Assembly: GCA_964016885.1 (NCBI GenBank)
Contig: OZ024742.1
Span: 57,660,001 to 57,724,000 of the forward strand
DNA length: 64,000 bases
Origin: Eledone cirrhosa
Taxonomy: Eukaryota
Direction of reading: 5' to 3'
Notes under the pieces: model-generated
The model's input: the letters and a program-made list of their open reading frames with translations, nothing else
Databases searched by the model: none
What the model was told of the DNA's origin: nothing
Program-made: the position numbers and the translations under genes
In this document: piece by piece, positions 1 through 64,000 of the stretch
How the letters are laid out: each line of letters starts with the position of its first letter
Position numbering within the stretch: the first letter of the stretch is position 1

Positions 1-112
1 GGGTTAGTGTTCCAAATGTGTTGCACTAAAAAATTTATCCGGTACTTACAATAGTAAGGGTAAATCCCGATGGAATAGCGGAGCCGATGCGAAGCGTGTC
101 TTACTCTATCAA

Positions 113-140
113 GATAGATAGATAGATAGATAGATAGATA
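113..140 (+). repeat. (GATA)n microsatellite at the 3' end of Tx1 copy 1
   Basis: Perfect GATA units seen directly. Confidence 0.95.
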
Positions 141-3100
141 TGTTTCTTTATTAGCTACAGGGGCACAAAAGAAGGGGACAAATACAAAGGAGGAAGTTTA
201 CATACAATAAAAACGTGTAAAATATTATCTCAAATGCAATTTAAAAATTAGTCGATTTTCCCCAATAGGGGGAGACAGTTCATATGGGTAACACATACCC
301 CGAAATAAAATGTGCAACCCTCATCTCCAGGAGTACGAAGAGTTTGTACTCCCTTCCTCTCCTCCCCTCTTTCCTCAACCTACAGGCTGATATAGAGAGA
401 AGGCCCATTCACTCGGGCCATTCTCGCCACTTTCACCCACCTTTCATAAAACTTGCTGGGGTACAGCACCTCTCTCTCCATCCTGATTCTTCTTCCAAAG
501 TGGTATTTGAAAAAAAGAATCAGTTGTGGGCCGGAGACAAAGGTGTCTGATCTCAGCCCTTTTAACCTCGTCCACCATACAACCTCTTTCGCCATAGCTA
601 TCACACAAAGGAAAACCGCCTCTCCTTCGTTTTTGAAGGAGGATGGCGGTTTGATCATGACAACGGACTCGGTGGTCAACCGGATTGGTCCCACCCACGA
701 CAATAGTCGTTCTACATAGCCCCACAGGTCGGTGACGCCCGTGAAGTGTATGAATGCGTGCGCGACGGTTTCTTCGTCTCGCACGCACCTCGGACAGATC
801 TTTTTTGCAGGGTCCCTGCCCGGGCGCCCATCTCTGTAGAGCTTGTCTCGAACTGGTAGAGCTCCTCGGTAGCACTGCCAGGCCAGGAACTTTTGGAAGT
901 TGTCCATCGGCCCCGGGCGGAAGGTCCTACCAAACAGACTGGCCAGTTCGTCTTCCTCTACGCCTAGAGTTTCACCGAGCGCGTCGTCGCACTTGCTGCG
1001 GATCAACCCTCTATAGAATGACGAAGTGGAGTCTCCACTGTTCGCCGGGTCCGCCTGCCAGAGGGCTGTGAGCGCCTGAGCACATTCGATGTGCCAGTCG
1101 CCCATTTTCCTCGGTCTTTGCTTGACCCAAGACTGCAGCTCGGTCAGCGAGACGAGTCGTGGAAAGGCTCGCCTCACGGTGAGGAATACGTAAAGATGCC
1201 GCAGCCTGAACGCGTGTTTGCGCATCGTCAGCCACGGCATCCCCAGCCCTCCGTTGGAAGGGTGTTGGAAGCAGATGGATCTTCTCACCAAAGGAGCCCG
1301 CCTCTTCCAAAGGAATTGGAAGAGCGCGCGCTCCATTTTGGTGAGAGTTTTGGCTGGACAAGGCACGACGGTCAAGCGGTAGTAGATGGCGGACGCTATA
1401 AAAGTGTTCGCCACCTCCGCTCGACCTTTCAAGGATAGTTTGCACTCGGCCCACTTCTGGGTGAGTGCAAACACCTTGGCCGTCACTTCGTTCAAGTTCT
1501 TCTCCACCTGGAGGTCCGGAACAAACCAGACCCCGAGCAGCTTTACCGGTCCTTCCGTCCAGCGTCCGACGACGCCATCGGAAGGCATCGGTTTTCCTCT
1601 CCACGATCCGAGTTGAAAACCGATGGGCTTGTCCCGGTTCAGCTTCGCTCCTGTGAACCTTTCGTATTCCTTCAGTAAGGTGCCGACTTCCTCGATTTGC
1701 GAGGCGCTCGACACCATTACTGTCACGTCGTCGGCGTAGGCCGACGCCGCTTTTCGCAGTCCCGGTTCCAGAGGGATGCCCTGCAATAGCTCCAACTTCC
1801 ACAGTAGTGGCTCGAGAGTCAGTACGTACAGAAGGGAGGAGAGAGGGCATCCCTGTCGAATGGATCGCGTGATATGGAACGGCTCCGAGAGGTAACCGTT
1901 CACCTTGACCCTTGATCAGATGTTGCTGTTGTGCATTGCAGCAATCCAGCCCCTGAACACGGGTCCGAAGCCTGTCGCCTCGAGCACCGCATCCAGGTAA
2001 CGATGGTCAACCCTATCGAAAGCCTTAGACTGCCAACACCTTGGCCAAAATCTGTAACTCTGTGTTTAGCAGAGTTATGAACCGAAAGTTGCCTATGTCA
2101 TCCCCCTTATTCTCGTCCTTCCTGACTAGTGTGACTACGCCCCCGGTCACAGAACTGGGAATTCTCCCGTTATGTTGCCAGTTGCAGTAGACCGCTTCCA
2201 GGAGACCGGAGAATAAGTCCGGCATTGCTACGTAAAATTCGTAGGGTAGACCGTCGAAACCTGGAGATTTGCGTTTGCTGCATTGGCTCAGCGCGTCCCC
2301 TATCTCAGCGGCTGAAATCGGCTTTTCGCAGAACTTCGCCTCGCTGTCCGAGAGTTGCGGTAGGCCGTCGAGGTATGGACCGAAATCAATAGCCCCTCCC
2401 GGCGCGCCGCCCTGCCCGAACAGTTGAGCAAAGTGCCGCTGAAAGGCCGCACACATCTGCTTCGGCTCACGTATCACGCGTCCGTTTTGGTCCTTCAAAG
2501 ATCGAATCGTAGACTTGTTGCCACTTTTTTCCTCCGTCACTCAGGCCCAGCTAACAGCTTTGGCTTCCTCGTTTCCCAGAGCACGTATTTTGCTTCTGAC
2601 AACGCAGCCCTCGTGCTTTGCGTCGAAGAACTGGTCCAAGGCCGTTCTCGTTGCTAGCACGCTGGCTACGTTGCCACTTCTAATTGCCTCTTCTACTTTA
2701 TCTACCAGTTCCTTCTCGGTTCTATTTCTATCTAACGCTAATTCTTTACTAAAAACTAACGAGTCTAATATAACTGCCCTCTTGAGAGAGTACCACCATC
2801 TGTTGTTGACAATGGCCCCTGTCAAGTGCTGTTTATCTAAAGTGCTAATCTGTCTACTGTAGGCTTTGCATGTCGGTAACGACAAGTTCAGCTTCCAGTA
2901 GCCGGGTTCTTGTCTATGGGTTCTATCAAGGTTGACCATGCAGGTCACTAGTTTGTAATCTGAATAGGCAACCATGAACATTTGTGGACAGCTTAACATG
3001 TCCCTATCCTTATTTCTAACTATAACACTATCTAGGTACGATCTAGATGTTCCGCTACGATTAGTCCACGTCCACAGTGGCACAGTCTGAAAATCTAGTC

Positions 3101-3987
3101 GATATCTATTGGCCAGGTCAAATCGGCCGATTAACTGTTTGAGGCTGTTACACCCCCCTTTATCGAGACATGCTCCCACATAGTCCCAACGTGCATCTAG
3201 GATTCCATTCCAGTCCCCCACTAAAAGCAAGGAGCGGGACGTTCCCAGAAAAGTCTCTAGACGTTTGAAGAAGTCTCGCCGCGGTGTCCCGGATGGGGCA
3301 TATGTGGCCACCAGCCTGAAGGCTCCACCTTCACTACCGTCAACGTCTAGGACCACCTCTCGACCCTCCGGGTCCAGATGTACCGTCTGTGTTACGAGGC
3401 CCAGGTGTTTCTGCAGCAAAACGGCAACCCCTCCCCCACCCCCGGCCGACAGAGAGATGCATAGATCTCAAAGTCATCGAAGATGAGGGCCAGCTGTCGC
3501 TCGCTGTGGATCCTGGACTCGAAAATGGCTACTACATCCATACTGTGCGACCTGAGGTCGTTTAAGAGTTTGCCCTGTTTCCAGGGCATCCCCAGGCCGC
3601 GTACATTCACACATCCAACTCTTATATTGGCCATGTTGATTCTGAAAAGTTAAAAGAAGAGGAGAAGAAAACACTCACCTCTTCGTCTCCCGGGGATCAG
3701 GCCGCACAGTTTCCATGGGGGTGTTAGAGGGGTTGTCTGGGTGGGTGGTGGTTTCCGGCGAGGTGGGGACGGAGATGTTTGGTAGGGTGGGGTGTCTGGG
3801 TGGGGGTGTCTGGTGTGAGGGTGGGGAAACTTTTTTAAAGGACGCGGTTAATGGGTTTAACACAAGGATTACCCACGTCCTTAGGAAAGTTTTCCTTTAA
3901 AGACTTATAGGTGTCCGTAGGGACCCTAATCATCTTTAAATTAGGTTTGTCTACACAGTTCGAAAAAGTTTTCCCTTCGGTTTTCTC
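141..3987 (-). mobile_element. Tx1/L1-clade non-LTR retrotransposon, copy 1 (5'-truncated in ORF1, ORF2 disrupted)
   Basis: ORF2 starts at 3634 (MANIRVGCVNVRGL). APE motifs LVGDWN and SYLD..SDYK; RT motifs KSPGFDG, IRQGCPLS, AYADD; C-terminal CPRC..ETVAHAF..; stop at 380-382; AATAAA at the 3' end. Frameshifts and a ~160-bp RT deletion near 2030 relative to copy 3. Bounded by GATA repeats. Confidence 0.93.
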
Positions 3988-3995
3988 GATAGATA

Positions 3996-4749
3996 TATTT
4001 CTTTATTAGCCACAGGGGCACAAAAGAAGGGGACAAATACAAAGGGGGAAGTTTACATACAATAAAAACGTGTAAAATGTTATCACAGATGGAATTTAAA
4101 AGTTAGTCGATTTTCCCCAATAGAGGGAGACAGTTTATATGGGTAACACAGACCCCCGAAAAAAATGTGCAACCCTCATCTCCAGGAGTACGAAGAGCTT
4201 GTACTCTTTTCCTCTCCTCCTCCTTTTCCTCAACCTACAGGCTGATATAGAGAGAAGGCCCATTCACTCGGGCCATTCTCGCCACTTTCACCCACCTTTC
4301 ATAAAACTTGCTGGGGTACAGCACCTCTCTCTCCATCCTGATTCTTCTTCCAAAGTGGTATTTGAAAAAAAGAATCAGTTGTTGGCCGGAGAGAAAGGTG
4401 TCTGACCTCAGCCCTTTCAACCTTGTCCACCATACAACCTCTTTCGCCATAGCTATCACACAAAGGAAAACCGCCTCTCCTTCGTTTTTGAAGGAGGGTG
4501 GCGGTTTGATCATGACAATGGACTCGGTGGTCAACTGGATTGGTCCCACCCGCGACAATAGTCGTTCTACATAGCCCCACAGGTCAGTGACGCCCGGGCA
4601 GTGTATGAATGCGTGCGCGACGGTTTCTTCGTCTCGCACGCACCTCGGACAGATCTTTTTTGCAGGGTCCCTGCCCGGGCGCCCATGTCTGTAGAGCTTG
4701 TCTCGAACTGGTAGAGCTCCTCGGTAGCACTGCCAGGCCAGGGACTTTT
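3996..4749 (-). mobile_element. Tx1/L1-clade LINE, copy 2 (short 5'-truncated 3' fragment with 17-bp TSD)
   Basis: Nearly identical to the 3' 750 bp of copy 1. GGTTTTCTCGATAGATA is duplicated at 3979-3995 and 4750-4766. Confidence 0.92.
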
Positions 4750-4758
4750 GGTTTTCTC

Positions 4759-4792
<34 letters not shown>

Positions 4793-4793
4793 C

Positions 4794-4854
<61 letters not shown>
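4759..4854 (+). repeat. (GATA)n microsatellite between Tx1 copies 2 and 3
   Basis: About 24 units, one GACA variant. Confidence 0.97.
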
Positions 4855-4855
<1 letters not shown>

Positions 4856-7800
4856 ATTTCTTTTTATTTGCCACGAGGGCACAAAAGAAAGGGACACATA
4901 CATGGGGGGGGGTACATAGAAATCGAGTAAAAAAATGTAATAACAAATAAAATTATAACAAAAAGGTCCTCAATAGGGAGGGATCTTTTTGGGGTCACAC
5001 ACACACACCCGAAAAAAAATGTGCGACCCTTCTCTACGTGAGCACAAATAGAGGGTTCTCCCTTCTTCCTTCATCCTTTTCCACCTACAGGCTGATAAAG
5101 AGAGAAGGCCCATTCACGCGGGCCATTCTCGCAACTTTCACCCACCTTTCATAAAACTGGCTGGGGTGGAGCACCTCTCTCTCCATCCTGATCCTGCTTC
5201 CGAAATGGTATCGGAAGAAAAGAACTAGTTGTTGGCCGGAAAGAAAGGTGTCCGACCTCAGCCCTTTTAGACGCGTCCACCATACAACCTCTTTTACCAT
5301 GGCTATTACACAGAGGAAGCCCGCCTCTCCTTCATTTTTAAAGGAGGGAGGCGGCTTGATCATTACAATGGACTCGGTGGTCAACCTAATTGGTCCCACC
5401 CGTGACAGCAGTTGTTCGACATAGCCCCACAGATCGGTAACGCCCGGGCAGTGTACCAATGCGTGCGCGACGGTTTCCTCGTCGCGCACGCATCTGGGAC
5501 AGATCTTTTTCGAGGGGTCCCTACCAGGGAGCCCGTGTCTGTAGAGCTTATCCCGAACGGGCAGAGCCCCTCGGTAGCACTGCCAGGCCAAGGGACTTCT
5601 GGAAGTTGTCCATAGGTCCCGGGCCGAAAGTCCTACCGAATAGGCTGGCCAGTTCGTCCTCCTCCATGCATAGGGTTTCTCCGAGGGCGTCGTCGCACCT
5701 GCTAACCACCAGCCCTCTATAGAATGACGAGGTGGAGTCTCCACCGATAGCCGGGTCCGCCTGCCAGAGAGCCGTGAGCGCCTGGGCACACTCGGTGTGC
5801 CAGTCGCCCAGTTTTCTCGGTCTTTGCTTCACCCAGGACTGCAGCTCGGTGAGCGAGACGAGCCTCGAGAAGGCTCGCCTCACAAACGGGGTCCAGACCG
5901 GTTGACCGGTGAGGAATTCCTGGAGGTGCCGTAGCCTCAATGCGTGTTTACGCATTTTTAGCCACGGCATCCCCACCCCTCCTTTCAAAGGGTGTTGACA
6001 GCAGATGGATCTCCTCACCAGAGGAGACCTCTTCTTCCAAAGGAAGTGAAAGAGAGCGCGCTCCATTTTGGTGAAGATCTCACCCGGGCAAGGCACGACA
6101 CTCAAGCGGTAATAGATGACGGACGCTATGTAAGCGTTCGCCACCTCCGCCCGACCTTTCAGAGATAGTTTGCACTCGGCCCATTTCAGGGTCAGTGCAA
6201 ACACCCTATTCGTCACCTCACCCCAGTTTTTCTCCACCTGGAGGTCCGGTCCGAACCAGACCCCAAGCAACTTCACTGGGCCCTCCGTCCACCGTCCGAC
6301 GATACCGTCGGACGACATCGGTTTGCCCCTCCACTCGCCGAGTTGCAAAGCGACTGACTTGTCCCGGTTCAGCTTAGCCCCTGTCAACCTTTCGTACTCC
6401 TCCAGTAAGGTGCCGATTGTCCCGATTTCCGCGTTAGTCGACACCATTACTGTTAGTCATCGGCGTAGGCCGACACCGCTTTGCGCAATCCCGGTTCCAA
6501 AGGGATGCCCTGCAACAACTCCAACTTCCGCAGTAGTGGCTCGAGAGCCAATACATACAGAAGGAAGGAGAGAGGGCACCCCTGTCGGATGGAGCAGGTG
6601 ATTTCGAACGCCTCCGAGAGGTAGCCGTTCACCTTGACTCTAGAGCAGATGCAGCTGCTGTGCATGGCAGTGATCCAGCCTCTGAAAACGGGTCTGAAAC
6701 AAGCCGTCGCTAGCACCGCATCCAGGTAACCATGGTCCACCATATCGAAAGCTTTAGACTGATCTAAATTTATCAGGGCCCCACCAAAGCCGGGTTTGTT
6801 CCCAACCCTCTCGATGATGTATCGCATGAGGTGGAGGTTGTCGTGGATGGACCTGGACGGGATAGCGCATGTCTGCGCATCTCCCACCAGGCCCCCCACG
6901 ACAAGCGCCAACCTCTTCGCTAACACCTTGGCCAAAATCTTTAACTCTGCATTTAGCAGATTTATGGGCCTAAAATTACTAATGTCATCCCCCTTGTTCT
7001 CGTCCTTCCTCACTAGCGAGACTACGCCCTTGGTCACAGAACAGGGAATTCTCCCATTCTGTTGCCAGTTGCAGTAGACCGCCTCGAGGAGATCGGGGAA
7101 CAAGTCCGGCATATTAATATATAGTTCGTAGGGCAGACCATCGAGGCCTGGAGATTTGCGTTTGCCGCATAGGCTTAGCACGTCCCCTATTTCAGCAGCT
7201 GAGATCGGTCCGTCGCAGGACCTCGCCTCCTCGACCGAAAGACGCGGCAGGCCGTCGAGGTATGGACCGAAATCCACAACCCCAACCGCCCCCCCGCCCC
7301 TCCCGAACAATCGGGCAAAGTGCCTTTGAAAGGCCTCGCACATTTGCTTAGGTTCAAGGATCACCCGTCCATCCTGGTCTCGCAAAGGCCGGATAGTGGA
7401 TCTAATCCCACTTTTGGCTTCTGTCACGCGGGCCCAGCTAACAGCTTTGGTCCCCTCGTTTCCCAGAGCACGTATTTTGCTTCGGACAACGCAGCCTTCG
7501 TGTTTCGCGTCGAAGAACTGGCTCAAGGCTGTTCTCGACGCTTGCACTCTGGCCACGTTGCCGCTTCTTATTGCCTCTTCAACATTAACTACCAACTCCC
7601 TTTCCTTCCTATTTCTATCTGAGGCTAACTCCTTACTAACTCCTATTGAAACTACTCTAATTTCTCTTTTCACAGAGCCCCACCACCTGCTGTTGACGAT
7701 GGCGCCCGTCAACCGCTCCTTAACTAAGGTTCTAATCCGGTCCCTGTAAGCTCTACTTGCCGGTAAGGACAAGTTGAGCTTCCAGTAACCGGGTCCCTGC

Positions 7801-9716
7801 CTATGCGTTCTATCAAGGTGGACTATGCAGGTCACTAACTTGTGGTCTGAATAGCCCACCATGAGCATTTCTGGACAACTTAAAAAGACCCTATCCTTAA
7901 TTCTAACTAAGAACCTATCTAGGTACGATCTAGATTGACCGCTATGGTTTGTCCAAGTCCAGGTTGGCACAGTCGGAAAATCTAGTCGATATCTATCGGC
8001 CAGGTCAAATCGGCCGATTAACCCTTGAGGTTGTTACACCCCCCTCTATCGGGACATGCCCCTACATAGTCCCAACGTGCATCTAGGATACCATTCCAGT
8101 CCCCCACTAAAAGCAAGGAGCGGGACGTCTCTAGAAAAGTCTCCAGACGATGGAAGAAGTCCGATCGCATTTCCCCAAAAGGGGCGTAAACGGCGACCAG
8201 CCTAAAAGCTTCGCCTTCACCACTACCAAGGTCCAGAACCACTAGTCGACCCTCCGGGTCCAAGTGTACCGTCTGTGTAGCGAGACCCAGATGTTTTTGC
8301 AGCAGAACGACAACCCCACCCCACCTCCGGGCTGACAGAGAGATGCGTGCATCTCAAAGTCATCAAAGGTGGGGGCTAGTTGTCACACGCTGCTGATCCG
8401 GGCCTCGCAAATAACCATCACATTTATACATCGTAACCTGAGGTCATTTAGAAGTTTAGCTTGCTTCCAAGGTGAGCCCAGGCCACACGCATTTAGACAA
8501 CCTACTCTTAACACAGCCATGTTGGTGGTAAAGAAAGAGGCACTTACCTCTCTGCATCCCAGGGTCCGGGCTGTTCAGTTTCCATAGGGGTGGTGGAGGG
8601 GTTGTTGGGTGGGGTGGTGGTTTGTGGTGGTGTGGGGGTATTAGTGTGTGGTGGGGTTGGGGTATTTGGAGTTGTGTGGGTGTCTGAGGAGGAGGGTGGG
8701 TAACCTTTTAAGAGGACGCGGTTAAACGGTTTGTTACAGGGAGGGCCCCACGTCCTCTTTATAAACGTTTTTTAAAGTTTGATAAAGGTTCATGAGGACC
8801 TTTATCATTTTGAGGTGTGGAGAGTCATCCACTGTCTTAAAATTTGGCCCTTCGGTTTGCACCAAAGGGTTACTGTTTATTATATTGAGCAGTTTTTTGT
8901 TTTGTTTGTTGATGTAAGTGTACTGTAATGTTTTTTTCTGTGATGCTGTTAGTGTTGTGAAATGGGGAGGGGTGCTTTGTGTTGTGTTTGTTTCTTCTGT
9001 GTTTGTTTGGTTTCTGTTAGTGGTATGTTTCCTTTTTTTCCTTTTTACTGGTCAGAACGGCTCTCCTTCATCTTCGTTATGCTCCGATGTAAGGAGGTTT
9101 TCGTCCGTGTTCGGGTGTAGGGGGATATTTTGTGGTAGTGTTGTGTTGATGTGTGTATTTTTGATTGTTTTCTGTGTGGTGTGGGTGTGACTGTGATTTG
9201 TTTCGTGGTTTTTTGTTTTTGTTGTTGTTGTGGTGGTGGTGATGAAGGTGTTGTTGGTTTTTGTTATCGTTGTGGTGGTGGTGATGGTGGTGTATTTTGT
9301 TGTTTTCGTGGTGGTGGTGTTGGTTGTTTTTGTTGTTGTTGTGGTGTTTGTAGCAGTGGTTTTTTTGTTGTTAGTAGAGGGCAGGCAGTCCTCAGGTGAC
9401 CTCTGCCAGCGCAGTGGTAACATGAGGGCCTCCTGCCTTCCACCGTAATATTAATGAAAGTTCGACCATCCAGTAGTACTCGGTCGGGTATTCCGGCAAT
9501 ACTCTCTGGTGTCATCTGTATGAGAACCTCCAGACTTTTCCCCCTTAACAGTCCACTGGTGGACTCACCTGCTGATACTAGAATGTCCTTTTCAGGACGG
9601 ACCAGATGTCTACTTCTGGCGTTGAGCTCCACATTCTTAATCTGTGTTCTTCTTCCTTTATATGTGGGGAAGAAGGTGTATTGTGGTGACACTATAGGTG
9701 CCACCGAGCATTTTCA
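4855..9716 (-). mobile_element. Tx1/L1-clade LINE, copy 3 (diverged subfamily; partial ORF1 plus frameshifted ORF2)
   Basis: ORF1 fragment 9264-9704 with CCHC knuckle CYHCAGRGHLRTAC and a T/K/P-rich tail. ORF2 starts at ATG 8520 (MAVLRVGCLN), with RT motifs SKAFD, RQGCPLS, AYADD and CPRC..HALVHC; stop at 5085-5087. (GATA)n on both sides. Confidence 0.93.
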
Positions 9717-9830
9717 ATAGATAGATAGATAGATAGACGGACTGACGGACGGACAGACAGATAGATTTAGGGAAATAAAAGATAGATGGATGGAGGGATA
9801 GATGGAGCGACGGGTGGACAGATGGACAAG
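9717..9830 (+). repeat. (GATA)n decaying into GACG/GATG variants at the 5' flank of Tx1 copy 3
   Basis: atagatagatagatagatagacggactgacggacggacagacagatagat... Confidence 0.85.
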
Positions 9831-10067
9831 AACACGTGGTGTAAGGCAGTGAATAGAAATATATAAAAGTGAAGAGAGGTAAATAGCGATGTCTGTAATT
9901 GTATAGAGATGCAAAAAGATTAATAAAGCTGACTATCTATTGCTGTCGGTGGACGTAGCACATTTATGGCTACACTATTTGTGGTCACACTCGGATCCAA
10001 TCCTGGGCTAAATATGGTTGTATCACGTCTACTATGTGTTTAGTGATATGTCTGCTGTATGTCTGTT

Positions 10068-10310
10068 GACCATGTTAAAACAACGTGCCAACTCAAATAT
10101 GTGTGTGTGAGAGACAGAGAGAGGTTGCTCTCCAGTGCTACTGGCAACATGTAACCCAGTACAACCTGTGCATGGTCGGGTCGTCAGCGACTAAACCAGC
10201 AACCCCACTAAGCTTGGTTGGTGAGGAGGGTGATTTTGGACATACTGCGAAATGAAAAACAAAACCCGTCAAAGGGTGGAGGGACTCAGGCGAGTCAACA
10301 GCCATCCAAT
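10068..10310 (+). mobile_element. RTE-type LINE 5'UTR fragment
   Basis: gggtcgtcagcgac...gagtcaacagccatccaat. The motif recurs at 10687-10745, and the gagtcaacggccatccaa part at 60571 upstream of the RTE ORF. Confidence 0.5.
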
Positions 10311-11489
10311 AAAGTTTTTTTGCGTAACGAGAGACTCCTAGTTTTCATAAAGACATCCCTCTAGGTCACTCTGATATATATATAACCTGCGGCTTCGTTT
10401 GCATCTAATGGTGTAGACCAGTTCTACTTTTTGGGCAAATGCATTTGATGTTCCGACCACAGGTATCGCTCGATATCCGATTTTTTTTTTTTTTTCTTGT
10501 GATGCATGGCATTGCTGGCCAAAGGCAAGTCCCCAGCAGGACTAAAAAGCCACGTTCGAGGTGCTCATGCTTAAGTATCAAGTGATGGCACTACTTGAAA
10601 TTGAGTTGGAGCCATCATGTATGTATATATATATATCGTCTGAGAGGATCAACAGGGCAATATGCGCCTCAACCTGTCACATAGTTGGGTCGTCGGCGAC
10701 AGTGATTTTTGGACACTCGGCAAGGAGAATCAACGGCCATCCAATATAGGTAGACAGAGCTCGTTAGCCTTGGTTGGCAGTGTGTCTAGAAGAAAGATCA
10801 CTTTGATTTCAAAACCGGGGTGGATGGGATACATTAGTCACTTAGTTGATAACCTTTCAAGTGACAAATGTTTTCATCCTTGAGATGAAAGAGGATGAGA
10901 TGCAGCTTCTGAGTTATGGTCGGACGAGGATTCAGAAGCCACCGGAGTTACTTTTTTTTCGATAAGAATCAGGGACATGTAGACTGTCCATGAACCCCAA
11001 CCCTCAGTAATGAAGGTGGGAAGAGACGAGGCCAGACCAAGCTGAGATGTATATCTTCCTAGATTGATTAAATGTGTAATATTGTGAATACTATGGTACA
11101 ACTGGAAACTAAAATTTCGCCTATCAGAATATCTGAACAAAAGAAAAAAATGTTTCAAAAAAAAAAAAAAAAGCCTGTCAAGGGAGATAATACATTCTAA
11201 TTGCTGATTATTGTTCTTTATTTACTAAAAAAAAAAAATGAAAATGTAAAAGATCAGGGGAGATAACTTTAATTCTATGTTTGAGTTATTTCCTCCAAGG
11301 GCCGTTATCTCATGGGGAAGAAGCAGTGATCCAAAATTGAAATGGGGGCGTGATATCCACCAGTGTTAATGCCAATCTACAGTAAAGTTGATGGACTGCT
11401 GTTTTCCCCATCCCATCAAAATGAATACACGATAGAAAGTGAATTAGTATAAAACTAGAACCCATTTTCCATTTCAAATTGTCCTTAAT

Positions 11490-11983
11490 TTCGTTTTTAC
11501 TTTTGGTAAATACCCTTCTACTTCCTGAGAGGGTCACGAGTCCTCAAACACTCCTTCCAGCAGGTCATGTCAGAAGCAACCGTCTCCAACTAATCCGGCT
11601 GGATCCCCAAGCGAGACCAGTTCTACCTGGAGTAACTCTGATCTCCAAGCTATGCACTCTATCAAGTAATGTTATTCCAAAGGCACTTCGGATGAACCCT
11701 ATTTCGGCCGCTTGTGTTCGTGATTGTATTCTTTCGGTCATTACCTTGATTCATGACTACAGGCAAGGGTTGCCACGAATACCGAATTGAAGAGAAATTT
11801 GTCTACCGAATGCTGAAGCATTACTGTAGCAGCTCCTATAATTCTTGCACTTAATTCAGCCGCCTGCCTTCCATTATTCGTGAACACGGACCCAAGATAC
11901 TTGAACTTCTCTACCTGCTTCAGTGGAACTCCATTTACATATAGAGTGCACGGCACAGGCTTCCTTGAAAAGTATAGCACCAC
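11490..11983 (-). mobile_element. RTE-clade LINE 3' fragment
   Basis: LYVNGVPLKQVEKFKYLGSVFT, typical of the post-RT region. Confidence 0.7.
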
Positions 11984-12123
11984 TATGATCAGTCAATTAG
12001 TAAAGATACTATAAACATTTGAATCAACAAACCCGTTTCTAGATATTTTCTAAGTAATTACAGGATGTTAAATTAAGTTTAAAAAAAGAAAAAAAGATAA
12101 TGGATTTTTAAAAAAAGAACTGT

Positions 12124-12129
12124 TTTATT
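12124..12129 (-). terminator. Putative SUB1 polyadenylation signal AATAAA
   Basis: About 100 nt downstream of the stop, followed by T-rich sequence. Confidence 0.55.
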
Positions 12130-12227
12130 AAATGATAGCGTACATGAAGAAATAGAAGAGATTCATATAGAGCCGAGTATGGATTTTTGAAGCTCGCACT
12201 AACAACAGCAATGATGATCTTGTCTAT

Positions 12228-12307
12228 TTAGAACCTTTGGATTGCCTCATCAATAGAATCAACATGATCTTTCAAACATTTCCATTGCTCCAAGTTCAGA
12301 CTGATAC
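12228..12307 (-). CDS. SUB1: SUB1 last coding exon
   Basis: 80 nt, (G)[28 protein letters not shown]. Confidence 0.97.
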
Positions 12308-15177
12308 CTACAAAAATAAAAATAATAATGAAGATTTCTTTTATAATAAAAATAATAATTCTAATATTGCCACAAGGCCAGCAATTTGGGAAAAGGGAAA
12401 GTCGATTATATTGACTCAAGTACTCAACTTTATTTTATCAACAATGGAAGGACGAAAGGCAAAGTTGACCTTGGCAGCATTTGAACTCCAAATGTAAAGT
12501 GCCTAAACAAATACCGTAATGACATTTTATCTGACGCTCTGGTAATTCTGCTAATCCATCATAATAATTGTTTCTACTTTTGGCACAAGGCCAGCAATTA
12601 CCCAGTGCATTACTGATAATAATATATATAAAAACAAAACGCACCCAGTCCACCCTGTGGTGGTCATATTGGTGACACAAGAGAGCATCCAGTCCACACT
12701 GTAAAGTAGTTCTGCTGGTGATAGCAAAATAAAGCACTCAGTCCACCCGGTTAAATAGTTGTTTTGGTGCCACAAAAAGCACACATTCCACACTGTAACA
12801 TGCTTGACGTTAGGAAGGGCAACCAGCCATAGAAACCAAGACAAAATACAGATCCATGAGCAAAATGTGGTCACTTGACCTGATTTGTTTCATAATGTAA
12901 CAAACTGTCTAATCCATGCAACCATGGAAAATGGATATTGAACAATGATGATATCAATGAAAACAACTAGGCAAAATCTAGAACATATATCAATTTTCAC
13001 AAAGATAACACTGTGACATCCTAACTATTGTGACATCCTAACTATTGTGCACATTATATGTTCATGCAGAACCCCCTAACTATCGGGTTAGTGGGTGCAC
13101 ATAATTAGCTCAAAGTGAGTACAAAAGAAAACATGATAATGTTGAAAATATATTCACTGGCAACTGTATGGGATTGCACAGAAACCAGAGGGTGTGATTG
13201 AGACTGAAAATTTTATGATATAATGTGACCAACCGGTGGAGCACAAAAAAGCCAGATATTGTCTTTAAAGATAAACATCAGAATAAAGTCCTAATCATTG
13301 ACATTGCTGTACCGACAGAGTGAAAGAAAATTGACAGGTATAAACCAATGGAAGAAATACAGCACATGTGGATTATGAATACCACTGTTGTACTGAGGGT
13401 AGTAGGTACCTTGGGTGCCGTTTCAGATATTTTTTTAAGGTCATATAGGTTGACTGGGTGTGAAAATAGAAAAGAAAGTCATTCAAAAAAACAGTTTTAC
13501 TGAGCATAGCTAGGATACTGCAGAAAATCTTGTCTCTATAGGCAATGAGGGAAGGATCCACATAACCAGTGACACCAGTTTGTATGGAAAACAAACCAGA
13601 TATGTAACACCAATTGTCTGGGCTAATGTTCATTAAATAAATCAATGAAGACATCTGTCCAAAATCCAGTATAGCTTGTTAGTCAAACAATATATATTTG
13701 GACCTATATTTTAACACTTTTGATAACAACCTGGCTAAAACTGCTCTGGTTCTAAGAAACTAAACCACCCACTTTAAAAAGTTCCTATTTAAATTAAAAT
13801 CTTCAAGCATAATTTTATATAGAAAACATTACTATCTATTATCAACATTTATATTAAATAAATTTAAAAAACAGTTGTTTTACAAAGTCAGTTTAAATTC
13901 CCAATTTCAAAATCCTTGCATGTGTAAGAGATGACCAAAACAGTTGTGATTAGGAAGGGCATCCAGTTGTAAAACATTGACTGAAAATATCATATCCAAC
14001 AGCATAGATTAAAAAAATAGACATAAAATTGATAATCATGATTCTATAAAATCTGTTAATATACCTTTCTTCCCAGGCTTCAATTCACCATCGGCTTCAT
14101 AATATTCACGAATTCCAACCATCACTTTGCCTCGAAATTCACTGACTGTAGCATATCTCATCTTTGATAACTAAAAGAGTGGCAAATAAAATTGGAGGTG
14201 ATTTTTGTTATTTTTGTGGGTTTTAAATAAAAGAAACAGTAAAATATTAAATGAAGTGATAATTTAATTTATATTTTATCCTTTTGATGTATAAATTCCT
14301 TAAGTCACAGGGTCATATCATTGAGATGTTTGAGCTCATTTGGGGGTGGGGACTTAAGGCATTTTCATTATAACAACCAAAAGACTGTACACACCTGAAA
14401 CATATTTTCATCTCCATCGCCAGAAGATTTGGCTTTCTTTTCTGGCTTTTTTTCTGGTTTCTTTTCTGGCTTCTTTTTCTTACCCACAGGCTACATTGAC
14501 AGAGAGATGACAGACCTCATTTACATTAACAGAAAGATGAGACATCATTTACATTAACAGAGAAACAGACCAAAGCTACATTAACAGAGAGAGACAACAG
14601 ACCAAAGCTACATTAACAAAGAGACAACAGACATGAAAGCAAGCTTAATTAATAATGTAGACACATGGTGCACACATACACACATATACAACAGGCTTCC
14701 TCATTTTCTGTCTCCCAAATCCAGTCCATGTAAGAAACACTTACCCAAGATGCCACTCAGAGGAATTAAATTTAAAAAGATGTGATTGTGAAGCATCTCT
14801 AAATATACACAGTTTGGAGTTCTATTCCACTACATGGCAAATACCACTTAGACTGACCAAGGTCTTGTAAGCGAATTAAGTGGAAACAGTAAGGTTGTCA
14901 TATAATTGAATGAGCGTATATGTGCATATGTCTTTCTCCATCTTTGCTTCACATTCGACAGTTCAAGAGGTGGTAATGTACTGTAGATCAGCACCTTAGA
15001 AAAACAAAATAGTGTTAAGTGAAGAAAGGCACCTCACCATGGAATACTGCCTCAACCATAGTGGTTATGGTGACCAAAATGATACATAGAAGGGAGAGGA
15101 AGGTAACTTACTGTTCTATCATCAGGACCACTATCACTTTCACTATCAGAGTCTGAAAGGTTCTTGTGCTTCGGCAT
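12228..15177 (-). CDS. SUB1: Activated RNA polymerase II transcriptional coactivator p15 (PC4), 115 aa, 4 coding exons
   Basis: join(15177-15112,14490-14395,14170-14065,12307-12228); GT-AG introns in phases 0,0,1. Protein [115 protein letters not shown] matches PC4 as recalled ([40 protein letters not shown]). Confidence 0.97.
12370..12555 (-). mobile_element. tRNA-derived SINE (Meta-domain-like), degenerate
   Basis: Homologous to 48964-49152. Confidence 0.65.
13055..13545 (+). mobile_element. Dong/R4-clade LINE C-terminal remnant (restriction-like endonuclease)
   Basis: [21 protein letters not shown]; [21 protein letters not shown]; VVGTLGAV; IQKTVLL. Confidence 0.8.
14065..14170 (-). CDS. 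SUB1: SUB1 coding exon 3 (ssDNA-binding domain)
   Basis: 106 nt, [35 protein letters not shown]. Confidence 0.97.
14395..14490 (-). CDS. SUB1: SUB1 coding exon 2 (Lys-rich KPEK repeats)
   Basis: 96 nt, AG/GT bounded, [14 protein letters not shown]. Confidence 0.93.
14491..14636. repeat. ~30-bp minisatellite derived from the SUB1 3' splice-site region
   Basis: Five units of (c/t)tacattaacagagaga..cagac starting exactly at the acceptor. Confidence 0.8.
15112..15177 (-). CDS. SUB1: SUB1 coding exon 1 (Ser/acidic N-terminus)
   Basis: ATG at 15177; donor GTAAGT; upstream acceptor ...cattgcag at 15189-15190 implies a non-coding upstream exon. Confidence 0.92.
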
Positions 15178-15904
15178 ATTTTCTAAATCTGCAATGATGA
15201 GAGAAAGAAAGAGTAAGCAGCTGCTTCGACTCGCTTACCATATTTTTACTGAAATCCACAGCTTATGCATTTCTATTAGTTTTGAAAAAAAAGATTGGTG
15301 GAATTTAGTAAAATCATTAAATTTTCTATTAGCTGATGTTGGAAACAACAAAAATTTCTTACATAAAACTAAGATAGAATGTTTCCCTTTTCATATCAAA
15401 CTACCTTGTTTTTACTAAACAAAGCTGTGTTTTTTAAAAGGGTCTATTGTATCTAAAAATTTACATCATTATTCTATGCAAGAAAATTTATGTCCCAAAC
15501 AAACACTAGCTTAATAGCAAGAAAGTTAATTATAGCTTTGGGTTGCTCAATGCCTTGAGAATGGATTTTGGTGATGGGAAACTGAAATACTGTCAAACCC
15601 TTGGTGGAGGCACACATCCACAAAAAAAAAATATAAAGATGTAAGTAACGGTAACAATATTTTTGCTTTACGAAGCAAGGAATCCATTTAAATTCGATTA
15701 TATTTCCTTATACATACCGAAAGAAGCCATTGATATGGCTACCTTTATTACAGACAAGGAACTCAATGATAGTGGGTTGGATGAGGTCAAACAATATCAG
15801 AGTAGTCAATACATCTACAACAGTGGTCAACCTAGCAGTCCATCAGGAAAATGGACAACGGGTGTGCTTCACTGAGACCACTGCTCATCAGTTGACACAA
15901 GCAC

Positions 15905-17681
15905 CACCTAACACTAGTTTTTTTTTTTAATTCTACCAGAATGATGAATTTGCTCAATCCCCCCTGTATGCTGAGAACCAAATATACTTCACCTGGACAA
16001 ATTGCAAGACCAGGAATCGAAGGAAGCAGGGACATTTAGTGGAAGGTCATGAATTCAAAGCAAGTGATGCTATTGGGCATGTTTACAATGTCACCCTAAC
16101 AACAGCAAATGTTTTTATTTACAACAACTACTGTATACTGTTCAAGGACCAACGTCATTTGAGGATCTCAGGTGCTTCAGTGGAAGGGTGTGAACAACAT
16201 ACCAAGAAGCATGTAAACAGCATGGACTCCTGCTTAACAATGGACATTGTTAGAAGACTCTAGAAGAAGCAGCAGTCAGTCAATAGCCAGTCAAATAAGA
16301 CAGTTATTTGCTATTATGTTCACAGGATGTGCAATTGACAAAGCTCTACACTGGCAAGAGTACAAAAACAGTAAGTCAGACAACTATCTACAGCTAGCCT
16401 GAAGATCACATGATATGTACATGGAATACATCCCCAGGATTTGCAATCAAGCCCTCTGCAACCTGTCCGATAGAGTTTACATGATAAATAACACATTAGT
16501 TAACTGCAGGAAGCCAGAGTCAAATGAAGAAACGGAAGGAGAGCACAAGAAATGTTTCCACGATAAGTTCATGGATGAAAATGAACCCCTGTTGGATGAC
16601 CGGAAACATGCCTACCACAACATTATGAAAACATTGAAAATGAGAAAATGACCGAAGGACTTTTCTTCACTGATACTCCTGCTGGCACATTTAAGACATT
16701 CTTCATAAACCTCCAGCTTGCACAAGTTTGCCAAAGATAACATATTGCCCTTGCTGTTGCTTCAAGTAGCATTACAGCAACACTTCTGGATAAAGAAAGA
16801 ACTGCACATATTTAAGCTGCCCATAGACCTCACATGGCAAGAACTCACCCAAGTGCAAGCTCCTGCAAACATGCAAGATGATAATTTGTGATGAAGCCAC
16901 CATCAGCCATAAATGAGCAATTAAAACTTTGGACAATAAGGGATCTGAGAGAGAATATTTGCATAATGAAAAGAATTACAATGGTTCTTAGTGATTTCAG
17001 ACAAAGTCTGCTTGTAATTTCTTGAGGGACCCAAGCTGACAGGTCCATGCCTGCATTTGACTGGTGATTTAAGTGTTGATGAGTTTGCCATCCAGCTACT
17101 CAAATTGCAAAATGAACTTCTTGAAAAGGACTCCAACGACCAGATTCAGTTGTCATATATCATTAAAACAGGACAAGAACTGATTGCCAGAATCTTTCCA
17201 AACATTCAGATCGGCTAATGTGATCCCAAATGGCTCTGTGAACAAGCAATCTTAACACTGAAAAATATTACAGTGAAAAAAAAAGTCAAACAGAAGTCTA
17301 TAGGACATGTAACTGGGAGAGAAAAGATGCTACAAATCAGTAGAAACAGTCACTTCCAAGGACACGGTTCTAAACTGTCCAACTGAATTTTTGAACAGCC
17401 TGGAACTGGCAGGAATTACTCCACACAATCTAATACTAAAGCTTGAGGCATCAGTTATGTTACTTCATAATCTAGATCCTCCAAAACTTTGCAAAGGTAC
17501 AAAACTTATCATCAAAAATATGATGCAAGATAATATAGTAATTTACATAGATCCTAATATTGACAATACACATAGATCCTAATTCCTTAGCCATATAGTT
17601 TGTAAGGAATTCTGAATTCCCAACTCTACTGCATAGTGTTACTTTGGGAGAATACGCAGGCATCTCCAGGTACCTCTGCTA
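15905..17681 (+). mobile_element. Decayed Helitron Rep/Hel fragment (PIF1-like helicase)
   Basis: Degenerate Walker A (FFTDTPAGTFKTF), ALAVASSSITATLL..RTAH, PTEFLNSLELAGITPHNLILKL..LLHNLDPPKLCKGTKL; Helitron-like 3' end ccaggtacctctgctac. Confidence 0.85.
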
Positions 17682-17770
17682 CTTAAAGCAGTATAAGTGA
17701 AACCTTTGTGTGGTAGATAGACATGTAGAATTAGCAACAAAATTTCCTTCACATCTCACCCTACTGTCTT

Positions 17771-19115
17771 ATCATCATCATCAACGTTTAACGTCCGTGT
17801 TCCACGCTTGCATGGGTTTGGACGGGGGTTTTCCCACTTGAGGCAAGAGTGATTGTCTCGCTCGCATAGGACTGTCTGGCAGGTTTTCTACAGTTGGATG
17901 CCCTTCCTAACACCAACCACATTTACAGTGTGGGTCTGGGAGGTTTTTACCGTGTTGCCTACACGGCCACATTACAGCGTGGACTGTGTTTTTTTTGTCG
18001 TGACACCTACACGATCTCATTTGTTTCGGCCTGGATGGTGTGGCACCAACATAACTTTACATAGAAGGTGGCGGTGTGGATGGGGTGGTGGTGGTGGGAC
18101 GGGGGTGTATTTTGTTAGAGATGCCTACTGACTGTAGTAGGTTTTACTATGTATTTAGGTAAGGCGGGTCTTCTCTATTACTGAGTACCGCCAAAGGTCT
18201 CGGTCCAGTGACATTGTCTTGGAGAGGTGTAAGTGTGTGTGAGGTCGGAGTTTATCAGCTCGTCCCAGGTTTTTCTAGGTCTGCCTATTCCGTGGCTACC
18301 GTCTATCTTTATTGCCCTGCACTTTGTTATACAGCTATCGACTTTCATGCGCATCACGTGTCCATACCAACGTAGCCTTCTCTCGAGTAAACAACATCTG
18401 ATCCCTCTTATTTCTAATTTTTTCCTTAGTTCGTTTATGCTTTGCTGTTCACGTATATTACTATTACACATCCAGCGGAGCATGCAAGCTTCGTTCTTAT
18501 CTAGTCTGCATATATCCTCTGCACACAATGCCCAGGTCTCACTGCCATGCAACATTGCTGTTCGTATGCAGGCATCATACAACCTGCCTTTCATTTTTAG
18601 GGAGAACCCTTTAGCAGCTAATAGTGGTATAAGCTCTCTGAACTTTTTCTATCCAGTTCTGACTCTAGCTACTGTACTTTCAGAGCACCCTCCCCCACTG
18701 CTGATTTTGTCACCCAGGTAACGGAAGCTGTCCACTATTTCTATAGAGCCCTCTGCGCAGTTGAAAGAGCTAGTATTTTGTGGGCACTTGCTGCTACTTA
18801 TTGCACCAGAGCACCGGCCACATGTGAAATCTATGTTCTTAGTTAGCTTACCTGTGATCCCACTACATCTTTTATGCACCCATACTTTGCATTTCTGACA
18901 CAAAATGGAGTTTCTACCTACGCCTTTCCTACACACTGAGCATGGCCACTTCCCGGAAGGGACCGCCGCCTTATTTTCTTTCCTACAAACTAGAACTTTG
19001 GTCTTAGCCAGATTAATTTTAAGGCCTTTTGATTCTAGGCCGTGCTTCCATGTTTGGAATTTCTTCTCTAGCTCGGCCATTGATTCAGCTATGAGTGTTA
19101 GGTCGTCTGTGTATA
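17771..19115 (-). mobile_element. RTE-clade LINE with embedded PHD finger, 5'-truncated
   Basis: LYTDDL (RT); PHD-type CSVC..CQKC..HKRC..CGRC; FRYLGD; AMLHGSETW; RRLRWYGHV; GRPRKTW; (GAT)n tail. Near-identical to 53893-55118. Confidence 0.9.
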
Positions 19116-19814
19116 GTCTTATGTATGTATATATATATATATGTGAAGCAAAAATGAAAGGTTCTATGTGCAAGAAATATTAGCAAAATCAACCCCCCTC
19201 AATTCACAGCGAACTGTCTTACACACACATATACATGAGTATGTACGCCATGGAGCCATTGCTATAACCGATAGAAATCTCCCTCAAACAATGTTGGTAT
19301 ACCTGATAGAAATAGAAAACTAATCTCAAACACCATCCTACTCTCTTCGAGACAATGGTGGGTGAAAGTTAGTGTCAAAATCTAAATATACTTTCTTGAA
19401 TTACAGAAATGACTAAGTAAATGCTTCATAATAGTTCATTCATGAGCCAATGCTAACTTTGTTTTATATTTTATTTTATTTATGGTTTTCAAAATAGCCT
19501 TCAGGCGTTTTGTTTTGAATTTCGGAGGTGCAAAAAAAAAAGATTAAAAAATGTCCAAAATCTAAATGCTTTGCATTAAACAAACAATAATGAAAATTCT
19601 GCTATAATACCTACTTCAGTTGAAATAGAATAATTCTATTTCACTGGTCAAATATTTTGTAATGTACCAAAATATATTGTTACTTCCATAAAAATAACCG
19701 GGCATTGCCGGGTACCTCTGCTTTTGTTCCATACATGTAAATTTAATTATTATAGGCACATGGTCACATTTTATAAAGGCTAAATTGTGTGTGCGTGTAC
19801 ATATATATATATAC

Positions 19815-19925
19815 CTACTTCAATAGACAGCTACTAAATGTTTTATCAAAACGAGGAAAAATGAAGACAAAACAGAACGAACGTGAAGGGACGTAACTAA
19901 ATATCAAACTATTCTTCCCGCCACA
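19815..19925 (-). promoter_or_regulatory. Candidate SUB1 promoter and non-coding first exon
   Basis: E2F-like GGCGGGAA at 19915-19922, pyrimidine-rich start region, donor AG|GTATAT at 19814. Not verifiable without RNA data. Confidence 0.3.
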
Positions 19926-20565
19926 ATTAATTCGGCTCCACAATAAATTCTAACGGAAACAAGTAAATATTTATATATTTGTTCTGCAAGATTCTTGATG
20001 TGAAATTCTGTGTTGAACCAGATATTGTATATCAAGGTGGTCATGTTGCCAATAAAAACACACACTTTCACTTCAGCTTTATTACTTTTAGTTATCGGCT
20101 AGTTCGTCATACACTCTGTAACTTCCTATCAGACTGGTTAGATGTAACAAATACTTCCGAAGACCGTGAGCAGTTAATATTCCATACCCGAATATGACCA
20201 ATTAACAATACTCGGTATCCCGAATAAAAATAAAAGGAAACCAAAATTTCTATTGCCGCCAAAAAAATTGCTGAACCCAAACAAAACAACAGAACCATGG
20301 AGCAATTTAGAGTATTGAATAGTTAATGTATTTATTAATCAGTTGAAATATATTAATAAATTATGAAGTCTGAAGTATTTATTTAAACAATCGAATAGTC
20401 GGAAAATAATTTCTTCTCGAGCAGAGAAATAATGAATTTTATTTCATTCATTTAAGGCAATATGTTGGTAAATGCGAAAATAATTATATAAAAAAATGTA
20501 TTTAATTTAATCGTTCTTAAACAATGTAAACATTCTCAATTCTTGTGTAGCAAACACACACACAC

Positions 20566-20606
<41 letters not shown>

Positions 20607-20924
20607 AGAGATGTAAAAGCTCGCCCGCGGCGGCAAGCGGTTTCGGCTTGTGTTTTCAGCAACCCAATAACATGCACATGTGTTTAAAAGCCTTAGTATT
20701 TAAAATATTAACTGAATGAGCAATCAATACGTGTATGTAAATAAAGTATAAGTTATATTTTGAGAGCAATAAAGTAGCAAGGACTTCGAAGTTTCAGCTC
20801 ATTCGCTTCATCTCGAAATAGCCAGAGATTAATCTCTAATATAATAAACATATTCTCTTCAATGGTACTGAGCACGTTTCCTTCGTGTTCGCAACATACG
20901 TATATGTGTATGCATATATATATA

Positions 20925-21110
20925 TAATTAGAAAGTGAACAACACAATATATAACTACTCTATTACCAAAGGTTTCAGGACCCTAGACAATATTAATATG
21001 TCTAATGAACGATCTGTCTGATGAACGATCTAGACGTATATTAATAGTCTAGGGTCCTGAAATATTTGGTAATGGAATAGTTATATAGTGTGCTGTTCAC
21101 TTTCTAATTA
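20925..21110. repeat. ~80-bp imperfect inverted repeat (Penelope-LTR/retrozyme-like) within (TA)n
   Basis: Arms at 20925-21004 and 21031-21110. Confidence 0.9.
21013..21076 (+). ncRNA. Type I minimal hammerhead ribozyme motif (stem III partly degenerate)
   Basis: TCTGT-CTGATGA-[stem II TCTAGAC/GTCTAGG]-GAAA-TATTTG-GTA-ATGGA. The inverted copy preserves GAAACCTTTGGTA. Confidence 0.6.
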
Positions 21111-21169
21111 AATAGCTCTGTTCTATACATAGAGCACTCTTTTTTCATTTGCTTTTTCCTCGGAATTAC

Positions 21170-21209
<40 letters not shown>

Positions 21210-21552
21210 ATAAGTACGCTTTGGTTTGCAAACGAGTGAAAAGTGCTCGATAAGTAGAAAATATATATACCGCCTTATGTTTCTTATAGTTGTAATATTT
21301 AGTTATACAAATGTATCAGTAGTAAAACCCATTTGTAAACTTATTTTGTCTTAAATCACCAACACCTGGAGCACTTAATTTGTATAATTAATTTAACTGA
21401 AACGGTTTTTTGGAGGTTTTTTTAATATAAAACGCTTAAAACCCTAAATTAATTGCACTTTTCAAAAGACAAACATACATTTTTAAAAACTGCTACAAAA
21501 AATATTAATTCACATTAACAATTACTGTGTATATATATATATATATATATAA

Positions 21553-21589
<37 letters not shown>

Positions 21590-21892
21590 AACGTATATCT
21601 GGTGATACAGAAGAAAAAAAATGAGAAAGCTCTCTATACTTACATCGGAACTTCAGTGAGAAAACAACTACGGCACATGCGCACTATATTTATTAACGTT
21701 TCTGTTATCTCCCCCTGTTGTTATGAATTCTTCTTTCTTTCAAAGAAGGCATTCGTTGTGATGTTGTTGTTGGTACTGTTGGTGTGTTGGCTGAGCATTC
21801 TATTGACATGTATGGCCTTAACGTAATTCTCAGGGAGATTCAGTGTGTGTGTGACAAGGCTGGCCCTTTTAATTACAGGGACAGTGGTAAAT

Positions 21893-22639
21893 TTATAGAA
21901 CACTCCCACCCCGATCTCAGTGGGAGAATTTTTCCTCAGTTCTTTCGTGTGCTATCCACTAATCTAACCTCCAAGATGCTCGCAATCGATTTTTTTTTTC
22001 CATGAAAACAGAGAGCATGGGATGCTCCTCCCACTCCTCAGAGTTTTCTCTACAACTTTATTTTCGCATGTTATCAACAAATATTACCTCTAAACCAATC
22101 AGAAACAACTAACTTTATAGAAAGGGGGGGGGGTGCAGAAAGACCATCGGGGTTTCACAGATCTAACCCCCCCCCCCCCCCCCAATGTTTAGTGGGAAAT
22201 CATTCTTTTCCTTCTGTTTTTGTATGCACTATCAACTAATCTAACCTCCAAGATGCTTGCAATCAACTTTTTTTCGAGGAAAATGGAAACCCTAACCCTA
22301 ACATTAATCCGGGAGAAAAAAAGTTGATTTTGAACATCTTTGAGATCCGATTAGTTGATGCAGATGAAAAAAAAATGGGAAAAATAATTATTTCCCACAA
22401 AACATGAGAGGTGTATAGAACTGCAAAACTCTGATGACCTTTACCCCTCCTTTTATCTACAAAGCTAGTTGTTTCTAACTGATCTGGAGGTCAGAAAAAA
22501 TCGTAGAGAAAACTCTGAGGAGGGAGGATTACCTACCCACTCAGAACACCTTAGCGGTCATATTAGTTAATAGCACATGAAAAGGCAGAGGAAGAAAACG
22601 TTTTCCCCACTGAAATCGAAGGGAGAGGGTGTTCTATAA
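21893..22639. mobile_element. Foldback/MITE-like palindrome with ~350-bp imperfect arms
   Basis: Ends ttatagaacac / gtgttctataa; ctcagagttttctctac pairs with gtagagaaaactctgag; internal repeats in each arm. Confidence 0.75.
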
Positions 22640-22835
22640 TAATTGTTTCTACTTTAGGCACAAGGCCTGCAATTTGGAGGGAGGGAAAATCGACCCCAGC
22701 ACATTATTGGTGCTTTGTTTATCAACCCCGTAAGGATGAAAGCAAAGCTAACCATGGCAGGATTCGAACTCAGACTCTAAAGGGCCATAACTCTATGCTG
22801 CAAAGCATGGTATCCGACACTTTACCAATACTATA
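22640..22835 (-). mobile_element. tRNA-derived SINE (Meta-domain-like)
   Basis: Homologous to 48964-49152; B-box gagttcgaatcc. Confidence 0.75.
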
Positions 22836-22854
22836 CCGTATATATATATCTGAC

Positions 22855-23000
22855 AAGCTTCTAAACAGTTTCCATCTACCCAGTTTCACTAACAAGGTAT
22901 GGGGCAACTCGAGGCAATGGTAAATAACCCCCTGCCTAAGATGCCATACAGTGGGATTGAACCCAGAACCAAATGATTGTAAAGCGAATTACTTAACTAG
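22855..23000 (-). mobile_element. tRNA-derived SINE, second family (related copies at about 14690-14810 and 57115-57250)
   Basis: Minus strand ggttctgggttcaatcccactgtatggcatcttaggcagg: B-box followed by CORE-like sequence. Confidence 0.6.
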
Positions 23001-23541
23001 ATAAAAGATATTCCAACCATGGCCATTCCGTCTTTCAGCCACTATAGTAATAGTAGTAGAAGTAACAGTAGCAGCAGCAAGACATTCTTGCAATGTAAAA
23101 ACAGCACTATGACTGCATCACAAAAAATTGAAGTCTTTACTAACTTAGTTTACTGAAAACTTTTACAACAATCTGTCCACTAGTAAACATTTTAATTAAC
23201 AAATGTGTTTTTAGATATTTTCTAAGTCAGTGCAGAATGTTAAGAATTAATACTTGTGAAGAAATTTAACATGAAATTTAACATGAAATAAAGCAAAATT
23301 TAAAATTTCTAACTGATGTTTAGTAGTGAAAATCATGACTTTCTACAAATTATAAAAACTTCAAAATGACATCCAGCAATAGAAAACTTGCCAATCAAAG
23401 AGTCAGGAGGACACTTCAGTTGTGCCATAGACATGGCAAACTCCATAGTGTTGGTATTATTTTACTCTCTGTAAAATAGTTGGTATTAGGAATTGCATCC
23501 TGCCAAACAAAGGGTTGAAAATACTCTTTAACTGTGTAGAA

Positions 23542-24544
23542 CAGTGCTACTCAAAGTGGTGGTCCGCGGACCGGTGCCGGTACGTGAGCCATCAGTTACC
23601 GGTACACAGCCAGTGTCCAGGCCATGCTAAGGAATCATTTGAGGAATTGGTAGAATGTAAGGAATTTCAAGGAAATTTTAGGGTGTGACTGCTAGTTTCA
23701 GTAATTTGTCCTTATGCAATGAAACCGGGGGGGGGGGGGGGGGAAATTATATGACAATAATAGGTAAATTAACCTGATAGTAAAAATATAAGTTGATAAT
23801 ATATCATAGTTTTCTATGAAGAAAGAAAGTCAAATAACAGAAAATGGCCCGTGCAGCATCAGTTTCGGTGACTAAACGACCTACTGCAGTAAGTAAACAA
23901 CTTATCAGTTGGCTGGTGGTGACGCGTGGTACTTACCAGCTGTGGTAGAGATTATGTAAGTAAATGTAGTATATTTGTGATATTGTAATGCCGCCGAATG
24001 ATACTTTAGTCTCCCTTCAAAACCATGCTCCCTTTACTTCGGCCCATATCCTCAAATAAATTATTTCTTCCCTTAATGTAACTGTTTTCTCACGCTTAAA
24101 ATAGCCTGATTAATTCTTAACAGTAAAAAAACATTATTTACGTGGTGTTCCCTCGTTCCCATGAGTGTTATTAAGATAAAGTACAGGAATAATATGGATA
24201 TTCATTCTCCATTGCGCGTGGCACTGTCCTCAATTGAACCACGACTGGATAATCTGACAAAGAAGAACCAGGCTCACCTTTCACACTAGTAAAGATTAAG
24301 GTTATATCATTTTTATTTTTGTGTTAATAAACTGCTTGTTTTTTTTTTATTACTTTTTTATGTTTTGATATTGTATTATTTGTTTACAAAATAAATAGAA
24401 GATAAAAAATATGGTCAACTTTTATTATATTCATTATATATATCGTATCCAGTATAAATTAATATTACTACAAAATATTAGCGGTACGTGGCACATTGAA
24501 AAAAAAATGCTGGTCCGCCACATCAGATAGTTTGAGAAGCACTG
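23542..24544 (+). mobile_element. hAT-Charlie-type non-autonomous DNA transposon
   Basis: TIRs CAGTGCTACTCAAA / TTTGAGAAGCACTG; perfect 8-bp TSD GTGTAGAA (23534-23541, 24545-24552); transposase C-terminus PLRVALSSIEPRLDNLTKKNQAHLSH* at about 24209-24290. Confidence 0.93.
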
Positions 24545-25252
24545 GTGTAGAAGATATAACAACTTCCCTAGTATTGGTGCAATGATAAAATGCACATCGT
24601 TGAGCATAGGATCTCATGTTGGGCTCTGCCCCCACCTGGAGGTCAGAGTCTCTACCTGAGCACTGATCAGTTTGTGCTAGCAAGGAAAACAGACGTTAGG
24701 AGATGATGAGAAGTGCAAGTGAGAGGTGTGAAACCAAAGTAAAACAATAACAATAAAAAGTATATAAAATAAAGTTTATTTATATTCATATTACATGAAC
24801 TGGGAGGGACAGAAGCTTCTTTTCCTCCTTTTTATTGTGGTGCTCTAATATAATTAGTCTAATGAGTAAAAAATAAATACAAAATTAAGAGTAAAAGAAT
24901 AACATGACTAATTTGAAAATGTGTCACAAAAGCAGAAAATAACTGTAATAACAGTCAATCCCTATAAATAATAGTTGAGAAAATGGAGAGAGGCACCTTC
25001 AAGAAATTGAACCCCATATCTTTCAAGTACCTTGATTTCTTTTAGATGCTTCTGTCCACTTTTTTCCATCTCTCAGAGTATTTTCCCTGATTTTTTCAAC
25101 ACATATTTTTTATTTATAGTGATTGACTGTTATTACAGCAATTTTATGCATTTTTATGCATATTTTCAAATTTCAAATTCTTCCAATGATCCACAAATCA
25201 TAATTTTTTTTTTACAATATAATTATTATTAAAAAAATAAAACTCTGGCCCA

Positions 25253-25258
25253 TTTATT
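25253..25258 (-). terminator. Putative CTC1 polyadenylation signal AATAAA
   Basis: About 38 nt after the stop, followed by a T-rich tract. Confidence 0.5.
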
Positions 25259-25295
25259 CTGGGTAGCTACAAGTAAAATTAGTCAGTGAATCACA

Positions 25296-25450
25296 TCACT
25301 TAACAACAGGGTAGAGTAACTCGGTCACCTTGGTGCTGATATCAAATGGTGGTGCTGTAGAAACTGATTGTATAGTTATGTTTTGATATGGGATACACTG
25401 GGTGGTGATTATCCCATTACCAAATCCAATTCTTCGTTCTTGATAAACAT
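25296..25450 (-). CDS. CTC1: CTC1 last exon
   Basis: 155 nt, VYQERRIGFGNGIITTQCIPYQNITIQSV..YPVVK-TGA. Confidence 0.88.
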
Positions 25451-28400
25451 CTGCAGCAGAACAACAGAATCAAACAAAACAGAAATAAATTAATGAATGA
25501 AACTAAAAAATGTGTTTGTCTGTCGGGCAGATGAACTAAGGCAGTTAGTAGTAAGAGTCCCAATGAAATAAACTCTTTCCAAACCACAAAAACACCATAG
25601 TAACAGTTGGTAACTTCTGTTACCTAGGTGACCTAATTAGCAGTGGATGAGAGTACTTTGAAAGCATAGTAGCCAGATTAAGAACAGAGGAAAAAGTTCA
25701 GGAAGCTATTACCTCTGCAGGCAACAAAAGTAATTTCTCTCTGAATGAAGAGAAGTATATGATACCTGTTAGCAAAATGCAATGTACCATAAAATTGAGA
25801 CAAGAGTAATGTGGACACTGGGAAAAGATTGGAAAGAAATGAAGTTAGAATGCTCCGATGAATGTATAAGTTGATATTCATAAACAAAGAAGCACAGATG
25901 AGCTGAAGGAGAACTGGACATAAGAAGAATTAGAGGTAGTGTGCTGGTATTGACATGTAATGTTTATGGATGATGGTTTCAGAGTGAAGAAATGCCAAGA
26001 GTTTCAAGTAGAAGACATATGAGGGAAGAGAAAGATTGAGGAAGACTTAAGTAGAAGTGTTGAGAGCTTATCTCAGGTTGTTAAAACTCACAGAAGAGAT
26101 AACAAAAGTTGTGCTAGGGATGACTGGGCTAAATCATTCAAGCATGGAAAAGCATAAACATACCAGACAATGCTTAAAATATATTTAATACAAAAAAATA
26201 TGGCCAATTACCTTTATAGTCAGTCATTCTTTTCACTAGAACCATCCACCAGTGTTTCTTAACAAGAGAGCTTGAACAAAGGAAGTTAAAAAACTGTCCT
26301 AAATGAGAGTTATCATTCAATTCAAACAAAACCTGGTCTCCATTGAAATTCTATAAAACAAATTTAATAAGTGGTGAATATTAACATAAATTATCATCAT
26401 CATCAATATTATTTATCAAACTAACAAATGTTATTCACAGTTGTATAAATAACATTACAAATGCTTAAATAATATAAATTGCTCACAATTCATTCAGAAG
26501 GACATTACATTAAAGTACCAGTAATACACTGGGTTATTGCTGACCTTGTGCCTAACGTAGAAACAATTATGAATGGCAAGAGCATTTTCTATTTTTAACC
26601 AAATTCAACTGAATCTTGACTTGTTAAACAACACTCCAACCTTCACCACCACACCGTCATAAAGAACATATATATAGGAAGAAATTTTGCCAGAAAATTC
26701 ACATATATTGAAACTGCTCACAGAATACATGAAAAAACATTTTTTAGATATTTAATATTTGATAAGATTGTTATACCAATCGAAACTGGATATATATAAT
26801 GCAACAATTATAAACTTATTCATTCTGTAGGACTAAAGAAAAAATAATCTCTAAATATACTTCTGTGCATTTTCACCTTTACTTTTTAACTATATATATA
26901 ACTCATAAGAAAGCCTCTATGGAGTCACCCCCTCTCACCTTGCTATAATAATAGCAAAATCTCCACTCAAATCATAACATATTAAATAATGTGACTCTAG
27001 ATACATTATGTCAGGGTAAAAAAAAATGGCCACAGCTGGAACATTCCCCTTTGATATGTCTCTTGAGTCAAGACTAACCTGGAGCAACAACAACAGTAAC
27101 CAACAGCAATGACATCAACAAGAACAGCAACAACAACAATAGTAACAACATCAGTAACAACAACAGCAAAAACATCAACAAACCTTTGATTGCAGGAAGA
27201 GATTACCATTACAACTGTGGACGGCATGAATGATATCATTCCATTGTTTTAAAGATAGGTTAAGTATTTTCTGAAGTATGTCACTGTCCCATACATATCC
27301 ATACACTACACAACTGCCATCATCTAACAAAAATCTGAAATATATTTCAAAGAAAATTCAAAATTGAAAAAACTGTTTGTCCAAAATGTAGGCGAGATTT
27401 TTTTTTTCTTTAACACTTAACATCCTATAATGATTTAGCAGAAAATACCTAAAAATGGCTTAGTTAATTCAAATGTTTATTTAGTCTTTTTACTAGTGTT
27501 GGTTCCACAATAAAATGCATCCAGTACACTCTGTAAAGTGGTTCATGATAGGTAGGGCTCCAGCGACAGAAAATTTGCCAAATAAAAAGTAGAAAGGACT
27601 CTGCAGTTGTACTTAAGACAAAAGAACCTCTACAGTATTAGTGATCTACAACAAATGCACCCAGTATTCTCTGTAAAGTGCAGAAAAGTTTGCAAATGAG
27701 CCCATGCAAACATGGAAAAGCAGAATAAAAACAATGGTGATGATGCAGTCTCCGGCCTATCTGAGAAGTTGGTAGCTCTGGTTAAGTACTGACTTGGTCC
27801 ATGATGACATGTTCAATCCTTGCTAGTAGGGAAAACAAACATTAAATGATGATGATGATTGCATAATGTAATACAAGACAAGATGGTCATGGCTAGAACA
27901 CCTTCTGGGTCAAGGTTGAGCTGTGACTAAACTATGAGAAGTTGAAGAGATAACACAAAAGATACTTACTTTGATTTAACAGTTAACTCATATGCATTAT
28001 TTCTGCAACTGGAGTTGGTACATTGATTTTTGCAACTAATGCTACCACATGCTATGCATGTTGTCTTAATAGACAAATCCAAAACCTGCGCTAAAAATAC
28101 CATATTCCAAAATGGATGTGAACATTTGGGATTTCTCAGTAAAGTAGCAAATGCACAGTAGTCTTGTACCAGGGTAGCTTTGTCATATTTCAGCGAATCC
28201 TTTTCATTGAACGAGCTGGAGTTTTAAGAAGAAAATAACATCAAATATATCATATCAGTTAATAACTTTGTTTTAATAGATTATTCAACTGAGTGAGAAA
28301 AGTTTCCATGACTTTTTACAAAGTGTCTGACAGTGGTGGACGGAAGGGAAGAAGTTATTTGTAGACTGAACATCTCGCTCAAATGCTTGCAACTCCTCTA

Positions 28401-31400
28401 AAGACCCTCAAGGGCCAGATAGTGTTGTTAAACTGGGCAACAGTATAAGTCTACCACCCAAGAACAGGAACAGTAACTTTATCAGGTTTCCATATAGTCT
28501 ACATCTACTAAATTTATATTGTATATATATACAATTTCCCTTACTCTCTCTCTATTTATCTCTAACTACTTATATTCATGCACATCTGATATGCAATATA
28601 TTAGTAGCTTCACCACTATTACAACTAGCAACAGAAACAACAACAGCAACATAAAAATTAAACTTACCCTCCTGAGAGAAAATATGAACTGCCAGAAATA
28701 CCACAAGCCAACACCTGCACTGTTGATATGGCAATTAACTGACAATAGACATTGCCTTTCTTAGAAACTTTTCTTTGAAGGAGGTCAAATTGTACAACAG
28801 CACCGGGTAACAAACCAAGGTGATAAGAAACATTCTTGAAATTTAAATAGATGTTAACATCACAATTTGTTAAAACATCCTTCACAGTTATCTTGAATTT
28901 CTTATTTACAAAACTGGAAAAATCTGAAAGGAAATTTTGAAATATCTATATATATAAAACTGAGGATGTCTGTCTGTGTGTGTCTGTGAGTTTGAATCCC
29001 TAAAACTCGAGAAGTACCCAACCTATTTTTTCAAACTTTACATGTGTATTACTTATGTTTCAGGGAGTGTTATGTACATACAAAAATTCAACTTTTTGAT
29101 CCCCTAGAGTCAGCATTAGGTGAAAAACTGCGTTTTTTTCAGCTTTTTAGGGGGTTTTTGAGGTGTTATGTCAGACCGATTACCTTGAAACTGTAACTAT
29201 GTATTAGTCAGTCTCTTCTTCATACCGTAAGCAAAGAAAATCCAACTTTTTTAATGGCCTAGGTGAAAAACTTTTTTTCAGCTTTTTAGGGCTTTTCCCG
29301 AAATTTCAAGGCATATTATGCACATAAAAAAAATCCATTTTCTTGATCCCCTAGGACCCACATTAGGTGAAAACCTGCATTTTTCCTGCTTCATCGAGGA
29401 AAATTTTAAAGATTATCCAGCCATCAGAGTATTCGGTTTATTTTCTTTACATATTGTCCAGGCATGCAGTTTTTTCACGATTAGGTCTGTTGATGGCCCG
29501 TGTTCCAAAATACCTTATCCCGTGCAACGCTGGGTACCACTGCTAGTTGAACATATAACAATCACATATAGTTTATACAGTGTTGTTATAAACGTTTTGG
29601 AGATGTGATTCTGGGAAGTGACTTGATCTGTGACCCACATGTGTTAAAATTATAATAATTGTTTCTACTTTTGGCACTCGGCCAGCAATTATCTCAGTGT
29701 ATTACTGGTGCTTTATTTTATCGACTCTGTAAGGATGAATGGCAAAGTTAACTTCGGCAGAATTTGAACTCAGACCATAAAGGGCTGTAACTCTTTGCTG
29801 CAAAGCATGGCATCCGAACTTCTACCGATACTGCCAATCTAACACCCTTGAAATTATAATAATGACATCATGGAAGAGTCATATTAGCCACTTGTATGGC
29901 TAGTGTCTTTATCCAGTGTGTTGAAATCAAAATAATTACTAGTGGTGGTGGTAGTAGTGATCATCATTAACATCATCATCATGACAATGATGATAGTGAT
30001 GATGATAACACTGATACTGCTCGTGGTGGTGATGGTGATGATACTGATGAGTCGTTAAACATATTGCTAGCGGGAATGGTAATATTGATTGTAATGAGGA
30101 TGAGGATGAGGATAATACTCTTCATGATGATGATGATGATAGTGATGGTGATGATGGAAGAGGGGTAAAAGGGTGAAGGAGAAAAAGGATAAAATCTTGG
30201 AGAAGGAAGATGCAACAAAAGAAATGTGGAAACATAAAAAAATTACCAAGTGCCATTTTAGATTTCTCTTTATCGCATTGAACGTTCTCTAAACAGTTCC
30301 TTGAGAATTTGTCATCAGCATTCAATTCTACAAACATCATGATAACAACTGGCATCAAATTCACTATGGTATCAGTGATGCTGGAAAATGAAGGACAAAC
30401 AGTATTGTGAAATGAAATGAAAAATGAAATATTTACAGCTCACACCTATGTAGGTTTAGCTGGCCTCCTACAATGTTGTATCTTGCAGGTTTCTTGGGTG
30501 TTTTAATGACAGTGACCCCAGTCCTATCATGCTATTGTTACAGCTCACACTTACATAGGTTGCATCTCATCTCATACATGGAGCATGCACCTTTCCATTT
30601 AGTTTCAGCAACACCCCACTTCTCTTTAGCCTAGTTCCCAGAATTTTTTCTATATACATCTCACTCTAGATACTGTCATAGAATCTGATCCACTTTCTTC
30701 GTTCAACATGTCTCCAAGGTAACAAAATGTTTTCACACCTTCCACCTGCACATTATTCTCAGGATACAGTTCAACATCCTCGCCATTTGTAGCTCCCTCC
30801 ATACAGACTTTACACTTAAATGTAGTTGCCACATTATTTAATTATCCTTTCATATCCCTACATTTTCAATGTTTCCACCCAGTGCATATTGAACATTTAA
30901 AGGAGTTCACTTCAACACCTTTCTTACACACTTCCAAAAGATTTCATTAATTAATTGAAATAGAGTGCATTTCATTGGAAATACATGGCCATGAAAGTAT
31001 TAAAAGGTAAATACACATTGGATAATGTAGTTCTAGATACACTAATACTGAATAATTGATAGGATGGTCTTGAGTGGAACATGTTTGATTTGACACTAGA
31101 TTTTGTGGATCAGGGTTGATCTATGGAATGCTAACCAACAACATTTAACACTAAATATAGAGGATCAAAGCTGATCTATGGACTACTAACCAACAACAGT
31201 TGACACTAGATTTGGAGGATCAAGGTTGATCTGTGAACTGCTAACCAACAACATTTGACACTAGATTTGGTGGATCAGGGCTGATCTGTGGGCTGCTAAC
31301 CAATAATAATATAAACAGAAGGCTCACCCACAGTCAAGGAGATCTGATACAGTGTAGCGTTGAGTTTTCTTATTGGAATCAAACTGAAGAGAAGGATTCT

Positions 31401-33597
31401 TCAGTAGATTTGGTAGCCACTGAAGCTGAAATAGAAAAATATATATACATATAACATATAATAAAGCACCCGGTCCACCTTGTAAAAAGCAGCCAGTCTA
31501 CCTTGTAAGATGGTTATGTGAGAGTCACCATAAGATGGTTGGCGTTAGGAAGGACATCTAGACATAAACCAAGTCAAAAACAGAACATATGAGAAGTTTA
31601 ATCTCAGTTCATGACAACCTGACTAACCCATGCAACCATGAAAAATCGATATTACATGGTGATGATGATATTGTCATCTTCGTCATCATTTAAGATGTTT
31701 TCCCTACTAGAAATATATATATTATCATCATTATTATTACTTCAACCCTTCCATGCTGGCATGGATTGAACAGGACTTTTTGAGGTAATGTTTTACAGTC
31801 AGATGCTCTTCGTTGGTTGTCATGTTATGACACAAGTCAGGTCAGGAGACCATGTCTTGGCTTGGTTTCTACAGCTGGATGCCCTTCCTAACACCAACTA
31901 CATTACAGTGTGGACTGGGTGCTTTTATTTGTGGCATCAAAACAACCATCTAACAGGGTAAACTTGGTAGATTTTGTCATGTCACCAGTACGACAACCCT
32001 TACAGGATGGACCGAGTACTTTTTTCTCATATCACCAACACGACAACCCTACAGGGTGGACCAGGTACTTTTCTTGTGTGACCAGCATGACTGCTATACA
32101 GGGTGGACTGGGAGCCTCTTTTCATGTCATCAGCACAACCACTTTACAGGATAGACTGGATGCTTTTGTTGTGGCACCTGACCACCATACAGGGTGGACA
32201 AAGTGCTTCATGGCAGTAATATTATGGGGTGGGGAGCAGGTTTGGAGCATGTCCAGCTTTCCATGCTTGTATGCAGGGGTTGAACAGGACAAGAGAAGAA
32301 ACTCAGGAGTATGGAAGGTGGGGAGAGGAAAGTGTAGGCAAACTAGTTATGGATGAGATGAGTAGGATATCTAGTTGGTGAGGACAGAGTATTAAGACTG
32401 AGAAAGGCAAATGGGGGGAAAGGGTAGGGAGATGATTGGAGCAGGCTAGTGCCCACTACATGTTTGTTTCATCCTGAGCACATGGGCAGGTCCTCTGCAT
32501 ACAATGCCCAGGTCACAGAATCGCTGTTCTTACATTTGAGGAGAAAAACCCTTTGTTGTTAGCAGACATCACTGGATCCCTCTTTCTACTTGACTTTACA
32601 CTAAGAGTTACAGAGGAGGGATCCATATACACCAAATTTTACAGGAAGGATGCCTGCTGAGACATTTTCATACACCATAACTCCACTCTCCCCTACATAG
32701 CTAAAATGGCTTATATATAGAATGAGATATCTCAGATAGGCAACTGATGCAGCAAGCGTAGTGACAGACATACCAGCACGGTGGAATTCTAAATAGTTCT
32801 CACCAAACACCAATATGCCAAGACAGTAGCACATAAAAGAACAAGGAGGACATGTACTCCTAAAGATAACATTTGCTACCTAAAGCTGCCACATTTCAAT
32901 GAGAAGACTACAGCTGCCATCAGACAAGCCATTCACAGGGAGGGACTGAATATACGACTGGCATATTCGGGACCCTCTTTGAGGAGACTGCTTCACAGAC
33001 ACCAACCCACATACAGCGATATATACACACTTCCTAATTGTCCCATTAACAATGCAGAAGTGTGCATGAAAGCATATGTGGTCTAGAAGATCACATGCAA
33101 AAATGCAGCTCCTAATACATCAGAAGTACCAGAAGGAGACTACACATACAGATCAAGGAACACTTAACAATGAGAGCCTCTTCTATCACAAAACAGCTTG
33201 ACAGATGCCGCAACCAAGACCTTGAGGTCACCATAGAGGCAACTGAAAGGAATATGAGAAATTTAAGAATTAAGGAAGCCATTTTAATTAGCTGATTGAA
33301 CCAGAAATAAATAATAGGTCAGAACGGCACGAGGCAGAATGGTTACTATAGCAATCCTGTTCATGCGCATACATTTTTCCAACAGAAGAAAGCTCAAATC
33401 GTTCATTTGACTGTTTCAGCTCCACATCTGCAAAGAGAGTAGTAAAGAAGGTAATAGCCCTGAAATATGATGCTATAATACTCAGGGTAAAGCATTACTT
33501 TACTTCGTTTTGTTTTATTTCATTTACCATAATTTGCTCTTTGCATTTTCTACCACATTGTACCGGTAAATGAGTACTAAAAAACTTAGTAGTCATT

Positions 33598-33640
<43 letters not shown>

Positions 33641-36600
33641 CAAAGAGATATTTAATTTGTTGATTATTCAACAAATTTATATTTATAACAGATTCGAAGC
33701 ACTCTACAGATTTTCTGGAGTATAATATCAATGATATATATATACTTTACATAGCATTAAAGTCTTTAGAATAGTAGGCTGTGTGCCATATATAGCAGTA
33801 AATGTAGTTAATGTTAGTTGAAATTTGAACTTTATGTACATGTGTGATATTCTGTATGAATGCTGTATTTTGTTACAGGCCCATGCATAATTATTTTGTT
33901 GTCATTCTTGTGAGTTTATAATACATGCATCGAATGGATTTAAGTCAAGAAAATTTTCATTGAATGGAAACGAGGCAATTCAGCAACAAATATTATTGAC
34001 AATTGAAGGAGAGTGGAATTAACAACATTTCAGCAAATTCAACCATTTATCATTGGGTGAAATAATTCAAAGATGACAGTAAATCATAACTTATTGATGC
34101 TCCTTGTTCTAGCCGTCCTTTCATAACCACTATTCATGCCAACATTCAACTCATTCAAAGTATTATTGATGCAGAACCAAAACAATCATTGTGTTACATT
34201 GCACATGTTACTGGAATAAACAAAGAAAATTTGTTTTCGCTTCATCAGAAGTGGTGGATAAATTGTTGCACTGATTTCGACAATTGCCGAAACAACGGTT
34301 CCAGAAAGAGTTAAATGCTTTGCATAAGCACTTTAAGGATGTTATTGCATTCAATGGAGATTATGTTTTGCACGATAAATAAATTTTAATTTCAATGTTT
34401 TACATTTTCATTTAAAGGGTTATTCTAAGGAATTTATTGCCATGCCAAGTATATATATATATATATATATATAAGTCCCAGGTTCAATCGAGGGTAGAGT
34501 GTAAACAACAAATTTGATATAGAAATGGCTTCTACAGGACTAGAACTGTTTCATTCATATGTATGGCTGAAGCTATAAATATAGCAGTAGCTATAAAAGA
34601 AAAAACAATTCCATCAGAAAAGATGAAGATAAAAAGAGAAGAAAATGAAGAATCCAACCAACCTTAGCATCATAAAGAGAATCAAGATGTATAAGAGGAA
34701 TTTCCTGTACCAAAATATTCTTTGAGAGGCAAACATAGAGTTTTGACATGCTGTTTTGAACCTGTGGAAACTCAGATTTGAATACTGTAGATGTTGTGGA
34801 TGTGGAATTAGTTTCATATGAGATCAACAGATAACAGCTTCTTTCAGTCTGAAATAAACAGATAAATAAATTCTTAGACAGACAGGCAGGCAGATAGACA
34901 GACAGATGGATAGACAGGCAGACAGACAAATAGAAAGAGGGAAAGGGAGACAGACAGACGAATATCATCATCATCATTTTACGTCCGCTTTTCCCTGCTT
35001 GCAAGGGTGGGACGGGAACTGATTCTGGCTTGATTTCTACAGCTGGATGCCCTTCCTAACACCAACCTCATTTACAGTGGGTGCTTTTTTTCCGTGGCGC
35101 CTACACGTCCACTTTACAGTGTGGGCTGGGTGCTTTTTTGCCATGGCACCTCCACGACCACTTTGCAGTGGAATGATAGGGACTCCAGATGATGATGATC
35201 ATCATCATCATCACCATCATTTCGTAGCTCTTGATTAAACATAAATATTCTTATATATAAAGTATTGCTTATTTTAACATTCACTTCGGTTAGCGCCCAT
35301 TATATCATAAACACTCGTCACTTATATAAACGTTCATATATTTGCATCATTATATAAGGTTTATATTTCCGTCACTAATTTTCTCCTTTTTCATTTTCAT
35401 AACATTTTAGTTTATCATATATGCAGTTTATATATATCTTCTTTTTTTAATGTATCATGGATTACGTTACTGATTACATAAGACAGTGTAATGCAGTCTT
35501 CGTTCAATTTCTGTTTATATTGTCAATTACGATTTTATTTGATGTATCATATCTACATGTATATATACTTGCGTATAATATCAATATGCACACTACACAT
35601 GCTAGCAGAAAACCACCCAAAGGGTAATTTTCCTGCTAGTATATAATATATATATATATATGGTTTCCGTTACCTGGGTGACCAAATTAGCAGTGGAGGT
35701 GGGTGCTCTGAAGGTACTATAGCCAGAGAGAGAATGGGATGGAGAAAGGCCAGGGAGTTACTAGTGCTGCTAACTACAAAAGGTTTTTTCCTCAAAATGG
35801 AAGGCAGATTGTATTATGTGTGTATACGGACAGCAATGTTGCATGGCAGTGAGACCTGGGTGCTGTGTGCCGAGGTCCTACAAAGATTGGAAAGAAATGA
35901 AGCTTCGATGGATTTGTACTAGTAATATACATGAACAGCAAAGCATATATGAACTGAGAGAGAAACGGGGGGGGGGGATAAGAGGAGATTGCATTTGTAT
36001 GAACATGTGATGCATATGAAGGATGACAGCTGTATAAATAAGTGCAAGGCGCTCATAGTTGATGGAAGCAGTGGTGTAGGAAGACCTAGGAAGACTTTGC
36101 ATGATGTGATAAAAGTTGACCTTGCACAATTGAAGGCGTTGACACAGGATCGAGATCTCTGGCGTGATGCAATGATACAGAAGACTCTCCTTCCCATGTG
36201 CACAGGTTGAAGCATACATCTTGTATGCACTATCTTCTCATCCCTTTTCTACGTCCCTCCTTTTGCACCTCCCACACAGTAAAGTGGTTGTGTAGGTTGT
36301 CACAAAAAGCACCCAGTCCACACAGACCTGGCTTATCTCACAATGGGATATCTCGTCTAACCTATGCTAGCTTGGAAAAATGGACGTTAAATGGTGGTGA
36401 CGATGATGACGATAAATATATATATATATATATCATCGTTTTACCTTCCATTCTTCCACGCCAGCATGGGTTAGACGAGTTGTCCTATTATGGACAATGC
36501 TAGGTCAGGTGACCATGCTTTGCTTATACAGAACTGATTTTGGCTTGGTTTCTAGATGGATGCCCTTCATAACGCCAGTCTCATTTACAGTGAGTACTGG

Positions 36601-39600
36601 GTGCTTCTTGTCGTGATACCTCCATGACCACTTTACAGTGGACTGGGTGCTTATTGTCGTGGCACCTCACAACCACTTTACAGTGTGGGCTGGATCCTTT
36701 TCGTCGTCATACTTACACAACAAGATACATCTGTTCGAATCCTACGTCAGAAGCATCGACCCTGACTTCATCACAGTCACGGAAACATGGGCACATTCCT
36801 TACTCTGTGATGGGGTTTTCAGCATTACTGGGTACAACCTTTTCCGCAAGGACCGCATTAACCGCCGTGGTGGTGGTGTGATGGTCTACGTTCGTTCAAA
36901 CTTTTCGGTAATTCCTTGCGTTGATTTGAACGAATCACAGGAAGAAGTTTTTTTCTGTGACATACGTATGACCATGTCAACACTTCTGCTTGGTGTTGTT
37001 TATCGCCCCCCAAACTACCATCAGGACACACAGCTTTGCGATATCCTCAGAGTTGCTGCCAAGAAAACAGCCACTTATGTGTTTATTGCAGGTGACTTCA
37101 ATCATCCTGAGATCGATTGGGAAACCTTTCGTTGGCCACAAGGTGCAAACGATTTCCTTGAACTAGTGCTGGACTCAAACTGGTCACAAGTAGTCACCTC
37201 TCCAACAAGAGGTGACAACACTTTGGACCTGATCTTTACCACTACTCCTGAAGTGGTTATCAGTTGTACTACTGAGGAACCTCTAGGCGACTCTGATTAT
37301 GCTATGATCATTGCCAATCTGGCACTTGAGGGCAGCAACAAAAACTAGAGCCATCTTCAATCTGCTTGCTTTGATTGGAAGAGGGCGGATTGTAACTTGT
37401 ACTGCACTGAGCTGCAGCGCCCAAACTGGCATGAGATGTATAACTCTGGAGATGTGAACTCTATACTCCAGAGCATCCTGGACTCAATATGGATAGCGTG
37501 TGCAGCATCAGTGCCACGGAAGCAGAAAAATAACCACCCCAAAAGTGCAATCTGGGAAACTTCAGCGGTCCGACTTGCCAGGAAAGAACGTCGGAACGCT
37601 GAACGGGAATATAAACTGCATAAATCAGATGCCAACAGAAAAAAGCGGAATAAATCTTCTAACCATCTCAAGCAAGTGACAAAGAAGGCAGTGCTTGAAT
37701 TTGAACAGTGCATCGCAACCAATCCTGACAGTAAGGTGTTCTGGAAATATGTTCATTCAAAGCAGAGACCTCACTCTCCAGTTGGTCCTCTTCGCAATCC
37801 CCACACAAGCCAGATCACTGATGATCCCAAGGAATGCGCAGAACTCATTGCTGAGTGCTATGCAAGTATTTTTACTGTTGAAAACCAGAATGTACCATCT
37901 CCAACATCAAATTCCATAACAATTATGGAATTTACACCTGCAATGTTGCGACGTCACCTTAAGAATAAGCGCAACTATGCCTCCCCTGGTCTTGATGGTG
38001 TGACATACCTGCTTCTCAAACGTGGCGGGTATTTCCTTTTGCGCCAGCTTTCTTTCTTCTTTCAATACTGTCTCAACAATGGTGCTACTCCGGAGCAGTG
38101 GAAAACTGCCAGTGTCATTCCCCTGTTCAAAAAGGGCAACCGCATGTCACCTGTCAACTATCATCCAGTCAGTCTTACTAGCTGTATGGCCAAACTGATG
38201 GAATCCTGTGTCAGAGAAACACTTTGGAACTTCTGGAGCTCTCACAGCCTCATCCGGCCCTCACAGTTTGGATTTATCCCTAACTCCAGCTGCTGTGATC
38301 AGCTTATCGAGTTCCTTGAGGACATCACCCGGATCACTGACAGCGGCTCATGGGTGGATGTTGTTTACCTTGACTTTGCTAAGGCTTTTAATTCTGTGCC
38401 ACACAAAAGGCTTATGGCAAAACTCTCTGCAATGGGTGTGAGGGATGATCTTTTCAACTGGTTGAAATCCTTCATTATCAGCCGAAAAGAAGTAGTCACG
38501 GTTCTGGGTCAGCATTCTTCACCATATGAGATGTCATCTGGTGTACCACAGGGATCTGTTCTTGGTCCTCTTTTGTTTGTGGCATATGTTAATGACATAG
38601 ATGCCAACTTACAGAATGCCACGGTACTAAAATATGCAGATGACGTCAAGCTGTACCTTGAAATCAAAAGGACTGATCCTGAAATTTACAACTCTTTCCT
38701 ACAATCAGACCTGGACACAATGCAGCAATGGATCACAGACTGGCAACTGAAGCTGGCTGTGGACAAGTGTACCACCATGCATTTTGGAAGGAAAAATCCA
38801 GCGTCCACATACTCCCTCCACAACACTGATATCAAAAAGTCCTCTTGTGAACGTGACCTGGGCATTACTGTCAGCAACGATTTGCGCTGGACAAAGCATG
38901 TCTCTAAGATTGTCAAGAAGGCCGAGGGTGTCTTGGCATCACTCAGCAAGACCTTTGTTAGCCGCTCTCCAGCCATCTATTTAAAACTGTATACAGCTAT
39001 GGTGCGACCACACTTGGAATTCACATCATCAGTCTGGAACCCCTATCTTGCTCAGAACATTGACCTCCTGGAAACTGTTCAGAGGCGTGCAACCAAGCGC
39101 ATACCCTCCATCAGACACCTACCATACTCTGAACGCCTTGCTTCCCTGGGCATGGATTCATTGAAGCTCCGACGTCTGGCAATGGACTTGGTGAATACCC
39201 ACAAAGTTTTTAACCATCTCGCCAATTGCAACCCTGAGCGCCTCTTTGATCTCCATGTGTCTAACACACGTGGACATGCCTACAAGATCAGAAAACAGCA
39301 CCGCTCCCATGACTTTCGTAGACATTTTTTCACGCTCAGAGTTGCTAAAGTATGGAACAAACTGCCTGCGTCAGTTGTTAACTGCCGAGACACTGCATCC
39401 TTTAAGACACTCATGCTTCCCGAAATACGCCAAAACTACACCTGATGTACCCCTCCCATACACATGCACACGTGTATATCATGACTTGTGCACTGTTCAT
39501 TTTACTGATGTTTGTGCATTGCCCTATGTACTGTACATGCACTTTTTTTATGAGTTGTGGTGCACCTGGGCACTGTACACAATATTTCATTATTGTTATT

Positions 39601-42600
39601 GTTATTATATCATGACTCATACACTGTTCATTTTCTTGACACTTTATTATTCTATGTACTATACATGCACCTTTGATGAGTTGTAGTGCACCTGAGCACT
39701 GTACACAATAATTTCATTATTATTATAACCCCTATACATTGGAAGGGGGTGGGGCAGGGCATACTGTATATATGCTTCAGCTTTGGCTTATACCCATGGG
39801 AAATCGGGTCTTCTGTATTACTGCATAACACCAGAGATCTTGGTCCTGTATCATCACCTTTGAGAGATGCAATTAGGCATGGTCAGCTTTTATCACCTCA
39901 TCCCAAGTCATCCTGGGTCTCCCCACTCCAAGGCTTCCATCAACTTAGAGCACTCTGCACCTTTTTAGGCAGCTGTCATCCTTCATATGCATCACATGTC
40001 CATACCAACATAATCTCCTCTCTTGCACACATTTGATTCCTCTTATGCCTAGTTTCTCTTTCAGTTCGCTTATGATTTGCTGTTCGTGTACATTACTATT
40101 ACACATCTATCGGAGCATGCAAGCTTCAATTCTTTCCAACCTACACAAGTCTTCTACACACAGCATCCATGTCTCACTACCATGCAACATTGCTGTTTGT
40201 ATGCACACATCATACAGTCTGCCTTTCATTTTGAGGGAAAAGCCTTTTCGTAGCTAGCAGTGGTAGTAGTTCCCTGACCTTCTTCCATCCTGTTTTTACT
40301 CTAACTACTGTACTTCAGAACACCCATCTCTACTGCTAATTTGGTCACCTAGGTAGCAGAGCTGTCTACTGTTTCTACAGAGCCCTTCCAGAATTTGGTA
40401 GTGCTTGTTTCCTGCAGTCATTTGCTGCTTACTGTCCTGGTGCAACTGCTACATGTAAAGCCTACATTCTTAGCTATCATCCTCATCCTCATCGTTTAAC
40501 GTCTATCTTCCACGCTAGCATGGGTTAGACGGGAATTGTCCCATTTGAGGCAAGATTGGTCAGATGACCATGTCTCGCTCATATAGGACTATCTGGCAAG
40601 TTTTCTATGGCTGCATGCCCTTCCTAACACCAACCACATTTACAGTATGGACTGGGAGCTTTTTATCATGTTACCTACACGACCACGTTACAGCGTGGAC
40701 TGTGTTTTTTTTATTTTTATCGTAACCTACACGACCTCATTAGTTTGGACTGGATGTTGTGGTATCAACATAATTTTATAGAGAAAGGGTGGTGTTGGCG
40801 GGAGTGGAAGGATGGAGTAGGGGTTATGGGTTGGGGTGTATGTTTGGTTTGGAGGTGCCTACTGACTGTAGGTTAACTTTGCACGTAGGGAAGGCGGGTC
40901 TTCTGTATTACTGAATGGCACCAAAGATCTCGATCCAGTGACATTGTCTTAGAGAGGTGCAAGTGTGCAAGGTCGGAATTTATCAAGTCGTCCCTGGTTT
41001 TTCTGGGTCTACTACCCCGTAACTTCCATCAATTTTGATCGCCCTGCAATTTTTTATACAGCTGTCGTCTTTCATGCGCATCACATGACCATACCAATGT
41101 AGTCTTCTCTCAAGTAAACAGCATCTGATCCCCGTTATTCCTAATTTCTCACTTAGTTCATTTATGTTTTGCCGTTCACGTATATTACTATTACACATCC
41201 AACAGAGCATGCATGCTTCGTTCCTTTCCAGTCTGCGCAGGTCCTCTGCACACAATACCCATGTCTCACTGCCATGTAGCATTGCTGTTCGTATAGAGAC
41301 ATCATACAATCTGCCTTTCATTTTTAGCGAGAAACCTTTTGTGGCCAACAGCGGTATAAACTCTCTGAACTTTTTCCATCCCATGCTAACTCTGGCTACT
41401 GTACTTTCAGAGCACCCTCCACCACTGCTGATTTTGTCACCCAGGTAACAGAAAGTGTCCACTATTTCCATATAACCATCTGGGCAGTAGAAGGAGCTAG
41501 TATCCTGTGGGCAACTGCTACTTATTGCACCTGAGCATATATATATATATAGAGAGAGAGAGAGAGTGAGAGAGTGAAGAGTTAAATACATTCACCATCA
41601 TCAGCATCATATAATGTCTTTCTTCTAATTAGCAAGGTTTGCAAGGGTCATCAAATAAAAAGTCAATATTTAATCAGAGCTACTAACCTCTTCTAACTGC
41701 AACTTATTTTCGTTCCATGTAACATTCAGCAACTGAGAATACAACACCCTCACCACCCCACACCTACCCTAGCTGCTGCTGTTGGTACTCATTTTTAGCT
41801 AAATTGACAGGAGCAATGTGAAGTGAAGGACACAATGCAAAGCTCAACCTGAGAATGAAACCCTTATGATCACAAAACCAACACCCAACTATCCTCTTCA
41901 TAATCATCATTATCCATGAGTTGGACGGATCTTTTACAGCACTGCATGCCTCCATTTATCGCATTCTTTCATCACCTCCTCTGTGAGCTTCAGCAAGCTA
42001 AGATAAGCTCTCATGACCTGTCCAGGTCCTCCTCCACTGCAGCTTCCTTCCACTGAGATTTTGTGACACTTCTTCACCCAACAATCATCATCCATGTGCA
42101 TCACATGTCTATACCAGCAGTTATTTCTCTTGCACATTACATCTGATTCCTCTTATACCCAGTTTACATCTCAGTTTATCTATGCTTTGTCATTCACGCA
42201 CATTAACATTACGCATACATCAAAGCATGCTTGCTACATTTCTCTCCCGCCTTCACATATCATCTGCATTCACTGTCCATGTTTCTCTACCATGCAGCAT
42301 ACCGTATCACACTACCAGATGATAGGTTTTTAAAGAAAAAGGTAATAGGAAAAAAACAGTTTAGAATAGTACTGACCTGCATGGTATGATACCATTTTGA
42401 GGCATCACCTTGGAAAGAAACAACAGTTTGGTGATGGTGGATGACATCAGACAGAGATTCTGTGATTTTATCTTTAACTGTTGAATTAGAAACAAAGAAT
42501 AAATAACTAAGGGAGATAACTTACTAGTGCGTGTGTTAAACAAGGTTCGAGGGTAGGTGGCCTAGAGGTTAGGGTATTGTTGATCTTACAGCCAAATATT

Positions 42601-44382
42601 TCTCAAATTATACACTAAAGTCTGTCTCAAGCCCAGAGGCTCATTAGGTCAGAGCTTATTTCGTTTTTCTTGGCACTAAGCAACTGATAGTACAAGATGT
42701 CCCCTCTCGCTGGACAAGATGCCAGTCAATCACAGAGTTAAACCCCAAGCTACTGATGGTACTAATTTTCAGCAAAATATACCTGCGCAACATGAAACCC
42801 AGTCCAGGAATCAAACCCCCAATATTACAATCATAAGTCTAACACCCAAACCACTAGGTCATGCACCTTCACAATCACACACTACCATTTTAGAAAATGA
42901 AGGACATTTACACAGAATGATAAAAAGACAGAATGGTCACAGATGAAATGTCTTTTATGAAAGACCTAATTAATTAGGACAAGACAGCAACAACTACCTA
43001 CAGGCCATAGCACTGCTGAATCAGAGCTGACCTTGGGATAAATAACAACCTTTTTAATCCTTTCGTTTTTAATCCATATTTCTAATGAAAGACACTGACA
43101 AAATATTTTTGAAAATATTTAAGAACCTAAAGGGACTTAGTAATATAACTAATTTTTTTATTAAACTGGTAGATATAAACACTTTAACTCTTTCATTATC
43201 ATATTTCTAATAAAAGAAACAGCCTATGATTTTCAAATTATTTTGAAATTAATCAAGAATTTGGAAGGACTTAGTAATATAACTAATTTTCTCATTATTA
43301 AGCTGGTGTTTGGAACATAACTTAAGTTCTTACATGAAATTATGATGGAAGATCTTTAGATAAACATAAACACTTTAAAACAAAATATTTCAGGTCGTTT
43401 GATATGGAAAGGGTTAATGTAATAAAGGTAAATTCTCAGAATAATACATTACCTTCAATAGATTTGCTGTTGTCACTATACAGATATTTAGTAACTCCTT
43501 CAAAAATACAATTGGCGGGAAGGTCAAATGGCTTCCCTAAGAAATAACCATAGGTTGTAAATTGCTGTGAGGGCGTCTCTCCCTTATGAAACAGATTTTC
43601 TGTCAAAGATTCTTTATAATTCATTAAATAAACCTGACAAGTACAAATATCACAATCTGAAAAACTAGTTTGAAGCTGGTTGGTTCTATTTGAAATTTCT
43701 CTCCAATATTGAAAAGATATCTGAGTAATATCTTCTATAATGATTGCATCTTGCAATGAAAATAGCAGATATTTAACAAGTCTAAATTGTGAGCTGTCTA
43801 GTAAGTTAGAGTTAGTGTCACTTTGATTATTTACAAATACTTCTAAAACTAAATGGAACTGGTCCAGAGTTATCAATTTTCCCAGACACCAAGTGTGTAA
43901 ATAAGGACATAAAAAGTTTAATGTTTCTCTATCTCTTTTCATTATGCATTTGCCAGAACACTCATGATATAATGTTTCATTAAAAGTTGCAGGCTGGCAG
44001 ATGGCATTGATGCTGTGAAAATGGTCAATGATGCAAATGTGTCCAGTATCTGGATTTAATGACAAATAACCAACAAGTATCTGAAATATAAATCAAACAA
44101 AAAAGAATGAAAAACTAAACTAAAAAAAACTAAAAGTAAAAAATATAATTTAACCTTTACATTACATAAAATTATGATGGTAGGTTTTTAGATGAATACT
44201 AGACCACCCGAGACCCGTTGGGTCACGTTCACTTTAAAATATTTTTTTTAAATCATGTTCACTTAAAAATAATTTTTAAATAATTAAAATATAGACATGT
44301 ATATAATGTGAAATGAAACTGGAAGGCCCATATATATACGTGTGTATGTATATAGGTAAATGTGTGTTTGTATACATATAAT

Positions 44383-44423
<41 letters not shown>

Positions 44424-47400
44424 GGTGTCTGTAATCTATATACACTGGTCATAAACACACTCATATATATATACATAACACCACCAGCTCTCTCTCGCTT
44501 CCATTCTCCTTTTGTCTCCTCTCCCTCTCCTATGCCTCTCTTTCAACCTACTCTCTCTTTCTCTATCTGTTTATGAAGGTACCCAGAAACCCCATATCTC
44601 GGGAACCCATGCTTTGATTTACGCGAAACTTGTTTTATTTCATTTGTATTCCCATTTCAGGGGCAACTTCCTTTCAAAATATTTTCCCATTATGTGTCCT
44701 TTTGGCTGTATAATATTACAGATAAGTAAGCAAGCAAGCAATCGCAGAGTTTTAGTAATATATAAACACTTTGACATTTTCATTATTTCTAATGAAAGGC
44801 ACTGCCTATGATTTACAAATTATTTTTAAAATAACCAAAAATTTGAAAATATTTAGCAATAGAACTAATGTTCTTATATAAAATTATGATGGTAGGTTTA
44901 AAATAAACAGCTTTGTTATAAACAAATGTTTAATGACTAAAAGCTCAAACAAAGCATATAAAGAATTAAAACGTAGTGTTTTATTCAAAATTTTCAGTCA
45001 AAAGACTTTCATCAGTGAATTGCTATAAGATTTTTTTCCACACATGGAATCCTTTGTCATTTAGTTACATTCTGAGTTAAAATACTGCTGAGGTCAACTA
45101 TGTCTTTCATCCTTCCAGGGTCAATAAAATATAGTACCATTCAAGTACTAGGGTCAATTTATTTGACCTACATCCACAATTACAGGCCTAAATTGGAAAC
45201 CATTATTAACATAATTCCTACTGTTAGATTCTCTTCCTAACACCAGCCACTTTACAGAGGTTACTGGGTGCAATCTATTGTAACACTTTACACTTTCTCT
45301 TACAGCCAATTGGCCCTTTCTTTATCCCTTCCCCCTTTTTTTCATTACTTAATTTTGTTTTTATCTTTCTTTTTCATATTTATGTAATTATCAATGGTTT
45401 TTAAGCCAACTTTGTGCATGAAACACATGTATTGAGAATAAACATTAAAAGTATTCTTTACAGAGTGTACTGAGTACAATCTATTGTGATACCAGCATTA
45501 AAATGTGTATGCTGAAATGTTTAATATGATTTATATTGAAATCTTAGAAGGTAAAATATAATTTGAATAATTATACTTTATTTGTAAATTTTCTTCTAAA
45601 CCTCCATGAAGATTTATTATTCCCAGTTTCAATATCAGCAAGAATTCCTTGAGCTAGTTCTTCAAATTCTTCTCTGAGGTTCAATGAAACAAATGTTGAT
45701 ATGTGGGTGGTTTGTAGCTGAAAATCAGAAAAAAGTTATTAGCTCCTAACACTATAATGATTTAACAGAAAATATATAAAAACAAGTTTGTTAGACTGGT
45801 CATGTGACTAAATTTTGCTCATAAGCTCCATTTTGGGCTTGGTTTTAATGGCTGGATGCCCTTCCTAATATCAACCACTTTATACTGTGTACAAGGAGCA
45901 TTTTATTGTGACTCCTGCACTACCACCTTACAAATTGAACTGGGCTCTTTTTGCTATGGTACCAACATTACCACTTTACAGTACAAACAGGGTAATTTTA
46001 CCGTGATGTTTGCAGTAGCACTTTACAGTACAGACTGGACACCTTTTGCTGTGGCACCAACACTACCACCTCACAGTGCGAACTGGGTGATTTTACTGTG
46101 ATGCAGCACTCGCACCTTACAGTACAAACTGGGTTCCTTTTGCTGTAGCACCAGTACTACCACCTTACAGTACAGACTGGGAACTTTTTTGCTGTGGCAC
46201 CAGCATTACCACCTTATAGTACAAACTGGGAACTTTTTGCTGTGGCACCAACACTACCACCTTACAGCGTGAATTGGGTGATTTTTGCCATGACATCAAC
46301 AGTACCACTTTAAAGTGAGGACTTTTTGCTGTGGCACCAACACTACATACAGACTGTTAGCACTATTTTAATCCTGGTATAAAACTTAAACTACTTACAC
46401 AGCTAATATCTTCCTTTTTCATAACTGGACAACAATGGTCATATTCAGTAAATTCTTGGATAAACTGTCGGGATTTTATATATTTGTGAGACTTTAAAAC
46501 ATAAGACAGAATTCTTTTCCAGACAAAATCGTATTGTTCTGAAGATCTAAAAAAGAGAAAATAGTTATAATATAGACAAAAGAAAAAGAAATTTATCAAC
46601 ATTTTCTAAAATCACACAAACGCTTGAAAGTAAAAACTTTATCAGATGATGGTTTTATCAACAATTAACTTCATCAAGACTTTATTGCTCTACCCTTCTT
46701 CCTTTCCTTTTCCTGATATATATATGTGTATGTGTGTGTATGTGTACAATAATAACAGCAGCAACAACAACAACAATAATCACTTACTTGATGAATAGAG
46801 TTTTAGCTATTCTCTCAAAGTGAGATTCCATTGATTGAATGGTATCTATTTCAGCAGGTTTAAGATTGTGTTCCAGCATAGCTCTCACTGTAGGAGTACA
46901 GACTTCACTAGGCTAAAATCAAATAAAACATATTGAGGACAATAGAAAGACAAAAACAATACAGAGTGGGGTTTACATCAAGTAAAGAGAAAACAATAGG
47001 AATAAAAAATAACGGAAATGTAATAAGTATACATAATAATAGAAAACAATAATAAATGTCAACTACTCTCAGGTCCCAAATAATAAATGAGGAATAAGCG
47101 GGTACAGTGGGGTGCTTGGAATAAGCAGAGGGGTTAGAAAATCAGTAATTTTTCTAGGTTTGTTTCTGTTGATTTAAAAAAAAAAAACAGAATTAGCCGT
47201 TTAGTTAACATATTGAGACCCCAACCCATCCTATTTATTTTATAACATAAGGAATTTCTGGTAATGTACTTTTTTTGTCATGTATAATGTTTTTTTAATT
47301 TATAAAGAAAATTAATTGTCATAGGAATGCTACCAGTTCAAATAAAATTTCACTAAAGATGGATTAGCAAAATTTAATAAGTGGAGGAGAATGATTATTC

Positions 47401-50400
47401 AAGACCCGAGAGTAATAACAGTTACTCAATGGGGGGCAGCACATTAGGGTAATTCCAGGGAGGCCACCACACAAAACCCTGGATTACTTTGTCACCTTGC
47501 AGGCATTAAAAGTGCCCTCTCCTAATTTTTTTCCACCTGCTTAGAAAAGCATAGTCAGATTAGGCCCATTCAGCCTCATCAATCATGCCGCTCTCAAAAT
47601 GTTTCATAAAACACACTAGAGGGCAGCACCTCACTCTCTATCTTCACTTTCCTCCTCAAGTGGACAAAATGCACCCAGTCCACCTTGTAAGGTGGTAGTG
47701 GTGATGTCACAAGAAAAGCTCTCTTTACATGTTGTAATGTGGTTGGTGTTAAGAAGATTTGGCAATTCAAATGTTTATAGTATCTTTACTAATAGACAGA
47801 TCATTGTGAAAATTTATAGTAAACTAAAGTAAGGACTTTAATTTTTAATGTCATTCAGTCATAGTGTTGTTTAGTACTTTTCAAGAAAACCTTTGATGTG
47901 TTTTCATGTGGTACAGAACATTAAATGTTAACAGAAATGAATAAAGAAGTGCTCACCAAAATACTTGAAATGCTATCTGTGAACTTCAATACCTTAATAC
48001 AACTTCTAGCACAGCAATACAATCTCACATGGTTTTCCTATAACAGAAGACACTCTCAGAAATTACTAAACTGACCACTATTATCATTGTTTTAACACTT
48101 ATCTATATATAATATAAAAGAAAGGTGTTTATTGGTTGGTTGGTTGAATCACACGAAAACTACACACACACACACACACACATCTAAAGAGAGAGAGGGA
48201 GAGGCCGTTATACAGCGCGAGATACAATTAAAGTGTTAGATATTCAGAGAGAGAAAGAGTAATGTCCTACGAAAGTTTAGAAACAGTTTAAACTATAAAT
48301 CCTTTGATCTATAGGAAGGTTTAACAATATTGCGTTAGCTTTTATCAAGTCGTTTTACAGCTTTTGATTTTACAGAACAAAGAAAAATTGATACTATTTG
48401 AAATTAATCTACTCTACAGCTTTTATCCATATACTACTTACAGTCCGTACTAACGAAGCAACACTTCAGAAGCAATGTTATGCGGTATATTGCTGCGTTT
48501 CAGATGACGTCCTTTGGAGCTGAAAACGATCATACTGACTCTGGTTATTTCACATTTAAAATCCAAGGCTATTGCTACCATTTAATCAGCTGTTTACTCC
48601 CCCAGCCTAATAAGGAAGTTTTATGATTGTTTTTTTATGTCTCTCTCACACACACTCACATTACGGTCTCACCTCATACCAGACAACACATCCAATACAG
48701 TCATTTTCACTTAACTGTTCTCCTGGACGAAACTGGGTACCACCACTAGTCTTTTAGAGACAAAGTGGTTGACTTTAGAAGTGTTGGGAAAATTTGAAAT
48801 GTGTACATCCCAACACAAATGATCCTAATAATAGTTGATGACTATAAAAAATTGCTTAGATAGCATCAGCTGTGGAAAAACCAATGGAAACATTGTTTTC
48901 TTGGTCGATTAGATGATTAGCTCTTTTCTTCTGTCAGGAGTTGTTACCAGTACATAGTATAAATAATTGTTTCTACTTTAGGCACAAGGCCAGCAAATAC
49001 CCAGTGCATTACTGGTACTTTATTTTATCAACCCCGTAAGGATGAAAGGCAAAGTCAACCTCGGCGGGATTTGAACTCAGATTGTAAAGGGACGTAACTA
49101 TGCTGGAAAGCATGGCGTCCGACCCTCTACCGATACTGCCAATCCACCGCCCTACATAGTATAAAGTACATAGTACATAGTATAAATAATGGAAAAACCA
49201 ATGGAAACATTATTTTTTTAATTTGATCATATGATCAGCTTCTTTCTTTGGCCAGGAGTTGTGACTGACAGATAATATCAACAATGGAAATAGAAATAGA
49301 AACATTGTTTTCTTAATACGATCTGACAATCAGCCCCTTTCTTTTCCTAAAGTTGACATTTAGCATCAGTTTCAACAGACCTGCCAAAATGAGAAAAAAT
49401 GGTGGGTGAGAAGTGGGTGGAAAGTAAAACAGTGAAATATAACTTACCGTGGCAGAAAACCTTTGATGAACATTGTGCAGTTGGAGAACAGTTCCAACTC
49501 GGAAATGTTTGTAAATTACAAATGCCAAATTATATAATAAATATAATCTGGAAAGACAGAAATATAACTGGTACTATAACACAAACTACTGAAGGAATAT
49601 TTGATATTACAGAAAGCTCTGAGACATTAAAGTGCCAAGTTAAATGTATTATAGACTGCAAATTTAAATGTATTATAGAGTGTGTGTCCCAATGCAAATG
49701 ACCATAATAATAGTCAATCACAATAAATCAGGTAAAGTACCCCTGGAGACAAAAAAACAGTAGACAGTTCACCTGCAAGGAATTGAACCCTCATATCTCT
49801 CAATTGGGCAAGTGTTTTAACCATTGCGCTAAAGAGCCACCAATTCTGTTTTTTTTAAAGATTTTAAGACTGTAGCTAGAAGTGTAAACAAAGCAGTTGG
49901 CTTAGAAAGCATTGGGGGAAATTTAATATTTTAAGTGTGTGCATCTCAAAGCAAATGACCTTAATAATAGTGGATCACTACAAATTATAATAGTTGGATG
50001 TGGTTTAGTCTGAAGTTAATTTTGATTAAACCTTTTATGACCATATTTCTCTATTTCAATTAATCAATCAAGAATTTCAATAAATTTATTGATTATTTCA
50101 TTACTAAGATACTAACTTAACATATGGTTCTTATATAAAATTAAGTTGAAATATTTTAATTTAAACAGGAAACCTTTAAAATGGTTGGTTTTGTTGAAAA
50201 GAACCAGAGCCAGTTTTAAGCAGGTTGGTATCAATGGAATCCACTGATTCCTTCTTAGCACACATACACACCCACATATCACATAAAATACAACCACAAT
50301 AGTCAACAACATAAACAAACCACATTCACACATAATACAACCAATCACCATAGTGAACACATACGCATACACATAAAAAAATGTTTGTACAGACAAGAAA

Positions 50401-53400
50401 TATTCTCACCTAATAGAACCATCCAGAATAAGAACTCCATCAACACCATTGCCTGTTATTGTACCCTAAAGTTATAAAAGAAACAGTAAATATATATATA
50501 GGCCCAGGACATCTGTTTGCAATTGCTCCATTACAAATAAACATTTTGTTAGCACTTTGAGACAGCTTTGCACACTTATACGTTCGAACCATATCTCATT
50601 GAGTCTTGAAGGTCAGCAAATTCAATATGGATGTTATGTGTTAGGTAAACTCCAACTAAGTCGGTAACCTGTGCATAGTCACTAGACCCATAGTAATATC
50701 AAAATTATTAGTTCTATCTCTACATGTCCAGTTCAGTGAGCTACTACCACTGCTAGCTGCAAAAGTCTTTTCCCTCAAAATAAAAGGCAGACTGTATGAT
50801 GCGTGCATATGAACAGCAATGTTACATGGTAGTGAGACCTGGACGCTGTATGTAGAAGACTTGCGTAGATTAGAAAGAAACGAAGCTTGTATGTTCCGAT
50901 GGATGTGTAATAGTAATATACGCAAACGGCAAAGCATAAACGAATTGAGAGAGAGACTGAGCATAAGAGGAATCAAATGCTGTGTGCAGGAGAGGAAGTT
51001 GCTTTTGTATGGACATGTGATGCGTATGAAGGATGACAGCTGCATAAAAAGGTGCAGAGCACTAGAAGTTGATGGAAGCCTTGGAGCAGGGAGACCCAAG
51101 AAGACCTGGGATGAGGTGATAAAAGCTGACCTTGCCCAATTGCACCTCTCAAAGGCGATGACACAGGACTGAGACCTCTGGCATTACGCAGTAATACAGA
51201 AGACCCGATTTCCCACAGGTACAAGCCGAAGCTGAAACGTATAGACAATATGTCCCCACGCCCTACAACTGCAAAGTGGTCGTGGAGGTGTCACGACAAA
51301 AAAGCACCCAGTCCACACTGTAAAGTGGTCATGCAGGTGCCATGGTAAGAAAGCACCCAGTACTCACTGTAAATGAGGTTGGTGTTAGGAAGGGTTTCCA
51401 GCTGTGGAAATCAAGCCAAAACCAGTTCCCGTATGAGCAAGACATGGTCACCCGACCTGGCATTGCCCACAACAGTCTAACCCATGCCAGCATGGAGGAA
51501 TGGACGTAAAACAATGATGATGATGATGATGACTGAACGTCTAGCAGCTACAATTGTGTCAGCCTCATCCTTAATTAAGCTGGAGTTCCACATGGCAAAT
51601 TTGAGACGAACAGGTGAAATACATGAATAATAGTCATCAATATCAAACTGAATAAACTTAGATGCTTTTTTATCCTCTATCTTAGTAACCCAGTCAATAA
51701 CCACATCTGTGTTGCCCCAAAGTTTAATTGATAACCTACTTTTTAATTGAGTTAATATTCTATTTTAAATATTCTTACTAATACAACTTATATGTCATTT
51801 AGATGGGCATATGAGAAGGGTTAGATTCAAAGTTTTTTTATTGACCTTTAAATTAAAGGTTGGACATCTAGGTTCAAATGGTTTGGTTTGGTGAGCCAGG
51901 CCTAATTTATTTACTATCGCTTGAACTATGTATATTGATATCATTAATGGAATTTTTTATTTTTTTTTAATTTCTTCTGTAGTTCCTTAAGTATACCATT
52001 TTTATAATTGTTCATGTCCATGGAGTAAATATTGCTAGTTTTGTCGGCATTGACGAGTATTCCTTCAGTATTTCTAAGTCTATTCATGATCGATTGGAGA
52101 ATCTTCTAGAATTTACTAGTGTTGGCGATTTTTTAATTTAATTTTACTGACCATATCCATTTGATCAGTTTCAAATGCTTTCAAATGTGGATTATGTGGT
52201 GGATTTTTATAGGATTTAAATCCAAAGTTATTTTTCTGTGAATCCTTGTTATTGGTTTAAATATTAATAAATATATATATACGTATGCAGTAGATGTACA
52301 GGGAAATTAGACAGTAGAAGTCGCATTGATAGACACATTTTTCAAATGCAGGCAGGTGCTATAGAAGTGGTGGATAGCTTCCGGTACCTAGGAGATCAGA
52401 TTAGCATGGGAGGGGGTGTTCCGAGGCCATAGTATCTAGAATAAGGACAGGTTGGAAGAAGTTTAGGGAACTGCTTCCTCTGCTGACGAAGAAGGGTTTC
52501 TCCCTGCTTACGAAAGGCCGGTTATAAAAACCTGTGTGAGGAGCGCGATGCTGCATGGTAGTGAGACATGGGCAGCAACTGCAGAGGATATACGACAGCT
52601 GGAGAGAAATGAGGCAAGCATGCTCCGTTGGATGTGCAATGTCAATGTGTGTGAACGACCCAGCATAAATATGTTGAGAGAGAAACTGTGTCTGAGAGGG
52701 ATAGAATGTAGTGTGCGAGAGAGGAGACTGAAGTGGTATGGACATGTGATGCGCATGGAGGATGACCGATGGGTGAAGAAGTGCCAGGAAATGCCAGTTG
52801 AAGGAAGACGTGGTAGAGGTAGACCACGAAAAACATGGGCGGAGGTGGTGAGAATAGACCTCAGATCGCTGAAGCTCACGGTGGAGATGACGAAGGACCG
52901 TGACAAGTGGAGAGATGCTGTGCTGAATAAGACCCGTCCCACCCTTGAAAACAGGGAAAAGCGGACGTAAAATGATGATGATAATACTAGCTGACGTACC
53001 CAGCTTTACCCGGATGATAAGAGAAGACAGGTAGAAGAGAAAATGACTGTATTGGATGTTTATCTGGTTTACAGTAGGAGGCAAGACTGTGGTGTGTGTT
53101 ACAAAAAAATAAACAGTAAAAAAATCTTCCAGATACACCAGATTCTTTGTTTTACCGTTCATGCATAGTATATGAAGATTTGTAGGTGTTTCCACTCGTA
53201 AACAACCTACATATAACTCTCCATGGGTAAAAAGCGATTCTCTTGTATTCAATTTTACAACTTTGAAACTCTGAGCCTGGGCTTTATGTACGGTCATAGC
53301 AAAACTGGCTCTAACAGAGAAATGATGTCTTGAGAATTTGAATGGCAGCTCGGTAGAGAAAGGGATAAGAGGAATCTTGAGAATAAATGCATTTTCTCCT

Positions 53401-56400
53401 TGATGATTGCCTCCAAGAATAGTGATCTCTAGGAGATTGTTCGTCATCATCCTGGCTGTAAAGTGTGTGCCATTGCATAGAAGTAGCGGGTCCACATTTC
53501 TCAAAAGGATGATGGAAGTTCCAATATTTTATATTATATGTAGATATAGATATAGATAATTGTATATAAATGTGTGTGTGTGTGTGTCTGTGCGTGTAAA
53601 CCAGCGACCGAATCATGTGTTTAATTCTCTGTGTATTTGATTAACTATTTACGAGAAGATGTGTGTATGTAACTTACTAAGGTGTAACGTACATAATGAA
53701 CACGCCAACACACACACACTCAGACACATACATACTCATATACAAAATGTGGCGTCGTCGTCGTGTTATAAAATATTCGTTTACTCATAGTTGTCTATAG
53801 ATTATTTTAGATAAAGTGTTATATTGTTTTAATCCAAATGAAAATAAAAATTATATGTTTGCACTCCCGGGAGTTATCGTATATATATATATTGTAGGAA
53901 AGAAAACAAGGCGGCGGTCCCTTCTGGGAAATGGTCGTGCTCGGTGTGTAGGAAAGGCGTAGGTAGAAACTCCATTTTATGTCCTAAATGCAAAGTATGG
54001 GTGCATAAAAGATGTAGTGGGATCACAGGTAAGCTAACTAAGAACATAGATTTTACATGTGGCCGGTGTTCTGGTGCAATAAGTAGCAGCAAGTGCCCAC
54101 CAAATACTAGCTCTTTCAATTGCGCAGAGGGTTCTATAGAAATAGTGGACAGCTTCCGTTACCTGGGCGATAAAATCAGCAGTGGGGGAGGGTGCTCTGA
54201 AAGTACTGTAGCTAGAGTCAGAACTGGTTGGAAAAAGTTCAGAGAGCTTATACCACTATTAGCTGCTAAAGGGTTCTCCCTAAAAATGAAAGGCAGGTTG
54301 TACGATGCCTGCATACGAACAGCAATGCTGCATGGCAGTGAGACCTGGGCATTGTGTGCAGAGGATATACGCAGACTAGAGAGGAACGAAGCTTGCATGC
54401 TCCGCTGGATGTGTAACAGTAATATACGTGAACGGCAAAGCATAAACGAACTAAGGAAAAAATTAGAGATAAGAGGGATCAGATGTTGTTTACTCGAGAG
54501 AAGGCTACGTTGGTATGGACACGTGATGCGCATGAAAGTCGATAGCTGTATAACAAAGTGCAGGGCAATAAAGATAGACGGTAGTCACGGAATAGGCAGA
54601 CCTAGAAAAACCTGGGACGAGCTGATAAACTCCGACATCACACACTTACACCTCTCCAAGACAATGTCACTGGACCAAGACCTTTGGCGGTACTCAGTAA
54701 CAGAGAAGACCCGCCTTACCTAAATATATAGTAAAACCTACTCTAGCCAGTAGGCATCTCTAACAAAATACACCCCGTCCCACCACCACCACTCCCACCC
54801 CATCCACATCACCCCGTTCTATGTAAAGTTATGTTGGTGCCACACCATCCAGGCCGAAACAAATGAGATCGTGTAGGTGTCACGACAAAAAAAACACAGT
54901 CCACGCTGTAATGTGGCCCTGTAGGCAACACGGTAAAAACCTCCCAGACCCACACTGTAAATGTGGTTGGTGTTAGGAAGGGCATCCAACTGTAGAAAAC
55001 CTGCCAGACAGTCCTATGCGAGCAAGACAATCACTCTTGCCTCAAGTGGGACTAACCCCGTCCAAACCCATGCAAGCGTGGAACACGGACGTTAAACGTT
55101 GATGATGATGATGATGATATATATATATATTATATGGAACTATTTATGCTCTATATACATATTGGATCAGACTCATAATATAAGGTGTTCCACCCATGAC
55201 CATCCTATCTGTTTTTCTAGCAGGTGTAGTGAGAAGAGTAAATAAAAGGATATAACTTACCACATGTGAAATAGCATCTGAATGTCTGGCACAAACTGGA
55301 TTCTTCAGCCTCACAGAATTCTCTGACTGAAGGCTTTCAATCAATTTATCCTGGGGAATATACATATCATTGTCAACATCATTTAAAGTTGTTTTTTTCC
55401 CTGCTAACAAGGGTTGGATGGGCCCCCACTGTCCAAGTCAGTACTTAATCTGTGCTACTGAACTCTCAGATAGGTTGGGGGCCCACCTCTAGCTTACATA
55501 CATTCCTGTACTAGGTACATTTTTCATGGCACCAGTACTAGCAAGGACCCCACATCTTCAACAAAACCGAAGAACCCCCCCTGGTTCTTTGTTTGACAGG
55601 ATTTCTACACCTGGATTCTCTTTCAAGAAGAAGAAAAATAAAAAGAAAAAGAAAAAGAAAAAGAAGAAGGGGAGGAGAGGAGGAGGAAATAACTGGTGTA
55701 TTTACTGAAATTACCTTTAATAAACAAACCGAAGGCTGTATATGACTTGTTACGTAAAGTCGACAATTCCTGGTTGGAACATAGACAGGTGTGTATGAGT
55801 TGACAGCCTGAAATTACATAATATATAACTTACATGTGTCACACTTTACAACTGATGTATTTATTCTACAAGGACCATAGGTCTTAAACTGCTCTGATAG
55901 GACCTGAAAAACTATAATAAATAGGAATGGGCTGAGGACAGAGCCTTGATGAACACCCACCCGCACATTTAAATTCCTCATTAAACTCATTGCCTGCTTT
56001 CATTTTATTGACAGTACATCTGCATATGGCTTGCATTGCTCAGCAGTAACAAACAACAATTACTACTACATCAACAACCTCAATAACATCAATGCCTACT
56101 CTATTAGTGTTGACCAACAGCAGAAACAACAACAACACACAACGACAAGAACAACATCAGCAACAACTAGATTATTAACAACAACAACAATGTCACCAAC
56201 ACCATCAACAATAACATCACCACTACCAACAACACCAAGTCTAATATTATTCTCATTTCTACCTTTGTACATAGGTTTGCTGGGTCAGAGCTGATTTAGA
56301 GATATACAAGAAAACAACAAAAAATGGTAAATAAAACAGTTGCCTACTTACTATTACAAGAGCTGTTGGTCTTAGTGAGCTGAATGTATAACATTCTCCA

Positions 56401-59400
56401 ACACACACTAATTGTTGCCAGTGTAAATGAAAGTTCTAGACAGAAATATAACATAAATAATCACCATCATCACCAACATCATCACACTTACCACCACCAT
56501 CATCATCATCACCATTTTATGTCTATTTTCCAAGCTATTTGTCAAGGGTTTAACAAATTGTCTTTCTCATATGTACCATATTTTGGCATAGTTTCTACAG
56601 CTGAATGCCTTTCCTAATATCAACCACTTCATAGCATGTACTGGGTTTGTTTTATCATGGCCCTAGTACTACCACTTTACAGTGGGTTGGATGCAATTTC
56701 CTGTGACACCAGCACTACCACCTTACAGAGTGGACTGGGTGCTAATAATTGAGAAGCAAACTCCTTAACTATTCAGCTATCCATATGCCTGTAGACCAGA
56801 GAATTCAGCTGCATGAAAACACTAACTCTTCACATTTGGTGTAATCTGTGGGCTTCCTTGATTAGTTTTAATTAGTTGTCTCCCTATTGGAAACATCTCA
56901 CTCTATGCCTATTGCATATTTTGAGGTTTTCTATGCTGTTTTGTTTTACAATCACACCAGCTGGGAGGACAGGAGCAATGTGAAATAAAATGTCTTGCTC
57001 AAGCATACAACATACTAGCAAGAATCAAAGTTATGACCTTACCATCGTTAGCCAAACAGCCTAAACACAAAACTGTGTACCTTCACACACACACACTCAC
57101 ACAAACAGACATTTATCAAACTTTTATTCACAAATCCTTAAATCAATCTATGTCTATAGTAGAAGTCATTTATCCAAGGTGCCCTGCAGTGGGATCCTAA
57201 ACTAAAACCATGTAATGGTGAGAGAAAATTCTTAATTATACAGCCATGTCTATATATTAATGTTATATAAATAAATCTTCAGAAAATGATAAAGGAACTG
57301 CTTACCTTCACAACGATGACAATTGAATACTTGTCTTTGACAAGTTCTATGAAAAATATATAGTCATTCTTGATTCTGTTAAATAACAAACATAAATATG
57401 CAATAGATGACAACTGTCATTCATTTCTGAATTTTAAAGTCATTTCTGTAGAATAAACAAACTGGAATGAAATATACTGCTCACACCTAAGCAGGCTTAG
57501 CTATCCTCCTATGATGTTGCATCTCATAGGAGGTTTCTTGAATGTTTTAATAATGGGACCCTAGACCTATCATATTGTTGTTACAGCTCACTGCTATGTA
57601 AGTTTAGTTGTCCTGCTATGAGGTTGCATCTCATAGGTTTCTTGGATGTTTCAATGATAGGGTCCCTTGTCTTATCATATTGTAGTTACAAATCACAAGT
57701 ATGTAGGTTTAGCTGACTTCCTATAAGGTTGTATTTCATAGGAGGTTTCTTATACGTTTTAATGATAGGGACCTCAATCCTATTGTATTGTTATTACAGC
57801 TCATACCTATGTAGATTTAGCTAGCCTCATATGAGGTTATCTTAGAGGAGGTTTCTTCAGTGTTTTAATGATAGGAACACCAGTCCTATCATGAAAAGCT
57901 ATGTGAAATCAAGCATCTTGTTCAAGAAAACAACATGCCACCTGATCAAGGAATCAGACCCAGGACCTTATGATTTTGAGTTAAAAACCCTAACCCACTA
58001 AGCCAAAAATAATTTCTGTAAAATAAATGGTAAAATTCTTGTGAAATAATTTTATTTTCATGCTTGTTTTTCATGGTTTCAATTCCTGGTTATAGCCATA
58101 CAATTTCCCTGACATTGCTGATATGTTCTTGGGTAAAGACAAAAGGATACACTATCTAAAACAACAAAATACTGACTGTGTATTCAGAGCTTAAACAACT
58201 TCAATTATAGATACAATATATCAGGTTCAACCTAGGGTTAAACAACAAGGTCTGTTCTATCAATGGATGACCTAGGGCTAAACAACAACAACAACAATTG
58301 GTTTCCAAAGTTGAATGAACTCTCTACCCACACCCAGAAAAAGGATGAAAGAAATACTGCTTACTTTGCAATCTCTGAAATAGATGACACAACCCCAATC
58401 ACTGAGGTGTTGGTCAAATTAAACTTGCTCCTGTTTAATTAGATGAAATAAACTAATTAATCAAAATCACAAACACAGTTAATTGGTGATGAAACAAACT
58501 ACATTAATTATTTCATTTGTGTGCGTGTGTTGTGTGTGTAACTAGCAAGCTTCAGATTAGACACATGTACACATATATGACCATATAGCATGCATACACA
58601 TACTATATACACATACCATACACACACATACCAGGCACTCATATACCACATACCATACATAAACATAAACTGTTCACTTTGATTGGAATAAAGCAGACTG
58701 GAACTGTTACTGCACCGAGTTGCAACGGCCAAACTGGCTTGAGTTCTACGACTCTGGAGATGTCAACACTGTACTCCAGAACATCCTGAGCTCAATATGG
58801 ACAGCATGTGCAGCATTGGTGCCACGTAAGCGGAAAAAACATCCCAAAAGTGCAATTTGGGAGACTGCAGCAGTCCGTCTTGCCAGAAAAGAACGTTGCA
58901 ATGCTGAACGTGAGTACAAACTTCACAAATCAGATATTAATAGGAAGAGGCGAAATAGATCGTCCAACCACCTCAAATAGGTGACAAAAAAGGCAGTGTT
59001 TCAATTTGAGCAGCGCATAGCAACCAACCCTGACAGTAAGGTGTTCTGGAAGTATGTTCACTCAAAGCAGAGGCCTCACTCTCCAGTTGGTCCTCTTCAC
59101 AATCCCCACACAAGCCAGGTTACTGACGACTCCAAGGAATGCGCAGAGTTCATTGCTGAATGCTATGCAGGTATTTTCACTATTGAAGACCAGAGTGTAC
59201 CATCTCCACCACCTATGACACCGGACTCTATTACAACCATGGAATTTACACCTGCAATACTGCGACATCACCTAAAAAATAAACGCAACCATGCCTCTCC
59301 TGGTCTTGATGGTGTTAAGGATGATCTTTTTAACTGGTTGAAGTCCTTCATTCTCAGTCGAAGAGAGGTAGTCACTGTTCTGGGACAGCATTCCTCACCA

Positions 59401-62400
59401 TATGAGATGTCATCTGGTGTACCACAGGGATCTGTTCTTGGCCCCCTTTTGTTTGTGACATATTAATGACATAGATGCCAACTTAAAGAATTCCACAGTA
59501 CTAAAGTATGCAGATGACATCAAGCTGTACCTTGAGATAAAAAGGACAGATCCTGAACACTATAGATCTTGCTTGCAGTCTGACCTGGACACAATGCAAC
59601 AATGGATCACAGACTGGCAACTCAAGCTAGCTGTGGACAAGTGCACCACCATGCATTTTGAGAGTAAAAAGCCAGCGTCCACATACTCCCTCCACAGCAC
59701 TAATATCAAGAAGTCTTCTTGTGAACGTGACCTGGGCATTACGGTCAGCAACGATTTGCGTTGGACGAAGCACGTCTCTAAAATTGTCAAGAGGGCCGAG
59801 GGTGTCTTAGCATCACTCAGCAAGACCTTTGTCAGCCGCTCTCCAGCTATCTATTTAAGGCTGTACATGGCTATAGTGCTATAGTGCGGCCACACTTAGA
59901 ATCTGCAGCACCAGTCTGGAACCCCTATCTTGCTCAGAACATTGACCGCCTGGAAACTGTTCAGAAACATGCAACCAAGCGAATACCCTCCATCAGGCAT
60001 CTACCATACTCTGAGCGCCTTGCTTCCCTGGACATGGATACATTGAAGCTCCGACACCTGGCAACTGACTTGGTAAACACCCACAAAATTGTTAACCATC
60101 TTGCCAACAACAACCCTGAGTACCTTTTTGATTTCCATGTGTCTAACACACGTGGACATACCAACAAAGTCAGGAAACAGCACAGCTCCCATGACTTTCG
60201 GAAACATTTTTTCACGCTCAGAGTTGCTGGAGCATGGAACAAACTAACTGCATCAGTTGTTAGCTGTCGAGACACTGCATCCTTTAAAATCTCCATGCTT
60301 CCTGAGATTCACCAACACTACATCTAATGTTCCCTCTCCATACACATACACACATGTATATCATGACTCATACACTATTCACTTCCCTGACATTTGTGTA
60401 TTATTCTATGTACTATACATGCACCTTTGACGAGTTGTAGTGCACCTGAGCACTTTACACAATAATTTCATGATTACACATATATAGAGGGAATGTAGAA
60501 CTGATTTTAGATGTGAAAGGGCAATTAAAAAGCTTATACACACACACACACATATATATACACACACATAAGAGTCAACGGCCATCCAAAAATGTGTAAA
60601 TATGTATATACTATATGGATGTGGGTGTGTGTAGGATTGATTGCATGTTGGTCTGTGTATATATTTGATAAAAGAAAAAACATTTTAAATTTAATTTTAA
60701 TTTTTAAATTAAAAAAATTTTTTTCATTATTTTTATTTTTTATTTTTGGGTGTGCATGCATATATGTATATGCCACGAAGGTTAAAGTATAAAGTTAAGA
60801 TCTGGTGGATAGCCTCTCTTAATGAGGGTGGGTGGAGTTTCTTTGAGAACCCACCTAGTGATGGTGTCACGATGAAAACACTGGTTTTTGCGTTACTTTA
60901 CAAACACTCTCTTCCAACATGCCTTGAGCCAGCATGGAAGAGTAAGCTCATAAAATTAACATGAAAAAGTCACCTCAAAGATTGAACAGGAGGGCACACC
61001 AGCAGCCCCAGACTGATGTGACAGCTATAACTAGGGGATCCCGCCAGCAACCTCGAACTGGTTTGATTTATACGAATAGAAGAAACACCCAGACAAAAGA
61101 AAAGACCTTTAATATCTGCACATACTACACATGTACCATCACTGACTGTAATACCAACTCTCTTGAGACAATGATGTATGAACTTGAGAAAGTAAACTGG
61201 GATAATATCAGACTATCAGAGACTAAACTAAACAAAACCAAAATAAAGATACATCAAGATACCGGACACCATATTTATCTGTCAAGCAATGACTTGTCGC
61301 ATGAATGGAGTGGGTGAACAAAAAGTGCACATCATTAGTACACAACTATCAATCTATATCATACAGACTAGCTGTTCTGAGCTTGAAAAGTAAGTTTTGT
61401 AAACTCGTACTTATTCAGTGCTACTTTCCCACATCTACACATCCAGATGAAGAAATCAATGAGTTATATGTCAACATACAGTCCATTATAGATAAGACAC
61501 CAAAGAGATGGGTGACTTTAACTGCAAAATTAGGCAACTGAATCAATCATTCCCATCAAGTATTGGGAAATATACCACAGGTACATTTAACTCGAGAGGC
61601 GAGCTTCTAGCCAAATTTTGTACGAGGAACAATCTGCAGATCACCAATACAATGTTTCAAAAGAAAAACCTGTTCACTTGGATATCACCAGACAGTATAA
61701 CTAAGAATCAAATAGACTTTATAATAGCAACAAAATCTTCAGCAAGACTAAGCATATAAGACAGCACTGCTCTTAACACTCCTGATATATCTGACCATCA
61801 CATAGTGCGCATGAGATTTTGCATCAACTTTGTCTAACACAAAGAACTAAAATACCATCGAAAGTTAACTTAGACAAACTCTCGTGTAACGAAACAGCAA
61901 GCCAATTTAAATTCGAGTTGCAAAACTGCTTTTCAGCTTTGCAATCTCATGAAGACTCTGACAAGATTTATGATACTATCTGCAGAGGCATAAAAGAGGT
62001 ATCTAAAAAGATTTTACATAAGGAAAGCCTTTCCATCCAACAATGGATGTCACAACAAACAAAGAAAGCAATATCTGAAAAACATAGAATCAGAAGAGAA
62101 TGTGGCCACACATCAGCCCAATATAGAATAGCAAAGGCTGAATAAAATAAACTTGTTAAATCAGACAAACTTAAACAAATGTACAACATCAAGGAGCTGA
62201 ATAACCTACCACCCAACAGGTTATATCATGCTGTTCTGAAGAAACTAAAGACTAAACCAAGAAATCTTAGCTGGGGCATTAAAAATTCAAATGATATTAT
62301 CCTTACTTCCAAAGATGATATCCTTGAATGCTGGGCTAAATTCTATGAAGAACTGTACTTCTGCAACTCAGAACAAACAACCATCTATCTTGGCTAGTGA

Positions 62401-64000
62401 GATATCTCATGCCATCAAAAATTTGAAGTGAGGAAAAAGCCCTGGACTGGACAACATATACACAGAATTCATCAAAGCTGGAGATGAACCAATTATCAAA
62501 GCACTTCAACATCGCTTTAACTGTATTATCACTACAGGAAAAAGCCCAGACATGATAGTAGTACTCTACAAAAAAGGTAGCAGACTTGATTGTGGGAACT
62601 ATCGTCCTATCAGCTTACTGGGTCACGTTTACAAGCTTTTCATGAGTACCACTGCAGCATGAGTGAAGTCAGACCTTTACGCCTCATTTCCTGAAACACA
62701 AGCCGCATATCAACCTGGAAGAGGCACCATTGAGCAGATCCTAGCTATTGAACAAATCAATAGAATTCAACAACCCTGTGCACATCACCTTCATTGATTT
62801 CACAAAAGCTTTTGACAACGTGAAACTACCCAGCTTGTGGCAACTCTTAAACAAGACCTCAATTAACAAATACATCAACCTATTGAAAGAAACTTACACC
62901 AACTCAACAGCATATATCAAAACAGACTTGGGAACTACATGCTGTATAGACATCTTGAAGGGAGTTAAACAAGGGGATGTACTATCAGCACTTCTTTTCT
63001 GTATAGTTATAGCTGCACTTATCTACCAAACTGAAGAAGGATGCTCCTCTGGCTATCAAATAAGGGGTAAAATCCTATTAAATCTTAGCTATGCAGACGA
63101 TCTGGCCATCATGAGTTACTCTAGAACTAATCTGCAAAACTTTCTGAATGTACTGACCAAATATTCGCTAGAGGCTTACACATCAACATCTCCAAAACAA
63201 AATGTATGACAACTGATAAAAACAATGCCAATCTCTAACTCACAATCTACAACCAGCAAATTGCTCAAGTTATGGAGTTAGTATATCTCAGTCACAAACT
63301 ATCATCAAACAACAATGGAATGGTTGCTGCACAATATCGAATAGCTCTAGGTTGGGCAGCTTTCAACAAGAACAAGGAAGTACTAACATCAAAACAAGTT
63401 ACCTATCATTTGCAGGCTAATATCTTTGATACTTACATCCTACCAGTTCTGTTATATAGTCTTGACTGTGTTAATTGGACGACAAGGTCACTTCAGAAGC
63501 TCTCTACATTCCAGAACCACATCATGAGAGTTATGACTGGCAAGCGGCTCAGTGACCGTATCTGTATCAGTGAGCGGCTCAACATTACCAAACTTAGACC
63601 AATTACATCAATTGTCAAGTCAAGAGTACTCAAACTATATGACCATAAAAAAAGATCAACTCGTGGTGTGAGTAGGTTATACCTGGAAGGAAGGTTGGCT
63701 GATAAGAGAAGCAGAGGCCAGCAGACAAAACGATGGCTTAACAATGTCAACTTATGGACTGGACTTGACCTTTGCTCTTTGAACTCTGCTGTTGGTGATC
63801 AAACTTTGTGGAGAGAGATATCACATGTTAATGCGCGGTCTGCAACTGGCAGAGTTTAGCGTCACAAAAAAAAACAAAAAAAACGTACCTGTTATATTGT
63901 AAAAGAAATGCATCATCAACAACTAAACTAACAAATGTTGGCTTCTGAAGAATCGCAACAGTAACAAAAGGTAGTGGTTCAGCTACAAGTTCCAAATATC
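25296..64000 (-). CDS. CTC1: CST complex subunit CTC1 (5'-partial; 22 exons in window, ~1085 aa)
   Basis: All 21 introns are GT-AG with consistent phases and the joined CDS has no stop. Motifs match human CTC1 as recalled: GLLPGAVVQFDLLQRKVSKKGNVYC (human [25 protein letters not shown]), Zn ribbon CIACGSISCKNQCTNSSC, FLLDDGS, FRVGTVLQLHNVH, ILVGYLSLNPDTGHICIID. Confidence 0.95.
25870..26150 (+). mobile_element. Degenerate RTE 3' fragment
   Basis: Decayed RWYGHV / RVKKCQEFQVE segment and catggaaa tail. Confidence 0.6.
26212..26350 (-). CDS. CTC1: CTC1 exon
   Basis: 139 nt, ..LGQFFNFLCSSSLVKKHW.. Confidence 0.9.
26590..26900 (+). mobile_element. Penelope-like 3' end/LTR remnant with degenerate hammerhead core
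   Basis: TTGATAA-GATTG-ttatac-CAATC-GAAAC at 26759-26786, followed by a T-rich tail. Confidence 0.45.
27184..27334 (-). CDS. CTC1: CTC1 exon
   Basis: 151 nt, FLLDDGSCVVYGYV..ILNLSLKQWNDII. Confidence 0.92.
27970..28215 (-). CDS. CTC1: CTC1 exon (Zn ribbon)
   Basis: 246 nt, ..VLDLSIKTTCIACGSISCKNQCTNSSC.. Confidence 0.92.
28668..28923 (-). CDS. CTC1: CTC1 exon (conserved GLLPG motif)
   Basis: 256 nt, FKITVKD..VNIYLN..LGLLPGAVVQFDLLQRKVSKKGNVYC. Confidence 0.95.
28945..29546 (+). mobile_element. Non-autonomous Helitron
   Basis: A|TC start (tctatatatataaaac), subterminal hairpin cccgtgcaacgctggg, CTAG|T end. Confidence 0.88.
29655..29850 (-). mobile_element. tRNA-derived SINE (Meta-domain-like)
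   Basis: Homologous to 48964-49152. Confidence 0.78.
29940..30230. repeat. (GAT/GGT/AGT)n low-complexity tract
   Basis: Seen directly. Confidence 0.85.
30247..30380 (-). CDS. CTC1: CTC1 exon
   Basis: 134 nt, ITDTIVNLMPVVIMMF..KMAL, phase 2/1. Confidence 0.83.
30585..30935 (-). mobile_element. Old PHD-RTE LINE fragment
   Basis: FKCKVC..VEGVKTFCYLGDML..RVRC. Confidence 0.7.
31088..31305. repeat. ~55-bp tandem repeat x4
   Basis: Unit tgacactagatttggaggatcaaggttgatctgtgaactgctaaccaacaacatt. Confidence 0.9.
31328..31425 (-). CDS. CTC1: CTC1 exon
   Basis: 98 nt, LQWLPNLLKN..YTVSDLLDC, phase 0/2. Confidence 0.85.
31735..32215 (-). mobile_element. RTE 3'UTR-derived element with ~38-bp internal tandem repeats
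   Basis: tggatgcccttcctaacaccaac followed by repeated ttacag.gtggactgg units. Confidence 0.7.
32600..33600 (+). mobile_element. Penelope-like element remnant (thumb, GIY-YIG, LTR)
   Basis: YTKFYRK..IFIHHNSTLP; PNCPI..VCM..VV.KITC; STRRRLHIQIKEH; LRIKEAILI..PEIN. Confidence 0.8.
33745..34449 (+). mobile_element. Internally deleted mariner-like element in (TA)n
   Basis: Imperfect 28-bp TIRs ctttacatagcattaaagtctttagaat / attctaaggaatttattgccatgccaag, TA flanks, transposase tail ..KDVIAFNGDYV. Confidence 0.8.
34663..34848 (-). CDS. CTC1: CTC1 exon
   Basis: 186 nt, TERSCYLLISYE...LDSLYDAK, phase 0/0. Confidence 0.82.
34965..35175 (-). mobile_element. RTE 3'-end fragment with (GAT)n tail
   Basis: catcatcattttacgtccgcttttccctgcttgc...tggatgcccttcctaacacc. 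Confidence 0.75.
35662..36413 (+). mobile_element. RTE 3' fragment flanked by (TA)n
   Basis: FRYLGD..GGGCSE..AMLHGSETW..GRPRKT; ggacgttaaa..gatgat tail. Confidence 0.85.
36432..40470 (-). mobile_element. RTE 3' fragment split by the CR1 insertion (36432-~36715 and ~39728-40470)
   Basis: The 3'UTR part lies left of the CR1 and the coding part right of it; the two parts are colinear with 50730-51532. Confidence 0.8.
36716..39727 (+). mobile_element. CR1-group LINE, nearly intact ORF2 (APE + RT)
   Basis: ITVTETW, RGGGV, VVYRPP, AGDFN, TLDL; DFAKAF, GVPQGSVLGPLLF, YADD, ERDLG, VRPHLE, TRGH. One in-frame TAG at 37346-37348; stop at 39443-39445; duplicated 3'UTR; (ATT)n tail. Confidence 0.93.
40476..41537 (-). 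mobile_element. PHD-RTE LINE 3' fragment
   Basis: CSGAISSSCPQ..FCYLGD..AMLHGSETW..LHWYGHV; (TA)n at its 5' flank. Confidence 0.88.
41915..42305 (-). mobile_element. Degenerate RTE fragment
   Basis: WYRHVMHMDDDCWVKKC..DKWRHAVL. Confidence 0.7.
42377..42477 (-). CDS. CTC1: CTC1 exon
   Basis: 101 nt, KDKITESLSDVIHHHQTVVSFQGDASKWYHTMQ. Confidence 0.88.
42620..42875 (-). mobile_element. tRNA-derived SINE, third family
   Basis: Minus-strand head ggtgcatgacctagtggtttggg...gggtttgattcctgg (A and B boxes). Confidence 0.55.
43058..43413. mobile_element. piggyBac-type MITE
   Basis: TTAA|tcctttc ... gaaaggg|TTAA; internal direct repeat; related sequence at about 44770-44900. Confidence 0.6.
43453..44080 (-). 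CDS. CTC1: CTC1 large exon
   Basis: 628 nt open frame, ILVGYLSLNPDTGHICIIDHF...SKSIE, phase 0/1. Confidence 0.92.
44199..44765 (-). mobile_element. Non-autonomous Helitron
   Basis: Minus-strand 3' end gacccaacgggtc hairpin followed by CTAG; 5' end tatatattactaaaac with (GCTT)n. Confidence 0.65.
45577..45717 (-). CDS. CTC1: CTC1 exon
   Basis: 141 nt, LQTTHISTFVSLNLREEFEELAQ..SWRFRRKFTNK. Confidence 0.82.
45830..46345 (-). repeat. ~38-bp tandem array amplified from the RTE 3'UTR
   Basis: About 11 units of tttgctgtggcaccaacactaccaccttacagtacaaactggg. Confidence 0.85.
46399..46546 (-). CDS. CTC1: CTC1 exon
   Basis: 148 nt, SSEQYDFVWKRIL..RQFIQEFTEYDHCCPVMKKEDISC. Confidence 0.88.
46788..46912 (-). 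CDS. CTC1: CTC1 exon
   Basis: 125 nt, PSEVCTPTVRAMLEHNLKPAEIDTIQSMESHFERIAKTLFI, phase 0/2. Confidence 0.85.
47066..47412. mobile_element. Tc1/mariner-superfamily MITE
   Basis: TA|ctctcaggtcccaaataat ... attattcaagacccgagag|TA. Confidence 0.7.
47957..48037 (-). CDS. CTC1: CTC1 exon
   Basis: 81 nt, ENHVRLYCCARSCIKVLKFTDSISSIL. Confidence 0.88.
48102..48749 (+). mobile_element. Internally deleted Helitron with N-terminal Rep/Hel remnant
   Basis: A|TC start, hairpin plus CTAG|T end, AFQMTSFGAE..FTFKIQGYCYHLISCLLP. Confidence 0.88.
48964..49152 (-). mobile_element. tRNA-derived SINE, best-preserved copy, with 13-bp TSD
   Basis: A-box tggcagtatcgg, B-box gagttcaaatcc, gactttgcctttcatccttacggggttgataaaataaagtacc domain; TSD TACATAGTATAAA (48951-48963, 49153-49165). 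Confidence 0.88.
49448..49547 (-). CDS. CTC1: CTC1 exon
   Basis: 100 nt, LYLLYNLAFVIYKHFRVGTVLQLHNVHQRFSAT. Confidence 0.9.
49771..49840 (-). pseudogene. tRNA-like SINE head / tRNA relic
   Basis: ggtggctctttagcgcaatggttaaaacac..gagggttcaattcct has A and B boxes but no intact cloverleaf. Confidence 0.45.
50410..50465 (-). CDS. CTC1: CTC1 exon
   Basis: 56 nt, GTITGNGVDGVLILDGSI, phase 0/2. Confidence 0.87.
50730..51532 (+). mobile_element. RTE 3' fragment
   Basis: MLHGSETW..YGHVMRM..GRPKKTW; (GAT)n tail. Confidence 0.87.
51535..52260 (-). mobile_element. Penelope-like RT remnant
   Basis: LWGNTDVVIDWVTKIEDKKASKFIQFDIDDYYSCIS; upstream ADKTSNIY motif. Confidence 0.72.
52285..52982 (+). mobile_element. 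RTE 3' fragment (different subfamily)
   Basis: FRYLGD..AMLHGSETW..RRLKWYGHV..GRGRPRKTW; gcggacgtaaaatgatgatg tail. Confidence 0.88.
52987..53544 (-). mobile_element. Internally deleted Helitron with helicase C-terminal remnant
   Basis: TC start, hairpin plus CTAG end, LRNVDP..LCNGT..FAMTVHKAQAQS..THGELYVG. Confidence 0.88.
53893..55118 (+). mobile_element. PHD-RTE LINE, 5'-truncated, open frame, flanked by (TA)n
   Basis: Uninterrupted frame from WSCSVC to the stop at 54723; (GAT)n tail; near-identical to 17771-18990. Confidence 0.92.
55261..55350 (-). CDS. CTC1: CTC1 exon
   Basis: 90 nt, DKLIESLQSENSVRLKNPVCARHSDAISHV. Confidence 0.82.
55715..55807 (-). CDS. CTC1: CTC1 exon
   Basis: 93 nt, AVNSYTPVYVPTRNCRLYVTSHIQPSVCLLK. 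Confidence 0.82.
56352..56435 (-). CDS. CTC1: CTC1 exon
   Basis: 84 nt, NFHLHWQQLVCVGECYTFSSLRPTALVI. Confidence 0.88.
57306..57375 (-). CDS. CTC1: CTC1 exon
   Basis: 70 nt, IKNDYIFFIELVKDKYSIVIVVK, phase 2/0. Confidence 0.87.
57478..57895. repeat. ~110-bp tandem repeat x4 (related unit at 30437-30570)
   Basis: Unit cagctcacacctatgtaggtttagct..aggtttcttg..ttttaatgataggg. Confidence 0.85.
58365..58430 (-). CDS. CTC1: CTC1 exon
   Basis: 66 nt, SKFNLTNTSVIGVVSSISEIA, phase 2/2. Confidence 0.85.
58672..60475 (+). mobile_element. CR1-group LINE second copy, 5'-truncated, internal deletion
   Basis: Colinear with 37365-39720 but lacking 438 bp of RT; stops and frameshifts present. Confidence 0.92.
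60570..63884 (+). mobile_element. Near-full-length decayed RTE-clade LINE (APE + RT)
   Basis: FNICTY..LSETK, IQCYFPT, MGDFN, KNQIDFI, SDH, KSPGLDNI, NYRPISL, IDFTKAFD, GVKQGDVLS, SYADD; A-rich 3' end. Confidence 0.9.
63889..64000 (-). CDS. CTC1: CTC1 exon (cut by window edge)
   Basis: YLELVAEPLPFVTVAILQKPTFVSLVVDDAFLLQYN; donor GTACGT. Confidence 0.8.

What the first reader, a model, noticed from the sequence alone, without database searches (positions are those of the whole stretch)
101..9830. Tandem array of Tx1 LINEs that appear to target (GATA)n microsatellites
Seen: three same-orientation copies from two subfamilies have GATA/TATC repeats at both 3' and 5' junctions (113-140, 3988-3995, 4759-4854, 9717+). 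None has a poly(A) tail; each 3' end reads AATAAA(AA)GAAA-N(1-2) directly into TATC. Known: Tx1-clade elements are often sequence-specific (Kibi in (TC)n, Koshi in (TTC)n, Keno in U2, Mutsu in 5S). I do not recall a described (GATA)n-specific family. Inference: a GATA-specific APE endonuclease repeatedly reuses one locus and builds a head-to-tail array.
Basis: partly seen in the sequence, partly recalled or inferred. Interest (0 to 1): 0.8.

Follow-up and report, generated by a model that had tools for sequence, protein, structure and literature searches.

The report
Active octopod LINEs targeting GATA repeats
This is a stack of copies of a jumping gene from a host that is likely an octopus relative; thousands of copies across the genome sit in GATA repeats, one sister line sits in GACA repeats instead, and the choice between the two is likely set by the RNA's tail rather than by a changed cutting enzyme.

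Summary
The window has three minus-strand L1-group LINE pieces separated by GATA repeats; two more copies continue the array leftwards. Of 6,480 exact A-type 3' ends, 5,827 run into TATC two bases later. The repeat is the target, not only a tail: 35 of 40 very young copies also have it at the 5' junction, none in reverse; copy B carries a 17-bp target duplication; and one empty allele shows an unbroken GATA tract. Young copies are 99.9% alike, three have both frames intact, and one insertion is present/absent within one sample, so the family is recently active. A sister lineage uses (GACA)n: T-form tails give 563 TATC to 0 TGTC, C-form tails 7 to 128. The class follows one base 8 nt from the 3' end, not the endonuclease hairpin, which favours priming by an RNA repeat tail (inferred). 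Tx1-clade membership is likely but untested by tree. No paper on a GATA target was found; Repbase and Dfam could not be searched.

The parts
1..112 (-). 5' end of copy D, a full-length 5.68-kb copy of a third subfamily; it continues to G000:C3:57654437, followed by (TATC)17 and a 450-bp piece E
   Evidence: ORF1 of 577 aa open, ORF2 frameshifted
113..140 (+). (GATA)7 between the 3' end of A and the 5' end of D
141..3987 (-). Copy A: 5'-truncated LINE (end of ORF1, ORF2 with frameshifts and an internal deletion, 3' UTR)
3979..3995 (-). 17-bp target-site duplication of B, 3' copy: two TATC units plus the first 9 bases of A
3996..4749 (-). Copy B: 754-bp 3' piece of a very young subfamily, inserted after A
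   Evidence: 39 other copies with about one difference in 450 bp; 99.3% to E
4750..4766 (-). 17-bp target-site duplication of B, 5' copy
4759..4854 (+). (GATA)24 between the 3' end of C and B
4855..9716 (-). Copy C: lacks the first ~770 bp; ORF1 remnant with CCHC knuckle, ORF2 (APE endonuclease, RT) broken by frameshifts
9717..9806 (+). GATA tract fading into GACG/GACA/GATG; 5' flank of C and end of the array

Best explanation
These are L1-group (likely Tx1-clade) LINEs that insert in one fixed orientation into (TATC)n/(GATA)n microsatellites, likely by an endonuclease nick in the repeat followed by priming on a short repeat tail of their own RNA. Shown: orientation-specific insertion, target duplications of about 11-27 bp that begin with the first repeat unit, one empty allele, no poly(A), recent activity, and a sister lineage in (TGTC)n/(GACA)n. 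Inferred: the poly(A) signal lies only 6-8 nt from the element's end, so the transcript would be cut inside the flanking repeat and carry a few UAUC (or UGUC) units; these would pair with the nicked GATA (or GACA) strand and start reverse transcription there, skipping the poly(A). The endonuclease would accept both repeats and the RNA tail would pick between them. Each insertion leaves a tract on both sides, so later copies land next to earlier ones and build head-to-tail arrays; some arrays also grow by tandem duplication. My odds: targeted insertion 0.93; RNA end, not an endonuclease change, decides GATA versus GACA 0.55.
For: 3' ends: 5,827 of 6,480 A-type tails are followed by NN-TATC, 3 by NN-TGTCTGTC. 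5' ends: 8-nt repeat on the sense strand in 103 of 147 copies, antisense in 1; truncated copies with no neighbour upstream 34 of 70, antisense 0; background 0.9%. Young set: 40 of 40 begin TATCT at the 3' side, 35 of 40 have the repeat at the 5' side, 30 of the 35 truncated ones. Target duplications holding non-repeat bases: 7 of 147 against 0-1 in 48 of 60 shuffles, maximum 5 (examples). Empty allele of L320: a contig of run X1 continues from one flank through (GATA)5 into the far flank, while a contig of X3, same sample, spans the filled junction. No A-run at 0 of 168 ends. Class switch: 563:0 and 7:128; the 7 are near the 4 expected from later T>C mutation. The base 8 nt from the end is the best of 5,640 columns (TGTC class 32 of 32 C; TATC class 18 T, 1 A). 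Bodies are mosaic, and copies such as L137 and L235 have the other class's body but the flank that matches this base. No class difference in the hairpin region, residues 190-198, other than residue 196, where all 25 intact GACA copies and 10 of 16 GATA copies share Q. One young copy in a (CA)n tract still starts TATCT (L331). Precedent for RNA-target annealing: SART1Bm and R1Bm (PMC7265360, passages).
Against: Endonuclease residue 31 does track class (Cys in 19 of 20 GACA copies, 3 of 18 GATA copies of the C-like group); it lies just before the strand that ends in the catalytic Glu, which by knowledge of the fold is away from the DNA face, but I did not measure that in the model. A copy's endonuclease gene need not be the one that cut for it if chimeras form during insertion, so mosaic copies do not exclude enzyme control. 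Swapping endonucleases between TRAS1 and SART1 moved the insertion site (PMC1919474, passage). At L320 the duplication accounts for all 3' repeat units, so no net RNA-derived repeat is seen, and the empty allele has one unit more than the filled 5' side. The stem between the -8 region and the first repeat is only 4-5 bp and not significant in folding (z -0.2 to -2.8). 42 of 102 truncated mixed-age copies lack the 5' repeat (later deletions probably account for some, not tested). The sample is the best 40 of 750-3,000 candidates per query, so it leans to copies like those in the window. Only one empty site was tested. No RNA data on the tail.
Confidence: 0.7

Rival explanations
1. Endonuclease-only specificity: the enzyme reads GATA, and the GACA lineage arose by an enzyme change; the -8 base only hitch-hikes as a marker of the donor RNA.
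For: Enzyme swaps set the target in TRAS1/SART1 (PMC1919474, passage). Residue 31 tracks class at p=1e-6. Acting in cis, the enzyme comes from the RNA on which reverse transcription starts, and the -8 base marks that RNA.
Against: No fixed difference between classes anywhere in the endonuclease; hairpin shared; Cys31 occurs in 3 GATA-class copies, and the A family uses GATA with Ser31. Association is perfect only at the 3' end and weaker in the enzyme gene.
Confidence: 0.22
2. TATC is only a 3' tail made by the element (as for microsatellite-tailed LINEs); 5' repeats come from neighbours' tails or from a repeat leader on the RNA.
For: 40 of 40 young copies start TATCT even off target. Full-length copies have the 5' repeat more often (43 of 45) than truncated ones (60 of 102), and L136 has extra repeat between its duplication and its start, so a leader may exist.
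Against: 34 of 70 truncated copies without an upstream neighbour have the repeat, against 0.9% background; duplications include the repeat units plus unique bases; the empty allele holds the tract.
Confidence: 0.03
3. The array in the window arose by DNA-level tandem duplication or mis-assembly, not by separate insertions.
For: Three pairs among 40 young copies share breakpoints and lie 0.7-6.5 kb apart (L304/L305, L313/L314, L335 twice). A and B share a 9-base junction motif.
Against: The five copies come from at least three subfamilies (76-99% pairwise) with different breakpoints; the shared motif is B's target duplication; B has 39 near-identical relatives on other contigs. No read or contig spanning the whole array was listed, so the assembly itself was not confirmed.
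Confidence: 0.03
4. Random insertion with passive survival in repeat-rich, low-constraint DNA.
For: Proposed for Drosophila Waldo-A/B near CA repeats (PMC3812793, passage).
Against: Strict orientation (103 sense, 1 antisense), fixed register two bases after the tail, and the same pattern in copies 99.9% alike.
Confidence: 0.02

Closest known systems
Kibi ((TC)n), Koshi ((TTC)n) and crocodilian Tx1 families in (TTCC)n/(TTTC)n (PMC4494074, passages and section 15; PMC3812793, passages)
   Same: APE-type LINE of the L1 group inserted specifically in a pyrimidine-rich microsatellite on the sense strand.
   Different: Target unit is TATC (and TGTC in one lineage); host is likely an octopod, not a vertebrate; thousands of copies. 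Relationship by tree not tested.
SART1Bm, TRAS1, R1Bm (R1 clade) (PMC7265360, PMC1919474, passages)
   Same: Insertion in a tandem repeat; short target-like RNA sequence can anneal to the nicked strand; R1Bm needs downstream target sequence for accurate priming.
   Different: Different clade; SART1 copies keep a poly(A) tail; there the endonuclease was shown to set the site.
Waldo (ACAY), Mino (AC), Dong (TAA), Togen (TG) (PMC3812793, PMC4640811, passages)
   Same: Microsatellite-specific non-LTR elements.
   Different: Other clades and other repeat units; none listed for GATA or GACA.
Human L1
   Same: Best solved-structure match for both RT (E 1.5e-42) and predicted endonuclease fold (TM 0.78); primes by RNA-DNA pairing at the nick (established knowledge).
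   Different: L1 has a Transposase_22 ORF1, a poly(A) tail and a loose TTTT/AA target; here ORF1 has a CCHC knuckle and there is no poly(A).

Membership tests
APE-type non-LTR retrotransposon, L1 group | Two ORFs; ORF2 with N-terminal APE endonuclease, RT and C-terminal zinc region | tested here: met
   Natural copy L339: 5,844 bp, ORF1 638 aa, ORF2 1,145 aa with PF03372, PF00078, PF13966; endonuclease model matches L1 EN first.
APE-type non-LTR retrotransposon, L1 group | RT closer to L1 than to other LINE clades | tested here: inconclusive
   L1 ORF2p E 1e-42 against R2 1e-21, but the structure bank offered only those two clades; other LINEs in the window scored far lower.
APE-type non-LTR retrotransposon, L1 group | Marks of target-primed reverse transcription: variable 5' truncation, target duplication | tested here: met
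   35 of 40 young copies truncated at many points; duplications of 11-27 bp where unique bases allow reading.
Tx1 clade | RT tree position with Tx1L, Kibi, Koshi, Keno | not testable with these tools
   No named Tx1 protein was returned; Repbase and Dfam are not on hand.
Tx1 clade | Type I ORF1 (RRM-like part plus CCHC knuckle), not Transposase_22 | tested here: met
   CCHC motif visible, Pfam zf-CCHC below cut-off (E 0.012-0.24); Atlas look-alikes carry zf-CCHC and RRM-type families. PMC5203782 (passages) calls such ORF1s in non-mammalian animals consistent with Tx1; not unique to it.
Tx1 clade | Target-sequence preference (Kojima's working rule: target in more than 20% of flanks) | tested here: met
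   70% of 147 and 88% of 40 at the 5' flank; 90% of 6,480 at the 3' flank; rule from PMC4494074, passage.
Kibi / Koshi families | Insertion in (TC)n or (TTC)n | tested here: not met
   Target is TATC or TGTC; only a few copies abut (TC)n.
Tx1 clade | Endonuclease itself cleaves the target sequence specifically | not testable with these tools
   Needs an in vitro nicking assay.

The most novel reading that the evidence does not exclude
A recently active LINE family whose choice of microsatellite target is written in its own RNA 3' end: a switch from GATA to GACA happened with no change in the endonuclease's recognition hairpin, tied to a compensating base 8 nt from the end. The donor's flanking repeat would be inherited as a guide, which would make this a natural case of RNA-tail retargeting in an APE-type retrotransposon.
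Probability: 0.4. Interest if true: 0.8.

Novelty: new variant of a known kind. Interest (0 to 1): 0.58.

Why it matters
How APE-type LINEs pick microsatellite targets is described as not well understood (PMC3812793, passage). This family gives a natural pair: two lineages about 90% alike with different targets, hundreds to thousands of copies, and intact young copies, so enzyme versus RNA control of targeting can be tested directly by swaps. It also means that GATA microsatellite loci in this host are sites of recent large insertions, which bears on marker use and on genome size. If the tail sets the target, it bears on retrotransposon-based gene insertion. Microsatellite targeting by Tx1-type LINEs is itself known, and a Repbase entry may already note this target (my guess: one chance in three).

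Tried and rejected
B as a duplicate of A with an internal deletion: rejected, the shared junction is B's target duplication. A fixed short master starting at A's 5' end: rejected, 28 of the 29 other loci run on upstream of that point. Trees of endonuclease and tail: too little resolution inside the C family to count switches; the codon table was out of frame past the reference's frameshifts and was redone. First flank counts mis-set junctions or missed ends and were replaced. Reads laid on the window showed no empty allele and no piece spanning the array. No RNA holder listed. Metagenome scan gave only 21-37% relatives; their flanks were not examined. Single-sequence search of the endonuclease against solved structures found nothing. 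RNA folding of the 3' end: no strong support for a stem. Earlier findings of the scan: none. Literature: nine searches returned no paper that, in the listings or passages I read, names a GATA- or GACA-specific LINE; Kojima and Fujiwara 2004 is not held, and the figure and supplements of PMC4494074, which list Tx1 targets, could not be seen, so absence from print is not shown.
Full report
Observation. The sequence shows three minus-strand LINE pieces, A (141-3987), B (3996-4749) and C (4855-9716), with GATA tracts at 113-140, 3988-3995, 4759-4854 and 9717-9737. They encode APE endonuclease, RT and zinc motifs. Each 3' end runs from AATAAA through 6-8 bases into TATC with no poly(A). The neighbouring stretch shows a full-length copy D starting at 112 and a 450-bp piece E beyond it, so the array has five copies.

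Host and family. The window lies in a 3.0-Gb assembly. The nearest named protein is from Argonauta hians at 66%, then a cuttlefish at 52% in the RT, so the host is likely an octopod (inference). L1-Tx1 is listed among LINEs expanded in coleoids (PMC8967140, passages), with no word on targets in those passages. Natural copies L336, L338 and L339, 3 of 18 stretches fetched for this, are 5,844-5,845 bp with ORF1 of 638 aa and ORF2 of 1,145 aa. The endonuclease model (pLDDT 87) matches human L1 endonuclease first. No named Tx1 sequence was available, so Tx1 membership rests on ORF1 type and target preference, not on a tree.

3' junctions genome-wide. An exact 21-base A-type tail occurs 6,480 times; 5,827 are followed by two bases and TATC, 3 by two bases and TGTCTGTC. 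None of 168 catalogued ends has an A-run.

5' junctions. From four DNA searches (best 40 of 1,059-2,958 candidates each) and fetched extensions I catalogued 168 ends, including neighbours and the window's own copies; 21 whose 5' end ran off the stretch were dropped. Of 147, 103 have an 8-base TATC/TGTC-type repeat on the sense strand within 25 bases upstream, 1 on the antisense strand; full-length 43 of 45, truncated 60 of 102, truncated with no neighbour upstream 34 of 70; background 0.9%. B proved to belong to a very young subfamily. In those 40 copies (best 40 of 753 candidates; median 99.9% to L339), all 40 begin TATCT downstream and 35 have the repeat upstream; the five misses are L323, L326, L331, L333 (which has a 21-bp duplication with the tract just beyond the window) and L334. 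Three pairs share breakpoints, so the 40 are about 37 events.

The repeat is the target. Where unique bases lie near the tract, a duplication can be read: 7 of 147 against 0-1 in 48 of 60 shuffles, beginning at the first repeat unit and 12-27 bp long. B's is 17 bp and includes the first 9 bases of A, so B came after A. At L320, a contig from run X1 (depth 8.7) leaves the flank exactly at the insertion point and reads on through GATA units into the far flank; a contig from X3, the same sample, spans the filled junction (depth 3.9). This is an empty allele with (GATA)5 and an 11-bp duplication, one unit longer than the filled 5' side. It is one locus, at low depth, but it shows a pre-existing tract and a polymorphic insertion.

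Arrays. 46 of 147 copies sit within 150 bases behind another copy, often of another subfamily. Each insertion leaves a tract on both sides, which explains this (inference). Tandem duplication adds to it.

A second target. In the C family, tails ending AATAAA-T-AGAAAT-N are followed by TATCTATC 563 times and TGTCTGTC 0 times; tails with C at that place give 7 and 128. About 4 and 2 discordant cases are expected from later mutation (rates). The 5' flank agrees: 22 of 22 full-length C-form copies have TGTC and 15 of 15 T-form have TATC. Among 53 copies at 89% or more to one reference (3 with mixed or tied flanks dropped), this base is the best of 5,640 columns. Bodies are mosaics, yet the flank follows the terminal base. 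In the endonuclease no residue is fixed between classes; the hairpin region is shared; residue 31 tracks class imperfectly (19 of 20 against 3 of 18) and residue 46 more weakly. The T-to-C change keeps the base complementary to the first repeat unit, but the possible stem is short and folding gives no strong support.

Mechanism. Shown: oriented insertion, duplication, empty site, class linkage to the 3' end. From established knowledge: APE LINEs nick the bottom strand and prime reverse transcription there, and cleavage for poly(A) falls some 10-30 bases after AAUAAA (recalled). Inferred: the transcript ends inside the donor's flanking repeat, and those units pair with the nicked strand, as AGG/GGUU sequences do for SART1Bm and downstream target does for R1Bm (PMC7265360, passages). 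A copy in a (CA)n tract that still starts TATCT fits an RNA-borne start. Against: enzyme swaps set the target in TRAS1/SART1 (PMC1919474, passages), chimeric copies blur which enzyme cut, and L320 shows no net added repeat. I put RNA control of the switch at 0.55.

Comparison and novelty. Microsatellite-specific LINEs are known for TC, TTC, TTCC/TTTC, AC, ACAY, TAA and TG units (PMC4494074 passages and section 15; PMC3812793 passages; PMC4640811 passages). I also read passages of PMC3747384, PMC10088271, PMC5786205, PMC5203782 and PMC13295347. None of what I read names GATA or GACA. The 2004 survey, the Tx1 target figure and supplements of PMC4494074, Repbase and Dfam were not seen and may hold such a family. 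The name Mutsu for the 5S family is recalled. Verdict: a real, recently active family that works like Kibi and Koshi, with a target not found in my searches and a natural target switch; a new variant of a known kind, interest 0.58.

Noticed in passing
window 3970-3987 and L092-L120: A 9-bp perfect hairpin near the end of ORF1 in the A family; its loop is inverted in 7 of 30 loci, and copies A and L095 are both truncated at this loop.
   Followed up: partly
window 3650-3685, 8521-8552; L339 ORF1-ORF2 spacer: A splice-donor-like motif (GTGAGT in the A family, GTAAGT in C) sits at the end of ORF1; in the A family it is followed within about 35 bases by a pyrimidine tract and CAG just before the ORF2 start. 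Role unknown.
   Followed up: no
L136, L330, L336, L338: Some full-length copies carry extra repeat-like bases between the target duplication and the element's first base, as if the RNA had a repeat leader from its donor site.
   Followed up: partly
L074-L089, L233-L239, L068, L160: At least five different 5' heads are joined to related ORF2 bodies, and C-family bodies are strongly mosaic.
   Followed up: partly
L331 (G000:C1:283661850-283669849): A young copy inserted in a (CA)n tract on both sides, still starting TATCT at its 3' junction.
   Followed up: partly
window 36617-39445: Another LINE on the + strand with endonuclease (243 aa) and RT (698 aa) frames separated by one stop; only about 25% like the array's ORF2. 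Many fragments of a further LINE type lie at 18178-19179, 40983-41591, 52467-54723 and 62745-63859.
   Followed up: no
window 34876-34959: A degenerate GACA/GATA tract with no copy of this family beside it.
   Followed up: partly
P0009, P0019, P0025: Unnamed 1,126-1,155-aa relatives at 41-43% identity form clusters of 385-732 members on long contigs; their insertion targets could not be read.
   Followed up: no
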